From assembly GCA_050693035.1 (NCBI GenBank), contig JBOGWB010000061.1, positions 6,834 to 70,833 on the forward strand: 64,000 bases of DNA, given 5' to 3'. Made by a program: the position numbers and the translations under genes. The notes beneath the pieces are model-generated. The model was not told where the DNA came from and did not search any database. It saw only the letters and a list, made by a program, of their open reading frames with translations. This DNA comes from Actinomycetota bacterium. GTDB lineage: Bacteria > Actinomycetota > UBA4738 > CALAEC01. Position 1 is the first letter of the stretch, and every line of letters starts with the position of its first letter. This document shows positions 1 through 64,000 of the stretch, one piece after another.

Positions 1-194
1 AGTGGATCCAGCAGGCCACCCGGGTCGGTCTCTCGCCAGACAACCCAAAGAAGGGGAAGGCCGATGAGTGAGGTCGGCCACCACCAGAACCCGGCTACGG
101 CCAGGGCGAGCGCGGTTGCGGTGAGCGTGCCGACCAGCACACCGAGCCGGAGGAGCTTCCGACGGGAGTAGTCACCAGCCCTCTTCTGCACCAC
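1..194 (-). CDS. partial ORF (3' end runs off the window): small membrane protein
   Basis: Not in the ORF track because it has no stop in the window. The minus frame from GTG at 194/191 reads VQKRAGDYSRRKLLRLGVLVGTLTATALALAVAGFWWWPTSLIGLPLLWVVW with two hydrophobic stretches. The start overlaps the end of the 172..471 ORF. Confidence 0.3.
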   Translation of the reverse strand, partial: MVQKRAGDYSRRKLLRLGVLVGTLTATALALAVAGFWWWPTSLIGLPLLWVVWRETDPGGLLDP

Positions 195-471
195 CCTGCA
201 GGAATCGGCATCGACTCTCCAGCGCTTGATCGAGGAAAGGGACGGAAACATCCCAGTCAGTGGAGACGCTGCGGAGCTCATCAGGAGACCAGTCGGCAAG
301 TATCTCGCCCTCAAGCCTCAGAACCTGGACGACTTGGCCATTCACGAATAGCTCGCATGTCATTGGGCCGCTGCGACCGGAGGGCGTCTCCGCGAGTCCC
401 ACGAAGACGGTCCTCCCATCCTCCAAGAGGAACACCTCGTCAATCTTCATCATGAAGGATCGTGGCACCAT
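172..471 (-). CDS. small hypothetical protein (99 aa)
   Basis: Track ORF 172..543. The internal ATG (M25, MVPRSFMMKIDEVFLLEDGRTVFVG...) lies 2 nt after the stop of the upstream 474..1451 ORF, giving a tight operon spacing. No family recognised. Confidence 0.45.
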   Translation of the reverse strand: MVPRSFMMKIDEVFLLEDGRTVFVGLAETPSGRSGPMTCELFVNGQVVQVLRLEGEILADWSPDELRSVSTDWDVSVPFLDQALESRCRFLQGGAEEGW

Positions 472-473
472 GG

Positions 474-1451
474 CTAGAGGAGAAGCCGTTCCCGGACGGC
501 TGTTCCGAAACTTGGCCGATGCGCAACGAAGCGTTCCGCGCACTCACCCACGAGGAGGTCTCCAGAGTAGTGGCAGACCAGCGCTTCGAACACGGCCATA
601 ACTCCCTCTAGCGTCACCAAGAGGGCATCCAGAAACGACCGGGCCTCGGAGGGAAGTGCGATGCCCTCAAGGAACGCATCTACGTCGCGGTAGTCAGTTC
701 GTGTCCGGAGACGCCAAAGGAAGTCGAAGATGGTCGTGGGCCGGAGCCCCTCCGCGATCCTCTCCCGCTCTCCATTCGGCAGCCGGCGGCGTCGGTTCTT
801 CTCCTTCCACTCCGCCGCTAACCGATCGACCTCCTTCTCACGGGTCGTCTTGAGGAGCCGACAGAGCGCCCCCCAGTTGGTTTCGGGATCAGGGGCCTCC
901 CAGTTATGAGGGAGCGTGATGTTCGCCCCGTGGGGGAGACCATGGAAGCGGTTGGGCTTGTACGCAGGCACACCGACACAGGTGAGACTCCAAGGAGGGG
1001 GGAAGAGTCCTCTCTGAACGCAATCCACGAGAGAACGAAGCAGAGCGGCATGGTTCCTCGGTCTTCCCGCACCGGAAGCCACGTGGAACGCCAGCGCGGC
1101 ATGGAACATGGCGTAATAGGCGTCTGTCGCCGTACCCGGTAGAAGGTCGGGGAGGTCCTCAACGGGGTGTTCCCGAAGGGCCTGGATCCGCCCCTCCCGG
1201 TGCCACGCCTGGCGGAGGTGGCGTTCGAGGTCCTGGGACTGTTCAGGGCTCAGTCGACGCAACCTGATCCGCTGAATAGAGGGGAGACCGTTAACGGTCT
1301 GGCGGACTCCCAAGGGGAGATCGTGGCCTAGCCCATAGTAGCCCCCGAGGAAGACGCCGAGGTTCTCAAGGTAACGTCGGTACGTCGTGAATGCCGCCGC
1401 AGCTTCGGGGTCGGTCGGCCGGATGTCGCCAAAGAAGACCCGGATGGGCAT
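474..1451 (-). CDS. hypothetical protein, 325 aa, alpha-helical; possibly YaaC-like/HEPN-like (unverified)
   Basis: Long ORF with no competing frame. Segments AYYAMFHAALAFHVASGAGRPRNHAALL and LWRLRTRTDYRD recall YaaC-type proteins. This is from memory only and needs an HMM check. Confidence 0.55.
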   Translation of the reverse strand: MPIRVFFGDIRPTDPEAAAAFTTYRRYLENLGVFLGGYYGLGHDLPLGVRQTVNGLPSIQRIRLRRLSPEQSQDLERHLRQAWHREGRIQALREHPVEDLPDLLPGTATDAYYAMFHAALAFHVASGAGRPRNHAALLRSLVDCVQRGLFPPPWSLTCVGVPAYKPNRFHGLPHGANITLPHNWEAPDPETNWGALCRLLKTTREKEVDRLAAEWKEKNRRRRLPNGERERIAEGLRPTTIFDFLWRLRTRTDYRDVDAFLEGIALPSEARSFLDALLVTLEGVMAVFEALVCHYSGDLLVGECAERFVAHRPSFGTAVRERLLL

Positions 1452-1782
1452 TTCCTGTCGCTCTTCCCGATTGGATTGCTTTCTAGATTAACATCCCGGC
1501 CCTCAGCCCCCACTGGGCACGCCGAACTCCGAGAAAGGGGTCGTCAGACCGCGACCAGTCGAGCAGCAGGGCGCGCGGTATCCCCCCAGAATGTCGCGAA
1601 AACAGGTGGGTTGGGCGCAGGGCTGGCTCTCGATCACTGTGGTGCGGCCCGCTCGGAAGCCGTACGGTCCTCGGTGGGCCGCGACCCCAACAACCCCGAG
1701 AACGCGGTACTTGGTGCTGGTGAATCCGCCGGATGACCCGCTCGATCTCCCCGTACCCCGGATCCTTTCGTCACGCCGTCCT

Positions 1783-2745
1783 CTAAGCACCCAGGCTATC
1801 CAGCCACTCGAATGCCATGGGGACGGACTGGACGGCAATCCGCGCCTCCCGCTCGTCGATCCGAGCCGCTGTGTGGGCCACAGCGTTGCGCAGTTCAAAG
1901 AGCCTCTCCAGCTGCTTGTAAGCGTTCCGACGTTCCTCGCGAAGGCTTCGCCCCGCAACTGCCCGCGCCACCTTGTCGAACAGGTCGATGGCCGATTGCG
2001 GGAACGCCCGCGGATTCTTGAAGAGGACATCCAGCAACGGCTGAGTTTCGGGTGAGACGACAGCTTCCCAGGTCCGTTTGGCCTTCACTTCAGCGGCCAC
2101 CGCTGCGAGTAGCACGGCCAGTTCCGGCTGGACCACTTTCCCGCGCTGATGGATGAGGAGGCCGCGTGCCTGTGACAGCAGTGTCTCCGGCTCGGGTGGT
2201 TCGATGAGCCCGGCGAGACTGGGGGCAAGATTTTCGAAGTCCTGCGAGCTCAGGGCCGTCTCCTCTGTCGGCCTGGAACCGTACAGGGTGATGGTTGGCG
2301 CCACTGGGATGTCTCGGCCCGTTTCCTTCTCCCGTATCTGATCGGACCACAACCGTGGGGGCAGCTCCCCGCTCGGCCCGAGGTCGGGCTGGCGGACGAA
2401 TATCCAGCGCCTCAACCGCGCAGCGGTTTCCACGGCCAGGCGGTCCGCCTCCGTGATGGCGCCCGCGAGCGCGTCGTAATCTTCAGCCTCTGAGTCACCG
2501 GTCAAAGCCGCAGCACTGACGTCTGCCTCAAACTCCACAGTGACGGAGAAGTAGTGGACCGCGTAAACCCGGGGCTCTTCGTGGACCCGCAGTATCACCC
2601 TTGCTCCCAGCTCCAAATGGGGCCCCCATGTAAGCGACAACTGGTCCCCGACGGAGGGGAGGGCGATCCGCACTCGAGAACCTTCAACGGAAAACTCCGT
2701 CGACTCGGTGTTCCTGTCGGCTTCTACCTGAATCGCAAGCCCCAA
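1783..2745 (-). CDS. HEPN-like (Rx4H motif) protein, start uncertain
   Basis: The C-terminus reads ERLFELRNAVAHTAARIDE, with R-N-A-V-A-H matching Rx4H. The ORF is open to 3063, but that would overlap the anti-sigma gene by 190 nt. The first canonical start after that gene's stop is TTG at 2745. Confidence 0.55.
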   Translation of the reverse strand: MGLAIQVEADRNTESTEFSVEGSRVRIALPSVGDQLSLTWGPHLELGARVILRVHEEPRVYAVHYFSVTVEFEADVSAAALTGDSEAEDYDALAGAITEADRLAVETAARLRRWIFVRQPDLGPSGELPPRLWSDQIREKETGRDIPVAPTITLYGSRPTEETALSSQDFENLAPSLAGLIEPPEPETLLSQARGLLIHQRGKVVQPELAVLLAAVAAEVKAKRTWEAVVSPETQPLLDVLFKNPRAFPQSAIDLFDKVARAVAGRSLREERRNAYKQLERLFELRNAVAHTAARIDEREARIAVQSVPMAFEWLDSLGA

Positions 2746-2872
2746 GACATCGCTGCCAGCGCTTCGCGGAGAGGGAAGCCCGGCGACTGAACGCAGCAGC
2801 CCCGAACCCCGGCCGCTGCGGACCGGGGTTCGGTGGCTGAGGTGGGGACAAATGGCTGCGAGCGCGGCTCGT

Positions 2873-3760
2873 CTAGCAACCTCGATCCAACATGGCGGTG
2901 ACGGCGGGGTCGAAGTTGGGGGGTTCGGGGGAGACCCAGATCCACACCTCTCCCTCAGCACGGGGTTGAGCGTCCACGACGTATGCGTCTGCGATGGTAA
3001 CGGGATTGATTCCCTGGACGTCGTCTCCTTCCTCAATGGCTCTCCAAGTGGCTCTGACACCACGGTCAGCGAGGACGGGCAGCGCCTCCCTCACGGTCTT
3101 GCCGCGCACACCACTGCAGTGCAGAATCTCGCCCGGAGCGAAGGCCTCCGTCGCGATCTCGTATGTTTCCCCCGACCTCGCTGTCCGGCCGATCTCGATA
3201 GTCACCTGTCCGACGAAGTCGGTAGGAATCTTGAGGCCGACAGGGCATTGGAAGCCACCGCCCTGCGTGAAGCACGCCCCTTCCTCGTACAGTATCTCGA
3301 GGTTGGAAGGTCCGGTGGGCCCGTCGGGATACATGGCTCCAACAGTTCCAACCAGGCTGGGGGAGGCTGGTACCAGGGTGGCCCGAACGTCTAGGCCATG
3401 CTGGGAAAAAGCCGCCTCCAACTCCTGCTGCGTCGCCGCTGGATCGACGATCCGGGCCACGATGTAGTCGCCTTCGGTGGTGAAGGCGACGGCCTCCGGC
3501 GCCCGCACCAGCTGAGGGCCGACTACCAGACCGACGACGAGAAGCATTACGGCGGCCGCAGCCATGCCCACCCGGACGGGTCCAAGGCGGGCGCCGGCGA
3601 GGCGCGAGGCAAGGCCAGCGTGTTCGGACCGCGGCGTGGAGACGATCTCCTCGAAGAGGGCCTGTGCGGCAGGCGTGGCCGACAGCGAGGCCAGATCCTC
3701 GTCTTGGACCGACGCGAAGCTCGCAACGACCCCATTCAGCCGATCATTTCGTTCACTCAC
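2873..3760 (-). CDS. putative anti-sigma factor / single-pass membrane protein
   Basis: Sits directly downstream of the ECF sigma gene. GTG at 3760 forms a GTGA overlap with the sigma stop. It has one TM segment (VGMAAAAVMLLVVGLVVGP) and an extracytoplasmic domain of unknown family. Confidence 0.55.
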   Translation of the reverse strand: MSERNDRLNGVVASFASVQDEDLASLSATPAAQALFEEIVSTPRSEHAGLASRLAGARLGPVRVGMAAAAVMLLVVGLVVGPQLVRAPEAVAFTTEGDYIVARIVDPAATQQELEAAFSQHGLDVRATLVPASPSLVGTVGAMYPDGPTGPSNLEILYEEGACFTQGGGFQCPVGLKIPTDFVGQVTIEIGRTARSGETYEIATEAFAPGEILHCSGVRGKTVREALPVLADRGVRATWRAIEEGDDVQGINPVTIADAYVVDAQPRAEGEVWIWVSPEPPNFDPAVTAMLDRGC

Positions 3761-4389
3761 CTGGCATCCCTCCCATCCTGGGAGTCGACCGTCCACCTAT
3801 GACCCACATGTCCAGACGAGGCGTCTGGTTTCAGGTCGACGCCGTGTCGAGCCAATTCGCGCAACAGGCGTCGACGGGCTCGGTGGAGCCGAATCTTCGC
3901 GGCGTTGGGAGAACAGCCCAGCGCCGCGGCCAGCTCCGCCGTGCCGAGCCCCTCCCACGTGGCGAGGCCAAGTATCTCCCGATCCGCGGGGCGCAGCGCT
4001 TCGAACGCGGAGCGTGCGCCGACGCCGTCGGGCGTCGGGGTTGCGAGCCGATCAAATCGGGCAATGTCCTCCGCGAGGCGACCGGTGAGCTTGGCCCGCC
4101 GCAGCACACCACGACGATGATTCCCGAGCACCCGCCGAGCAACTCCATAGAGCCAGCTGCGGGCTTCCTCGCCTGCAGGGACCTGCTCGAGTCGCCTCCA
4201 TGCCACGAGGAACGTCTCCGCCGCTACATCGGCGGCGTCTTCAGCCGATGCTCCCCGGCGCAGCGCATATCCCAGGATGCGCTCATAGTTCGCTTGGTAG
4301 AGCTCTCGGAACCTGTTGCGCTCCTTACCTTCCGAGCCTTCCCGCATCTCCCTCACACCATGGCTCCCGTACGACACCCCACCTCGCAA
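3757..4389 (-). CDS. ECF-type RNA polymerase sigma-70 family factor
   Basis: Region 2 reads FRELYQANYERILGYALRR...AEDAADVAAETFLVAWRR. Region 4 reads REILGLATWEGLGTAELAAALGCSPNAAKIRLHRARRRL. Confidence 0.85.
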   Translation of the reverse strand: MRGGVSYGSHGVREMREGSEGKERNRFRELYQANYERILGYALRRGASAEDAADVAAETFLVAWRRLEQVPAGEEARSWLYGVARRVLGNHRRGVLRRAKLTGRLAEDIARFDRLATPTPDGVGARSAFEALRPADREILGLATWEGLGTAELAAALGCSPNAAKIRLHRARRRLLRELARHGVDLKPDASSGHVGHRWTVDSQDGRDAR

Positions 4390-4522
4390 GGCCGATGAGC
4401 ACCCCCCTCACACCCAAAGAGAGGCCAGGCCGGCATCTCTCGTTATCCATGTCCGGATAGCACGGGTAGGTTTCACGGCCGCCGACATTTTCCCGTCTTT
4501 GTCTTGGATACGGGGGGAAGTC

Positions 4523-5530
4523 CTATCCTTGAGCAAGGAGTCGCTTGGCCCTAGCGACAGCTTGTTCTTGCAGCTCACGCCAGGCGGCATACTGCCCTTC
4601 CCTCTCTCCCAAGAGCACCCGCGTGTACCTCCGCTCGAGTTGCTTCGCGATCCGCACCACCCCGGCACGCGCCGCGCATCTGGCATCCGACACGGCAATG
4701 CTGATCTCCCCGGACCTCGCATCTGCAGCTGTCTTGCCCGGAGAATCGTAGAAAGCCTGTGCCGCAGCTATCGCGTCGGCGCGTTGCTCGAAGCGATACC
4801 CATTTTCCCTCATGCACTTGCGCCATACAGATAGGGCGCTCGTGTACCTCGGGTCAGCCGCCACCCTCTGATCAACTTCAGGGGCTATCTGCATCATGGC
4901 TACCCGCAATTCGAGATACTTCCTGAGGTCGCCATATACCTGTCGGTCGGCCCCGGCGTTGCAGCCCTCTCCTGGCATGGAGAACTCCGCGCCGTTAGGA
5001 AGCCGTAGCCTTATCCTGTTCTCCCAGCGACCGGAGAATGCCAATTCCCATCTTGCTCGATCGTCAGGGGACAGCGAGGACAGGTACCCATAGTTGGGAT
5101 CCACCCAGTTCTCCCAGAAGTCCTTCTCCGAGAGCCCGTACCCATGTTCACGTGCAACGCTGACATCATCGATCCCCCATTGATCGTTTTGCGACTCCGG
5201 GGGCAGTTCGTTCGGGGACACCGTGTTGAAGGGGAAGCCCTTCTGCTCCATACAGCGCTTGGTGAGCTCATCGGTCGCGAACGCCAAGAACCTCTCATCG
5301 GACATCCGGGCGGAAGCGGCAAGGAGGGAACTCGAATGTGATCCTCCTCTCGTACCTGTGCAAGCCTGGAGTACGACCGTAACGACTAGCAGGCAGTCGA
5401 ACCTTGTAGGTCTTCCTGTCCTTCTCCGTGCGATCGTGCAGTTGTCTTCCTGAGGTTTCCCGTCGTCTTTCCGAGGTTCCACCCTCCAGCCAGTAAGGAT
5501 GGGAAATGCCCCGTTGCGTAGAGTAGGCAT
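4523..5530 (-). CDS. hypothetical secreted protein, possible lipoprotein
   Basis: Has a lipobox-like LLVVTVVLQAC motif. The rest has no recognised family. The exact start is uncertain. Confidence 0.55.
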   Translation of the reverse strand: MPTLRNGAFPILTGWRVEPRKDDGKPQEDNCTIARRRTGRPTRFDCLLVVTVVLQACTGTRGGSHSSSLLAASARMSDERFLAFATDELTKRCMEQKGFPFNTVSPNELPPESQNDQWGIDDVSVAREHGYGLSEKDFWENWVDPNYGYLSSLSPDDRARWELAFSGRWENRIRLRLPNGAEFSMPGEGCNAGADRQVYGDLRKYLELRVAMMQIAPEVDQRVAADPRYTSALSVWRKCMRENGYRFEQRADAIAAAQAFYDSPGKTAADARSGEISIAVSDARCAARAGVVRIAKQLERRYTRVLLGEREGQYAAWRELQEQAVARAKRLLAQG

Positions 5531-5555
5531 GTGCGGATTTCGCTTCCCGAGCTCA

Positions 5556-5945
5556 CTACCCGCCCGGATTCGAACACGCAGTACTGCTCCACCTATGCGA
5601 GTCGCCGGAATCGTCTGGAGTCACCAGGGGCGCTGCGAGGCCCTCCGGAAGACAAGAGATCACCGTTCCCGAGAAGTTAATGCCAGTATACGTTCTGAGC
5701 GCCGCCAGGCCGGCCGTCCCGTGATTGTAGTGCGAGTCGTCCATGTTGGCGATGGTTGAGGGCCAGTCTTCATCAGCGGCTGCATTGGAGTAGGGCAAGC
5801 CTTGTGGACGGAAATGCGTGTCGACCCACGCGCAGAAGCGAGTCGCTGGGCAGTCCTCTGTTCCAGCATATGCTGGTTCTTCAGTCGCAGGAACCATGAG
5901 AGACAGAGTCACGACTACAAGCGCGATCCTTCCCGAGGCGTTCAT
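5556..5945 (-). CDS. secreted peptidase-inhibitor I36-like / beta-gamma-crystallin-like protein
   Basis: Signal peptide (IALVVVTLSLMVPA), then CPATRFCAWVDTHF and NMDDSHYNHG ... DDSGDSHRW. This is the pattern I associate with the I36 (SMPI-like) family. Confidence 0.55.
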   Translation of the reverse strand: MNASGRIALVVVTLSLMVPATEEPAYAGTEDCPATRFCAWVDTHFRPQGLPYSNAAADEDWPSTIANMDDSHYNHGTAGLAALRTYTGINFSGTVISCLPEGLAAPLVTPDDSGDSHRWSSTACSNPGG

Positions 5946-6166
5946 TGCCCACTCCCTTCAGGTCGCCGATATCTCCCAGGCAAACAGTGGCTCCGACCCA
6001 TGCAGGCATGTTGGCGTCGATCCAGGAGCCTGGTCAAGGACGGGAGATAGGCAACTCGTGGACACATTCAGGCCCGTGATCTGTGCAGATTCTCGGAGAT
6101 GCGATTCACACCGACTCCCTTGTCCGACTCGCCGCCCCCCTCGAGAATTCCTCACGGAACTGGCAA

Positions 6167-6748
6167 TCACCTTTTGGTCCTCAGGAAGCGTCTGAGACGC
6201 CCGGAAGGACTCGCGAGACGAAATCCCACGCCACGAACCGACTCGATCGTTAGTCTGACGCCATCGGCTCGAAGCTTCCTCCGCAAGCGTTTCACGGCGG
6301 CATGGATGGCCTCGATGTCACCGTAAAACGCCGCACCCCAGACCCTCTTGTAGAGATCACTGAAGGTGCACGCTCGCCCTGGATTCTCCGCCAGGACGAC
6401 CAGGAGCTGGAACTCGTGATCAGTGAGATCCAGTGGCGTTCCAAACCACCGAACCCTCCGCTCGGTCAGGTCGATCTCAAGATGGTCAACCCGGAGGATG
6501 ACGCGAGGAAGATCCCGCTCGCTTCGGAGTCCTAAGGCTTGTGGGAGCCATAGGCGTGCGATCTCGAGGCTCGGCGCGAGCACAACCAGAGAACCGCGGT
6601 CGACCAGGTCGTCGATGCGAGGATGATCCTTGGTCTCCTCTCCGATAAGAAGCACGAGAGGTGGCGATCTCGACAGCGCGGCTGTCCGGGAGGGCGGTGC
6701 AGGACCAGGCATCGTGAGCATCCTGACTCTAGGCCACTCAATAAGCAT
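6167..6748 (-). CDS. OmpR/PhoB-type winged-helix DNA-binding regulator with atypical N-terminal region
   Basis: The C-terminus reads LEIDLTERRVRWFGTPLDLTDHEFQLLVVLAENPGRACTFSDLYKRVWG...AVKRLRRKL...IESVRGVGFRL. The N-terminal part is short and shows no clear receiver acidic pocket. Confidence 0.7.
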   Translation of the reverse strand: MLIEWPRVRMLTMPGPAPPSRTAALSRSPPLVLLIGEETKDHPRIDDLVDRGSLVVLAPSLEIARLWLPQALGLRSERDLPRVILRVDHLEIDLTERRVRWFGTPLDLTDHEFQLLVVLAENPGRACTFSDLYKRVWGAAFYGDIEAIHAAVKRLRRKLRADGVRLTIESVRGVGFRLASPSGRLRRFLRTKR

Positions 6749-7483
6749 CCGAGTATCGGTCGCATGGACGATTTCTCGTCCGAGACTGTCGGCCAGTTAG
6801 AGGGGCTGGACGTAGATAAGGTTCGCTACCTCTGTCTGCTCTCTTCGGGTAGTAGTCATCGCCACAGAAACCCTGGGCAGAGGCCGACACACCTGGGAAA
6901 CAGTCACCGCCTAAGAGAGAGATGCCGCGGACTCTCTGTCCGAACGGAGAGGGTAGCCAGGATCGCTGGGCGTCTGATGCGAGGCTGCCTCAGCCCACAG
7001 GGAGCCACTCGTCTTTCCCTAGTATCAGGCCATGCTCGGGGCTCCGTTTGACTTCGAGGACCTTGAGGCTCTCATCGCGTTCCAGTGGAACAGGTCAATC
7101 CCCTCCCCCGCCAAGAACGCGATCGCCCTCGTCCTATGCTCGCTGGCCGGCGACGATCAAGCGGCGAAGGTTCTGCTCCTGAGGCTGTACGTCCCCGGGG
7201 TTGACCCGGCGGTGGTCCGAGCTACGCAAGAACGTCCTCCCGGAAGACGAGGTCGCGGCGGAGCTGGTCACCGGGTTCCTCATACGAGTGACCAAGACCG
7301 ATCTGGGATCGGAGGATCTCTCCAATCGGCTTATGGGTGCGGCCAGAGGGCATCTTAATGTTCAGACTGGGATAAGAAAGACGCGACCATCGAGTGACCA
7401 AATGCGGGGCCACCGCTAGGGCACATTCCATCCGGGTCGTCACGCAATAGGCTCGAACAAGCCGCTGACCTGCGCTTTCCCTG

Positions 7484-7525
7484 TGGGGCGGGGAGGACTC
7501 GAACCTCCGGCCGACGGATTATGAG
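7484..7525 (-). other. tRNA-Met/Ile2(CAU)-like 3' half with no 5' half: tRNA fragment, possible att-site remnant
   Basis: The minus strand reads CTCATAA-TCCGT-CGGCC-GGAGG-TTCGAGT-CCTCC-CCGCCCC-A. That is an anticodon loop (CAU), 3' anticodon stem, 5-nt variable loop, T-arm, 3' acceptor strand and discriminator, all at canonical lengths. The 5 nt upstream (TCAAA) cannot pair with TCCGT, and there is no D-arm or 5' acceptor strand. Confidence 0.6.
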
Positions 7526-8097
7526 TTTGATCCCGCCAGGCCTGTGGCCTGCCGGATCGGAGACGATGTGGCCTCCGACCAGGGTTTTCTCGCCCCAAGA
7601 CCGACCGGCATTTCTCATCGTTTCGCAGTCCATCGCGGGGCCAATGCGGGGGCACATAATCCTCCCCTGCCGCTACATAAGACGCTCAGACTTCAGGTCA
7701 GCCCCATCGCCGTACTCAAGTACACGGGACCGCCTCCGGCTCACCCCGCCGTCACACCCGAGAATGTTGATGAAACAGGTGCCTGGCTGGGTAGTCGTAA
7801 GCGCGCTTACTCCGGGGTTTCGATGAGCCGCTGGCCCCGATCGGTCGCAGGGCCGCTGGATGGCCTCGGTGAACGCCTGCCCCGAGGGCGGGGGGACCTG
7901 GACGAACGCGTACCGATCACGCAGGAGGAGCCCGCAGCCGTTCTAAGCGCCCTCCATCGAGGAGTTAGCGGCGAGTGCGCCGCTCCCTCAAACGGTAGTC
8001 TCGTCCACCTATCGCCTCTTCCAGCGGATGCCGGCGAACCGAGGCGAACAGCGGCCCTTGGGGCCACAAATGGGGCCAGCCGGCGACAGGCGAGCAA

Positions 8098-10131
8098 TCA
8101 TGCGCGGGGCAAGGGAAGCGAGGCCCGACGAACCCCATCGAGGGCGCTGGCGACCGCATCCAGCGTCAACTTGCTGGCCAGACCCCAGGTCAATGCCCCA
8201 ACGTAGTCGAGGGGAGTGCCGAAGGGCTTGCCTACGTAGACGGTCTGCATCCCCAGGTAGATGGCACCCACCAGCAGAAGCGCAAAGATGACCCTAGTCC
8301 ATGTCCGAATGCGTTGCTCAAGCCACGAGGCTCTGGCTGCCGGCTCTGAAGGCTCGCGCTTGAGATCCGCAAGGAGGTTCCTCCAACGAGGCTCCCGTTC
8401 CTTAAGACGGCTTCCGATCGGCTGCGGAGCGATCAGAAATGACATCTGGGGCTGGGCAGTGAGGAACTCCCGGAGTGCCTCCTCCTCTGGACGGAGATGG
8501 TAGCTAAGTCGGGCGATACTCTGCTCGATCCGATCCATGTCCCGCTCGGTTTCCCTGGCCAGGAAGTCACCCGGATCCACGGCGTACCACAAATCCCACC
8601 TGGCCTCACTAAAGAGGCCATCCAAGCTTCGGAGTGACTTCCGCTCCTCCTCGGTCCAAGGGTCGCTTGGCCGGTCGGCCTGCCCGGCATCCGCGCGCAA
8701 GCGCTTAGCCAACTCCTCCAAGTCATCAAGCTGTGCATCAACTTCGACCCACGCGTTGGCCAGGACCGTCCACTTCGCGACGCTCTCCGCGAGAGCCGGC
8801 AGCGTCTTCAGATCAGTCCTCCCCAAGTCAGGGACGGTGGCGGGGCGGAGGACTTCCTGGGCCCGTTTCAGAAGAGCGGGCCTAATCGGCGAGGTAGGAT
8901 CAACGCTGGGAGGTCGCCTTTCAGGGCGATCGCCCACGTCTCGGACTTTGTTGAGAGCGTCGTCCAAGGCGACCAGCTTCTTTCCGAAGTCCTTCCAGAC
9001 CGTCGCTTGTTCATCGAGTGTCTTCATGTTGGACAGTGCGCCCTTATAGGTCTGGTCCTGCTCATCGAGCACGAAGAAGAACGACTGCTCTACGGCCTTC
9101 AAGTCTGCATCCACCTCGTTGGCGGACTTCTTGAGACGCTGAGCAATCGAGGGGAGGTTGAAACGACGGGCTGCGACATCCTTCTGAAACGCGTCGTCGG
9201 CCTCCTGGATACGCTCTATAGCGCGCGCGAGTTGAATGCGAAGCCTGGAGATCCGCGCGCGGACACCGATGAATCGCTGGATGAGCCATGCCGCTGCCAC
9301 CCCCAAGGCCAACGCGAGCAGTGGGAGAAAGGGTCGGTCCTTGATTACCACGGTAAGCGTGGCCTCGCCGGCCTCGTCATCCTCTGGGAGAAGGTCGACC
9401 TCCCCCTTGTAGGTTCCCGCGTCATAGGATCCGTCGATGCTGAGGTCGAGCGCGGGGACGCCTCCGATGACCTCAGAGGTCTCTCCCATCGATGAGACTT
9501 CGAGGGCACCCTCGCCCCCGGACCGGAGCAGAATCCCGAGCACAGTACCTTCGGGCGGCGGAGAGATGGGTGTGTCCGCTTCCTTCACATCGAGGGGTAG
9601 ACGTGCTTGGTCCATCGAGAGACGGCCCTCGGGGAAATAGAACCACGAACGATACGAGGTGAAGGCATACTCGGAGACAAGAGGACTGTTTGAGGGAGGG
9701 GATGGCTCAGTGACTTCGAGCTCCACTCGTTTGTGGATCACTGGGCCGGTTGGAACCTCCTGCACGCTTAGGGTGCCCACGTATTTCCCAGGTTCAGGCG
9801 TTTGACCCTGATTACCTAGAACTTCGAGCGCAGCGCTGCCCCGTGGGGGCAGCCTCACTCGCCCGAATACCCGAAGGGTAGTTGCCCTCGCTTCCCGAGG
9901 AAGGCCGAATAGGGTCACCCTCGCTCTGAGGAAGCGGACTCGGCCGCTGGAGTTCCACAAGAGCACTTGCTCTATCTCAGGAGGCCACGTATCGGTTGAG
10001 ATGACAAGCGGATCCCGGTCGGCAAACCGGAAGGCCCGCGCTGCCGCCGCAGGGTCGGTCGCGAGAATTCCGACGACAAGACCGAGTGAGGCCGAAAACG
10101 AGAGAGCCAGCCGTCCGAACCTGGGGGCCAC
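8098..10131 (-). CDS. large hypothetical membrane protein, 677 aa
   Basis: Signal peptide (LALSFSASLGLVVGILA), about 270 aa of beta-rich ectodomain, a TM segment (FLPLLALALGVAAAWLI), about 330 aa of charged coiled-coil-like region, and C-terminal TM segments (VIFALLLVGAIYLG, ALTWGLASKL). GC is visibly lower than in the core. Confidence 0.75.
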   Translation of the reverse strand: MAPRFGRLALSFSASLGLVVGILATDPAAAARAFRFADRDPLVISTDTWPPEIEQVLLWNSSGRVRFLRARVTLFGLPREARATTLRVFGRVRLPPRGSAALEVLGNQGQTPEPGKYVGTLSVQEVPTGPVIHKRVELEVTEPSPPSNSPLVSEYAFTSYRSWFYFPEGRLSMDQARLPLDVKEADTPISPPPEGTVLGILLRSGGEGALEVSSMGETSEVIGGVPALDLSIDGSYDAGTYKGEVDLLPEDDEAGEATLTVVIKDRPFLPLLALALGVAAAWLIQRFIGVRARISRLRIQLARAIERIQEADDAFQKDVAARRFNLPSIAQRLKKSANEVDADLKAVEQSFFFVLDEQDQTYKGALSNMKTLDEQATVWKDFGKKLVALDDALNKVRDVGDRPERRPPSVDPTSPIRPALLKRAQEVLRPATVPDLGRTDLKTLPALAESVAKWTVLANAWVEVDAQLDDLEELAKRLRADAGQADRPSDPWTEEERKSLRSLDGLFSEARWDLWYAVDPGDFLARETERDMDRIEQSIARLSYHLRPEEEALREFLTAQPQMSFLIAPQPIGSRLKEREPRWRNLLADLKREPSEPAARASWLEQRIRTWTRVIFALLLVGAIYLGMQTVYVGKPFGTPLDYVGALTWGLASKLTLDAVASALDGVRRASLPLPRA

Positions 10132-10254
10132 CTTCAGGTCTCCGTGCGCCCGATTGCCGGGACGGTAGCCTCACCGCGCTGAAAGGTCAACCCCTGCGTT
10201 GGGATCGTTCGGGTCCCTCGCTGCCCGGTTCCCACCGGCCCCAACAGGAGAGCC

Positions 10255-10524
10255 GTGCCCCTGACGCTTCTGGCACTCTCTGCTCCGTGCACGTCGTGGC
10301 CCAAGGTGTACGTTTCTGTCGGTCCGCCCTGGGAGACGCGCTCGAAGGCGGGCATGCACCCAATGGCTGTGAAGGAGATGATGGGCCACTCAAGCATCCG
10401 AGTGACCTACGACGTCTACGGCCACCTGTTCCCGACGATGCACGAAGCCAGCATCGCCTCCTTAGAAGCCGCTTTCCCCAGCGCCAAGCACCGAGAGGAG
10501 AAAGGCCAGCAGCGTTACGAGTAA
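10255..10524 (+). pseudogene. tyrosine recombinase (phage integrase) C-terminal remnant
   Basis: AGMHPMAVKEMMGHSSIRVTYDVYGHLFP matches the integrase C-terminal box (LGHSSI..T..Y.H) including the catalytic Tyr. The upstream LLALSAPCTSW looks like a degraded H.LRHT.AS box. No N-terminal or core-binding part is present. Confidence 0.6.
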
Positions 10525-10890
10525 CAGCGATCCCTCGCGGCTCGCGCAGTGGAGGAAGTTTGGTGAATTGACGAGGCATACAGGTTGAGAGGTACCGACT
10601 GAGAAGAGACGTGCGTCCGGGACAAGTGCAGACCACCATCGTCGAAGACCGCGATGCCTGCCACGATCACCTCTTGCATCGAAGCTGGCCACTCTCCGAA
10701 GCGTGAACCGCCCGATACCGAGACTCTTCCCGAATGCGGGACATCCATTCCAGGTCTAGCCAATTCTGACTATTGACAGTTCCTCCCCCTCCATAGCAGA
10801 AACCGAGCAAGCGGGACGGCACCGCCGAGCTTGAGGCCGCTTCGTCCTTCCCCACTCTGGTTGCGGGGTGCCCGGAGGGAGGGAGCTGAA

Positions 10891-13800
10891 ATGGCTCTGC
10901 GGCGCTTGCTGGTGGTCCTCATCATCCCATTGATCGTCTTCGAGCTGCCCCCGCTCCCAGGGCTTGACAGATCACCCCAGCCCGCTTGGGCGGACGGACC
11001 CGGCACCAGTCTCGTCTCTATCGGGGACGCCGAAGAGTTCCCGAACGGTACAGGGGAATTTGGATCGATCTCATCAGATGGTCGCTACGTGGCGTTCGAG
11101 TCCGCCGCGTCTAACCTGGTCGCAGGGGACACCAACTCGAAACTCGATGTCTTTGTGCGCGACCGCGTGGCCGGCACGAGCCGGCGGGTTTCGATCTCCT
11201 CCTCAGGGGAGCAGGGCAACGGTCACAGCGGCGGCCCTCCGTCGATTTCCGGCGATGGTCGATTCGTGGTCTTTACGTCTCAGGCGACAAACCTCGTGTC
11301 TGGCGACACCAACGGAATTACTGACGTCTTCGCTCATGACCTTGTCACGGGTACCACCACCCGGGTTTCGGTCGACTCCTCAGGCAACCAGAGCAACGAC
11401 ATAAGTAGCTTGCCGCGTATCTCGGGAGACGGCCGCTACGTCGTCTTCCAGTCCGATGCATCAAACCTCGTTCCAGAGGATACCAATGGCGGCGTCTTCG
11501 GTCAAGACATCTTCCTGCATGATCGCGTTACGGCGGAAACATCGCGCATGTCCGTGGGTCCATCGGGGCAGCAGTGCGACTGCGACAGCTCCGATCCCTC
11601 CATTTCCAGCGACGGCCAGTTCGTCGCGTTCCGATCGGATGGCCTTACTCCTGGAGAGAGCCATGTCGGATTCGCCATCTACGTGAGACAGGTGTCGCCA
11701 TACGACATAGAAATTGTCTCCAATGGCCCCGAGGACACCCCTGCGAACGGGAACACCGGGGAGCTATCTTGGATCTCGGCCGATGGCCGCTACGTCGCCT
11801 TCGCGTCCTGGGCAACGAACCTGGTCCCAAACGACACGAACGAGTTGGAGGACATCTTCCTCCACGACCGACTGACTCGCTCTGCGAAGCGCGTAAACCT
11901 GAGCTCTTCGGGTGCCCAAGCCAATAACTACGACTTTGGAGCCGTACGTCGAATCTCCGTCTCGGCTCACGGGAGATTTATCGCCTTTGCATCCGACGCC
12001 ACGAATCTCGTGCCCTTCGACACGAACATGCAAAGAGATATCTTCGTACGGGACGTCGTAGCAGGCACCACGACTCGTGTATCTGTCGACAACTCCGGGA
12101 ATCAGAGCAGCTCGGCGAGTGAGCGGCCAGCGATCTCCTCGAACGGTAGGTACGTTGTCTTCGACAGTCGCATGCTATCGGGCGGTTCCCTGCAGGTGCA
12201 TATCCGCGACCAGGGACCGCTGCTTTCGATTCCGGATGCTCAGACTTTCGGCCCCTGCCAGAGCGCCACGCACGCCGCCAACCCGACCGACTGCCAGTCC
12301 GACCCGGTCAACAGCGCCACAGGTAGTTTCGTTACCTCCGCAACGGATATAGCTCTGCCCGGAATCGGGATTCCGTTCGTATTCTCCCGCTCGTATACGT
12401 CTGCGGATACGAGTCCAGGACCCCTGGGCATTGGCTGGACCCACAACTACGGGGTGTCGCTGACTATACAGCCCAACGGGGATGCGATCTTCAGAGCCGA
12501 AACCGGGCAGCAGATCCCTTTTACCCTTCAAGCCGACGGGTCGTTCCTTCCCCCCTCCGGCGGCCGCTCGACCCTCCGCGCGGTCCAGGGTGGATACGAA
12601 CTCCTCACCCGGGATCAGATTCGTTACCGGTTCGACACTCAGGGGCGGGTCACGAGCCTCAAGGAGCGCAACAACCAAGGCCTTACCTTCTCCTACGATG
12701 CCGATGGTCGGCTCAACGTGATCACGGACAGCGTGGGCCGAGCGATCTCCCTCACGTACAACCCCTCCGGGCTGCTTTCCGGGGTCAGCGTGCCTGATGG
12801 CCGAAGCGTAGCCTACGGGTACACTTCGGGGCGGCTCAGTTCGGTCACGGACGTCCGCGGGGGAACGAGCTCGTATACGTATGACGCGAACGGTTGGCTC
12901 GAAGCGGTCGTCGACGCTAACAGCCACACCGTTGTCACGAACACCTACGGATCCGGAGGCCGGGTCATCCGCCAGGTAGACGCCCTGGGGAATCCGAGCA
13001 CGTTTTCTTGGGATTCCGCGACTCAGACGCAGACCATGACCGATGCCCGGGGCAACACCTGGCAGGACGTCTACTCGGGCAATGTCCTGATCCGCCGCAT
13101 CGATCCTCTAGGTAACACCATCACATTCGATTACGACGACGACCTCAACCTCATGAGCATCACCGACCCTCGCGGCAACACCACTTTGCTTGCATACGGG
13201 CAGGCGGGCAACCTCATCAGTCGGACGGCGCCCCGTCCGCTCGCCTACAAGGAAACGTTCAAGTACGACGCCCAGAACAACCTTGTGAGTCGCCGGGACG
13301 GTCGAGGGAACACGACGAGATATGACTATGACGCCGCTGGAAACCTGATCAGGGTCACCGAACCCGGGAATGTGGTTACTGAGTATGGGAGGCACCCGGA
13401 CGGAACAGGTCAGTTGGTAAGCATAACGGATCCTCGACTTAAGGTCACCCGATTCGACTATGACACCTCCGGGAATCTGACGACAATCACTTCTCCGCTA
13501 GGGAATGTGATCAGGATCTGTTACGACTCGGCGGGACGCATGACCAGCCTGGTCGAACCTCGAGGCATCACATGCGCAAACCCAGACGACTATCGGTGGG
13601 TCTACACCTACGACGCTGCGGGTAACATGCTGACCGAGACCGATCCCTTGGGAAACCGGACGACGTGGGGGTACGATTCCGCCGGGAATCTGACGAGCCG
13701 GATCGACGCTAAGGATCGGACGACCAGTTGGGCGTATAACGCGGCCAACGAGCTCACATCTGTGACGGCTCCCGGAAACATCATTACAAGCTATGATTAT

Positions 13801-15753
13801 GACGCCGTAGGAAACCTCAGGACTCGCACCGACGCCAAGACGCACGTGACCACGTACGGTTACGATCAAGCCAACCGTCTCTCAAGCGTCACGTTGCCCC
13901 TGAACCGGCAATGGACCTACGACTACGATGCGTCGGGCAACCTCACAACGACCATCGATGCGGCAGGAAGCGCGACTCCCCAAACTGGAGACGGCACGAC
14001 CACCTACTCGTACGATGCGCTGAACAGGCTCACCGGCATCGACTACAGCGACGCCACTCCCGATGTCACCTTTGGTTACGATGCCAACTCAAACCCCACC
14101 TCGATGACCGACGGAGCCGGGACCGAAACATACACATTCGACGATCTCGACCGCCTCACGCGAGTTACCCGCGGAAGCCAAACCTTTTCTTACGAGTACG
14201 ACGCCGCCGGGAACGTTACCAAGAGGACCTACCCCGACAGTACTGTAGTGGACTATTCGTATGATGACGATGGCCGTCTCTTGAACATCACTTCCGGTGG
14301 AGCCACGACGACCCACGGCTATGATGTGGCTGGGAATCTCACACAGATCACGCTGCCTTCCGCGAACGGATATGGCGAAACCCGCACTTATGACCGTGCG
14401 GGACGGCTTACAGAAGTGAAGAATGCGAAGGGGACGGATGTCCTCTCGCGGTTCACCTACACGCTCGATGCCGTAGGCAACCCGACCCAGGTCGTCACGC
14501 CAACGGAGACAATCACCTATCAGTACGACAACATGGATCGCCTGACCGAAGTCTGCTACCAGGCGAGCTGCCCCGGGGCCAATGACCCCTTCATTCGACA
14601 CAGTTACGATAACGTTGGGAACAGGTCAACCGAGACTCGACCGGCCGGAATCACGACGTACAGCTACAACGACGCCGATCAGCTCACCTCACGTAGCGGG
14701 CCGAGTGGGACCACCTCTTACTCCTATGACCCCAACGGGAATCAGACCGCCGCAGGCAACACGACCTTCACCTATGACCTGGCAAACCGGATGAAGTCCG
14801 CCACGACAGGCCCCACGACCATCACCTACACATACGATGGCGCAGGGAAGCGCCTGCAGGCTTCATCCGGGAGCCAGGCTTCCAAGAAGACAAACTACCT
14901 CTCGGACGTCAATGGAATTCTTAGCCAGCTTGCCCTTGAGCGTGATGGCAGCGACCGGCTGCTCCGACGATATGTGCATGGACACGATCTCGTTTCCATG
15001 AGCACCGGAGGCGCCCCATACTACTATCACCACGACGGACTGGGGAGCATTGCCAATCTCACTTCAGACAAGGGCGTGCTTCAGTGGACATACTCGTACG
15101 AGCCCTTCGGCGTTGTCCGTAGCGAGATCAAGAACAACCGCAACGCACCCACAAACCTGATGCGCTTCGCCGGCGAGCTGCTTGACACGACCACGGGCCT
15201 CTATCATCTCCGGGCCCGAGAATACGATGCAACCACGGGACGGTTGCTCAGGATTGATCCGCTACCTGCTCCAATCTCGGCACCCTACACGGGACGATAC
15301 GTATACGTCGGCAACCGGCCGACTGTTCTAGTCGATCCCAGCGGGCTTCGGGGAGTCGACAAGTCAGGCTGTCCCTACTGGGGACGGCTGTTAACCTTCG
15401 GGGAGTGGGAGAACGTCTACTGCGAGGGCTTCCAGAGCATGAGCCCAGGGTGGCAGGCGGCTCTGGGTGGGAACTGGAACTTTAGTGCCTGCTGGTACGG
15501 CTGTATTACCGTGGGGGCCGAGGGCATTTCCATCGGGTTCTTCCAGTTTGGGCCCGGCAAAACACGAATTCGACAGGGCTTCGGCTTCGCCGCTTACGCG
15601 ACGATTGGATCAGAGCCTGAGAGCGGACTGTCTGCCATGGTCTGCAATGGCGTTTGCCTAGGCGGGTACGGGAATGTTGGGGCGCCGGGAGGAGGCGCGC
15701 AGGTGGGAATCGGCACGCCCGGCGTATTTTTGGGCGGGAATATCGAACCGTGA
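10891..15753 (+). CDS. secreted RHS/YD-repeat polymorphic toxin (WapA-like)
   Basis: ATG at 10891 gives the signal peptide MALRRLLVVLIIPLIVF. It has seven PD40-like repeats, then DPVNSATGSFVTSATDIALPGIGIPFVFSRSYTS, dozens of YD repeats (Y.YD..GNL...TDP.GN) and the RHS core YYYHHDGLGS...GLYHLRAREYDATTGRLLRIDP...VLVDPSGL, followed by a 134-aa variable tail. Confidence 0.9.
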   Translation: MALRRLLVVLIIPLIVFELPPLPGLDRSPQPAWADGPGTSLVSIGDAEEFPNGTGEFGSISSDGRYVAFESAASNLVAGDTNSKLDVFVRDRVAGTSRRVSISSSGEQGNGHSGGPPSISGDGRFVVFTSQATNLVSGDTNGITDVFAHDLVTGTTTRVSVDSSGNQSNDISSLPRISGDGRYVVFQSDASNLVPEDTNGGVFGQDIFLHDRVTAETSRMSVGPSGQQCDCDSSDPSISSDGQFVAFRSDGLTPGESHVGFAIYVRQVSPYDIEIVSNGPEDTPANGNTGELSWISADGRYVAFASWATNLVPNDTNELEDIFLHDRLTRSAKRVNLSSSGAQANNYDFGAVRRISVSAHGRFIAFASDATNLVPFDTNMQRDIFVRDVVAGTTTRVSVDNSGNQSSSASERPAISSNGRYVVFDSRMLSGGSLQVHIRDQGPLLSIPDAQTFGPCQSATHAANPTDCQSDPVNSATGSFVTSATDIALPGIGIPFVFSRSYTSADTSPGPLGIGWTHNYGVSLTIQPNGDAIFRAETGQQIPFTLQADGSFLPPSGGRSTLRAVQGGYELLTRDQIRYRFDTQGRVTSLKERNNQGLTFSYDADGRLNVITDSVGRAISLTYNPSGLLSGVSVPDGRSVAYGYTSGRLSSVTDVRGGTSSYTYDANGWLEAVVDANSHTVVTNTYGSGGRVIRQVDALGNPSTFSWDSATQTQTMTDARGNTWQDVYSGNVLIRRIDPLGNTITFDYDDDLNLMSITDPRGNTTLLAYGQAGNLISRTAPRPLAYKETFKYDAQNNLVSRRDGRGNTTRYDYDAAGNLIRVTEPGNVVTEYGRHPDGTGQLVSITDPRLKVTRFDYDTSGNLTTITSPLGNVIRICYDSAGRMTSLVEPRGITCANPDDYRWVYTYDAAGNMLTETDPLGNRTTWGYDSAGNLTSRIDAKDRTTSWAYNAANELTSVTAPGNIITSYDYDAVGNLRTRTDAKTHVTTYGYDQANRLSSVTLPLNRQWTYDYDASGNLTTTIDAAGSATPQTGDGTTTYSYDALNRLTGIDYSDATPDVTFGYDANSNPTSMTDGAGTETYTFDDLDRLTRVTRGSQTFSYEYDAAGNVTKRTYPDSTVVDYSYDDDGRLLNITSGGATTTHGYDVAGNLTQITLPSANGYGETRTYDRAGRLTEVKNAKGTDVLSRFTYTLDAVGNPTQVVTPTETITYQYDNMDRLTEVCYQASCPGANDPFIRHSYDNVGNRSTETRPAGITTYSYNDADQLTSRSGPSGTTSYSYDPNGNQTAAGNTTFTYDLANRMKSATTGPTTITYTYDGAGKRLQASSGSQASKKTNYLSDVNGILSQLALERDGSDRLLRRYVHGHDLVSMSTGGAPYYYHHDGLGSIANLTSDKGVLQWTYSYEPFGVVRSEIKNNRNAPTNLMRFAGELLDTTTGLYHLRAREYDATTGRLLRIDPLPAPISAPYTGRYVYVGNRPTVLVDPSGLRGVDKSGCPYWGRLLTFGEWENVYCEGFQSMSPGWQAALGGNWNFSACWYGCITVGAEGISIGFFQFGPGKTRIRQGFGFAAYATIGSEPESGLSAMVCNGVCLGGYGNVGAPGGGAQVGIGTPGVFLGGNIEP
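11053..12217 (+). repeat. seven tandem ~58-aa PD40/TolB-like beta-propeller repeats (protein-level) inside the RHS gene
   Basis: The unit S(S/G)DGR(Y/F)V(A/V)F.S.A.NLV..DTN...D(V/I)F..D recurs near RHS ORF residues 83, 140, 199, 259, 317, 378 and 437. Confidence 0.7.
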
Positions 15754-15974
15754 GTAAGCCGAACAGACCTCGATTCAGCCGTACCGCAGGAATCGTGGCC
15801 ACAATTGCAGTGGTAGCGGTTGCCGGGTTCGTGCTTACGCGCTCTATCCCAGGTGTCTGGTGGAGAATTGTCTATGTCGGCATGGTCTTGCTGGTCCTGA
15901 TTAACATCGCTGTTGGGGAGCGCGACGGTCTCTACGATCGCGCCACGAGATGGCTTAGGCGGTTCCGTCAATAG
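15750..15974 (+). CDS. putative RHS immunity protein, 74 aa, two TM helices
   Basis: GTG at 15750 forms a GTGA overlap with the RHS stop (15751-15753). It is in frame with track ORF 15654..15974. The sequence is VSKPNRPRFSRTAGIVATIAVVAVAGFVLTRSIPGVWWRIVYVGMVLLVLINIAVGERDG... Confidence 0.5.
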   Translation: MSKPNRPRFSRTAGIVATIAVVAVAGFVLTRSIPGVWWRIVYVGMVLLVLINIAVGERDGLYDRATRWLRRFRQ

Positions 15975-16203
15975 GCAGCTGACCATCAGACTCGATGACC
16001 CTGGGTTTCTGGGTGGGTCGAATCGGAGCGGGGGGACCGTTTCCGTTGTGGCGATGCCACGACGATCAAGTGGGTCGCGTTAGGCGGGTCCGGATCGGGT
16101 CCATCCTCCAGTACGTTCGGAACCTCCCCTGGGAGCGGGCCGTCCTCCGGGACTTCTTCCCCTCCGAGTTCCACGACTGGCCGGAGCCATGGTGGCCGGG
16201 ACC

Positions 16204-16527
16204 ATGAGCATCGAGATCACGGTGGCCATCATCGCCGCGTCCCCTCCCACCCTTGCCGCCATCCTGGCCTTCCTCCAGAGCCGGTCCGTCCGCCGGCAGG
16301 TGGCGACCAGCGGGAAGGCCCCCATCGGGGCGGTGGTGGAGCGCCTCGAGCGAAGGGTGGAGCGGCTGGACGAGAAGGTGTCGGGGATCGCGGACCGCCT
16401 CGCGCACATGGAGGGGCGGGAGGTCCTTCCCCTGCGGCTCGACCGGCGCGTGGAGCGGCTGGACGAGGAGCTGCGCGCCCTGGGCGAGCGTGTGGCCCGG
16501 ATCGAGCCGAAGGGCGGGACCCCCTGA
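16204..16527 (+). CDS. small membrane-anchored coiled-coil protein
   Basis: MSIEITVAIIAASPPTLAAILAFL is a TM segment, followed by the duplicated heptad-like motif RLERRVERLDEKV / RLDRRVERLDEEL. Its stop overlaps the ATG of the next ORF (TGATG). Confidence 0.45.
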   Translation: MSIEITVAIIAASPPTLAAILAFLQSRSVRRQVATSGKAPIGAVVERLERRVERLDEKVSGIADRLAHMEGREVLPLRLDRRVERLDEELRALGERVARIEPKGGTP

Positions 16528-16787
16528 TGGACGCGGACCGGCGGATACGCGGCGGCACGAACGAGGACGTGCCGAGAGGAACGGCGAAGGAGCGCAACCT
16601 TCTGATGTCCGTTCAGGAGGGGGTGCTGCTCCGCGTCGAGGCGGCGGCGATCTTGCTCGGCATCGGCAGAACGACCATGTACGAGCTGATCAGGCGCAGA
16701 GCGATCCCCGTGGTGCGGATCGGACGCCGTACCCTCGTCCACCGCGCGGACTTGGAGCGATTCGCACAGGCCCAGCGCGGTCGGTAG
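16527..16787 (+). CDS. excisionase-family / MerR-like helix-turn-helix DNA-binding protein
   Basis: LLRVEAAAILLGIGRTTMYELIRRRAIPVVRIGRRTLVHRADLERF is a typical xis-type HTH. An alternative start is ATG at 16605. Confidence 0.7.
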   Translation: MDADRRIRGGTNEDVPRGTAKERNLLMSVQEGVLLRVEAAAILLGIGRTTMYELIRRRAIPVVRIGRRTLVHRADLERFAQAQRGR

Positions 16788-16960
16788 GGATCGATGTCCG
16801 CACGACCGCGTGGCTCGCTCACCATCCGACCGCCACGCCAGCCGGGTGGTCGTGCGGCACCGGCCGACGCTCCATCTCGGCAGAGATGTCATAGGAGTGC
16901 CGGACCATCCCCGCTACGGACCGGCCCCGAGTCGGGGCCGAAGGCGCAGGAGAACTGGTC

Positions 16961-18169
16961 GTGAGTAGGCGGCGTGGATACGGCGACGGAACGGTCAGGC
17001 AGCAGGGCCGACGATCGTGGCAAATCAGGGTCCCACTGGGTGCGGATCCGCTGACCGGAGCGTGGCTCAGGCACACCGAAACAATCACCGGAACCAAGGC
17101 TGAGGCGGAGAGAAGACGGCGGGAACTCCGCCTCGAGCGAGACAGAGGAACCCTTGCGACCCCGGGCAACAAGACCCTGGAGGAGTACCTCAGGAAGGAG
17201 TGGCTCACAGCCGTCTCCCATGTGTCGAAGCGCGGCCAGCCACTCGCTCCCACCACGCGCAGGCGATATGGGGACGTCGTCGACCACGTCTGCCGGTTGA
17301 TCGGCGACGTGAAGCTGGCCTCCCTGCGCACCGCCCACGTCGAGCGGCTCCGGGACGAGATGCTCAGCGAGACGCTGGAGCGGAAGAGCGGTGAGGTCAT
17401 CCCTCGCTTCAGCCCCCAGACCGTGGGCGACATCCTGCGAGTGCTGTCGCAGGCCCTGCGCAAGGCCGAGGCCAAGGGGCTGATCTCCAGGAACTGGGCG
17501 GACCCGACCCTCGTCGATCGTCCCGCCGGTCAACCCAGGGAACTGCCCCCGATGGAAGAGGATCTGGCGAAACGCATCCTGGAAGCGGTCCGGGGGGAGG
17601 ATCCCTGGGACGCGGCGGTTCATCTGGCATTGGGCCTGACGATGCGCCGAGAGGAGGTTCTCGGCCTCCGCTGGCCAGACGTCGACCTGCGGGAAGGGAT
17701 CCTCACCGTCAGGAACACGATCACCTACACGCCCAGACAGATGCACGAAGGGGGACCAAAGACGGAGGCTGGGAGGCGGACGGTCCCCGTGCCAGCGTTC
17801 GTGGGCGAGGCCCTTCGCCGCCATCGGAAGCAGCAGTCGAGGCGGCGCCTCCGCCTAGGGTCGGCTTGGCGGGACGGGTGGGACGTGGTGGTAGATCGGG
17901 GCGACGGTGCACCTTGGCTGCCCCCCACGTTTTCCAGAGCGTGGACGTCCTTCGCCAAGAAAGCGGGCTTCCCTGACATCGGGTTCCACGAGCTCCGACA
18001 CGGCGCTGCGACCCTCATGCTCGCCGCGGGGATCCCGGACGCGGTCGCCATCAAGTTGATGGGCCACCGAGACACCCGCATCCTCAGGCGCTATCAGAAA
18101 GTCGTCGACCGGCTCAAGCGAGAGGCTGCTGGGAAGTTGGACGAGCTGCTGGGCGGCCCGGGGAGCTGA
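16961..18169 (+). CDS. tyrosine-type site-specific recombinase (integrase)
   Basis: The GTG start gives a 402-aa protein. The N-terminus GYGDGTVRQQGRRSWQIRVPLG is SAM-like. Catalytic motifs are GLRWPDVDL, HELRHGAATLMLAAGIPDAVAIKLMGHRDTRILRRYQKV. Confidence 0.9.
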   Translation: MSRRRGYGDGTVRQQGRRSWQIRVPLGADPLTGAWLRHTETITGTKAEAERRRRELRLERDRGTLATPGNKTLEEYLRKEWLTAVSHVSKRGQPLAPTTRRRYGDVVDHVCRLIGDVKLASLRTAHVERLRDEMLSETLERKSGEVIPRFSPQTVGDILRVLSQALRKAEAKGLISRNWADPTLVDRPAGQPRELPPMEEDLAKRILEAVRGEDPWDAAVHLALGLTMRREEVLGLRWPDVDLREGILTVRNTITYTPRQMHEGGPKTEAGRRTVPVPAFVGEALRRHRKQQSRRRLRLGSAWRDGWDVVVDRGDGAPWLPPTFSRAWTSFAKKAGFPDIGFHELRHGAATLMLAAGIPDAVAIKLMGHRDTRILRRYQKVVDRLKREAAGKLDELLGGPGS

Positions 18170-18313
18170 GCCGAGAATGCGGCGAAGCGTGCTGCAATCA
18201 GTTCCCATCGAGAGGTGGCTTGTCGTTGAATTCCGGCATCCTTCACCAAATTGGGTTTGAATTGGATAGCGGACCACCGACTCCCGGCTCCGAAGCCACT
18301 CCTCCAGGGCTAC

Positions 18314-19603
18314 TCATTTGTCTCCCTCAATGATCCGCAGATACTCCTGGTAGCGTCGACGGGCGTTCTCGATCATGTCTTGGTAGGTCCACAAGACCGG
18401 GTAGTCTCGCATGTCAGCGAGCTCCCGAGCCTCATCAGAAATCTTGCGGCCAATAAGGTAGATAAGCGGGTTCTTCTTCTGACCCTGGTGCTTTCTAATC
18501 AAGCGTAGGTACAACTCGGCCTGGTCCACCTCCGGTTTCTTTATCTCCACGGATGGACGCTTGATTTCCACTAAGACCGGCCGCTTTCCAACGAGATCTA
18601 CACAAGCGAAGTCCGGACGATTCTTGGCATACTTGCGATCTGATTTCGCCAGCTCTTGCCCAATGATCTTCCTCAAGCTCCGGTTGGACTGCGCGATCCA
18701 GTACTCATCGTTCAGCAGCCACATGCTCTTCTCGAGTGTGCGGTGAATGGACTTGTCCCCCTTTAACTCGTATGTGTTGTCATCCAGCACAAGATCTTCC
18801 AGCGTGTCAATCGTGTTAATGCGTGATACCAGGATGTTGACGAGCGCGGTGACCTGCAGCAGATTCCACTCCTCCATCAGGTCAGTCAGTTCATCCAGCG
18901 CCTTGGCCGGCTCTTTAGCCAAGCGCTTGATAACGTCTTGGAAGGCGACCTGGATGCGCTTCTGACCCTTCGGAATCGCCGCATCGACGGAACTGAGGAG
19001 ATCAAATGCGAAATCGGCTCCCTGCCTCTCCACGAGATCAGCGATTCGTTCGGGGAGCTTCTTCCGCTCCCTCTTTGGTATAGCCTCGGCGGCTTCGGGC
19101 AAGCGGCTTAGAACCCGCTTGACTTCCTTCGTTTCAGGAAGGACATCATCAGATGTTCTGGTGAAGGTCTCCGGAAACGCCTCATTGAGGAACTGAGTTG
19201 CCGTTCGGAGGCCCGTCTGTCGGTAAACCTCAAAGAAGCGTGCCTGGCCCGCCTCTCGAAATGCCTCGTAGTTGACTACTACTCGTTTCGCTCCTATGGA
19301 CGACTCTCCGTCGGATAGCACGAGCGCGCAATCGGACCCGAGCTCTGCACGAATCAATTCGATAAGGTGCTTTCCACCGCGGAACCCTCTAAGGAGTAGG
19401 GCGTCGTAGGCTCTGGTGCCATCTCGGAACTTTCGCTTCTCCAGGTCCTTCTTCAGATCCGCGCTGATAAACAGCGGCTGGTCCTTCAGCGCTCCATAAC
19501 TGCGATTCTGAATCTCGATCGGAATGGGTTGCGCCAAGCCCGCTTGCGTACGTCGCTTGCGTCCTCCAGAAGGCTGCTTTGGTGATGTCCGTTTCCGCGT
19601 CAC
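18314..19603 (-). CDS. DUF4263 / Shedu (SduA)-like PD-(D/E)xK nuclease-domain protein
   Basis: The C-terminal part reads IHRTLEKSMWLLNDEYWIAQSNR...NRPDFACVDLVGKRPVLVEIKRPSVEIKK...QAELYLRLI. This fits the D...E.K core and flanking pattern I associate with DUF4263. It has the lowest GC sampled in the window (48% and 55% in two hand-counted lines). Confidence 0.6.
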   Translation of the reverse strand: MTRKRTSPKQPSGGRKRRTQAGLAQPIPIEIQNRSYGALKDQPLFISADLKKDLEKRKFRDGTRAYDALLLRGFRGGKHLIELIRAELGSDCALVLSDGESSIGAKRVVVNYEAFREAGQARFFEVYRQTGLRTATQFLNEAFPETFTRTSDDVLPETKEVKRVLSRLPEAAEAIPKRERKKLPERIADLVERQGADFAFDLLSSVDAAIPKGQKRIQVAFQDVIKRLAKEPAKALDELTDLMEEWNLLQVTALVNILVSRINTIDTLEDLVLDDNTYELKGDKSIHRTLEKSMWLLNDEYWIAQSNRSLRKIIGQELAKSDRKYAKNRPDFACVDLVGKRPVLVEIKRPSVEIKKPEVDQAELYLRLIRKHQGQKKNPLIYLIGRKISDEARELADMRDYPVLWTYQDMIENARRRYQEYLRIIEGDK

Positions 19604-19658
19604 TTGTGGTTCCTGCCTGCTCTCTTCTTGAAAGCGATTAGCGGATACATGTGCGAGG

Positions 19659-20780
19659 TCACCTCTTGTCGGTGGGCCAATGAATCGGCTTTTTGAGATC
19701 GTTGAGGTGCGATCGCGGCACCTTGGCGTCCCGTTGAAGCCGGCCTACAACAATCCCGGGAGCAATTTCCTGGGCCTGCGCGAAGACACGAATAGCGCTG
19801 GCGCTGAAATCGCCCGCATCGACGAACGCCTGGTACTCGTGTGGTGGCAGCAGAACGTCTCGGGCGAACCGGTTCGCCGTCTCCTCGTCAGCGTCGGAAT
19901 CCGGGGGAAACTCCAGGTCGACCGGGTCGACGAACTCTCGCTTTCGAGAAGAGGTGAGGACATGGCCAGCCTCATGGAAGAAAGTGAACCAGAAGTGATC
20001 GTCCGACTTATGGCGCGCGCTGAGCTGGATGACTGGACTGCCACCGACCCAGCGGATAGCGCCGCTGATGTGCGTGCCCTCGAACTCAGGGGTTAGGAGA
20101 ACGATGACGCCGGCCTTGGCGCACATCGTTATGACCCGATTGAGAATCTGCATGAATGGACCACGGCGCGTCATTGGTCGAATCTGTTCCAGGACCTGCC
20201 GGAATCCATGGGCATCAAAGGGCGGCAGATCAGCAATCTCGGCGGCTAGGATCTCGCCCCAGCGCAGCCAGGCGGCCACCGCCTTAGGTGATGCCATGAA
20301 CGCCGGTGACGAACGGTAGGCCGCCTCCGGAGCAAGCCAATGCCGCTCGAAGGCTTCGGGGCTGCTCACCTGGAAGAAGGAGAGCAGCTCGGCCAGCGTT
20401 CCCGCTTTCGTAGCACCACGCCGGATCAGGTCGCGCCGGATGAGATCCTTGAGTGGGAAGCCATCGGCCCAACTGGCATTGGCCTCAAGTTCCTTCTGGG
20501 CCTCCTGACGGGCCGCATGTTCGCGAAACCTGGTCTCCAGCCCTGTCCAGAACCTCGCCGAGATGCCGAGGGCCCGCTCAAGCTGGATCGCCGTCTCAGC
20601 GGTGATCGCTGCCTTGCCCTTGATGATCTCGTTGATGGTCTTCAGGGGGCGCGCCATCCGGCGGGCCAGCTCGGACTGTGTCATCCCGCGATCCTGCAAG
20701 GACTCAAGGAGGATCTCGCCGGGCGGGACGGTCCAATCGGGCTGCCAGCCCGACGTTGGGTCATTTGCCATGGTAGTCAA
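19659..20780 (-). CDS. HigA-type XRE HTH fused to ImmA/IrrE-type zinc metallopeptidase
   Basis: The N-terminus PGEILLESLQDRGMTQSELARRMARPLKTINEIIKGKAAITAETAIQLERALGISARFW is a HigA/VapI HTH. The C-terminus FWFTFFHEAGHVL carries HExxH. The start overlaps the upstream HigB-like gene. Confidence 0.8.
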   Translation of the reverse strand: MTTMANDPTSGWQPDWTVPPGEILLESLQDRGMTQSELARRMARPLKTINEIIKGKAAITAETAIQLERALGISARFWTGLETRFREHAARQEAQKELEANASWADGFPLKDLIRRDLIRRGATKAGTLAELLSFFQVSSPEAFERHWLAPEAAYRSSPAFMASPKAVAAWLRWGEILAAEIADLPPFDAHGFRQVLEQIRPMTRRGPFMQILNRVITMCAKAGVIVLLTPEFEGTHISGAIRWVGGSPVIQLSARHKSDDHFWFTFFHEAGHVLTSSRKREFVDPVDLEFPPDSDADEETANRFARDVLLPPHEYQAFVDAGDFSASAIRVFAQAQEIAPGIVVGRLQRDAKVPRSHLNDLKKPIHWPTDKR

Positions 20781-21072
20781 CGACCTCCTTGATCACGATT
20801 TTCGTCACTCGGGCCCGGTCGGTGCCTCCAGCGGGCAACCGGGGCAACGGATCGTGATCGGGTTCGAAGATCAGTCGATACGAACCCCACAGGTCGACAG
20901 CGAACTCGCCGGCACGGTCTGCACGAAGCTGATGGCAGTTGCCCGGCACCCCTTCCATGTCCCGCAAGGTCGGAGCGGCCATCAACGACGCCAGCCGAAG
21001 CTTGAGCCGCCGCCAGTTTTCCGCGCCCCAACGCTTCGCTCCCCGTCGATCGTCGGAACACGTCTTCTCCAA
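20761..21072 (-). CDS. HigB-like (RelE/ParE superfamily) toxin; true 5' end unclear
   Basis: LRLASLMAAPTLRDMEGVPGNCHQLRADRAGEFAVDLWGSYRLIFEP...VIKEVVDYH matches the plasmid-maintenance killer HigB pattern. Homology continues upstream of the TTG at 21072 (KIEISWSNRRLEK, to about 21110), where no canonical start is present. Confidence 0.65.
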   Translation of the reverse strand: MEKTCSDDRRGAKRWGAENWRRLKLRLASLMAAPTLRDMEGVPGNCHQLRADRAGEFAVDLWGSYRLIFEPDHDPLPRLPAGGTDRARVTKIVIKEVVDYHGK

Positions 21073-21165
21073 CCTACGGTTGGACCACGAAATCTCGATT
21101 TTCGCTCCCTTGACTTCTTCACCCTTGGGGTTAATACTACACTACCCCTAGGGAGGAATACCAGG

Positions 21166-22302
21166 GTGGCCAGGAGGTGGGTTCAACAGGCATTCGAGGA
21201 CGTGGATTTCGTCCCGGTGCCCGGTGGCAGCGGTCACTACGTCGCGGCCGTCCAGAACAAGTCCGGCGAATTGGATGCACTCCGCAACGCTTCGGCGGAG
21301 ACGTGGAGCCGGCTGACCCCGCTCGTCCAAATCGTGGGCCCCAAAAAGCGGCCTGAAGCACACAAGCGAGACACGGTCGCCGGCTGGGTCAAGCGCATCT
21401 CCCAGGCGGTTGGTCATCGGCCATGTTTCCTAGACGTCCTCCGCCTTCGTCCAGGACATCCCACGACGACATCCGGGGGAGCCGAGCCGATTCTCAGCGT
21501 CATCCACGCGGCGGCTCGGAAACGCGGCATGGTCTTCGTCCCGGTCCTGCCCATCGGCCGTTCCGACGGCAGAGATTACGTGCGCCTCGCCGGCGAGGCC
21601 GTGGCCTGCGATGGACGAGGCGCCGCGCTGCGGTATCCGATACGGCGCTTCGCGCTGGAACCAGGCGAGACCCACGCGACCGTGCTCGCCGAGGCCCTCA
21701 GGGACCTGGGGATCGACGTGACTCGTGCAGACGCCCTCGTCGATCTCGGCTACCTCTCAGGGGACGAGGAGCTGCACCTCGAAGATGTGGACGAAGCCCT
21801 CAAGGAGGTGACTGCCGTCGGTCCGTGGCGCAGCCTCGTGCTGCTCGGCACCTCGATGCCATCCATGCTCGGAGGGACGGTCGGCGAGGGAACGATCGGC
21901 GAGCTGCCGCGCCGAGAGTGGGAGCTATGGTCCGCGCTTCAGCAGGATACCTCTAGGCGAATGCCAACCTACGGCGACTACGTCGTTCAGCATCCTGATC
22001 CGCCACGCGACGAGGATGGTGGTGGCCCCGGCATGCGAGCCAACATCCGTTACACAATTACGAGCACCACGCTCGTTGCTCGGGCGCGCGGGCCGCTAAT
22101 CCAGGAGGGCCGGGAGCAGTACCGGGACCTCTGTCAGCAACTCGTCGCCAGACCGGAGTTCTCGGGCCCCGACTTCAGTTGGGGAGATTCAGTGATTGCT
22201 GCATGTGCCAGCGGGGAAAGCGAGCCCGGATCGCAGAACCAGTGGCGAGGAGCAGGATCATCCCACCACTTCCGCGTTGTGACACAGGCGCTCAGCCGCT
22301 GA
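21166..22302 (+). CDS. beta-protein family (PF14350-like; sce7725-like) protein
   Basis: GTG at 21166 is preceded by GGGAGG. HYVAAVQNKSGELDALRNASAETWSRLTPLVQI matches the Y.P.L+.K.GE..AL...TPL.E. opening of the T4 beta-protein family as I recall it. The upstream 200 codons of track ORF 20563..22302 are antisense to higBA and were ignored. Confidence 0.6.
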   Translation: MARRWVQQAFEDVDFVPVPGGSGHYVAAVQNKSGELDALRNASAETWSRLTPLVQIVGPKKRPEAHKRDTVAGWVKRISQAVGHRPCFLDVLRLRPGHPTTTSGGAEPILSVIHAAARKRGMVFVPVLPIGRSDGRDYVRLAGEAVACDGRGAALRYPIRRFALEPGETHATVLAEALRDLGIDVTRADALVDLGYLSGDEELHLEDVDEALKEVTAVGPWRSLVLLGTSMPSMLGGTVGEGTIGELPRREWELWSALQQDTSRRMPTYGDYVVQHPDPPRDEDGGGPGMRANIRYTITSTTLVARARGPLIQEGREQYRDLCQQLVARPEFSGPDFSWGDSVIAACASGESEPGSQNQWRGAGSSHHFRVVTQALSR

Positions 22303-23083
22303 CGTCAACAGTGCAGAACCGACGCGTGGGGATGCGAGCGAGACCGGGATCCCGCGCGAGAATGGCCCTGCGGACCACCTCTTTCAACCGATCGACGTCA
22401 ACCAGGCTGATCAGGTGGCCCCACATCGACGACCGACTGGCCTGAGCATCGGGTTCATGCCCGAGCGCGGCCAGAACCGCGCGAACCTCCTCTCGCCAGA
22501 GGAGCCGAACCAGCGTCTCGGGATCGACGCCGTGGTTGGGAGTCGCCGATCGCACGGAGCGGAAGGACGGCTGCCCCTCGTCCGTGACGATGGTCACGAT
22601 ACCCCACCACTCGGGCAGCATCTCCATCGCGGCAGCGACATGGCGTTCCGCTAGGACGATGGTGCACCGATCGAAAAGACGAGCGTAAGCGGTCGCCTGA
22701 CGTGGGAGTCGCTTGAGGGTATCTCGCTCTGTCTTTATTTCGAAGGCCGACATGTGGCCGCCGACAACCACGACATCGGCTCTCTCATTCGAGCGCGGCA
22801 CCCAGAATTCGTAGATGGTCTCGCTCGGAGTCTTGGCTGAGGCGACTATCTCAGCGCGCAGCCGGTCTCGGACGATCGCCTCAGTCGCCTCCACAGGCCG
22901 ACCCAGCCTCGGAGGTGGGAGGGCCAGCCATCGGAGTTCACGCACGTGAGTGAAGCTGTCGTGAGGTCCCGCGCATTCCTTGGCAAGGTCAGAGCAGGAC
23001 GCCGCTCCGAACATACGTTCGAGTATGGGAGGGGCCACCGACACGCCGGCTAGTCGACCATAGGGGCGCCTCCGACACCACAT
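22292..23083 (-). CDS. PD-(D/E)xK nuclease-fold protein (sce7726-like / MmcB-like)
   Basis: ERADVVVVGGHMSAFEIKTERDTLKRLPRQATAYARLFDRCTIV carries D-x11-E-I-K. The likely start is ATG at 23014 (MFGAAS...). The 3' end overlaps the convergent beta-protein gene by 11 bp. Confidence 0.6.
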   Translation of the reverse strand: MWCRRRPYGRLAGVSVAPPILERMFGAASCSDLAKECAGPHDSFTHVRELRWLALPPPRLGRPVEATEAIVRDRLRAEIVASAKTPSETIYEFWVPRSNERADVVVVGGHMSAFEIKTERDTLKRLPRQATAYARLFDRCTIVLAERHVAAAMEMLPEWWGIVTIVTDEGQPSFRSVRSATPNHGVDPETLVRLLWREEVRAVLAALGHEPDAQASRSSMWGHLISLVDVDRLKEVVRRAILARDPGLARIPTRRFCTVDVSG

Positions 23084-23312
23084 CTTGAGGCGAAAAACCC
23101 TCCCGGGATGGACCCCCTGGGATCGCCCAACCGATCGGCCGCCTTGATTGCTCCATCGATTCGAGGACGTGTCGCCGAGGCCAGTCGTGGGCCATCTCTG
23201 CCGTCTTCGGGAGGAAGCAAATAGGGCGGAACATAGGGCGAGAATTACTCGGAGGAACAGACGTTCGAATCGCGAAGTCAGGGAAACCGCAGTTCAAGAG
23301 GGTTCTTCTTTG

Positions 23313-23385
<73 letters not shown>

Positions 23386-23409
23386 GTGGCTCCAAGTCTA
23401 CCAAGGGCC

Positions 23410-23841
23410 CTACCGGCCCGTGGACCCGAACCCTCCCCCGCCTCGGTCCGATCCGGGCAGCTCGGGAACCTCCACCGGTTCCACCTGGGCGAACGGGACC
23501 ACTAGGAGCTGGGCGATGCGGTCTCCCCGGCGGATCTCCACGGCATCTTCCCGGTCCAGGTTCACCACGGCCACGATGATCTCCCCCCGATACCCGGCAT
23601 CGATCAGGCCCGGCGCGTTGGCCAGCGTGAGCCCGCGCCCGGAGGCCAGCCCGGACCGGGGAAGGACCAGTCCGGCATGGCCCGGGGGGATGGCCACGGC
23701 CAGGCCCGTGGGGACCAGGGCCCGGTCCCCCGGTTTCACCGTGACGTCCTCGTTGGACCGCAGATCGAGCCCGGCGTCGCCTTCCTTCGCGTAGGAGGGA
23801 AGGTCGACGGCCCGGTCGAGCCGCTTGAACTCGAGTCTCAC
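23410..23841 (-). CDS. dut: dUTP diphosphatase
   Basis: GDAGLDLRS, RSGLA...GL.LANAPGLIDAGYRGEI, GDRIAQLLV and C-terminal GGFGSTGR are canonical trimeric dUTPase motifs. Confidence 0.93.
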   Translation of the reverse strand: MRLEFKRLDRAVDLPSYAKEGDAGLDLRSNEDVTVKPGDRALVPTGLAVAIPPGHAGLVLPRSGLASGRGLTLANAPGLIDAGYRGEIIVAVVNLDREDAVEIRRGDRIAQLLVVPFAQVEPVEVPELPGSDRGGGGFGSTGR

Positions 23842-23944
23842 ACCGCGGGAAGCCTACCGGTCGGGACCACCATCAATCCACGCCGAGAGGAAAACTCGCC
23901 CGGCTTTGACCGTCCGCCGGGCGCCCCATATCCTGCCACGGCCG

Positions 23945-24916
23945 ATGACCGCTCAGACCTGCACCCGATGCGGGGCTGCCCTGCGTGGCGGGGTGTGCCC
24001 GAACGGCCACCCGCAGAGGGTGGCTCGGCGACGACGTCGGGGCCGGCGATGGGGCCGGGCTCTGTCCCTGGCCATCCTGGTCATCCTGGTCGCGGGGTCC
24101 GTGTACGGGGCATTCGCCTGGTACCCGCGGCAAGTCGCCGGGCAAGCCGTCGGCCCGACATCGCGGGCGTTCTCCGACGGTCTCGAGGCGTTCCAGGGGA
24201 TGCTGGCCGGCTACCCCGTCCGGCCCCGGCGCGGGGCCATCGAGGCCGGAGCAGAGGCCATCCTGGAGCGCGCCGATCCCACGCGACAGGCACTGGGGGC
24301 GGGCCAGGGCGAGCTCGTGGAGCACCGGCTCCCCTCCCTTCCGGTCATCGGGACCCGCCCGCCCCTCTCGATCGCCGCGGGCGTCCAGGACGAGATGGCC
24401 TTCTTCTACACGGGGGCGCTCGAAGTGGTGGCCGATCTCGAGGGGATAGCCCGATACCTCACCCAGATCGATCCGACGCTTCCGAAGCTCGACAACCTGA
24501 GGGAGGAGCTCGGGAACCCGAGGACGCCGGGAGAGATCGCCCGTGCCGCCGCGGGGGCCCGAGCGGTGGCCCGCCAGCTGATCGCCGACCTCAGGGCCGT
24601 CACGCCACCGGAGGAGGTGGGCCCCATCCACGCCGCTCTGCTCGCAACGGCCCAGGCCATTCGCCGGGACCTCGATGACATCGACCGCATCAGCAGGCAG
24701 GGCCGCTCTCCGGTGCTCCGGGCGCTCATCGAGGACGTGGAGAGCCGGATCGGGTCATACCGCGACACCTTCACGACCGCCCCCGGGGAGACCATGGACG
24801 CGGCATTGGAACCTGCCATCGCCGCGGTGAACCGGTCCGTCCGGCGGATCGTCCAGAACCTCACCGTGCTCCGGGAGGAATACGGGGTCACGGGCCTCAC
24901 CGTGCCCCGAGGCTAG
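23945..24916 (+). CDS. hypothetical zinc-ribbon membrane protein
   Basis: MTAQTCTRCGAALRGGVCPNGH is a zinc ribbon, followed by the TM segment ALSLAILVILVAGSVYGAFAW and an extracytoplasmic helical domain. ATG at 23945 was chosen to avoid overlapping the divergent dut. Confidence 0.6.
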   Translation: MTAQTCTRCGAALRGGVCPNGHPQRVARRRRRGRRWGRALSLAILVILVAGSVYGAFAWYPRQVAGQAVGPTSRAFSDGLEAFQGMLAGYPVRPRRGAIEAGAEAILERADPTRQALGAGQGELVEHRLPSLPVIGTRPPLSIAAGVQDEMAFFYTGALEVVADLEGIARYLTQIDPTLPKLDNLREELGNPRTPGEIARAAAGARAVARQLIADLRAVTPPEEVGPIHAALLATAQAIRRDLDDIDRISRQGRSPVLRALIEDVESRIGSYRDTFTTAPGETMDAALEPAIAAVNRSVRRIVQNLTVLREEYGVTGLTVPRG

Positions 24917-24926
24917 ACTGCTTCTC

Positions 24927-26153
24927 GTGCGCGAGCCCGGCTTCAGGGCGAGAGTGTTTGGTGACGCGTCGGGCGCCGTGGCCGATCTGGGGCTCCTGAT
25001 CCCAATCGCCGCGGCACTCATCGTCGAGAACGGTCTCGATGCAGGGACCGTGTTGGTGGGAGCGGGCGCGCTCTACGTCGGGGCCGGAATGTACTTCAAG
25101 GTTCCGGTGCCGGTGCAACCGATCAAAGCGGCGGCGGCCATCGCCATCGCCAGGGACCTGCCTCCGGCAACGATCGGGGCGGCCGGGCTCCTGTTGGGGT
25201 TCATCCTGGTGACCCTGTCGGCAACCGGTGCGGCGCGGTTCCTCGTTCGCGTGTTCACGAGGCCCATCGTCCGGGGCCTGCAGCTGGGGGTGGGGCTGCT
25301 CCTCCTCGAGAGCGCCTTGCGCCTTCCCAGGCCGCCCGTCGGGCCCGCGACCTGGACGGCCGTAGCCCTCACCGTCCTTCTCCTCGTCATGGCCGCCCGC
25401 AACCGGCGCTGGCCGCTGGCGCTAGGGATCGTCGCCGGCGGCGTCCTGTGGTCTGTCCTCAGCGGCCCGTATGCCGTGTCGCTGGAGCCGGAGCTGTGGC
25501 GTCCCACCTTCCTCACCGAGGTCTTCCACCCGGCCGTGCTCCTGTCGGCCCTGACGCTCCTCGTCATCCCGCAGATACCGCTCACATTCGGCAATGCCGT
25601 CGTGGCCCTCACCGACCTGGAGCATCGGTACTTCGGAGATCAAGCCCGGCGGGTGAGCCCCACCAGTGTCAGCCTGTCGTGCGGACTGGCCAACGTCGTG
25701 GTGGGAAGCCTCGGCGGGATGCCCCTGTGCCACGGTTCGGGGGGGCTGACCGCTCATTACCGTTCCGGCGCACGAACCTACCGAATGAACCTGCTGATCG
25801 GGCTTCCCCTCTTGGTCTTGGGGCTGGGTTTCGGCGCCACGGCGTTCTCCGCTCTGGGGCTCATCCCGGTGGTCGTGCTGGCAGGGCTCCTCGCGTTCAC
25901 CGGCGTCATGCACTCCCTGCTCGTCGCCGATCTGCGCGGATACGACCTCGCCGTCGCTCTCGGGATGGGAGCGGTCGGTCTCTGGACCTCGAACCTGGCC
26001 GTCTCGTTGGGACTCGGCCTAATGCTCGTGTGGCTGCCTTCCGTGGTGCAAGAGATGCGCCGACGGCGGAAGCGGGTGCGGCGGAGTGACGGTGGGGTCG
26101 GCCGAGTTGCGTCTGCGAAACTGAATCAGACCTCGGATCGGCAGAGGCCCTAG
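24927..26153 (+). CDS. putative sulfate/molybdate (MOT1-like) family transporter
   Basis: About 10 TM segments. The N-terminus FGDASGAVADLGLLIPIAAAL...YFKVPVPVQPIKAAAAIAIA resembles the molybdate-transporter-1-like family. Confidence 0.65.
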   Translation: MREPGFRARVFGDASGAVADLGLLIPIAAALIVENGLDAGTVLVGAGALYVGAGMYFKVPVPVQPIKAAAAIAIARDLPPATIGAAGLLLGFILVTLSATGAARFLVRVFTRPIVRGLQLGVGLLLLESALRLPRPPVGPATWTAVALTVLLLVMAARNRRWPLALGIVAGGVLWSVLSGPYAVSLEPELWRPTFLTEVFHPAVLLSALTLLVIPQIPLTFGNAVVALTDLEHRYFGDQARRVSPTSVSLSCGLANVVVGSLGGMPLCHGSGGLTAHYRSGARTYRMNLLIGLPLLVLGLGFGATAFSALGLIPVVVLAGLLAFTGVMHSLLVADLRGYDLAVALGMGAVGLWTSNLAVSLGLGLMLVWLPSVVQEMRRRRKRVRRSDGGVGRVASAKLNQTSDRQRP

Positions 26154-26258
26154 CCTCAGCCCGCAGGGGCCCAGCCAAGACCCTGGGTCCTGCTGGTTCT
26201 TCCCTCGCACACGAGCGCTCTAATGCGCGAGGCCGAATCCGGAACCTCACAGGGTGTG

Positions 26259-27716
26259 TCAGTTACTCCTTCCAGCGGCTCCTGCTTCTACCCAGGCTGT
26301 GGAAATCGCCAGCTCTGGAACAGCCGCTCTGAGTTTCTTCAAGCAGACGGTCTTCTTTGGGCCGTCTCCGCACCTGCGAAGCGAAAGTATGAGAGCCCTC
26401 CTCAGATGAGCGTCCCCGATCGTCAGGGCAAGCTCCGTCGCGTGGACGGGTCTCCAGCCTGGACCTCGTGCTCTCGCCTCCACACCCCAAGACCGACGGG
26501 GAACATATTGAGAAACGTCCCCTCCTAGGGACGTTTGCTCAACCTCGGCGGCCTCGACTTCACCGAGCCGTCCGCTGGAAAGGGCTCGCAGAAGGTGGAG
26601 CTGTTGAGCTGCGGAACGATCGTCGCAGGGCAAAGATGCCTGTCCTACAATCCACGCAGCATCGATGCGACGGGCAGCCAACAACCGCCCAAGGTAGGAA
26701 CCGCACTCGCGGGGAGCGATCGTCAAGATGTCGGGTCGAGATTGAAGAAGCGGGAAGGCAAACGGGTCGTCTCTCGCTCCCAGAACCTTGAGGCAAAACC
26801 GAACTCGTCTCGGGCTTGGCTCCTGCTCACCAAACCCCGACTCCAGCAGCGCTTTGACATGGCGGATGCCGTCTCCTGCCTGGAGAGCCTCGCTGACACG
26901 ACCGAGTGCAGGGTCCAGTAGAAAGTGCTCCGCCGGTAATGCGCCTTCGATAAGGTGAGTCTTCTCCTCGTTTAGCTGAAGACCGAGATTCGACACCTCC
27001 ATCCCGATCACGCCACGGATAGCTTCCCAGTCATAATCTCCGGAGAGATAGATCCGCACGTCGTCGGTGTAACGATCGAATGAGTGCCCCCATCCCCGCA
27101 GAGCGTGGTCCACAGAGACGAGAGCAGCGTTGCCCAGGATTCCAGACCCTTCCAGTCCGATAGGCAACCCCCGAACCCCCACATCTCCCGCATGGTCTGG
27201 AGCCATCCCAATAGGTCGGTGATCGCCCCACGATCGCACCCGACCCTTAGAAGCGCCCGAGAAAGGGCTTCGGAAGTAAGCGATGGATAATATTCTCGGA
27301 TGTCCACGGTTCCGAGGGCCGCGAAGGAAGGGTCAGAGAGAATCTGCTTGGCTCGATCTCGTCGAACCCGGTTCGCGTAAGCTGTGGCCCTACAGGACCA
27401 ACCTGGAGGCCATCGGACCAGCCGATAGGATAAGTTTTCCGGGCCCCATCTCCGCTTCGACAGAGGCAGCGACCCTCCCAACAAGCCATCGATATCCGAT
27501 CTCATCAATTGGTTCCGGCACGACCATCCGTCTCAGGCTGGGAGAGCTCTCTTTAGGCAACGGGAACGTGTGGCACGGAGCAGGCAGTGGTTGCTTGAGT
27601 CTCCTCAAAGCCGAAAGGGCGGCACGCTCGTCGAAGGCTGCATAGTCAGCCCAACCGACGACGTCGGGAACGGTCCCGCTCCCTTGTCCAGGGCCGCCCA
27701 GCGTGGAGAGTCTTGA
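26259..27716 (-). pseudogene. reverse transcriptase (UG/Abi-like, non-retron) read across three frames; pseudogene or homopolymer assembly errors
   Basis: Frame X (to 27390) reads FPLPKESSPSLRRMVVPEPIDEIGYRWLVGRV, RT motifs 1-2. Frame Y (27008..27508) reads LSYRLVRW...GTVDIREYYPSLTSEAL, motif A. Frame B (26259..27239) reads RGLPIGLEGSGILGNAALVSVDHAL, FDRYTDDVRIYL (YxDD) and GLQLNEEKT, then about 230 aa of helical tail. The Y-to-B shift lies at two G5 runs (27168-27180). Confidence 0.7.
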
Positions 27717-27798
27717 CTATCTCAGAGACGGCGCGTCCTGAGCCTTCCTTCCCCGTTCTAAACGCGATTCCTGAGAAGACGCCTTCCTATCTCTTTCC

Positions 27799-30588
27799 CT
27801 ACGAGCAGCCGCTGGTCGATCCGCAGGAGGAGCACACGTAGCACGATCCCGCGGGCTGCATCTTGGAACCGCACGAGTAGCACAGCGGGGCGTCGATTGC
27901 CTTCAGCTCGGGACGCTCTTTGGACGCCTCCCCCGCGGGCGCCACCGACGACGACGGCATGGACGGACCCACGCCCGCGACCGGCTCCCCACCGGTTGCG
28001 GGCGTGCTCGCGGCAGCGGCGCCTCCACTCGTACCGTTCGCCGCCTTGCGCTCGCCCACGGACTGGATCCCCAGTGCCGCTCGCTTCTCCGCGGGCAGAT
28101 ACTCCAGAGCCAGCCGGCGGAAGATGTAGTCCACGAGCGAGGCGGCGAACCGGATCTCCGGGTCGGCGGTGATCCCGGAGGGCTCGAAGCGCATGTTGAC
28201 GAACTTCTGCACGTACGCCTCGAGCGGAACGCCGTACTGGAGTCCCAGCGACACGCTGATGGCGAAGGCGTCCATCACCCCGGAGAGCGTGGAGCCCTGC
28301 TTGGCGACCTTCAGGAAGATCTCGCCGATCCCGTCGTCGGGGTACTCGCCGGCGATGATGTAGCCCTCGGCGTCGCCGACCCCGAACGAGATGGTCTTGG
28401 ACGGACGCGTGGCCGGCAGCCGGCGCCGAACGGGGCCGCCCTCAGGAGCTGCCGCCGCTGCCTGCTTCACCTTGCTGTCGGCCGACAGCGGCTGGGCGAC
28501 CTTGCTGGCGTTCCGGTAGATGGCCACGGCCTTCAGGCCGAGCTGCCATCCCTCCACGAGCAGCTGCTCAACCTCTTCCACGGTCACGTCCTCGGGCATG
28601 TTGACGGTCTTGGAGATTGCCCCGGAGATGAACGGCTGCACCGCGGCCATCATCTTCACGTGGCCCATGTAGTGGATGGCCTGCTCGCCCATGGACGTGT
28701 CGAACACCGAGTAGTGCTCCTCCTTGAGGTGCGGCGCCGCGGCCACGGAGTTGTGCTCGGCGATGTAGTCCACCACGTCTCGGACCTGCTCGTCGGTGTG
28801 CCCGAGCCGGCGAAGGGCCCGGGGCACCGTCTGGTTGACGATCTGCATCGTGCCCCCGCCGACCAGCTTCTTCGTCTTCACCAGGGCCAGGTCGGGCTCG
28901 ATGCCGGTGGTGTCGCAATCCATCATCAGCCCGATGGTCCCGGTGGGTGCGATCACCGACGCCTGGGCGTTCCGGTAGCCGTGCTGCTCGCCGAAGGCGA
29001 TGGCGTGGTCCCAGGCATTCCTGGCCGCGGACAGCAAGCCCTCCGGCACCAGCTCGGCGTCGATCTCGTCGGTCGCGGCCCGGTGCTTGCGCATCACCCG
29101 GAGCATGGGGTCCCGGTTCGGCGCGTAGCCGGCGAAGGGACCCATCTTCTCGGCCACCCGTGCCGACGTGGCGTAAGCGTGCCCGGTCATGAGGGCGGTG
29201 ATGGCGCCGGCCCAGGCCCGACCGCCGTCGGAGTCGTACGGCAGACCTCGGGCCATCAGCAGAGCGCCGAGGTTCGCGTATCCCAGGCCGAGCTGCCGGA
29301 ACGCCTTGGCGTTCCGCTCGATCTTCTCCGTGGGGTAGCTCGAGTTGCCCACGATGATCTCCTGGGCGGTGAACACGACCTCCACGGCGTGACGGAACGC
29401 GGGGATGTCGAAGTTGCCGTCCGCGTCGATGAACTTGAGCAGGTTCAGGCTGGCCAGGTTGCACGCCGAGTTGTCCAGGTGCATGTATTCGGAGCACGGG
29501 TTGCTCGCGTTGATGCGCCCGGATGCCGGGCACGTGTGCCAGTCATTGATGATGGTGTCGTACTGCATGCCCGGGTCGGCGCACTCCCAGGCGGCCTGGG
29601 CCATCTGACGCATGAGGTCCCGGGCCCGCAGCGTCTTCAGGGTCTCGTCGCCGGCGATCGCCTTCAGCTTCCAGTCGCGATCGTCCAGGTACGCCTGCAT
29701 GAACTCGTCGGTCACCCGGACGGAGTTGTTGGCGTTCTGGTACTGGGTCGAGTGTGAGTCCTTGCCGTCGAGGTCCATGTCGAAGCCGGCGTCCCGGAGG
29801 ACCCGGGCCTTCCGCTCCTCCACGGCCTTGCACCAGATGAAGCCCTCCACGTCCGGATGATCCACGTTGAGGACGACCATCTTCGCCGCCCGGCGGGTCT
29901 TGCCCCCGGACTTGATCGTCCCGGCCGAAGCGTCGGCCCCGCGCATGAAGGACACCGGCCCGGAAGCCAGACCACCCGCGGACAGCCGCTCCTTCGACGA
30001 GCGGATCGGGGACAGGTTGATCCCCGAACCCGACCCACCCTTGAAGATGGTCCCTTCCTCCACGTACCAGTTGAGGATGGAGCTCATCGTGTCGTCGATG
30101 GCGAGGATGAAGCACGCCGAGCACTGCGGGTGGGCCTCGACCCCGACGTTGAACCACACCGGAGAGTTGAACGCGGCCTTCTGGGTCACCAGCAGATGGG
30201 CGAGCTCGGAGGCGAACACGTCGGCGTCGCCCTCCACGGCGAAGTACCCACCTTTCAGGCCCCAGCCCTTGATGGTGTCGACGACCCGGCCGATCATCTG
30301 CCGGACCGAGGACTCCCGCTGGGGAGTGCCGAGGGGGCCACGGAAGTACTTCTGGGCGACGATGTTCGTGGCGTTCTGCGACCAGGACTTCGGAAACTCC
30401 ACCCCGCGCTGCTCGAAGGCGTTGCCGCCCTCCTTGTAGTTCGGGATGACCGCGTCGCGGGTCTCCCATTCGACCTCGTCGAAGGGATGCACACCCTCCT
30501 TCGTGAAATACCGACGGAAGGTCAGCCCCTGACCCTGGGTCCCGATGTCGCCTTCCTTCGTCGCCACGGCGCCCTTCCCCCCTTCCAT
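27799..30588 (-). CDS. nrdJ: class II (adenosylcobalamin-dependent) ribonucleotide reductase
   Basis: LTFRRYFTKEGVHPFDEVEWETRDAVI, NPCSEY, and a C-terminal Cys-rich tail CYSCGSKMQPAGSCYVCSSCGSTSGCS. ATG at 30588 (MEGGKG) was chosen because it lies downstream of the NrdR boxes. Confidence 0.92.
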   Translation of the reverse strand: MEGGKGAVATKEGDIGTQGQGLTFRRYFTKEGVHPFDEVEWETRDAVIPNYKEGGNAFEQRGVEFPKSWSQNATNIVAQKYFRGPLGTPQRESSVRQMIGRVVDTIKGWGLKGGYFAVEGDADVFASELAHLLVTQKAAFNSPVWFNVGVEAHPQCSACFILAIDDTMSSILNWYVEEGTIFKGGSGSGINLSPIRSSKERLSAGGLASGPVSFMRGADASAGTIKSGGKTRRAAKMVVLNVDHPDVEGFIWCKAVEERKARVLRDAGFDMDLDGKDSHSTQYQNANNSVRVTDEFMQAYLDDRDWKLKAIAGDETLKTLRARDLMRQMAQAAWECADPGMQYDTIINDWHTCPASGRINASNPCSEYMHLDNSACNLASLNLLKFIDADGNFDIPAFRHAVEVVFTAQEIIVGNSSYPTEKIERNAKAFRQLGLGYANLGALLMARGLPYDSDGGRAWAGAITALMTGHAYATSARVAEKMGPFAGYAPNRDPMLRVMRKHRAATDEIDAELVPEGLLSAARNAWDHAIAFGEQHGYRNAQASVIAPTGTIGLMMDCDTTGIEPDLALVKTKKLVGGGTMQIVNQTVPRALRRLGHTDEQVRDVVDYIAEHNSVAAAPHLKEEHYSVFDTSMGEQAIHYMGHVKMMAAVQPFISGAISKTVNMPEDVTVEEVEQLLVEGWQLGLKAVAIYRNASKVAQPLSADSKVKQAAAAAPEGGPVRRRLPATRPSKTISFGVGDAEGYIIAGEYPDDGIGEIFLKVAKQGSTLSGVMDAFAISVSLGLQYGVPLEAYVQKFVNMRFEPSGITADPEIRFAASLVDYIFRRLALEYLPAEKRAALGIQSVGERKAANGTSGGAAAASTPATGGEPVAGVGPSMPSSSVAPAGEASKERPELKAIDAPLCYSCGSKMQPAGSCYVCSSCGSTSGCS

Positions 30589-30680
30589 CCGGCCGTCCGG
30601 CCCCGGGGAAGCGGAGCCGAACGGAGGAAATGACAGTGGTGTGATTCTACGCCCGTCGTCCGAACCTGGCAACCATGATA

Positions 30681-30733
30681 CGCCGAGATGTTGTGGCTGA
30701 CCAGCCCACATACCACAACATGTTGTGGTATGT
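30681..30733 (-). promoter_or_regulatory. tandem NrdR boxes upstream of nrdJ
   Basis: A perfect 26-bp palindrome ACATACCACAACA|TGTTGTGGTATGT (30708-30733) has the core CCACAACATGTTGTGG. A second half-conserved box cgccgagATGTTGTGG (30681-30696) sits 32 bp centre to centre from the first. Confidence 0.75.
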
Positions 30734-30750
30734 CCCGGAAGGGGCGCTGG

Positions 30751-31224
30751 TCAGCGACGGGCTCGCTTGGGCTCTTTTTTCTGGAGCAGGAGCCCGAGCT
30801 CTCGCTCGAAATCGGTGAGCTCCTGGAAGTCCTTGTAGACCGAGGCGAATCGCATGTAGGCGACCTCGTCGACGCCCCGAAGCCCCGACAGCACCTCCAG
30901 GCCGACCTCCTGTGTGGTGACCTCGGGGCCGCGCCGGCGGAGCTGCTCCTCGACCCGGGAGGCCAGGCGCTCCACCTCTTCCTCGGAGACCGGGCGGTTC
31001 TTGATCGCCTTGACCACTCCCGCGACCAGCTTGGCCCGGTCGTAGGGCTCCCGGCCGCCGTCGCGCTTGATCACCGCCAAGCGGAGGCCCTCGGCCCGCT
31101 CGAACGTCGAGAACCGCCGTCCACAACTCGAGCACTCCCGGCGACGCCGGATGGCCTGCCCGTCCTCCGACGGGCGGGAATCCACCACCCGAGTATCGGG
31201 GCTCCCACACCAGACGCAGCGCAT
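30751..31224 (-). CDS. nrdR: transcriptional repressor NrdR
   Basis: MRCVWCGSPDTRVVDSRPSEDGQAIRRRRECSSCGRRFSTFE is the zinc ribbon, followed by an ATP-cone. The protein is 157 aa from the ATG at 31224. The longer track ORF is an upstream read-through artefact. Confidence 0.93.
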   Translation of the reverse strand: MRCVWCGSPDTRVVDSRPSEDGQAIRRRRECSSCGRRFSTFERAEGLRLAVIKRDGGREPYDRAKLVAGVVKAIKNRPVSEEEVERLASRVEEQLRRRGPEVTTQEVGLEVLSGLRGVDEVAYMRFASVYKDFQELTDFERELGLLLQKKEPKRARR

Positions 31225-31320
31225 CACGGCCCTCCGCCACAGCATCCTGGACCCGCCGCGTGCCGAACACAAGATGTGGGGGGCTCCACGCCGAGAGCCC
31301 GCCCCGGGCCATAATCGGGC

Positions 31321-32004
31321 ATGCCCCAGGAGTGGGAGCTCGTGCTGCGGCTCGTGGTGGCCGCGCTGCTCGGCGGGGCAGTCGGGCTCGAGCGCGAGAT
31401 CTCCGACCAGCCGGCAGGCTTCCGGACCCACCTCCTGGTGTCCCTGGGGTCGTGCCTGTTCGCCCTGGTCTCGGCGTTCGGGTTCAGCACGTTCCTCGGG
31501 GACCAGCCGCCCCAGGTCACGTTCGACCCATCCCGGGTGGCCGCCCAGATCGTCAGCGGGATCGGCTTCTTGGGGGCCGGGGCCATCATCCGCTACGGGA
31601 TGACCGTCCGGGGGCTCACCACCGCCGCCAGCCTCTGGGTGGTGGCCGCCATCGGGCTCGCCGCCGCCCTGGGCGCCTATCTCACCGCCGCGGTGACCGC
31701 AGGGATCACCCTGCTGGCCCTGTGGGGGCTGAAGAGGATACGGCCGCTCTTGGTGCGGGGCCTGAAGGAGGAGCACGAGGAGCTCGTCCTGGACGTGGAG
31801 CACAACCTCCAACTCGACTACCTGGTTCGGGCGCTGTCCCGGGAGGGGATCACCGTCGACCATCTCAGGGTCGAGGAGGAGGAGGGGGAGGGGAGCCGCC
31901 AGATCGTCCTGTTCGTCAAGCTCCCGCCGGGCGTGCGACCCGAGCAGGCCGTATCGTTCATCGACAACATGCCGGGCGTCCGCAACGTGGACTGGACCCC
32001 GTAG
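31321..32004 (+). CDS. MgtC/SapB family membrane protein
   Basis: LVLRLVVAALLGGAVGLEREISDQPAGFRTHLLVSLGSCLF is the MgtC family signature. The C-terminal domain is ACT-like. Confidence 0.85.
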   Translation: MPQEWELVLRLVVAALLGGAVGLEREISDQPAGFRTHLLVSLGSCLFALVSAFGFSTFLGDQPPQVTFDPSRVAAQIVSGIGFLGAGAIIRYGMTVRGLTTAASLWVVAAIGLAAALGAYLTAAVTAGITLLALWGLKRIRPLLVRGLKEEHEELVLDVEHNLQLDYLVRALSREGITVDHLRVEEEEGEGSRQIVLFVKLPPGVRPEQAVSFIDNMPGVRNVDWTP

Positions 32005-32008
32005 GTCG

Positions 32009-32314
32009 CTAGCCTTGCGGCACCAGCAGGGAGGCACCGGGGAGCAGCGGCTCCGACGGGGCCAGGGCGTTTGCCGTGCGGATCCGCTCCACGAATGGTC
32101 GGGGATCTCCCTCTGGCCCCACCGCGGCCCGGGCGATCTCCCACAGCGTGTCGCCCGGCCTCACGACGTACCGCTGGACGGCGGGGCTGCGGCCGGGTGG
32201 GGCTCCGCCGCCGCCACCCAGAGCGACCCGTCCGGTGGCCAGCACCAGGCTCCCCACCAGGGAGAGTGAGACGCCGAGCCGGACCCATCGAACCCGTGTT
32301 CGACCCACGGGCAC
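32009..32314 (-). CDS. LysM-domain membrane protein divergent from lexA; start uncertain
   Basis: YVVRPGDTLWEIARAAVG...FVERIRTANAL...LLPGASLLVP is a LysM domain, and a TM segment precedes it. GTG candidates lie at 32314 and 32308, and the ORF is open to 32368. The position mirrors the LexA-regulated LysM gene next to lexA in mycobacteria. Confidence 0.65.
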   Translation of the reverse strand: MPVGRTRVRWVRLGVSLSLVGSLVLATGRVALGGGGGAPPGRSPAVQRYVVRPGDTLWEIARAAVGPEGDPRPFVERIRTANALAPSEPLLPGASLLVPQG

Positions 32315-32362
32315 AGTATGGCGAACGTGTGTTCGACCGTCAAGGGTCGAACAGGTGTTTGA
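32288..32362. promoter_or_regulatory. three LexA (SOS/Cheo-type) boxes in the lysM-lexA divergent region
   Basis: TCGAACCCGTGTTCGA (32288-32303), CGAACGTGTGTTCG (32322-32335) and TCGAACAGGTGTTTGA (32347-32362). All fit GAAC-N4-GTT(C/T). Confidence 0.8.
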
Positions 32363-32377
32363 TTCCATGCTCCGGGG

Positions 32378-33010
32378 ATGCTACCGTCCCTCACTGACAT
32401 GGACGAAGTGACGCCCCGCCAGCGGCGCATCCTGGAGTTCATCCAGCGGACCGTCAGAGACCGGGGGTACCCCCCGACCGTCCGCGAGATCGGCGAGGCC
32501 GTGGGGCTGACGTCGTCCTCGAGTGTCCATGCCCAGCTCGAGAACCTGGGCCGCAGGGGCCTCCTTCGGAAGGACCCGTCCAAGCCCCGGGCCATCGAGG
32601 TGGCGGGGGTGCGTCCGGCCACGGCCGTGGAGGTCCCGGTGATCGGCAGGATCGCCGCGGGTGCCCCGATCCTGGCCGAGGAAAACGTGGAGAGCTACCT
32701 GCCCGTCGCCGACGAGCTGGCCGGCTCCGGGGAGCTGTTCGCCCTTCGGGTCCAGGGAGACTCCATGATCGAGGCGGGGATCCTCGACGGCGACCTGGTG
32801 GTGGTGCGCCGCCAAGACGTCGCCGGGGACGGGGCCGTCGTGGCCGCCCTGGTGCCGGGCCCGGCGGAGGACGAGGCCACCGTGAAGCGCCTGCGCCGAA
32901 ACGGAGGGAAAGTCGTCCTGGTTCCGGAGAACGAGGCCATGGAGCCGTTCGACATGCCCCCGGGGGGACGCCTGCTGGGCGTGGTCGTGACCGTCCTCAG
33001 GAAGGTCTGA
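32378..33010 (+). CDS. lexA: SOS repressor LexA
   Basis: [52 protein letters not shown], followed by an S24 peptidase domain ([19 protein letters not shown]...TVKRL). Confidence 0.93.
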
Positions 33011-33026
33011 CCACGACCCGGACCCC

Positions 33027-34358
33027 TCAGCCCGGCAGCCGCATGCGGGTCCTCGCCGGTTCCACGGCAAATTCCCGCATCCACTCGAGCTGATCCTCGC
33101 GGACCCGGGCCAGGAGGAAGGTACCCTCGTCCTCCGTGCGAGATTCCAGGACCTCGGCCTCCTCGTACAGTCGGGCCACCACGCGCTGCTGGTCATACGG
33201 CACGAACAGCCGCACCTCGACCGGAGGTGCGGGGAGCGTGGCGGCCACCCGGTCGAGCAGCTCTTCCAAGCCGTCTCCGGTCAGTCCCGAGACGAGGACC
33301 GCGTCAGGGAACCACCGCTGGGCCCGGGCTCGGTCCACCTCCGAGAGCAGGTCGGCCTTGTTGAGTGCCAGGACCTCCGGGATGCCGTCAGCCCCGATCC
33401 GGCCCAACACCTCCCTCACCGCCTGGACCTGTTCCTCCACATCCGCAGCGGAAGCGTCGGCCACGTGGAGCACCAGCGATGCCAGCCCCACCTCCTCGAG
33501 GGTGGAGCGGAACGCCTCCACCAGGTCGTGGGGAAGCTTCCGCACGAAGCCCACCGTGTCCGAGATCGTCGCCCGGCGGCTCCCCGGCAGCTTCAAACGG
33601 CGCACCGTCGGGTCGAGGGTGGCGAACAGCTGGTCGGCCACGAGGACCCCGGCGCGGGTGAGGGCGTTCATGAGCGTGGACTTCCCGGCGTTCGTGTAAC
33701 CGACCAGCGAGATCTGCGGCACCCGGGAACGCTCCCGGGCGGCCCGCTTGACCCGACGGGCCTTGGTGAGCGTGGCCAGGTCTCGACGGAGCTTCGTGAT
33801 CCGCCGCCTGATGTGCTGCCGGTCCACCTCCAGCTTCGTCTCACCGGGACCTCGAGTCCCGATGCCGCCGCCGAGGCGCGACATGGCCTCGCCCCACCCT
33901 CGCAGCCGGGGCAGGAGGTAGTTCAGTTGCGCCAGCTCGACCTGAACCTTCCCCTCCCTGCTCCGGGCGTGCTGGGCGAAGATGTCGAGGATCAGCGCCG
34001 TACGATCGACCACCTTCACCCCCAGGCGCTCCTCGACGTTCCGCAGCTGCGCCGGGGTGAGCTCCTCGTCCAAGACGACCAGCCCGGCGTCGAGCCCATG
34101 GATCATCCCGTGAAGCTCGTCGAGCTTGCCCCGCCCGATGAACGTCGACGGGTCCGGCTCGCTTCGCTTCTGGGCGATGCGTCCGACGACCTCCGCGCCC
34201 GCCGTGTCCACCAGCGCGGCCAGCTCGTCGAGGGCTGAGTCGTCACCGGCGCTGTTCCAACCGGCGAGGACCGCTCGTTCCCGGTACGCCGGGCGCCACC
34301 GCTCGGACAGCGGTGACTCGGTGACTGCGCGGCGTCCGCGCCTCCGACGATCGCTCAT
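33027..34358 (-). CDS. hflX: GTPase HflX
   Basis: The protein is 443 aa from the ATG at 34358, in an ATGA overlap with the upstream gene. Motifs are GRGKLDEL, GPGETKLE, GYTNAGKSTLMNALT, DTVGF and NKAD. The 748-aa track ORF is an artefactual extension. Confidence 0.92.
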   Translation of the reverse strand: MSDRRRRGRRAVTESPLSERWRPAYRERAVLAGWNSAGDDSALDELAALVDTAGAEVVGRIAQKRSEPDPSTFIGRGKLDELHGMIHGLDAGLVVLDEELTPAQLRNVEERLGVKVVDRTALILDIFAQHARSREGKVQVELAQLNYLLPRLRGWGEAMSRLGGGIGTRGPGETKLEVDRQHIRRRITKLRRDLATLTKARRVKRAARERSRVPQISLVGYTNAGKSTLMNALTRAGVLVADQLFATLDPTVRRLKLPGSRRATISDTVGFVRKLPHDLVEAFRSTLEEVGLASLVLHVADASAADVEEQVQAVREVLGRIGADGIPEVLALNKADLLSEVDRARAQRWFPDAVLVSGLTGDGLEELLDRVAATLPAPPVEVRLFVPYDQQRVVARLYEEAEVLESRTEDEGTFLLARVREDQLEWMREFAVEPARTRMRLPG

Positions 34359-35512
34359 GAGAGCGCTTCTCGGACCCGGTCCATCGCCTCGCCCAGACGG
34401 TCGTCCGGGACGGTCAGCGAGATCCGAGCGTAGCCCTCCCCCACCGACCCGTATCCGCTCCCGGGCGACACCACCACGCGGGCCCGCTCCACCAGCAGGT
34501 CGGCCAGCGCAGCCGAGGTCATCCCGTCTGGCGTGGAGAACCACACGTAGATGGAGCCCTTCGGAGGCTCGAGCGACCACCCGAGCTCGTTGAGGGTGCC
34601 AACCACGAGGTCGCGGCGGCGCCGGTATGTCTCCCGCAGCTCCTCGACGTGGTCCTGGGGACCGGTGAGCGCGGCGATGGCCGCCCGCTGAACCGCGTTC
34701 CAGATGCCGGAGTCCCAGTTCGTCTTCAGCGCGGACAGCGCCCCGATCGCCGAGGCGTTGCCCACCACCCAACCAACGCGCCAGCCCGTCATGTTGTGGG
34801 TCTTCGACACGGACCCGAACTCCAGGGCCACGTCCTTCGCGCCGGGAGCCTGGAGAGCGCTGGGAGCGACGTAGCCGTCGTAGGTCAGCTCGGTGTAGGC
34901 GGCGTCGTGAGCCAGGAGCAGCCCGTGCTTCCGGGCGAAGGCAACGGCTTCTTCGAAGAAGGGAAGATCCGCCACCCCGGCGGTGGGGTTGGACGGATAG
35001 TTCAGCCACAGCACCTTGGTCGCATCCGACACTGGGGCCCGCGAGAGGTCGGGTAGCCAGCCCCGGTCGGCATCGAGGGGCAGGGACACCGGCGTCCCCC
35101 CGGCGAGCAACGTGCCCACCCCGTAGATCGGGTACCCCGGGTCGGGGACCAGAGCCTCGTCTCCGGGATCCACGAACGCGAGGGCAAGGTGGGCGAGGCC
35201 CTCCTTGGAGCCGATGAGTGGCAGAACCTCGGTATCGGCGTCGATCTCGACCCCGAATCGCTTCAGATACCACTCCGCCACGGCCTGCCGGAATTCCGGC
35301 ATCCCCGTGTAGGACGGGTACCGGTGGGTGCTGGGATCCTCCACGGCCTCCTTGACCGCCTCGATGACGTGACGAGGCGTGGGATGGTCCGGATCGCCGA
35401 TGCCCAGAGAGATGACGTCGATGCCGGCGGCTCGCTTCTCCCGTATCTTCCGATCGAGCTCGGCGAAGACGTACGGAGGAAGGGACCGGATGCGCCGGGC
35501 GGCCTCGGTCAC
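34355..35512 (-). CDS. dapL: LL-diaminopimelate aminotransferase-type class I aminotransferase
   Basis: SLPPYVFAELDRKIREKRAAGIDVISLGIGDPDHPTP, NYPSNPTG-like NYPSNPTAG and SVSKTHNMTGWRVGW. It sits immediately downstream of dapF. The start is GTG at 35512. Confidence 0.75.
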   Translation of the reverse strand: MTEAARRIRSLPPYVFAELDRKIREKRAAGIDVISLGIGDPDHPTPRHVIEAVKEAVEDPSTHRYPSYTGMPEFRQAVAEWYLKRFGVEIDADTEVLPLIGSKEGLAHLALAFVDPGDEALVPDPGYPIYGVGTLLAGGTPVSLPLDADRGWLPDLSRAPVSDATKVLWLNYPSNPTAGVADLPFFEEAVAFARKHGLLLAHDAAYTELTYDGYVAPSALQAPGAKDVALEFGSVSKTHNMTGWRVGWVVGNASAIGALSALKTNWDSGIWNAVQRAAIAALTGPQDHVEELRETYRRRRDLVVGTLNELGWSLEPPKGSIYVWFSTPDGMTSAALADLLVERARVVVSPGSGYGSVGEGYARISLTVPDDRLGEAMDRVREALS

Positions 35513-35522
35513 GCGTCCCCCG

Positions 35523-36398
35523 TCATGACGCCCAGGGGTCGTCCACTCCCACCGCGGCGATCCATGCCGGTGTGAGCTCGCCTTCGAATACCAATGTGGC
35601 CGGGCCCTCCAGGTAGACGGGTCCTCCCTCGTCCCACTCGACCCGGAGCGTGCCCCCCGGGAAACGCACCTCGCCCTTCCGGTCCACCAGACCCGCCTGA
35701 GCCGAAGCAACCAATGACGCGCACGCTCCGGTGCCACAGGCCATGGTCTCCCCGACGCCCCGCTCCCACACCCGGACGTCCACGCCCCCGTCCCGTACCC
35801 GGACGAACTCGACGTTGGTTCGCTCGGGGAATTCGGGATGCGTCTCGAGTCTGGAACCGATACCGGCCACGTCGATGGCCGCGGGGTCGGTTTCCCCGAT
35901 CAGTACGAGATGCGGATTGCCCATGGATAGGGCGGTGGCCCGGAACTCCAGTCCTCCTTCCGACATCGGCTGTCTCTCGAACGTCTCGCTGGGCGGCCCG
36001 GTCATCGGGATCAGCTTGCGCTCGAACACCGGCGGGCCCATATCCACTCGAACCGAGGCGGCCATCTCGTCGGCCACTTCCATGAACACGTGCTTCTCTC
36101 CGGCTCGGGTATCCACGGCGAGCTCGGTTCGCCGGGTCAGTCCTCGGTCGTACACGTACTTCGCGAGGCAACGGATCCCGTTCCCACACATCTCGGCGAT
36201 CTCGCCGCTGGCGTTCCAATAGTCCATGAAGAAGTCCGCCGTCTCGGATGGAGCGATGCGGATCACGCCATCAGCGCCGATCCCATGGTGCCGGTCGCAC
36301 AGCGCCGCCACCAGGGTGGCGTCCAGGCTCAGTCGCCCTTCGAGATCCTGGACGATCACGAAGTCGTTGCCGGTGCCGTGGTACTTGGCAAACCTCAT
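35523..36398 (-). CDS. dapF: diaminopimelate epimerase
   Basis: MRFAKYHGTGNDFVIV, MCGNGIRC and ACGTGA are the catalytic Cys motifs. Confidence 0.92.
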   Translation of the reverse strand: MRFAKYHGTGNDFVIVQDLEGRLSLDATLVAALCDRHHGIGADGVIRIAPSETADFFMDYWNASGEIAEMCGNGIRCLAKYVYDRGLTRRTELAVDTRAGEKHVFMEVADEMAASVRVDMGPPVFERKLIPMTGPPSETFERQPMSEGGLEFRATALSMGNPHLVLIGETDPAAIDVAGIGSRLETHPEFPERTNVEFVRVRDGGVDVRVWERGVGETMACGTGACASLVASAQAGLVDRKGEVRFPGGTLRVEWDEGGPVYLEGPATLVFEGELTPAWIAAVGVDDPWAS

Positions 36399-37378
36399 CC
36401 GCCCTTCCTTCCGGCGGTCTCGTCCACCTCGCGCTGCTCCTTCCCCGCGTGGAGGAACCGCTCGATGTCATCGATCCGCCCTCTGGCCCCTTCGGTCCCC
36501 CCATCGAACCATCGGATCCGAGGGTCCCGCCGGAACCACGCCATCTGGCGGCGGGCCAGGGCCTTGGTTCGGCGCTCCGCGCGGCGCGCCGCCTCGTCCA
36601 GGGAGATCGCTCCCCGGAGGTGCTCCGCCACCTCAAGGTAGCCGATGGCCTGGGAGGACGTCAGGAACCGCCCCAGTCCCCCGTCCAGCAGGCTGCGGAC
36701 CTCCTCCACCAGCCCCTCCTCCTCGATCATCCTGCGCACCCTGGCCTTGATCCTCTCGCCGAGGATGGCGGGTGCCAGTCGAATGCCGGCGGCGCGAACC
36801 CGGCCGGGCGGGAGCCGCTCCCAGGTCTCCGAGAAGTGCGAGAAGGGCCGCCCGGTGAGGGCGGCGACCTCCAGGGCCCGGACGGTCCGGCGGACGTTCC
36901 CCGGCTCGATCTTCGCCGCGGCTGCGGGGTCGGCCTCGCGGAGCCGGGCGTGCATCCGGGCCGGGCCCAGGGCGGCGGCCTCCCGTTCCAATCCGGCGCG
37001 CGTGGCGGGATCGGTTCCCGGAAACACCAGGTCGTCCACGACGGCCCTGAAGTAGAGCCCCGACCCGCCGACGAGGAGAGCCAGGTGGCCACGCGATCGG
37101 ATCGCCTCGAGAGCGTCCCGGGACAGGACCTGGAACCTGGCCACCGAGAACGGCTCCGCCGGATCGGCCACGTCGATGAGGTGGTGGGGAACGGCCGCGC
37201 GCTGCTCGAGCGTGGGCTTCGCCGTACCCACGTCCATGCCTCGGTAGACCACCATGGAGTCCACGGCGACGATCTCGGCGCCGAGTCGCCCGGCGAGCTC
37301 GAGGGAGGCCTCGGTCTTTCCGCTCGCGGTCGGTCCCACCAGGGCAAGGAGCGGGCCCGGAGCGTCCCGCCGCATCAC
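36395..37378 (-). CDS. miaA: tRNA dimethylallyltransferase
   Basis: LVGPTASGKTEASLELAGRLGAEIVAVDSMVVYRGMDVGTAKPT, VPHHLIDV. It overlaps its neighbours by 4 nt. Confidence 0.92.
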   Translation of the reverse strand: MMRRDAPGPLLALVGPTASGKTEASLELAGRLGAEIVAVDSMVVYRGMDVGTAKPTLEQRAAVPHHLIDVADPAEPFSVARFQVLSRDALEAIRSRGHLALLVGGSGLYFRAVVDDLVFPGTDPATRAGLEREAAALGPARMHARLREADPAAAAKIEPGNVRRTVRALEVAALTGRPFSHFSETWERLPPGRVRAAGIRLAPAILGERIKARVRRMIEEEGLVEEVRSLLDGGLGRFLTSSQAIGYLEVAEHLRGAISLDEAARRAERRTKALARRQMAWFRRDPRIRWFDGGTEGARGRIDDIERFLHAGKEQREVDETAGRKGG

Positions 37379-38712
37379 GCCGACACCGGAGCCGCCACCG
37401 GCTCACCGAGCAGGTGGTGGGGACGTCCGCGGGTCACTCGAACGTCCACGAAGTCCCCGGGCCGGTAGGGCCCCTCGAAGTTCACCACCTTGTTCGAGCG
37501 GGTCCGGCCCTGGACGCCCCCCTTGCGCCCGGCTCCCTCCACCAGGACCTCGGCGACCGATCCCTCCAACGTGCGGCTGTGCTCGAGGGAGATGGCCTCC
37601 TGGAGCGCCACCAGCCGGTCGAACCGCTCCTGGACAACTTCCTTGGGAACGAAGTCCTCCTCCCATCTTGCGGCCACCGTTCCCGGACGCGGGGAGTACT
37701 GGAACGTGTAGGCGGCGTCAAAGCGCGCCTCACGGACCACTCGGAGCGTCTCCCGGAAGTCGTCCTCGGTCTCGCCCGGGAACCCCACGATGATGTCGGT
37801 GGTCACCGCGATCTCCGGGATGCCCGCCCGGATCCTGGCGAGCCACTCGAGGTAGCGGGCCTGCGTATACGACCGCCTCATCCGCCGGAGCACGCCGTCG
37901 GAGCCCGACTGGAGCGGGAAGTGGATGTGCTCGCACACCGCGTCGCCCTCCGCCATGGCCTCGATCACGTCGGGGGTGAAGTCGTGTGGGTGCGGGCTGG
38001 TGAACCGGATGCGACGGATCCCCTGCACCTCGTTCACCGCTCGGAGCAGGTTGGCGAACAGCGGGCGGCGACGGTGGCCCCGCGGCACCAGGTCCCGGCC
38101 GTAGGTGTTCACGTTCTGGCCGAGGAGCGTGACCTCGACGACTCCGTTCTCAACGAGCCCCTGGACCTCGGCGAGGATCTCCCCGAGGGGGCGAGACCGC
38201 TGGGCCCCGCGCACGAGCGGCACGATGCAGAAGGTGCACTTGTTGTCGCATCCCACCGACACCGAGACCCACGCGTGGTGACGCAGCTCCCGGCGCGCCG
38301 GGAGAGCGCTCGGGAAGACCTCGGTGTACTCCCGGACGTCCATCTGGGGGCCCTCTCGCTCAGCCCGGTCCAGGAGGTCGAGGACGTACGGTAGCGCGTA
38401 CGTCCCCACGACCACGTCCACCCAGGGGGCCCGGAGCTGGATCTGCCCGCGATCCTTCTGGGCGAGGCATCCCGACACGACGATGCGCAGCCGGGGGTTC
38501 CGCTGCTTGATCGCTCGGAGCTGGCCGAGGTTCCCGTACAGGCGGTTGTCGGCGTTCTCCCGGACCGCGCAGGTGTTCAGCACCACCACCTCGGCCTCAC
38601 CCACCCGCTCGGTGGGCGCGTAGCCGTCCGACTCCAGCAGCCCGGCGATGCGCTCGGAGTCGTGCTCGTTCATCTGGCACCCGAAGGTGCGGATCAGGTA
38701 CCTGCGGTCCAC
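37375..38712 (-). CDS. miaB: tRNA (N6-isopentenyladenosine-37-C2)-methylthiotransferase
   Basis: TFGCQMNEHDSE and the radical-SAM motif GCDNKCTFCIVP, with a C-terminal TRAM domain. Confidence 0.92.
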   Translation of the reverse strand: MDRRYLIRTFGCQMNEHDSERIAGLLESDGYAPTERVGEAEVVVLNTCAVRENADNRLYGNLGQLRAIKQRNPRLRIVVSGCLAQKDRGQIQLRAPWVDVVVGTYALPYVLDLLDRAEREGPQMDVREYTEVFPSALPARRELRHHAWVSVSVGCDNKCTFCIVPLVRGAQRSRPLGEILAEVQGLVENGVVEVTLLGQNVNTYGRDLVPRGHRRRPLFANLLRAVNEVQGIRRIRFTSPHPHDFTPDVIEAMAEGDAVCEHIHFPLQSGSDGVLRRMRRSYTQARYLEWLARIRAGIPEIAVTTDIIVGFPGETEDDFRETLRVVREARFDAAYTFQYSPRPGTVAARWEEDFVPKEVVQERFDRLVALQEAISLEHSRTLEGSVAEVLVEGAGRKGGVQGRTRSNKVVNFEGPYRPGDFVDVRVTRGRPHHLLGEPVAAPVSA

Positions 38713-38722
38713 GGCCTCCAGA

Positions 38723-40255
38723 TTACTTCGCGTACTCGATCGACCGCGTCTCCCGGATCACGGTGATCTTGATCTGTCCCGGGTACTGGAGCTCTTCCTC
38801 GACCTTCTTGGCGATGTCCCGGGCCAGGACCTGGGCGGTCAGGTCGTCCACCTCCTCGGGCTTCACCATCACCCGGACCTCCCTCCCCGCCTGCATGGCG
38901 AAGGTCTTGGCCACACCGGGGTAGGACTCGCAGATCTGTTCCAGGCGCTCGAGTCGCTTCACGTACTGCTCGATGCTTTCCCGCCTGGCCCCCGGACGTC
39001 CCCCCGAGATCTGGTCGGCCGTCTGCGCCAGCACCGCGATGACGGTCCGCTGCTCCACCTCGCCGTGGTGGGACTCGATGGCGTGGACCACCTCGGGTGG
39101 CTCCTTGAGCCGGCGGGCCAGCTCCGCCCCGATCAGCGCGTGGGACCCCTCCACCTCGTGGGTCAAGGCCTTGCCGATGTCATGGAGCAACGCCGCCCGC
39201 TTGACGAGCGCGGGGTCGATCCCCAGCTCGCCGGCCAGGGCCGCGCCGATGTGAGCCGACTCGATCAGGTGGAGGAGGACGTTCTGCCCGTACGAGGTCC
39301 GGTACTGGAGCCTTCCCAGGACTCGGACCATCTCCGGGTGGATGTCCGTGATCCCGGTCTCCTGGATGGCCCGCTCCCCGGCCCGCTTGATCTCCTCCTC
39401 CACCTCGGCCAGGGATCGCTGGTGCATCTCCTCGATCCGGGCGGGGTGGATCCGCCCGTCCGCCACGAGCTTCTCGAGCGTCTGGCGGGCCACCTCTCGG
39501 CGGACGGGGTCGAAGCAGGACAGCACGACCGCCTCGGGGGTGTCGTCGATGATCAGGTTCACCCCGGTGAGGGCCTCGAACGCTCGGATGTTCCGGCCCT
39601 CCCGGCCGATGATCCGGCCCTTCATGTCGTCCGAGGGAAGGGCGAACACCGCCACCGAGGAATCCGCCGTCTGCTCGGAGGCGACCCGCTGGATGGCGAT
39701 GGTGACGATCTTGCGGGCGCGCTCCTCGCCTTCCTCTCGGGCCCGTTCCTCGATCTCCCGGACACTGGCCAGGGCCTCCCGCTTGGCCTCGTCGACCAGC
39801 TGGGCCATGAGGGCATCCTTGGCCTCCTGAGCCGTCATCCTGGCCACCTGCTCCATCTGGCGACGATGCTCCTCCGCCAGACGGCCCATCTCCTCCTGCT
39901 TCCGTTCGAGTTGCTGCTTCGTCTCGAGGAGGCTTCGCTCGGACTTCTGGAGCTGGGCGCTCTTCGCGTCGATCTCCTCCTCCCGCCGGGTCAAGCGAGC
40001 GTCCCGGCGTCGGGATTCCTCGCGGCGGGAGCGCACGTCCTCCTCGGCCTCTCGCCGCATCCCTGCGATCTCTTCCTTGACCTCAACGAGGGCCCTCCGG
40101 ATGGTGTCCTCCGCCTCCTGCTCGGCATCGGCCACCAGCCGCCGGGCCCGGCTCTCGGCGTCGGAAACGGTGCGAGAGACCAGATGACGGCGAACCAGGT
40201 AACCGATGGCCGCGCCGGCGACGAGGGCCGCCAGGGCCGCTAGCCAGAGTTCCAT
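38723..40255 (-). CDS. rny: ribonuclease Y
   Basis: N-terminal TM segment, coiled coil, KH domain (GRIIGREGRNIRAFE) and HD domain (LLHDIGKA...HH). ATG at 40255 is preceded by AGGAGGAGAG. Confidence 0.92.
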   Translation of the reverse strand: MELWLAALAALVAGAAIGYLVRRHLVSRTVSDAESRARRLVADAEQEAEDTIRRALVEVKEEIAGMRREAEEDVRSRREESRRRDARLTRREEEIDAKSAQLQKSERSLLETKQQLERKQEEMGRLAEEHRRQMEQVARMTAQEAKDALMAQLVDEAKREALASVREIEERAREEGEERARKIVTIAIQRVASEQTADSSVAVFALPSDDMKGRIIGREGRNIRAFEALTGVNLIIDDTPEAVVLSCFDPVRREVARQTLEKLVADGRIHPARIEEMHQRSLAEVEEEIKRAGERAIQETGITDIHPEMVRVLGRLQYRTSYGQNVLLHLIESAHIGAALAGELGIDPALVKRAALLHDIGKALTHEVEGSHALIGAELARRLKEPPEVVHAIESHHGEVEQRTVIAVLAQTADQISGGRPGARRESIEQYVKRLERLEQICESYPGVAKTFAMQAGREVRVMVKPEEVDDLTAQVLARDIAKKVEEELQYPGQIKITVIRETRSIEYAK

Positions 40256-40610
40256 CTCTCCTCCTAAAAGCACGAACGGCCGAGCCGAAGCCCGGCCGGT
40301 CCCTGTCGGAGAGCGGCTACGGCGAGGCAGGAAGGTGGGCGCTCTTGTCTGCCGGGCCCTCGATCAGGGTCCCGCTCGCCACCTCACCTGGTTCGATCGG
40401 ACTGGGGTCACGTTTGTCGTTGGTCTGGTCGTCCGGTCGTTCGTCGTTGGCTCTTCTCCGATAACGGGTCGTGTACGGGCTATCTCTTGTTCACAATGTA
40501 CGGCGCGGAGGGTGCGAACGCAATACAGGCGGGCCCTCGGCCACGACCGGAACGGGGTGGTTCGTCATGATTCGTACCACCGAGCGGACGGCCCACGGGC
40601 GAGCCCACCC

Positions 40611-41273
40611 CTAGACCCCCTTCACCTCGTTTCCTCGTCCCGCAGCCCTCGCCCGGTGTCGTCCGCCTCGCTCGGGCTTGCCGGGGCCCGGCACAGGCGG
40701 GCCCTCGCCCAGGGTGAGGAACTTCCGGAGGAGCGGCGCGAGCATCGTCCCCAGGGCGGCCAGGACCGCCGTGGCGCCCAGCGCACGGCCGGCTGTCTCG
40801 GGCGGGTCGATCTCCGTGATGATCACTCCGATCAGCGCGCCGGCGATGGCCAGGACGAGAGCGACCGTCAACCAGACCACCAGGTTCACCGAGCGGTACC
40901 GGCCCCGGGCCAGCAACACGAGCGAGGTGTAGGCCAGCGCCACGGCCACCACGCCGAGCGACAACGGCGGCTTGAGATCCGTGAACCCCTCCACCGGGAT
41001 CACCTCCCAGATGAGGAGCTCCCCGTAGGCGAGTCCCGCCACCGAGACCAGGACCCCGAGCCAGCCGAGCCACGAGAGGCCCCGCTCGAACCGAAGGGAC
41101 GAGCACAGCCCGGTGAGGCTGAAAAACCCCAGGAGGAGCACGGCGAGGAGGACCCGGGCCTCCAGCTCGCCGGTCCTGCCGACAACGAAGATGGTCGCCC
41201 CCACGATCGCCGCGGCGACGAGCGAGGCGATCACGACGATCAGGAGGAAGCGCTTCAGCCGCGGGTGAGCCAC
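40611..41273 (-). CDS. hypothetical polytopic membrane protein
   Basis: Six hydrophobic segments (for example FLLIVVIASLVAAAIVGATIF and WLGWLGVLVSVAGLAYG). No family recognised. Confidence 0.6.
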   Translation of the reverse strand: MAHPRLKRFLLIVVIASLVAAAIVGATIFVVGRTGELEARVLLAVLLLGFFSLTGLCSSLRFERGLSWLGWLGVLVSVAGLAYGELLIWEVIPVEGFTDLKPPLSLGVVAVALAYTSLVLLARGRYRSVNLVVWLTVALVLAIAGALIGVIITEIDPPETAGRALGATAVLAALGTMLAPLLRKFLTLGEGPPVPGPGKPERGGRHRARAAGRGNEVKGV

Positions 41274-41317
41274 GCCGGGATGCTAACGCGACCAAAGGCT
41301 TCGATCGGGGAAGGGGG

Positions 41318-41827
41318 TCAGCCTTCGTCGAGCTCCATCACCCGGCGGCAGGCGGTCCTGGCGGTCTCGCCCGAGTAGCCGCGGCGCTGGAGGAAGCTCA
41401 ACAGGCGGCGATACGCCGCCTCGGGCGGGAGCCCCCTGAGCCGTCCGAGGCGCGAACGGGCGAGCTCCTCCGCCCGGGCCTCCTCGCCTTCACCCGAGGC
41501 TTCTTCCACGGCGCGCTCGGCCACGTCGCGCGAGACCCCCGCTTTGCGCAGCGACGCCAGCGCCGCCCGGCGTCCCGCCAGGCGACGATCCACCTCGTGC
41601 GCGGCGAGCTCCCGGGCGAACCGCTCGTCGTCGATCAACCCGACGGCCTCGAGGTCAGCCAGGCCGTCCTCGATGTCCTGCTCGTCGAAGCCGGCCATGC
41701 GCAGGCGACGGAACAGCTCCGCGTGGCTCCGGGACCGCACCGAAAGGAGCCGGAGCGCGCGGTCCTTGGCCCGGGCGGGGGTGGACTCGATCTCCTTGCC
41801 TCTCGCCGGCCGTCCTCCGAAGCTCAC
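41318..41827 (-). CDS. recX: recombination regulator RecX
   Basis: Directly downstream of recA. AKDRALRLLSVRSRSHAELFRRLRMAGFDEQDIEDGLADLEAVGLIDDERFA is the typical RecX repeat. Confidence 0.88.
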   Translation of the reverse strand: MSFGGRPARGKEIESTPARAKDRALRLLSVRSRSHAELFRRLRMAGFDEQDIEDGLADLEAVGLIDDERFARELAAHEVDRRLAGRRAALASLRKAGVSRDVAERAVEEASGEGEEARAEELARSRLGRLRGLPPEAAYRRLLSFLQRRGYSGETARTACRRVMELDEG

Positions 41828-41838
41828 CGCGGGATCCG

Positions 41839-42927
<1,089 letters not shown>

Positions 42928-43023
42928 GACATGAACCTCCTCGGTCGATCTCGCCGCGAGGCTAGCGGGTAGGTACGACATGAATTACACCTCTGTCGTT
43001 CTCAGATAACAAGGGGAGGCTAC

Positions 43024-43039
43024 TCGAACAGATGTTCGA
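43024..43039. promoter_or_regulatory. LexA box upstream of recA
   Basis: TCGAACAGATGTTCGA is a perfect GAAC-N4-GTTC with palindromic flanks, about 100 nt upstream of the recA start. Confidence 0.8.
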
Positions 43040-43053
43040 GGTCAAGCACCCAC

Positions 43054-43647
43054 TCACCCACCGAGCGGGAACGCCTCCAGCACCTCGTACCGGGCGCCGC
43101 GAGGCGACAGGTAGCTCTGATACAGCAGGAGCGTCGAGACTCGGAACGGGCGGGCTTCCACCGCGAACTCCTCCAGCTCCGCGGCGACGTCGGAGAGGTC
43201 GGCGGGGGGGTCGAACCGCGCTACGGTGAGGTGCGGGGTGAACCCCCGTTTCTCCGGAGGGAAGTCCTCGGCCAGCGCCGCGTCGAGGGCCTTGGACAGC
43301 GCCGACAGGCTGCCCTCCGGGTCCTCGAGCCCCACCCACAGCACCCGGGCCCGGGTGGCGCGAGGGAACACGCCCAGCGCGTCGAGCGACAGCGTGAACG
43401 GACGGATCCCGGCGGCCGCCTCCCGGCACGCCTCGTGCACCGAGTCCACGAGGCGTGGCCACGTCCGTCCCAGGAACTTCAGGGTCAGGTGCCAGTTCTC
43501 CGGCCGGACCCACCGCCCTCGCGGAAAGCGTTCCCGCCACGGCCCCAGCGCACCGTCCGCGGAACGAACGACATCCGGCGCCGGATCGACCGCCACGAAC
43601 AGCCGAAGGGGCTTCGCCTCGGGCCGGGCGGCGCGGTTCCGGGCCAT
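43054..43647 (-). CDS. thpR: RNA 2',3'-cyclic phosphodiesterase (2H family, LigT/ThpR)
   Basis: Two HxTx motifs are present: WHLTLKFLG and PHLTVARF. The protein is 197 aa from the ATG at 43647. Confidence 0.85.
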   Translation of the reverse strand: MARNRAARPEAKPLRLFVAVDPAPDVVRSADGALGPWRERFPRGRWVRPENWHLTLKFLGRTWPRLVDSVHEACREAAAGIRPFTLSLDALGVFPRATRARVLWVGLEDPEGSLSALSKALDAALAEDFPPEKRGFTPHLTVARFDPPADLSDVAAELEEFAVEARPFRVSTLLLYQSYLSPRGARYEVLEAFPLGG

Positions 43648-44933
43648 CAGCCCTCGTCGGCGGGCTGGACCTGCCGCTGTCTGACCCGCTCCCCCGCCTG
43701 TCGCAGCAGGGACTTCCGGACCAGATCGAGGGCCTGGACCTGGGCCCACCGTCGAACCTGGACCCGGTCCCCGGGGGCCCGGAAGTGTCGGGCCTCCTCG
43801 CCCTCTCCCGACACCGCCGCCACCCACAGCTCTCCCGGCACGTGGCCCTCCAGAGGTTCCGGACCGGCGACGCCGGTGGTCGAGACGCCGACGTCCGCCC
43901 CGAACAGCTCCCGGACCCCCCGAGCCATCTCCAGCGCACACGCCTCACTCACCATCCCGACATCCGTGAGCGTCTCTTCCGAGACCCCCAGGACCCTCCT
44001 CTTCGCATCGAGGGAGTAGGCGACCACTCCCCCCGCCAGGTACGCGGAGGCGCCGGGGGCGTCGGCCAGCCGGGAGGCGAGGCCGCCTCCCGTGAGGGAC
44101 TCGGCGAAGGCGATGGTCAGTTGCGACCGGACCAAGAGCTTCCCGACAGCGGCCTCCAGGGTCTCGTCGTCCACCCCGACGACGTGGTCGCCCAGGCGGT
44201 CGCGGACCTCTCGCTCCACCGGCTCGATAAGGGTCAGCGCCGCCGCCCGGCCTCCGGCCTTGGCGGTGATCCGTACCCGGACCTCCCCCTCCGAGGCCAG
44301 GTAGGCCAGGGTCGGGTTCGAGGATTCCCGGAACAGATCGTCGAGCAGCTCGCCTACGCTGGCCTCGGCGATGCCCACCACCCGAACGATCCGCGAGACG
44401 ATGGCCCCCTCGCCGGCGACGGCGGAGAGCTCGGGGACGATCGTCCCCTCCAGCATCTCCCGCATCTCGGCGGGCACCCCTGCCACGGCGTACAGACGCT
44501 TCCCGTCGTCGAGCTCGAGGACCAGTCCGGGCGCGGTGCCCCGGTCGGGAAGGACGTACCGGGCCCCTTCGGGCACGTCGCACTGGACGAGGTTCGATTC
44601 GGGCATCTCTCGCCCCATCCGCCGGAACTTCTCTCGCAGGAAGTCTTCGATCTCGGGATGACGGCGGAGCGGCCGCCCCAGCGCCTCGGCGATGCCGTCC
44701 CTGGTGACGTCGTCGCCGGTCGGGCCCAGACCGCCGGTGAGGATGACCACATCGGCGCGCGGCACCGCCAATCGGATGGCCTCGGTGATCCGCCCGACGT
44801 TGTCCCCCACGGCTTGGTGGTGAAGGACGTCGGTCCCGATGTCGGCCAGGCGAGCGGAAATCTCGGCCGCATTCGAGTTGACGATCTGCCCGAGGAGGAT
44901 CTCCGTGCCGATCCCCACGACTTCCGCTCTCAT
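43647..44933 (-). CDS. cinA: competence/damage-inducible protein CinA (MoCF-binding domain plus PncC-like domain)
   Basis: MRAEVVGIGTEILLGQIVNSNAAEIS...ILTGGLGPTGDDVTR and the C-terminal AFAESLTGGGLA. The ATG at 44933 overlaps the pgsA stop. Confidence 0.9.
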   Translation of the reverse strand: MRAEVVGIGTEILLGQIVNSNAAEISARLADIGTDVLHHQAVGDNVGRITEAIRLAVPRADVVILTGGLGPTGDDVTRDGIAEALGRPLRRHPEIEDFLREKFRRMGREMPESNLVQCDVPEGARYVLPDRGTAPGLVLELDDGKRLYAVAGVPAEMREMLEGTIVPELSAVAGEGAIVSRIVRVVGIAEASVGELLDDLFRESSNPTLAYLASEGEVRVRITAKAGGRAAALTLIEPVEREVRDRLGDHVVGVDDETLEAAVGKLLVRSQLTIAFAESLTGGGLASRLADAPGASAYLAGGVVAYSLDAKRRVLGVSEETLTDVGMVSEACALEMARGVRELFGADVGVSTTGVAGPEPLEGHVPGELWVAAVSGEGEEARHFRAPGDRVQVRRWAQVQALDLVRKSLLRQAGERVRQRQVQPADEG

Positions 44934-45508
44934 CCGGGACGGGCCGCCTTGAGCGCGTAATCGAGCCCCGACCACAGCGTGAGCGCTACAGCGACCACCA
45001 GGGTCAAGAAGAGGAGTGGGCCCGCCCCCGGCCCGAGCGGGAGGAGATGCAGGAGAACCGTGACCATCTGCGCGGCCGTCTTCGCCTTCCCCCATCCGGA
45101 CGCCGGCATGGGGCGCCCGCGGCTCCCCAGCCATGCGCGAAGGAGCGACACCCCGAGCTCGCGGGCAACGATGATCACCGCCGCCCACAGAGGAAACCGA
45201 CCGAGCGCGGTGAGCGTCACGACCGGCGCGGCAATCAGGATCTTGTCCGCCAGCGGGTCGAGCCACTGCCCCGTGGCCGTGGTGGCTGCGTACCGGCGAG
45301 CGAGATAGCCGTCCAGCCCGTCGGTGCCCGCGGCGATGACGAAGAGTGCGGCGGCGATCACCTCACCGGCGGGACGGTTCCACAGGATGAGCAGCGCCAG
45401 CACCGGGGCGAGCAGGATGCGGGCGACGCTGATGACGTTGGGCCAACCCAGTCCCAGCGGTGCTAGGGCTCCTCGCCGGCCTTCTTCCGGTAGCTGGTCG
45501 GCTCGAAC
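44930..45508 (-). CDS. pgsA: CDP-diacylglycerol--glycerol-3-phosphate 3-phosphatidyltransferase; start uncertain
   Basis: NVISVARILLAPV...DGLDGYLARRY...GQWLDPLADKIL is the CDP-alcohol phosphatidyltransferase motif. The ORF is open to 45589, and the GTG at 45508 is one candidate start. Confidence 0.85.
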   Translation of the reverse strand, partial: VRADQLPEEGRRGALAPLGLGWPNVISVARILLAPVLALLILWNRPAGEVIAAALFVIAAGTDGLDGYLARRYAATTATGQWLDPLADKILIAAPVVTLTALGRFPLWAAVIIVARELGVSLLRAWLGSRGRPMPASGWGKAKTAAQMVTVLLHLLPLGPGAGPLLFLTLVVAVALTLWSGLDYALKAARPG

Positions 45509-46200
45509 GTCTCCAGGAACGGCTGATTCGACTGACCGGGCATCCCGAGGTCGCTCCCGTTCACCGTTAGGCGGACGCTCTTGCCCCATTCCAGCTCCAC
45601 GTCGATCCGGCGCTCCGCCTCGAAGGAGCGGACGTCGCCCCGATCAAGCCTACCCGAGAAGGCGACCTGGCCATCCGTCTCGATGACGGCGTGCACGCTC
45701 GTGCGGGCCGCGAGGTCCACGCGCACGCCCGGCGGCAGGACCGGGACCTTGGGGGGCGCCGACAGGGGCGCAGCGGTGGGCGTCGACGCCGACCGGTTCA
45801 GCAGCCCGACCGCGGCCGCCGAGAGGAAGACGATCAGCGCGGCCACGGCGGCGAGCGGCCAGCTGGGCCGGCGGTGGAGGAGGACCCGCACCTCGCTGCC
45901 GGACTTCGGGCTCCCCGGCGGGGAATCCATGGGCAGCGGCACCGGCGCGGGGCGGCCGAAGGCATGGTCGTACACGGCGAGGACCTTCTCCGGGTTGAGC
46001 CCCAGGTAGCGGGAGTAGGAACGCAGGAAGCCTCGCACGTAGACCTCCCCGCCGAGGGACTCGAAGTCCTCCCGCTCGAGACCCTGGAGATAATCGATGC
46101 GGAGCATCGTGTCGCGGCTCGCCTCTTCCAGCGACTTCCTGCGGCGGCGGCGAGCCTTCTCCAGGGCCCCGCCGATCCCAATCTCCGTTTTCGTCTGCAT
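45463..46200 (-). CDS. RodZ-like HTH / DUF4115 membrane protein
   Basis: IGGALEKARRRRRKSLEEASRDTMLRIDYLQGLEREDFESLGGEVYVRGFLRSYSRYLGL, then a TM segment and a C-terminal beta domain. Confidence 0.8.
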   Translation of the reverse strand: MQTKTEIGIGGALEKARRRRRKSLEEASRDTMLRIDYLQGLEREDFESLGGEVYVRGFLRSYSRYLGLNPEKVLAVYDHAFGRPAPVPLPMDSPPGSPKSGSEVRVLLHRRPSWPLAAVAALIVFLSAAAVGLLNRSASTPTAAPLSAPPKVPVLPPGVRVDLAARTSVHAVIETDGQVAFSGRLDRGDVRSFEAERRIDVELEWGKSVRLTVNGSDLGMPGQSNQPFLETFEPTSYRKKAGEEP

Positions 46201-46282
46201 TGCCCAAACTCTCTAGGGGTGGGGTTGCCGGGATTATAGGTCGGCCGGGGGGGCCAAGCGAGGGGAGCGCCCGGGAGGTCCC

Positions 46283-47353
46283 TCAGTGTGGGACGGAGAG
46301 GGGGGCTCGCCGGCGCCGGCTCGGGACCGCGGCCGCCGCCCACGGGATCGCCAGGCCGAACGTGGCGCCCCCGCCCGGCCGGCTCTCCACCCACACTCGG
46401 CCGCCGTGGGCTTCCGCGATGGTGCGGGTGATGTACAGCCCCAGGCCGTGTCCCCCCGCACCGCTGCGGGGCAGCCGGGAGAACTTCTGGAACAGGGCCT
46501 CCCGGTGGCGGGGGTCGATGCCGGGGCCCTGGTCAGCGACGGTGATCCGGACCTCGCCCTCGGCGGCCTCCGCCGCGAGGCGGATCGGCGACCCCGGCGG
46601 CCCGTGCTTCACGGCGTTGGAGAGGTAGTTTCCGACGGCCTCGTGAACCGCGCCCGGATCGATCCGAACCGTCGGGAGCTCGGCGGGAACCGAGAGCTCG
46701 AAGCGGTGGCTCGTTGCACCGGAGCGTGCCTGCGCCACGGCCTCCTCCAGGATCGGGGCGATCTCCTGGGCGGTCCGCTCGCCGACCAGTCCCCCGCGGC
46801 CGTCCGTGCCCGACCGGACCAACCGCTCCACGAGCCGGGCGAGCTCCCGCCCGAGCCCGGCGATGCCCTCCAGGGCCCGCCGCCGCTCCCGCTCGTCGAA
46901 CCGTTCCCAGTACCGCAGGAGCATCTCGGCGACCGCGGTCACCGAAGCCGCCGGCGCCACGATGTCGTGAGCCAGGACCGCCAGTTCCTCCTCCGCCGGA
47001 GGCTCCCGGCCCGACCAGGCTACCCGCAACACCTCGGCGAGCCGCCGCACGTCGGGAGCCCCGAGTCCTCCGTTCGGAAACCACAGCTCGAGGGGAGTGA
47101 GGACCACCGGAACCGCCGGCGCCATCCGGAGGAGGGCGGGGAAGACCCACCGGGCATCCTTCTCCGTGGTGGGTGCGGCGAGGAGGACCGCGTCGGGCCG
47201 GAGACCCGCGCTCATTAGGGCAGCGGTTCGGACGTCGGCCGCTTCGCCAACCACCTGGACCCCGCTCACGGCCTCGAGCGCGGATCGCAGACGGCGCCGG
47301 GCGGTGGGGCCGGGGGCGGCGACGACCAGGCGGATATGACGCTCGGGGTCCAT
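46283..47353 (-). CDS. histidine kinase with N-terminal receiver-like domain
   Basis: HisKA box LAHDIVAPAASVTAVAEML. The ATPase domain has NAVKHG, DQGPGI and GGHGLGLYITRTIAEAHGG. The N-terminal IRLVVAAPG...PDAVLL region is REC-like. Confidence 0.85.
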   Translation of the reverse strand: MDPERHIRLVVAAPGPTARRRLRSALEAVSGVQVVGEAADVRTAALMSAGLRPDAVLLAAPTTEKDARWVFPALLRMAPAVPVVLTPLELWFPNGGLGAPDVRRLAEVLRVAWSGREPPAEEELAVLAHDIVAPAASVTAVAEMLLRYWERFDERERRRALEGIAGLGRELARLVERLVRSGTDGRGGLVGERTAQEIAPILEEAVAQARSGATSHRFELSVPAELPTVRIDPGAVHEAVGNYLSNAVKHGPPGSPIRLAAEAAEGEVRITVADQGPGIDPRHREALFQKFSRLPRSGAGGHGLGLYITRTIAEAHGGRVWVESRPGGGATFGLAIPWAAAAVPSRRRRAPLSVPH

Positions 47354-47410
47354 GGGGATCGAAACGGTACAAGCAGGGACGCCCCAGGTGTGGGATTTCC
47401 GCCGACCCCG

Positions 47411-48327
47411 CTAGCCCGTCTCCCGGGCCCGCGGGCGGTTCACGAGCAGGACCCCGCCGATCACGGCCGCAAACCCCACGGTGAACAGGAGCGAGAGGCG
47501 CTCCTCGAGCAGGAGAGCGGCCAAGGATGCGGCGACGAGCGGGTTGATGTTCACGTACACAGCCACCTGGGTCGGCGTGAGGCGTGACAGCGCCGAGGTC
47601 CATAGGAAGAACCCCACGGCTCCGCCCAGGACGGCCACGAACAGCACCAGCCCGAGTGTCGTGCCGCCGAGATCGGCCGCCGCCGAGGGGAGCCCTCCAC
47701 CATGGCAACGGGAAGCAGGTAGGCCGTGCCGATCAGCATCGGGTAGGCGGTCACCGTGAGGGGCGAGTGCCGAGCGAGCGCGCGCTTCGAGAGCACCCCG
47801 TACAGCGCTCCCCAGAACGCCGTGAGAAGAAGAAGCGCGTCACCGAGGATCGCCCGGCCGTTCTGGGGGAGGAACAGGCCCCGTTCGGCGAAAGCGAGGG
47901 CGATTCCGGCCACGCTCAGGAAGACACCGCCGATCTGGTGGGGAAGGAGCCGCTCGCCCACCGCCTTCCGGGCCATCACCGCGCTCCATACGGGCATCGT
48001 GGCGAGCATCAGGGCTCCCCGTGAGGCCTCCGTGAACTGGAGCCCCACGTTGAAGCTCAGGGGGAACAGCGCGTAGAAGACCAGAGCGAGCAGCGCAAAG
48101 CGAGGGAGGATCCGCCGATCCAGCCTCAGAGCGTCGCGGCGCCAGGTCGCCGCCACGAGGAGTAGCAGCAGCCCTCCTATACCGAACCGGAGAACCGCCA
48201 AGCTCACCGGCGGGACGTCGCGGACGGCGACACGAACCGCGACCACGGAAGCGCCGAAGAATACGGCGGCGACCGCGGCGCCCAGATTCGCGCCGAGGGC
48301 GCCGTGGACTTCAGTCTTCGCTGGCAA
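47411..48327 (-). pseudogene. EamA/DMT-family transporter interrupted by one frameshift (or an assembly indel)
   Basis: Track ORF 47551..48663 carries the first EamA half (...AYLLPVAMVEGSP). ORF 47411..47647 carries the second half in another frame (LVLFVAVLGGAVGFFLWTSALSRLTPTQVAVYVNINPLVA). The frame change lies near a C4/G4 run at about 47687-47690. TTG at 48327 is the candidate start. Confidence 0.7.
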
Positions 48328-51300
48328 GCTCGTCGAGAAACTCCCGGGCCCGGCCGGCGGAAACGACGTTCCCCTTCTGCTCGAAGGCGGCGAGGCCCCG
48401 GCGGGCCGCCTCCGCTGCCTCTCCGGTCCGCCCCACCGCGCGGAGGACCTCGGCGAGAGCGAACCTCGTGTCGCCGATCTGATTGAGGTGATCGGTGGCG
48501 TCGGAGATCTCAACGGCCTTGCGGGCCAGTGACTCTGCCTCTTCGATCCGTCCGGTTGCCGCGTAGATCTTGGCCCTGACGGATCGCCAACCCGCCTGCG
48601 AGGCGACGTCACCGGGGGCCGCGTTCTCCTCGCTGAGCCTGCTGGCTTCCAACGCCTCCTCATAGCGGCCCTGCTCGAACAGCGCGTCGGCCAGCCACAC
48701 GGCGGAAGTGGACAGGTATCCTGTCTCCCCTCCCGCCTGGAGGGTCTTCATCCCCTGGCGCATGCGGCGCTCGACCCCTGTGTGATTCTCGGCCAGCCCC
48801 TCGACCAATCCCCAGACGTGAGCGGCCGCGTACGTGAGGGTGAGTCCGAGCTCCAGCTGCGCCCGGTCGGCGCGCTCGCAGTACGCCCGGGCCCGTTCGA
48901 ACTCCCCCTTCATGGCGTGCATGGACGCGAGAGCGGCCACCGCCCATGCCTCCAGGGCTCCACTCGCGCCAACGAGGATCTCCTCCCACCGGGAGATACC
49001 CTTGTCCACAGGCACGCGGCCCCACACAGTGGCGCTGAAGAGGGCTCGGTAGAGCTCGAAGATCTGGCCCAGTCCGGCCTGGTGGGCTCGGGCGATGGCT
49101 CGCTCGGACAGCTCCTCGGCTCTGGCCGAGTCCCCGGTCCAGAACACGGAGAGAGCCACGATCCGAAGGGCCTCCACCAGGATCCTCGGATCGCCCAACT
49201 CCTCCGCCTCCCGCAGGACCTCCTGCGCCTCCGCCAGCCCCTCGGCGTACGGCGCGGTGGGGTCGGTGGCGAAGCGCTGGAGGACGAGGGTCATTCGGGA
49301 CTTGAGCTCGGTGGGGCGGTCTCCCATCTGGAGCGCCAGATCCTTTGCCTGCTGCAGGACCTGGCCCGCCTGGTCGAACCGCGCGGTGTCCTGGAACGCC
49401 ACCCCGAGGATCGGAAGGATCCGGAGCCGCTGAGGGTCTTCCCGTGGGAAGAGTGCTGCCGCCCGCTCCAGGAGGTTGGCCGCCCCCGCGGCGTCGCCGC
49501 GTGCGGAGGCTCGTTTCCCCGCCTGTGCCAGGAGCTCTCCAGCCCGGGCGGCCAACTCTCGGCCCCGGCCGTCGATCGGCCCCAGTTCCGTACGGTACCG
49601 ATGCGCCTGTTCCAGGTGGTATCCGAGGAACTCCTCGTACTCGCGCAAGCGTTCTCCCGCCCGCGCTTCGAGCCATGTCGCAAACCGCTCGTGGAGATCC
49701 GCTCGGGTTTCCTTGGGCATCGCCTCATACGCGGCGTCCCGGATGAGGATGTGCCGGAAACGGTACGTCTCGTCGGAGAACTCCGTGGCGTGCGGCCGGA
49801 TGAGTTCCCGCCGCACCAGAGTGGTGAGGTGAGAGCCAACGGCCTGCCGATCGGGCTCCGGCGAGAGCTCCGCCACGGCCCCTCGGTAGAAGATTCGACC
49901 CACGACAGACGCGCGCTGGATGACCGCCCGCTCCTCCCCTTCCAGCTGCTCGAGCCGGGCCGCCAGCAGCGCCTGGATGGTGGGCGGAACGGACACCGTG
50001 GAGAGGTCGGATGTCGGAACCCAGTCCCCGTTCTGCCTCACCAACAGGCCCTCGTCGATGAGCATGGACAGCATCTCTTCGACGAACAGGGCATTTCCCT
50101 CGGCGGCCTCCACAATCCGGTCGCGAGCCTCATCCGAGAGCCGGGCCCTGCCGAGGAGGTTGTCGATCAGGACATCGCACTCCTTCTCGTCGAGAGGCTC
50201 GAGGAGCATCGTGGTGGCATTGACCTTGCCTCCTCCCCACCCCTGCCGGCGGTCGAGGAGCTCCTGCCGACTGAGACAGACCAGCAGCAACGGAGCGTCC
50301 CGCGAGAAATCGGCCAGGTGCTCCACCAGGTCCAGGAAGGTCGGCTCTCCCCAATGGATGTCGTCGAACACGACCACGAGGGGGGCCCGACGGGCCACTG
50401 ACTCGAGGAGCTTGCGGATTGCCCAGAAGGTCTCCTCGGGCACGGCGCTGTCGCTGGTGAGGCCCAGCACCTGTGCGACACGCTCGAAGATGAGGTCCCC
50501 GCTCTCCTCACCAGCGCAAAGCGCTTTGAGCTTGGCCCGAGCGTCGTCCGCCGGTTCCTCCTCTCCGATCCCAGCCGCACCCCGAATCACCTCACCTACC
50601 GGCCAGAACGTGATGCCCTCACCGTAGGGGAGGCAGCGTCCCCGGAGGACCGAGATGTCATCGGCCAGCGACCTCAGGAACTCCTCGATGAGCCGCGACT
50701 TCCCGACCCCTGCCGACCCGAGCACCGTGACCAGGTGACACGTCTTTTCCTTCACAGCACGATCGAAGGCGAGACGCAACAGCTGCCCCTCGCGCTCCCT
50801 ACCGACCATCGGGGAGTCCAACCGCCGGGGGATCGCCTCCGCTTCAGGCAGGACCTCCCGCAAACGGAACGTTTCTACCGCCCCCTCCTTGCCCTTCAGC
50901 TCGAGGGGTTCCATCGTGTCGACCTTCACGCCATCACGGACCAGCCGGAACGTGGGCGCGCCGAGGAGGATCTCCCCGGGCCCGGCCGCCTGCTGGAGCC
51001 GGGCGGCCGTGTTGATGGCGTCGCCGGTGGCCAGCGTCTGGCCGCGAGAAGGGTCTCCGGCGACGACCTTCCCGGTGTTGACGCCGGTGCGCGCTTCGAC
51101 GGTCACCCCGTGATCCCGCGCGAGCTCCAGGTTCAGGTCCGCCAGCGCCGCCCGCATCTCCGCGGCCGCCCGGACGGCTCGCAGCGCATCGTCCTCGTGG
51201 ACCGCGGGGATGCCGAACACGGCCATGACCGCGTCGCCGATGAACTTCTCCACCACCCCGCCGTGGCGTTCCACGACCCTCTTCATCGTGTCGAAGTACC

Positions 51301-51496
51301 GGGACATCAGGCGGCGGAGGGCTTCGGGGTCGAGCCGCTCCCCCAGTGGCGTGGAGCCAACCACGTCGCTGAAGACGACGGTGACCGTCTTTCGCACATC
51401 CTGTGGCGCCGCGGTCCCGCCGAGGAGCGCCCCGCAGGCCATGCAGAACCGCGCGGCATCCGGGTTCTCCGTCCCGCACTGCGCGCAGACCGGCAC
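48311..51496 (-). CDS. zinc-ribbon + class III adenylate/guanylate cyclase + STAND/AAA ATPase + TPR regulator
   Basis: CAQCGTENPDAARFCMACG; RKTVTVVFSDVVGSTPLGE...EKFIGDAVMAVFG; P-loop VLGSAGVGKSRL; a long TPR-like tail. The GTG at 51496 was chosen to avoid overlapping the divergent patatin gene, but the start is uncertain. Confidence 0.85.
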   Translation of the reverse strand: MPVCAQCGTENPDAARFCMACGALLGGTAAPQDVRKTVTVVFSDVVGSTPLGERLDPEALRRLMSRYFDTMKRVVERHGGVVEKFIGDAVMAVFGIPAVHEDDALRAVRAAAEMRAALADLNLELARDHGVTVEARTGVNTGKVVAGDPSRGQTLATGDAINTAARLQQAAGPGEILLGAPTFRLVRDGVKVDTMEPLELKGKEGAVETFRLREVLPEAEAIPRRLDSPMVGREREGQLLRLAFDRAVKEKTCHLVTVLGSAGVGKSRLIEEFLRSLADDISVLRGRCLPYGEGITFWPVGEVIRGAAGIGEEEPADDARAKLKALCAGEESGDLIFERVAQVLGLTSDSAVPEETFWAIRKLLESVARRAPLVVVFDDIHWGEPTFLDLVEHLADFSRDAPLLLVCLSRQELLDRRQGWGGGKVNATTMLLEPLDEKECDVLIDNLLGRARLSDEARDRIVEAAEGNALFVEEMLSMLIDEGLLVRQNGDWVPTSDLSTVSVPPTIQALLAARLEQLEGEERAVIQRASVVGRIFYRGAVAELSPEPDRQAVGSHLTTLVRRELIRPHATEFSDETYRFRHILIRDAAYEAMPKETRADLHERFATWLEARAGERLREYEEFLGYHLEQAHRYRTELGPIDGRGRELAARAGELLAQAGKRASARGDAAGAANLLERAAALFPREDPQRLRILPILGVAFQDTARFDQAGQVLQQAKDLALQMGDRPTELKSRMTLVLQRFATDPTAPYAEGLAEAQEVLREAEELGDPRILVEALRIVALSVFWTGDSARAEELSERAIARAHQAGLGQIFELYRALFSATVWGRVPVDKGISRWEEILVGASGALEAWAVAALASMHAMKGEFERARAYCERADRAQLELGLTLTYAAAHVWGLVEGLAENHTGVERRMRQGMKTLQAGGETGYLSTSAVWLADALFEQGRYEEALEASRLSEENAAPGDVASQAGWRSVRAKIYAATGRIEEAESLARKAVEISDATDHLNQIGDTRFALAEVLRAVGRTGEAAEAARRGLAAFEQKGNVVSAGRAREFLDELASED

Positions 51497-51526
51497 GGGG
51501 CAAGGGTACGGCGATAATGGGCGCCG

Positions 51527-52393
51527 ATGCGAGCCTCGCCGGTGCGTCGCCGCCGGAAGCCCAGGGTCGCCTTCGTCCTCGGCGGCGGCGGGCACATGGG
51601 CGCCTACCAGGTGGGGATGCTGAGGGCGCTCCTCGAGCGAGGGGTCCTGCCCGACGTGGTGGTGGGAACCTCCGTCGGTGCCCTGAACGGCGCGGCCGTG
51701 GCCTCCGATCCCCGCCCCGATGTGGTCGACCGCCTGGAAGAGGAATGGCTGAGCATCGTGAAGCGCGGCGTGTTCGCCGGCTCGCTGTTAACCGGGGCGG
51801 TGAACCTCTTCCGCTCCCGGACCGCGATGCACTCCAATCGGCCGCTCCGGGAGCTGATCGAGCGGGTCATCCCCGCTCCCCGCTTCGAGGACCTCCAGCT
51901 GAACTTCGAGTGTGTGGCAGCGAGCATCGAGCGAGCGGCGGAGCACTGGTTCGCAACCGGCCCGTTACCGCAGGCCATCCTGGCCTCCTCGGCCGTCCCC
52001 GGGTTGCTGCCAGTGGTGGAGATCGATGGCGAGCACTTCATCGACGGAGGCATCGTGAACAGCATCCCCGTCGGGAGGGCGGTCGAGCTGGGAGCTCGGG
52101 AGATCTACGTCCTTCACGTCGGGCGGATCGAACGGGCCCTGGACCCGCCGACCAATCCCTGGCAGGTGGCGATGGTGGCGTTCGAGATCGCCCGGCGGCA
52201 TCGCTTCGCTCGAGACATGGCCACCCTGCCGCGGGGGGTGACCGCACACGTCCTCCCGACCGGGGAGCGGACTCCGCCGCGCTACGACGACCTCTCGCAA
52301 CTCCGGTACCGCGACTTCTCGCAGGTTGAACGGAGGATCCAGCACGCTCATCGGGCAACGCTCGCGTATCTGGACGACATGGGATCACCGTGA
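51527..52393 (+). CDS. patatin-like phospholipase
   Basis: VLGGGGHMGAYQVG (oxyanion hole), GTSVG (GxSxG) and FIDGGIVNSIP (the DGG catalytic Asp). Confidence 0.88.
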   Translation: MRASPVRRRRKPRVAFVLGGGGHMGAYQVGMLRALLERGVLPDVVVGTSVGALNGAAVASDPRPDVVDRLEEEWLSIVKRGVFAGSLLTGAVNLFRSRTAMHSNRPLRELIERVIPAPRFEDLQLNFECVAASIERAAEHWFATGPLPQAILASSAVPGLLPVVEIDGEHFIDGGIVNSIPVGRAVELGAREIYVLHVGRIERALDPPTNPWQVAMVAFEIARRHRFARDMATLPRGVTAHVLPTGERTPPRYDDLSQLRYRDFSQVERRIQHAHRATLAYLDDMGSP

Positions 52394-53400
52394 TCCCTCT
52401 CCCCCCACGGATCGTCCGCCGCACCGTCTTCGCGCCGCTCGTCTTCCTCTTGTCCGTGGCTCTCCTCCTTCTCTCCCCGGTCGCCCTCCTGGTGGCGTTC
52501 CTCGCCGACCTGGTGCTCCCGGGACGCTGGCAGGCGGTGCGCCTGGTGACCCTGGGCCTCGTGTTCGCGGCGTACGAGGCGGCCGTCCTGGTGGCGCTGT
52601 TCGTGCTGTGGATCGCCGGCGGATTCGGGGCCCGGCTCGGGTCTCCACGCTTCCAGGAGGCCCATTACCGGCTGGTGCGGTGGTGGCTGGGCGGCCTCGC
52701 CGGGGCCGCGATTCGCCTGCTCCAGCTCGAGATCGAGGTCGAGGACCGGCCCGAGCCCCAGGCCGGTCCGGTGCTCGTGTTCTGCCGTCACGCCGGGCCC
52801 GGGGACTCCATCTTGCTCGCCCACACCTTGCTCTCCGGCTACGAGCGCCGGCCGAGGATCGTCATGAAGGCGGCCCTCCAGTGGGACCCGGCCATCGACA
52901 TCGTGGGGAACCGCCTGCCGTGCGCGTTCATCCGCCCGCACTCCGAGGATCCCCGCCATCACCTCCTCGCCATCGAGCGCCTGGCCCAGGGCCTGGGCGA
53001 CCGCGACGCCCTGGTCCTGTTCCCCGAGGGCGGCAACTTCACCGAGCGCCGGCGGCTCGCCGCGATCGCCAGCCTCAAGCGGAAGGGATTCCGCGAGGAA
53101 GCGATCCTGGCAGAGAAGATGCTCACCGTCCTGGCCCCGCGTCCCGGCGGCGCGTTGACGGCGATCCGCACGGCGCCCCAGGCCGACGTGGTGTTCGTTG
53201 CCCACACCGGCCTCGAGTTCATGAACTCGCTGGTCGCAACGTGGCGAATCCTCCCACTCGAGGGCCCCATCCTCGCGCGGTACTGGCGGATCGGTCCCAC
53301 CGAGATCCCTCTCGACCAGGACGCTCAGGTCGATTGGCTATTCGGGTGGTGGGGACGGGTGGACGAGTGGATCCGCAGCCGCCGGCCTACCCTCAGGTAG
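52390..53400 (+). CDS. membrane lysophospholipid acyltransferase (PlsC/AGPAT-like)
   Basis: GTGA overlap with the patatin stop. N-terminal TM segments, then an HX4D motif (CRHAGPGD) and FPEGGNF. Confidence 0.75.
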   Translation: MIPLPPRIVRRTVFAPLVFLLSVALLLLSPVALLVAFLADLVLPGRWQAVRLVTLGLVFAAYEAAVLVALFVLWIAGGFGARLGSPRFQEAHYRLVRWWLGGLAGAAIRLLQLEIEVEDRPEPQAGPVLVFCRHAGPGDSILLAHTLLSGYERRPRIVMKAALQWDPAIDIVGNRLPCAFIRPHSEDPRHHLLAIERLAQGLGDRDALVLFPEGGNFTERRRLAAIASLKRKGFREEAILAEKMLTVLAPRPGGALTAIRTAPQADVVFVAHTGLEFMNSLVATWRILPLEGPILARYWRIGPTEIPLDQDAQVDWLFGWWGRVDEWIRSRRPTLR

Positions 53401-54427
53401 TAGGCCGCGAGGATTGGAGAGCGAGGGCCACGGCCCCGTCGTCGGCCAGAGCACGTCCCTCGGCCCACAGAGCTTCGAACGAGCCGGCTCCGAGCCCTTC
53501 CCGGACCACGCTCACCGCGCGGTCGAACTCCAGCTGGTCGTCCGGGTCCAGGACCGTTCCGCCCGCTTGGAGCCGGGCCTCCGCGGCACCGAAGAGGCGA
53601 GCTGCCCGCTGGAGATCCTTGCGGGTTGCCGCGGTGCAACCCAGTCCGGCCAGGCAGTCGGGAACCATGCTCGCGTTGCCTCGCGCCAGCCCGAGCCGGA
53701 GGGCCTCCTGGAAGAGTTCCTCCGAACGCTCGTGGTTCCCGCGGTTCCGCTCGACGTGACCCAGGTTGATGAGCTCGACGCCGATCACGTAGTGGTCCTT
53801 CAGCTCGCGATGGAGCGCCAGGCTCTCCTCGTAGAGCTCGCGGGCCCGCTCCAGGTCCCCCTCCACGCGCGCCGCGGCGGCCAGCATGTGCAGCGGCCGG
53901 CCCTCTCCCTCCTTGTCCCGCATGTCTCGAGCCAGGGTCCGCGCCCGCTCCGCATGCTCCCGGACGATGCGCACGTCCCCCTGGAGAAGGGCCACTCGAG
54001 CCAGGCCGACCAGGGCGAGCATCTGGGCGCGCCAGTCGTCCGCCGCTCGGGCGATGCGGAGGGCTTCCTCGTTTCGAACCTGGGCGGTGTGCCGATCACC
54101 TTGGTTGAAGGCCAGCATCCCCGCTCCGGAGAGCGCCTTCGCCCGGGCCGCGCTGGGCACGTCAGCTCCCGGCGCCGCGAGCACCGACTCCATCCACTCG
54201 CGGCCCTCCCCGACCCGCTCGGATTGGCGCCAGAAGGAGGTGAGGGCTGCGGCAAGGCGGAGTGCCCGCTCCGGTTCCCCGTGTTGGAGGAACCACGCCG
54301 CCGCGCCCCGGAGATCCCCGAGGCGCCTATCGAGGTTCTCGATCCATCGAGCGGACTCGGGCCCGGACAGGCCCACCTCCGCGTCCTGGGCCAGGGCCAG
54401 CAGGGAGAGGGCCAGTTCACTGTCCAC
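53393..54427 (-). CDS. stand-alone TPR-repeat protein
   Basis: GTG at 54427 lies 2 nt after the GNAT stop. Repeated A..L....G.......EEAL.IAR-type helices resemble the TPR tails of the two STAND proteins in this window. Confidence 0.6.
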   Translation of the reverse strand: MDSELALSLLALAQDAEVGLSGPESARWIENLDRRLGDLRGAAAWFLQHGEPERALRLAAALTSFWRQSERVGEGREWMESVLAAPGADVPSAARAKALSGAGMLAFNQGDRHTAQVRNEEALRIARAADDWRAQMLALVGLARVALLQGDVRIVREHAERARTLARDMRDKEGEGRPLHMLAAAARVEGDLERARELYEESLALHRELKDHYVIGVELINLGHVERNRGNHERSEELFQEALRLGLARGNASMVPDCLAGLGCTAATRKDLQRAARLFGAAEARLQAGGTVLDPDDQLEFDRAVSVVREGLGAGSFEALWAEGRALADDGAVALALQSSRPTT

Positions 54428-54429
54428 GA

Positions 54430-54948
54430 TCAACCCCGTCGCCAGCGAGCGCGGTCGATCGCGTACCAGACGTGCTCGCCGTTGCGCCAGAACCGCTGGC
54501 CGCGGCGGGTCAGGCCGAGCTTCTCCATGACCCTCCGCGATGCCGCGTTGTCCGGATCGGTGATGCTGATGACCCGATCGAGCCCGAGGACCTCGAACCC
54601 GTGTCGAAGGCTCGCCGCCCCTCCCTCGGTGGCCAGCCCACGTCCCCAGAGCGATCGGTCGAGGGTCCATCCCACCTCGACCGGCTCGCCCGGCCAATCA
54701 ACGTGTCGCAGGAGGCCGATCCGGCCGATGAACCTGCTGGTCTCAGCTTCGACCGCCCAGGTCCCGAACCCCTCGTGTTCCCAATGAGCAACGAGATAAG
54801 CCACGTGGTCCTCGGTGCCGGTTCGGTCCACCGGCTCCAAGTAACGCTCCACGTCGGGTTGCGCGTAGATCCTGGCGAGCTCGTCGATGTCGTCCCACCG
54901 CCATTCTCGGAGGCGAAGGCGCCGTGTCTCGATCATCGGCACGTCCAC
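54430..54948 (-). CDS. GNAT-family N-acetyltransferase (RimJ/RimL-like)
   Basis: IETRRLRLREWRWDDIDEL...WGRGLATEGGAASLRHGFEVLGLDRVISITDPDNAASRRVMEKLG. Confidence 0.85.
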   Translation of the reverse strand: MDVPMIETRRLRLREWRWDDIDELARIYAQPDVERYLEPVDRTGTEDHVAYLVAHWEHEGFGTWAVEAETSRFIGRIGLLRHVDWPGEPVEVGWTLDRSLWGRGLATEGGAASLRHGFEVLGLDRVISITDPDNAASRRVMEKLGLTRRGQRFWRNGEHVWYAIDRARWRRG

Positions 54949-55039
54949 GGCAGTTCAGGGTACGCCAGGTGGCGTCTCGGCTTGACCGAAGAATGGGCCG
55001 ATGCTACGGAGGCCTTACGACCCAGAGAGGAGGGCGACG

Positions 55040-55414
55040 ATGCCAGCGCAGCCGCGGGTGGTGAGGGCGGAGGACCGAGTCCGACCCGATCAGCAGTCGG
55101 CCGGGATGCTCCGGGAAGAAGCGTTCTCGGGCGAGAACTTGTGGATCGGCGTGGTGCGATCAGAGCCGGAGCAACTGACGGCGTGGCATCACCATGGAGA
55201 GTGGGACACGTACGCGTTCGTGCTCTCGGGAGCCCTGCGGCTCGAATCAGGGCCTGGGGGTGGGGACGAGCACGAGGCCGGAGCGGGCGATTTCCTGTTC
55301 ATTCCCAGGAACGCGGTCCATCGCGAGGGCAGTGGAGGTCCCGGTTTCGAAGCGATCGCCATGCGGGTCGGAAGCGGCCCCATCCTGTTCAACACGGAGG
55401 GGCCGGAGTCCTGA
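55040..55414 (+). CDS. cupin-domain protein
   Basis: The ATG is preceded by GGAGG. WHHHGEWDTYAFVLSG...GDFLFIPRNAVHRE carries cupin motifs 1 and 2. Confidence 0.75.
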   Translation: MPAQPRVVRAEDRVRPDQQSAGMLREEAFSGENLWIGVVRSEPEQLTAWHHHGEWDTYAFVLSGALRLESGPGGGDEHEAGAGDFLFIPRNAVHREGSGGPGFEAIAMRVGSGPILFNTEGPES

Positions 55415-55519
55415 CAGGTGAGCGTCAAGATTCCCGTTCCCGCGAACTCTAGACGGGTGAGACGTTCAAGCGCCTCCGAGAGCGGGAAGGATGAACGGAG
55501 TGACGAAAGGAGCGTCAAC

Positions 55520-55585
55520 ATGTACATCGGCGTTGGGCTGGGGACGCTGATCCTCATCATCGTCCTGATCGCGCTGCTCACATAG
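55520..55585 (+). CDS. candidate 21-aa hydrophobic micro-protein
   Basis: Below the ORF-track size cut-off. GAAAGGAGcgtcaacATG precedes MYIGVGLGTLILIIVLIALLT and a stop. It lies in the gap between the cupin gene and the 3' end of ftsK. Confidence 0.3.
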   Translation: MYIGVGLGTLILIIVLIALLT

Positions 55586-55612
55586 CTCACACTTCGCGCG
55601 GGCTGGCGCGGG

Positions 55613-57832
55613 CTACGCGCCGGCCCGCGACCGGCTCTCGGCCCACTCGTCCCAAGACAGCAAGACCTCTCGAGGCTTGGAGCCCTGCGACGGACCCACC
55701 GTCCCCCGCTCCTCCAGCAGATCCATGATCCGGCCGGCTCGGGCGAATCCCACCTTCAGCTTCCGCTGAAGCATCGACGTGGATCCGAGCTGTGACCGGA
55801 TCACCAACTCCGCTGCCTGCTCGAGGAGCGGGTCGTCGCCCTCCATCCCCTCCTCATCGTCGGTTGGAGGCTTGCCCAGGCCCTCGATCCCCTGGACGTA
55901 CTCTGGCTCCCGCTGCTTGCGGACCCAGTCCGTGACCTCCTCGATCTCCTTCTCGGTCACCCACGCGCCCTGGATCCGCGGCGCCTTCGACGCCGACGAC
56001 GGAAGGAACAGCATGTCGCCGTGGCCGACGAGCTTCTCCGCGCCGCCGACGTCGAGGATGACCCGGGAGTCGGCCTGGCTCGCGGTCATGAACGCGATCC
56101 GCGACGGAATGTTCGCCTTGATCAGCCCGGTGACGACATCCACCGACGGCCGTTGGGTCGCCACCACGAGGTGGATGCCCACCGCGCGAGCCATCTGAGC
56201 GATCCGGCAGATGGCGTCCTCCACGGCCCGGGGAGCCACCATCATCAGGTCGGCGAGCTCGTCGATGACCACCAGGATGTAGGGAAGGGGCTGGAAGTCG
56301 TCCTCCCTGCCGGGGGGGATCCGAAGGGTTCCTTCTCCGAGGGCTGCGTTATAGGTGTCGATGTCCCGCATGCCGACGGTGGCCAGAGACTCGTAGCGGG
56401 CCTCCATCTCTCGGACCACCCAGCCGAGAGCCTCGGCCGCCCGCTTCGGGTGGACGATCACCGGCGAGAGCAGGTGCGGGAGATCCGCGAAGTGCGACAG
56501 CTCCACCCGCTTGGGGTCGATGAGGACCATCCGAACCTGCTCCGGCGTGGCCCGCATCAGCACCGACGTGACGAACGCGTTGATGAGCGAAGACTTCCCC
56601 GCGCCCGTCGCCCCCGCGATCAGCAGGTGCGGCATCTGGTTCAGGTGGCACAGCACCGCGCGGCCCTGGATGTCCTTGCCGAGGCCGACCGAGAGTGGGT
56701 GCCGGTCGTCACGGGCGGTGCGGGATCCCAGCACGTCGCCGAGCATCACGAAATCGCGCACCTTGTTGGGAACCTCGATGCCGATGGCCGACTTGCCGGG
56801 GATGGGGGCGATGATCCTCACATCGGGGGTGGCCAGAGCGTAGGCGATGTCGTCGGCGAGCGACAGGACCTTGTTGACCTTCGTCCCGGCCGACACCTCG
56901 ACCTCGTACAGCGTCACGGTGGGGCCACGCGTGGCGCCCTTCACCGACGCGGCCACGCCGAAGTTCCGGAGCGTTCGCTCCAGCGCCGCGATGATCTCCT
57001 GCTCGTCCCGGCCGCCTCCCGCCGAGGGGGGAGCCTTCCGCAGGAGATCGTGCGGCGGCAGCTTGTACCCCTTGCCGGTCACCCGGGGAACCTTCACCTC
57101 CGCGGCGTCCTCCTCGAGTTCGGGCTCCTCCAGCTCCGACAGATCGAGGATCTCGGGCTCCTCGATCTCGGCCCGACGCCACCGGCGCCGGCGCCGCGGC
57201 CGCTCCTCCTCTTCCTCCTCTTCGTCCTCTTCCTCGAGCTCGACGAGCTCGTCGCGCTCCTCGATGAAGAAGTCCTTCAGGGCCCGGCCGACGGAAGCGA
57301 GCGGGGTGGCGGTGAACACCAGAATTCCCAGGGCGAACAGGCCCAGACAGACGACGACCGCCCCGTAGCCGGACAGCAGGCGGGACAGGGGCCACGCGAC
57401 CAGGGCCCCCGCGAGCCCGCCGGCGTCCCCGAATCCGGAGAGGCCGGCCGCGGGGGAGGGGTTTCCTCGCAGGAGCGAAACGAGTCCCAGGCCGCCCATG
57501 GCCGTGAACCACAGTCCGAGCAGCATCCGCCCGCGCTCCTCCCGGACGGTGCCCCGGACCAGGACGAGACCCCACCACAGGGCCACCACGGGGAAGGCGT
57601 AGCCCGCCAGCCCGAACGTGCCCAGGACGAGGACCGCCAGGAACCGCCCCACCGGGCCCGCGGCGTCGAGCCAGAGCCCCAGAACCGAGAGCGCCGCAAG
57701 CACCATCAGTCCGATGCCCACGGCATCGGCGATCTGGGGCCCGAGATGCTCGACGACCTTCCGGCCGGCGCCGGAGATCGCGCCGGCGCGCTCTCTCTGC
57801 TTCGGCTTCTTCCTCTTGCTCTTCGTCGCCAA
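55613..57832 (-). CDS. ftsK: DNA translocase FtsK/SpoIIIE
   Basis: N-terminal TM segments, an acidic linker, HLLIAGATGAGKSS (Walker A), VVIDELADLM and a C-terminal gamma wHTH (STSMLQRKLKVGFARAGRIMDLLE). Confidence 0.93.
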   Translation of the reverse strand: MATKSKRKKPKQRERAGAISGAGRKVVEHLGPQIADAVGIGLMVLAALSVLGLWLDAAGPVGRFLAVLVLGTFGLAGYAFPVVALWWGLVLVRGTVREERGRMLLGLWFTAMGGLGLVSLLRGNPSPAAGLSGFGDAGGLAGALVAWPLSRLLSGYGAVVVCLGLFALGILVFTATPLASVGRALKDFFIEERDELVELEEEDEEEEEEERPRRRRRWRRAEIEEPEILDLSELEEPELEEDAAEVKVPRVTGKGYKLPPHDLLRKAPPSAGGGRDEQEIIAALERTLRNFGVAASVKGATRGPTVTLYEVEVSAGTKVNKVLSLADDIAYALATPDVRIIAPIPGKSAIGIEVPNKVRDFVMLGDVLGSRTARDDRHPLSVGLGKDIQGRAVLCHLNQMPHLLIAGATGAGKSSLINAFVTSVLMRATPEQVRMVLIDPKRVELSHFADLPHLLSPVIVHPKRAAEALGWVVREMEARYESLATVGMRDIDTYNAALGEGTLRIPPGREDDFQPLPYILVVIDELADLMMVAPRAVEDAICRIAQMARAVGIHLVVATQRPSVDVVTGLIKANIPSRIAFMTASQADSRVILDVGGAEKLVGHGDMLFLPSSASKAPRIQGAWVTEKEIEEVTDWVRKQREPEYVQGIEGLGKPPTDDEEGMEGDDPLLEQAAELVIRSQLGSTSMLQRKLKVGFARAGRIMDLLEERGTVGPSQGSKPREVLLSWDEWAESRSRAGA

Positions 57833-57906
57833 CGTCCAACCTCCCCCGGGGGGTCAGACACCCTGCCCCATCGGGCCGCCGCGCGGATCGGGCGGCCTCA
57901 GACCTG

Positions 57907-59562
57907 TCACACCTCCATGATGACGGGAACGATCATCGGTTTCCGGCCAATCGTTTCGAAGAAATAGCGGCCCAGGGTTCGGCGGATGTGCTGCTTCAGG
58001 ATATTCGGGTCGCCCACCGCCTCTTCCTCGACCTCCTTGAGTGAGAGCAGAACCCGGTGGCGGGCCTCCTCCAGGATCTCCGCGGAGGCCTCGCCCTCGA
58101 TGAACCCACGGGTGATGACGTCGGGCCCCGCCAGCACCTCGCCGTTGTGGGCATCGGCCGTGACCACCACGATGGCAACCCCGTCGCCGGCGAGCCGGCG
58201 ACGGTCGCGCAGGATGACTTCCCCCACGTCCCCGATCCCCAGTCCGTCGACGAGCACCATTCCCGACTGCACGCGGTCGCCCAACCGGACGTCCTCGTCG
58301 ATCTCGACCGTGTCGCCGTCCTCGCAGATCAGGATGTGCTGCGCGGGGATCCCCACGTCTCTGGCGAGCCGGGCGTGATGCGCCAGATGCCGCCGCTCGC
58401 CGTGGATGGGGATGAACCAGCGCGGCCGAACGAGGTTCAGCATCAGCTGGAGCTCGGCGGCGGCGGCGTGCCCCGACACGTGGACGTGCGCGATGCCGTC
58501 GTGGAACACGTCGGCGCCGGTTCGATAGAGCCCGTCGATGGTTCGGTGGATGTTCACCTCGTTGCCGGGGATCATCGACGAGGACAGCACGACCACGTCG
58601 CCCTCCTCGAGCTTCACCCACTTGTGCTCGTGGGCCGCCATGAGGGCCAGCGCGGAGAGCGGCTCCCCCTGGCTCCCCGTGCACACCACGACCACGTCGC
58701 GAGGCGAGGCCTGGGGAAGCTTCTCCAGATCGATGACGTCTCCTTCCGGCACGTGCAGGTAACCGAGGGCCCGTGCCTCCGTCGTCGACTGGTTCATGCT
58801 CCGGCCGATGAACACCACCTTCCGGCCCACCGCCCTGGCCGCGTCGCAGATCTGCTGGATCCGGTGGATATGGCTGGCGAAACAGGCCGTGACGATGAGC
58901 CGGGGAGCCTCCGAGAAGATGTCGAGCAGCTCGGGCCCCACCGAGCGTTCGCTGTCCACCACGCCGGGGTCCTCGGCGTTGGTCGAATCCGACAGGAAGA
59001 CGTGAACGCCCCGGCGGGCCTCTTCCGCCAGCCCGGCCAGATCGGTGAGCTTCCCGTCGATGGGGGTGGGGTCGAGCTTGAAATCCCCCGAGTGGAGCAG
59101 GACGCCGTGCGGGGTGTCCACCGCCAGGGCCACGCCGTCGGGGATCGAGTGCGTGACGCGATGGAACCGCACCCGGAACGGCCCGATCTTGGCCTCGTCG
59201 CCGGCATGCACCTCGTGGAAGGTCACGTTCTCGGTGACGCGGTGTTCCTCGAGCTTCGGACGGAGGAGTCCCACGGTGAGTGGCGTGGCCCACACCTCGA
59301 GCCGCATCTCGCGCAGGATGAAGGCCAACGCGCCGACGTGATCCTCGTGGCCGTGAGTGAGGACCACCCCGGCCACCCGGTCCTTCCGCTCTCGCAGGTA
59401 CTCGAAGTCGGGAAGGACGAGGTCGATGCCGGGCATGTCCTCTGTGGGGAACGACAGCCCGGCGTCGATCACCAGGACCCGGCCGTCCATCTCGAGGCAG
59501 GCCATGTTTCGGCCCACCTCGCCGAGCCCGCCGAGGAAGACGAGCCTACAGGGCGCCGGCAT
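57907..59562 (-). CDS. rnj: ribonuclease J
   Basis: Metallo-beta-lactamase motif HGHEDHVGAL plus a beta-CASP region and C-terminal domain. GGLGEVGRNM lies at the N-terminus. Confidence 0.92.
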   Translation of the reverse strand: MPAPCRLVFLGGLGEVGRNMACLEMDGRVLVIDAGLSFPTEDMPGIDLVLPDFEYLRERKDRVAGVVLTHGHEDHVGALAFILREMRLEVWATPLTVGLLRPKLEEHRVTENVTFHEVHAGDEAKIGPFRVRFHRVTHSIPDGVALAVDTPHGVLLHSGDFKLDPTPIDGKLTDLAGLAEEARRGVHVFLSDSTNAEDPGVVDSERSVGPELLDIFSEAPRLIVTACFASHIHRIQQICDAARAVGRKVVFIGRSMNQSTTEARALGYLHVPEGDVIDLEKLPQASPRDVVVVCTGSQGEPLSALALMAAHEHKWVKLEEGDVVVLSSSMIPGNEVNIHRTIDGLYRTGADVFHDGIAHVHVSGHAAAAELQLMLNLVRPRWFIPIHGERRHLAHHARLARDVGIPAQHILICEDGDTVEIDEDVRLGDRVQSGMVLVDGLGIGDVGEVILRDRRRLAGDGVAIVVVTADAHNGEVLAGPDVITRGFIEGEASAEILEEARHRVLLSLKEVEEEAVGDPNILKQHIRRTLGRYFFETIGRKPMIVPVIMEV

Positions 59563-60430
59563 CCTCCAGCGCCTTCCTGATCTTCGCCGTCTCTTCGTCC
59601 GTGGCGGGGACGAGGGGAAGGCGAGGGGGCCCGGCGGGTTGGCCGAGCAACGCCATGGCCGCCTTCACCGGGATCGGGTTCGTGGTGAAGAACAGGACGT
59701 CGTACAAGGGAAGCAGCTCGTGGTGGATCTTCCGCGCCCCCGCGAGGTCTCCCCCCTCGACCAGGTCGATCATCTCCTTCATCCGCTGCCCCACCACGTG
59801 GGCGGCCACGGAGATGACGCCAACGGCGCCGATGCATACGGCCCCGAACGTCGCCCAGTCGTCGCCGGTGTATACCTCGAAGCCCTCGGGGGCCGCGGCG
59901 ATGAGGTGGGAGAGGCCGTCGAAGTCGGCGGTGGAGTCCTTCACCCCGACGATGTTGTCGACCTCGGCCAGTCGCAGGAGGGTGTCATTGGATATGCGAA
60001 CGGCCGTGCGGCCCGGGATGTTGTAGACCAGCATGGGCAGCGACGTCGCCCCGGCCACGGCCGAGAAGTGCTCGTACAGCCCCGATTGGGGCGGCTTGTT
60101 GTAGTACGGGGACACCACCAGGAGGCCGTCGCACCCGGCCTTCTCGGCTTCCTCGGTGAGATGGATCGAGTGGCGGGTGTCGTAGGTGCCGCTTCCGGCG
60201 ATGATCGGGCCCTTGCCTCGAGCGGCTTCCACCGCGGCCCGCCACAGGCCGGCCTTCTCGTCGTCGGTGAGCGTAGCCGCTTCGCCGGTCGAACCCGCGA
60301 TCACCAGCCCGTCGCTCCCGTGGTCGAGGAGCCACGCGACCAGCTCCTGGGCCCGGTCGAGGTCGAGGGAGCCGTCATCTCGGAAGGGGGTGACCATCGC
60401 GGTGATCACCGAGCCGAACCTACCGGCCAT
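59546..60430 (-). CDS. dapA: 4-hydroxy-tetrahydrodipicolinate synthase
   Basis: ITAMVTPF...GSTGEAATLT...YNKP...YNIPGRT. Confidence 0.92.
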   Translation of the reverse strand: MAGRFGSVITAMVTPFRDDGSLDLDRAQELVAWLLDHGSDGLVIAGSTGEAATLTDDEKAGLWRAAVEAARGKGPIIAGSGTYDTRHSIHLTEEAEKAGCDGLLVVSPYYNKPPQSGLYEHFSAVAGATSLPMLVYNIPGRTAVRISNDTLLRLAEVDNIVGVKDSTADFDGLSHLIAAAPEGFEVYTGDDWATFGAVCIGAVGVISVAAHVVGQRMKEMIDLVEGGDLAGARKIHHELLPLYDVLFFTTNPIPVKAAMALLGQPAGPPRLPLVPATDEETAKIRKALEDAGAL

Positions 60431-60533
60431 CGCTACCTCCTATTCCGGCCGGCAGCGCTGTCGCGGGGACCGGCCGGGCCCCGGTCGGGCGTCCCGCCTT
60501 GCCCGGCCGGCCCGCCCCGCTACCGGCATCCTA

Positions 60534-60547
60534 GCATTACGTAATGC
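60534..60547. promoter_or_regulatory. perfect AT-rich 14-bp palindrome in the dapA / adenosyltransferase divergent region (candidate operator)
   Basis: GCATTACGTAATGC is its own reverse complement. It is flanked by a direct repeat ATCCTAGC at 60528-60535 and 60589-60596. No binding factor is assigned. Confidence 0.3.
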
Positions 60548-60602
60548 AAAGCACAAGGGTGTAAGCCGGGGGCTGAGCCCTGCAGGGTTATCCTAGCCGG
60601 GC

Positions 60603-61166
60603 ATGCGCATCTACACACGGTCCGGGGACGACGGGACCACCGGGCTGCTGTACGGGGGACGGGTGTCCAAGGCCGACCCGGCCGCCGAGGCCTACGGGAC
60701 CACTGACGAAGCCGTCGCCGCCATCGGCCTCGCCCGGGCCCTCTCCGACCAGCCGGCCCTCCAGGCGGACCTCCTCCGGGTGCAGCGGGACCTGTTCGTG
60801 GTCGGCGCCGACCTGGCCACCAATCCGTCCCAGCGAGCCAAGCTCCAGCCGGAGGTCTCCCTGGTCACCCCGGGGATGGTGGGGGCCCTGGAGCAGCGGA
60901 TCGACGAGAGGGTCGAGGACCATCCCCTGCCCGGGGAGTTCGTCGTCCCGGGTGGCAACCCTGTCTCCGCGGCCCTGGACGTCGCCCGCACGGTGGTGCG
61001 CCGGGCCGAACGCCGGGCGGTGGAGCTCCAGGCGTCGGGCGGGGAGGTCAACGTGGAGGCCCTCAAGTACCTGAATCGCCTCTCGGACTTCCTGTTCGTG
61101 ATGGCCCGGTGGCAGGCCGGCGGCCCCGAGGAGCCCAGCCGCAGGCGGGGAGACCAGGCGGGGTAG
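60603..61166 (+). CDS. PduO-type ATP:cob(I)alamin adenosyltransferase
   Basis: MRIYTRSGDDGTTGLLYGGRVSKADPAAEAYGTTDE...FVVPGG...ARTVVRRAER. Confidence 0.88.
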   Translation: MRIYTRSGDDGTTGLLYGGRVSKADPAAEAYGTTDEAVAAIGLARALSDQPALQADLLRVQRDLFVVGADLATNPSQRAKLQPEVSLVTPGMVGALEQRIDERVEDHPLPGEFVVPGGNPVSAALDVARTVVRRAERRAVELQASGGEVNVEALKYLNRLSDFLFVMARWQAGGPEEPSRRRGDQAG

Positions 61167-61176
61167 CTCGCCAGGG

Positions 61177-64000
61177 TTAGAGGGTCAGGCCTTCTCCGGC
61201 CAGCAGGTCCCGGCACCGCCCCAACTCCCGGGCCGAGGACAGCCGCTGGAACACCGGATAGGCCCTGCCGAGCTCTTCCCTGGCCTCGGCGATCCGCCTC
61301 GCCGCGAGGAGAGCTTCGGCCAGGGGCAGGCGGGCGCGGGCCTCCTCCCAGGTCGCTTCGAGCGAGGCGAAGCCCTCGGCCGAACGCTTGAGCGTGTTCT
61401 CCGCCACCAACCGGCGCCCGGCGGCCAGCGCGGCCCGGCCCTCCAGGCGATCCGCGAAGAACGGCAAGGCCACCAGGCCGCCCTCGGCGGCATACGCCCT
61501 GGCCTGCTCGAGGAGGGCGGGGACCTCGTCCCACGCCTCCATCTCCCCCAGGAGGTCGCAGCGAGCCTCCATGATGACGGGGAAGGATTCGCGCCACCTC
61601 TCCATGAGCGGCTTCCAGAGCCGGCTCCGGGCCTCCTCGAACGCTCCTCGCCGGGCCAGGGTCCAGGCGATCCACGGATCTCGGGCCGTGGCCTTGGCCT
61701 CGCCCTGTCGCTCGTCGATCAACTGGATGAGAGCGATGAACCGATCCGCGGCGGCCCTGTTCCCCTGGATCTCGTGGACCAGAGCGGCGGCGGCGAACGG
61801 GCGGGCCGCGAAGTACGGGGGCTCCGCGCCTCGCTCGCCCATGAACTCCTGTGCCCTCGCAAGGTCCGCGAAGAAGCCGTCCCAGTCGCCGAGACGGAGC
61901 CTTCCCATGGCCCGCCAGGCGACACAGTGAAGCCTCATGCTGTGGGCATCCTGGGGGAGCTGCTCCATGGCGGCGTCGGCGTAGTTGAACGACTCCCGGT
62001 ATCGCCCCATGTGGTAGCTGTTCCATGCCGCGCCCGCGTAGATGTCGCCGAGCTCCCAGGGGTCCTCGAGCTTCGGGATGAGCTCGACCCGGCGTTCGCT
62101 CGCCCGGACTCCCTTCTCCGCCAGACCGAGAGCGGTGAAGACGCCGGCAACCCCATCAAGGGCTGCCGAAGCCAGCGAGGGACGGTTCAGGCGAAGGGCC
62201 ATCTCGTTGGCCCGTTCCCCCGACTCGATCGCCTTCGCCAGCTCCTCGTCTGAGAACGGACGATCTCGCAGGAAGGCGAAGGGCCAGAACGCCCGGAGCG
62301 AGAGCAAGTGGGCGAGGGTGGGGCTGTCCTTCTTCCCCACGTTCTCGAATCCCACGTCCATGTACCTGGTAGCCAGTTCCTCGGTCGGAATATCCGTCAT
62401 GGACCCCGGCCACCGGGTGGTCACCTCCACCGCCCAGGCGCAGATCCGGGCGATGGCTTCCCTGTCCCCGGGAGCCGCCTCCAACCGGGCATCGACCGCC
62501 TCGGTGAAGTGCTTCCACGCCAGGTCGCCCTGATAGTCGTTCATGTAGGCGGCCCCGAGCGCCTCGAGGGCCCGGGAGCGCTCGAGCGTCTCCGTCGCCA
62601 GGGTCAGCGCCTGTTCGGCCAAGCGCTGGGCCTTGGCCAGGACCAGCTTTCGGCGGGCATCCCCCGAGGCCAGCAGGAGGTACTCGAAGGCCTTCGAGCG
62701 GAGATCCTCAACCACGTCGACGACTGCCTCCGGGCCCTGCGCGGCCCCCCGACGGGACGTGACGATCCGCGGTCCTTCGGCGGCACCCCGGTGAGCCTCC
62801 ACGAAGTGGTGCGCGAGGAGCTCCACGAACTCCATCCGTCGCTCTCCGACCGTGCGCTCGATCCACCGGGCCACCCGGGCGTGAGCCTCGGCGCGGTCGC
62901 GCCGAGGAAGGCTCTCGTAGGTCACGTCGCGAGTGAGGCCATGTTTGAAGATGTACTCCCGCTCACCGGCCATCGAGGAGCTCAGCCGAGAAAGCACCAG
63001 CTCCCGCCGCTCCACCCGCTCGAGGAGCTCGTCGACCGCATCCGGCGGACCTTGTCCGTCGACGACCACGCCAACGGCGCCGGTCCAGAAGATCCGCCCG
63101 ACCACGGCCGCCGCCTGCAGGGCACGCTTCTCCTCCGGGACCAGCAGGTCGATCCGGGCTGCCAGCACCCCCTGGATGGTGTCGGGGATGGTCACCTCTT
63201 CCACCCCGGGCTTCGCCCGCCACCGATCGGCCTCGCGGACGATCCCACCCGCGTCGATCAGCTGTCGGATGATCTCTTCCAGGAAGAACGGGTTGCCCTC
63301 CGCCCGCTCGAGGATCCGGCTTCGGAGCTCGCCGGGAAGCTCCTCCACCGCCAGCAGCAGCCCCACCAGGCGGGCAGAATCCTCGGAGGTGAGGGGGGCG
63401 AGAAAGATGCTGGAGTAGTTCCGCTTGCCTCCTCCCCACTCCGGGCGGCGATCGGTCAGCTCGGGCCGAGCCGGGCACACGAACAGCACCGGGCCTTCCA
63501 CCCGATCCGCCGTCTCCTCGAGCAGATCGAGCAGGGCAGGGTCGGCCCAGTGGATGTCCTCCACTACGACGACGACCGGACCGCGCCTCGCCAGAGCCGA
63601 GAAGAACGAGCGCCATGCGCCGTGGGTCTCCATCCGGACCTGCCGGGGCTGCATCTCCGCGAAGGCGAACCCCGGAGCCGTCACCCCCATCGTGTAGGCG
63701 AGCGCGGCGATCGTCCGCTCCGGGTCGGGCGCCAGGTCCGTGGTCACCAGGTCCCTGCCCACCTTCTGGATCTTCTCCAGCACGAGCTCTGGCGGGTCGG
63801 TGTCCAGCACCCCGGCCATGACCTTGAGGATCTCGGCCAGCGGCCAGTAGGTGACCCCTTCTCCGTAGGGCAGGCAGCGTCCCCGGACCGTCGTGGGCGA
63901 GGGTTGGCGGCCCTCCACCCGTTCCAGGAATTCGGCGGTCAGCCGGCTCTTCCCCACTCCGGGATCACCGGAGATCGTGACAAGGTGAGGAGTGCGTTCT
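61177..64000 (-). CDS. STAND/AAA ATPase + TPR regulator, 5' end beyond the window
   Basis: The ORF stays open to 64000: the minus strand reads ...HLVTISGDPGVGKSRLTAEF, which is the P-loop. It is a paralogue-like match to the ATPase-TPR part of 48311..51496 (CLPYGEG.T.WP, DIHWA.P..LDL.E). Confidence 0.85.
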   Translation of the reverse strand, partial: ERTPHLVTISGDPGVGKSRLTAEFLERVEGRQPSPTTVRGRCLPYGEGVTYWPLAEILKVMAGVLDTDPPELVLEKIQKVGRDLVTTDLAPDPERTIAALAYTMGVTAPGFAFAEMQPRQVRMETHGAWRSFFSALARRGPVVVVVEDIHWADPALLDLLEETADRVEGPVLFVCPARPELTDRRPEWGGGKRNYSSIFLAPLTSEDSARLVGLLLAVEELPGELRSRILERAEGNPFFLEEIIRQLIDAGGIVREADRWRAKPGVEEVTIPDTIQGVLAARIDLLVPEEKRALQAAAVVGRIFWTGAVGVVVDGQGPPDAVDELLERVERRELVLSRLSSSMAGEREYIFKHGLTRDVTYESLPRRDRAEAHARVARWIERTVGERRMEFVELLAHHFVEAHRGAAEGPRIVTSRRGAAQGPEAVVDVVEDLRSKAFEYLLLASGDARRKLVLAKAQRLAEQALTLATETLERSRALEALGAAYMNDYQGDLAWKHFTEAVDARLEAAPGDREAIARICAWAVEVTTRWPGSMTDIPTEELATRYMDVGFENVGKKDSPTLAHLLSLRAFWPFAFLRDRPFSDEELAKAIESGERANEMALRLNRPSLASAALDGVAGVFTALGLAEKGVRASERRVELIPKLEDPWELGDIYAGAAWNSYHMGRYRESFNYADAAMEQLPQDAHSMRLHCVAWRAMGRLRLGDWDGFFADLARAQEFMGERGAEPPYFAARPFAAAALVHEIQGNRAAADRFIALIQLIDERQGEAKATARDPWIAWTLARRGAFEEARSRLWKPLMERWRESFPVIMEARCDLLGEMEAWDEVPALLEQARAYAAEGGLVALPFFADRLEGRAALAAGRRLVAENTLKRSAEGFASLEATWEEARARLPLAEALLAARRIAEAREELGRAYPVFQRLSSARELGRCRDLLAGEGLTL

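Follow-up and report, generated by a model that had tools for sequence, protein, structure and literature searches.

The Class 1 architecture of UG/Abi reverse transcriptases (RTs) was defined by Mestre et al. 2022 (PMC9226505). The single-gene systems DRT4 and DRT6 synthesize random ssDNA in a protein-primed, template-free reaction, and they are triggered by a phage SSB-like protein that stabilizes this ssDNA product (PMC12783706). In the case of DRT9, phage escape mutations map to the phage genes nrdA and nrdB (PMC12483538), and sensing of the nucleotide pool has been proposed for both DRT9 and DRT1 (PMC12483538, PMC13275509). We analyzed a UG/Abi-type RT located on the minus strand (27786-26259) of an actinomycetotal DNA, directly 3' of nrdJ and with its motifs spread over three frames; the window referred to below is the whole stretch of 64,000 nucleotides. 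We hold with considerable confidence, for the three points taken jointly, that the locus encodes a UG/Abi RT with an alpha-repeat domain, that it is placed behind nrdJ and that it is a real and young, that is, recently inactivated, pseudogene, non-functional here. The features of the locus are the following:

26259..27786, minus strand: whole RT pseudogene; its 508-aa conceptual product, with three frame corrections, aligns end to end with homologues of 490-510 aa
27673..27786, minus strand: RT segment 1, the N-terminal 38 codons (EGVF...HAGRPWTRERD), which fits the family motif AGxxWxxxRD
27672, minus strand: frameshift 1, one extra base (GAC-C-GTT), absent from the earlier note on this DNA
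27441..27671, minus strand: RT segment 2 (VPDVVGWAD...EMGP), with RT motifs 1-2 (FPLPK, RRMVVPEPIDEIGYRWL)
27566-27552, minus strand: FPLPK
27533-27483, minus strand: RRMVVPEPIDEIGYRWL, motifs 1-2 peptide
27440, minus strand: frameshift 2, one extra base inside GGGGCCCGGAAAA
27177..27439, minus strand: RT segment 3 (ENLSYRL...REMWG), with motif A (VDIREYYPSL) and the conserved Tyr in AYANRVRR
27307-27278, minus strand: VDIREYYPSL, motif A
27176-27180, minus strand: frameshift 3, one base missing from a G-run, G5 in the window where homologues imply G6
26262..27176, minus strand: RT segment 4, with motif B (GLPIGLEGSG), YTDD and motif E, then an all-helical alpha-repeat domain of about 220 aa
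27170-27120, minus strand: GLPIGLEGSGILGNAAL, motif B peptide
27074-27048, minus strand: RYTDDVRIY, YxDD
26984-26958, minus strand: GLQLNEEKT, motif E
26259-26261, minus strand: RT stop codon
27390-27608 (72 aa), 27008-27508 (166 aa) and 26259-27239 (326 aa), minus strand: overlapping RT ORF fragments
27799..30588, minus strand: nrdJ, class II B12-dependent ribonucleotide reductase, intact, immediately upstream of the RT on the same strand
30751..31224, minus strand: nrdR, 157 aa, upstream of nrdJ on the same strand
24927..26153, plus strand: MFS_MOT1 molybdate transporter, convergent with the RT

The nrdJ stop codon is at 27799-27801; the nrdJ ORF as listed runs to 30711, its homologues begin at about 30570 and the nearest upstream ATG is at 30588. 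Segment 1 of the RT shares the nrdJ frame, with two TAG stops between them. The earlier note had described RT motifs 1-2, A, B, YxDD and E across three frames, and six-frame translation recovered every peptide it quoted on the minus strand. These peptides occupy two frames, the third being that of the N-terminal segment (27786-27673), whose 38 codons end in LHAGRPWTRERD, upstream of 27672. The RT region has 60% G+C compared with 67-70% in its flanks, and a GC3 of 0.60-0.66 compared with 0.92 in nrdJ.

A first repair, in which the three fragments were joined, yielded a protein of 488 aa that was used for the profile scores and for an AlphaFold2 model. This protein matched Pfam RVT_1 at 35.5 bits (cut-off 29.6, E 1.1e-8) and shows the RT palm motifs, with the D in VDIREYYPS (motif A) and YTDD (motif C); its alignment to homologues over the whole length puts the identification well outside chance. 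Among the PADLOC models the nine best were all of the UG/DRT type, headed by RT_UG23 (4.6e-24), RT_UG32 (3.7e-22) and Drt8 (9e-20); thus, published RT HMM sets applied to the repaired protein placed UG/Abi/DRT models above those for retrons and group II introns. The PADLOC matches, the fold described below and the empty Rfam search bear out the earlier description of a UG/Abi (DRT-like) protein without retron or maturase features, and its assignment as a Class 1 UG/Abi RT rather than a retron or group II RT is supported. RT_UG23 was matched by 21 of the 21 aligned family members and ranked first by best E-value (6.9e-45). Like UG23 (PMC9226505), the best-scoring PADLOC model, the family has about 490-510 aa and an RT domain followed by a HEAT-like alpha-repeat C-terminus. 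However, the UG23 match is partial, covering only HMM positions ~9-340 of 489, and its scores (83 bits for the window RT, 58-135 for intact homologues) are barely above those of UG32 and Drt8; P0001 prefers UG20. Unlike UG23, the family has no 2TM-NUDIX or SLATT partners: none was found among the window neighbours (nrdJ, MFS_MOT1) or the Pfam-annotated neighbours of homologous loci, and the constant neighbour here is nrdJ. Because the UG23 match is partial and low-scoring with UG32 and Drt8 close behind, the sequence is described as UG23-like: it appears most like UG23 but not clearly within it, and the lineage may represent a subgroup outside the current UG/DRT profiles.

A word-indexed homology search gave two relatives only, and an exhaustive HMMER search was needed to find the family. 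At E<=1e-3 this search returned 937 cluster representatives, of which 96 reached E<=1e-30. Its full-length matches have 490-510 aa and are at most 37% identical. A fragment of 266 aa with 100% identity corresponds to NCBI MGH2682735.1, annotated as 'hypothetical protein [Actinomycetota bacterium]' on an 84-kb contig. A scan of viral contigs found no relatives of the RT and hence no evidence of a phage-borne origin.

The AlphaFold2 model, built with the 21-sequence alignment, reached a pLDDT of 91.4 and a pTM of 0.92. It shows an RT domain and then 13 helices over residues 262-480 (pLDDT >90). The helical-repeat-like tail of about 230 aa that had been noticed in the sequence is thereby confirmed, the 488-aa model being wholly helical over residues ~262-480. 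PDB sequences were also searched with a profile; designed alpha-Rep proteins matched residues 396-489, and the outcome agrees with the Foldseek comparison against the PDB. There, the best match was hexameric DRT6 (UG12; PDB 9wy8) with a TM of 0.67, followed by DRT4 (UG15; 9vdo) with about 0.52 over the full length, and then by Abi-P2, AbiA and AbiK. DRT6 and DRT4 share with the family the single-gene architecture and the domain order (PMC12783706), and a Tyr conserved in the nrdJ clade would, by HMM register, lie near the priming Tyr125 of DRT4; they differ from the window RT in sequence, with only 14-16% identity, and in that the window copy is dead. AbiK, Abi-P2 and AbiA (PDB 7r06, 7r08, 8oz7; PMC9508834, PMC11077055) also combine an RT-like palm and fingers with a helical-repeat domain and are matched at a Foldseek probability of 1.0, but with a TM of only 0.45-0.53. 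AbiA differs further by its HEPN domain, which the window family lacks, and the hosts of these Abi proteins are Lactococcus or E. coli prophages whereas those of the window family are Actinomycetota.

Based on structural analogy with DRT6, DRT4, Abi-P2 and AbiK, a fold similarity at 10-16% sequence identity, the intact relatives of about 500 aa would most likely be oligomeric, protein-primed, template-independent ssDNA polymerases. They may cause abortive infection when a phage stabilizes or boosts their DNA product. The Tyr of AYANRVRR is invariant in the nine-sequence alignment of the nrdJ clade (A2) but not across the wider family, and by its HMM register near DRT4 Tyr125 it is a candidate priming residue. 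As for DRT9 (UG28; PMC12483538), it offers a precedent for a defence RT whose activity is tied to dNTP levels driven by a ribonucleotide reductase (RNR). Yet DRT9, an ncRNA-dependent producer of poly-dA, is of another class, and its tie is to phage RNR activity, in contrast to the genomic adjacency to host nrdJ observed here.

Scans of genome and metagenome contigs, together with look-ups of single homologues, gave 30 further RT loci; the scanning was done with the 9-sequence alignment, the 21-sequence one being too divergent. In nine of these 30 loci the C-terminus of nrdJ (…CGSTSGCS*) lies immediately upstream of an intact RT on the same strand: L005 (Modestobacter excelsi 1G6), L020, L021, L023, L026, L029, L035, L036 and L037. 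It is therefore misleading to regard the RT as an orphan wedged in at this site, as the earlier note did, for the place directly 3' of nrdJ is common to nine intact homologues elsewhere. In the nine loci and in the window alike, no other gene comes between nrdJ and the RT, and the two run in the same direction. The nrdJ-linked RTs are about 28-60% identical in pairs (28-59% among L005, L020, L021, L023, L026 and L029). In a neighbour-joining tree they form one clade together with L004 and L022, with L029 as a deep exception; L035-L037 were fetched after the tree was made and hence are outside it. A second clade of the same tree, composed of Acidimicrobiales and sponge-symbiont MAGs, is not nrdJ-linked. 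L004 carries the closest homologue of the window RT, and its contig begins so close to the RT that the place of nrdJ falls outside it; it has DUF5324-like and dut genes downstream in common with the window. No conserved partner gene was found downstream of the RT in the homologous loci, and our literature searches turned up no earlier account of nrdJ associated with an RT.

A search with nrdJ also gave four sister contigs (L030-L033) whose nrdJ is 89-93% identical. These share with the window the synteny miaB-miaA-dapF-...-hflX-lexA-mgtC-nrdR-nrdJ-...-dut. The earlier note had asked whether nrdJ loci of relatives lack the insert, and in all four the RT is absent from the site: a convergent transporter follows nrdJ after 4-28 nt, MFS_MOT1 in L032 and modABC in L030, L031 and L033. 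The nucleotide homology between L032 and the window ends exactly at the nrdJ stop (27799) and resumes at 26076 in the 3' end of MOT1, so that the final 26 codons of the window MFS_MOT1 fall outside it. Because of this gap, the window has, and the sisters lack, a 1.7-kb segment bearing the RT; either this lineage gained it, or its loss is already complete in the sisters. Nothing convincing was found in the way of target-site duplications at the edges of this segment.

In this clade the RT lies behind nrdJ, sometimes only 5-45 nt away. It probably shares a transcript with the NrdR-controlled reductase, or else it may occupy a defence hotspot. We give about an even chance to the second of these, in which the RT would owe its place only to a hotspot of variable content on the 3' flank of nrdJ, where defence genes insert, with no functional tie to the reductase. 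Close relatives fill the slot differently, with MOT1, modABC or the RT plus MOT1, and the genes behind the RT vary and are of a defence-like kind: the RT of L036 is followed by a type IV methyl-directed restriction enzyme (698 bits), the RTs of L034 and L035 by a gene of similar build, and that of L005 has a PD-T4-6-like kinase downstream. The RT regions of L034 and L035 share 2,179 identical bases and diverge upstream exactly at the nrdJ stop. Moreover, the GC3 of the RT is often far under that of its host (0.60 in the window and 0.59 in L026, both clearly foreign, and 0.71 in L023); in L020 it is host-like (0.86 vs 0.87). The GC3 of the window RT (0.60 vs 0.92 in nrdJ) and the variable defence-like genes downstream of its homologues fit a horizontally filled hotspot better than a functional nrdJ operon. 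Against insertion alone stands the fact that the RT comes first after nrdJ on the same strand, in some cases after 5-29 nt without a terminator: a hotspot by itself offers no obvious reason for ten loci to agree in strand, order and translational-coupling distance. The spacers of 5 nt (L037) and 29 nt (L036) are operon-like, and those of L005, L020, L021, L026, L029 and L035 measure 90-220 nt. Tandem units of 21-24 nt occur in the longer spacers. Strong hairpins occur in the spacers of L005, L020 and L035, and those of L005 and L020 look like nrdJ terminators. As a crude test of co-divergence, RT identity was set against nrdJ identity over its final 100 residues and showed no correlation (rho 0.006), a result that is uninformative in that the nrdJ tail is a hypervariable linker. 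A conserved functional nrdR-nrdJ-RT unit in this clade of Actinomycetota, with the RT co-transcribed, sometimes translationally coupled, and the window as a decaying member, is put forward tentatively, as a rather doubtful reading. The hotspot competes only with such an operon and is compatible with the RT of the window being dead.

Concerning the state of the window gene, three frame changes were placed by aligning homologues to the window DNA. Both sites named in the earlier note were correct, the extra base at 27440 and the missing base in the G-run at 27176-27180, where homologues read W-G-V and G6 is needed; its count fell short by the 1-nt shift at 27672, which had been missed. No ATG, GTG or TTG start was found between the nrdJ stop and the conserved N-terminus of the RT. 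That note had also suggested that the gene may be intact in reality, the frameshifts being assembly or sequencing errors at short homopolymers. We consider this quite improbable. The source is indeed a MAG, and of the three shifts one falls within a G5 run while the rest adjoin short runs, but two of them are outside long homopolymers, three indels within 500 bp are accompanied by a missing start codon, and close relatives have no RT at the site, consistent with ongoing loss. In addition, a second assembly, Logan contig L003 (SRR27067773), is 100% identical over 4,957 bp (window 23359-28315); it was produced by a different, k-mer-based assembler, possibly from the very reads that gave the MAG. 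The window contains 175 homopolymer runs of at least five bases, yet nrdJ (2.8 kb) and ORFs of 1,640, 1,094 and 926 aa are unbroken. Given the identical second assembly and these unbroken neighbours, the frameshifts are unlikely to be artefacts. Programmed frameshifting was considered separately and rejected, since it would need three shifts of mixed sign and no slippery-site or structure signature was present.

The damage appears to be recent. The repaired segments contain no in-frame stops, 14 of the 14 family-invariant residues are kept, and departures from conserved columns (9 of 68, several of them artefacts of the first crude repair that joined fragments into 488 aa) are no more than in intact members (4-26). 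Correction of the three 1-nt indels restores 508 aa, a normal length for the family. It is the three frameshifts, the absent start, the identical second assembly and the RT-less sister genomes that lead us to a real, young pseudogene.

The stretch 27609-27798 had been taken for 80-190 nt of intergenic DNA between nrdJ and the RT, holding nested inverted repeats that could be the nrdJ terminator or a small structured RNA. It is in fact the RT's own N-terminal coding sequence, of about 60 residues, and in the homologue alignment it matches the N-terminal motif of the family, AGxxWxxxRDxPDxxGWAD. That this stretch works with the RT as a DRT- or retron-style ncRNA, or serves as a terminator, is very improbable. 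Short inverted repeats (TCTCAG/CTGAGA) do exist at 27721-27777 and an ncRNA is required by some DRTs (PMC9226505), but DRT4 and DRT6, the characterized Class 1 single-gene relatives, are template-independent (PMC12783706), and the sequence folds no better than shuffled versions of itself (z-scores of +0.41 for 27690-27810 and +1.12 for 27700-27798, with 133-175 of 200 shuffles folding as well). Rfam gave no credible match in 25500-31500, group II intron included, and nothing at gathering thresholds in ten homologous loci; no terminator-like site was found between nrdJ and the RT in the window. Finally, a remnant of a retron or group II intron RT is hardly conceivable, because the NCBIfam models that match the catalytic core (group II TIGR04416, 4e-9, 36 bits vs a cut-off of 300; retron, 1.6e-7, 30.9 bits vs 235) cover only about 120 residues and remain far under their cut-offs, the retron, CRISPR and group II models of PADLOC (best retron-type 3.9e-10) match only about 120 core residues where UG/Abi models score much higher over longer stretches, the C-terminus is an alpha-repeat domain and not a maturase or endonuclease, and no intron or msr/msd RNA was found by Rfam in 25500-31500.

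As a dead gene the window RT is ordinary in itself and alone changes little; the worthwhile lead is the recurrent placement behind nrdJ, revealed by the comparison that it prompted. The lineage comprises roughly 100-350 sequence clusters, whose members recur in first position behind nrdJ, with the same orientation, across divergent Actinomycetota, and since the cultivable Modestobacter excelsi 1G6 is among the carriers the linkage is open to testing. If only a hotspot is involved, the 3' flank of nrdJ would be a conserved insertion site for defence genes, where further immunity genes of actinobacteria could be sought. A functional coupling would instead provide a testable link between dNTP-consuming defence RTs and the cell's own dNTP-supply regulon. 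A true nrdR-nrdJ-RT unit would mean a dNTP-polymerizing defence enzyme wired to the NrdR/dNTP-sensing regulon, a host-side counterpart to the dependence of DRT9 on phage RNR.

The intact reverse transcriptase (RT) of L023, one of the contigs in which the gene directly follows nrdJ, also lacks a canonical start codon, as no ATG, GTG or TTG occurs between the nrdJ stop and the conserved N-terminus of the protein (L023:598-700). The only options left for its initiation are CTG, ATT, ATA, or an ORF in another frame overlapping the nrdJ 3' end by about 95 nt. Non-canonical initiation may occur in this RT clade, which slightly weakens the absence of a start codon as an argument that the window RT is a pseudogene.

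Tandem units of 21-24 nt, three to four per spacer, were observed in each of the longer nrdJ-RT spacers:

L005:4142-4230, Modestobacter excelsi 1G6
L020:313-400
L021:4731-4810
L026:4753-4850
L029:1520-1620, with the unit TCGGTCACGAATGTCCACGGA three times

The units have ATGTC or GTGAC as core, and across loci their periodicity is kept while their sequence is not. None was found in the window or in the short-spacer loci (such as L036 and L037, with 29 and 5 nt between nrdJ and RT). The units may be protein-binding sites.

Two metagenome contigs, L034 (1-2600) and L035 (1-2584), have 2,179 identical bases in common, a stretch that takes in the RT as well as the beginning of a type IV restriction enzyme gene. 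Upstream of it they diverge completely and the breakpoint is exactly the nrdJ stop codon, beyond which L035 has nrdJ and L034 an unrelated ORF. Either the RT block is mobile, or the assembly is chimeric.

In several relatives nrdJ is itself interrupted by inteins (L021:1-4730, L026:1-4752 and proteins P0159, P0188 and P0253). These genes consist of split segments, with products of 1,279-1,333 aa that contain LAGLIDADG and intein-splicing domains; the window nrdJ has no intein. Two mechanically called window ORFs were too long:

30751-32037 (-), nrdR, only the last 157 codons of the 428-aa ORF, starting at 31224
27799-30711 (-), nrdJ, whose homologues start about 47 codons into the 970-aa ORF, near 30570, the closest upstream ATG being at 30588

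Window positions 1-23300 form a large low-GC3 island (0.68-0.8 vs 0.85-0.92 in the core). It is probably an integrated island of defence and toxin genes, and it contains or is bounded by:

10831-15753, RHS-repeat toxin
16961-18169, tyrosine integrase
19659-20780, HTH and ImmA/IrrE protein
20563-22302, PD-Lambda-2_C/Beta_protein homologue (PADLOC, 4e-44)
22292-23083, 'cll' homologue
23312-23385 (-), tRNA-Gly, the island boundary

The interval from nrdJ to the DUF5324-like and dut genes (window 24927-27798) was compared with that of four contigs whose nrdJ is 89-93% identical (L030-L033), and the molybdate-uptake system differs among them: the window and L032 carry MFS_MOT1; L030, L031 and L033 carry modABC together with a ModE-like regulator. 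Hence this site is a point of general gene flux.
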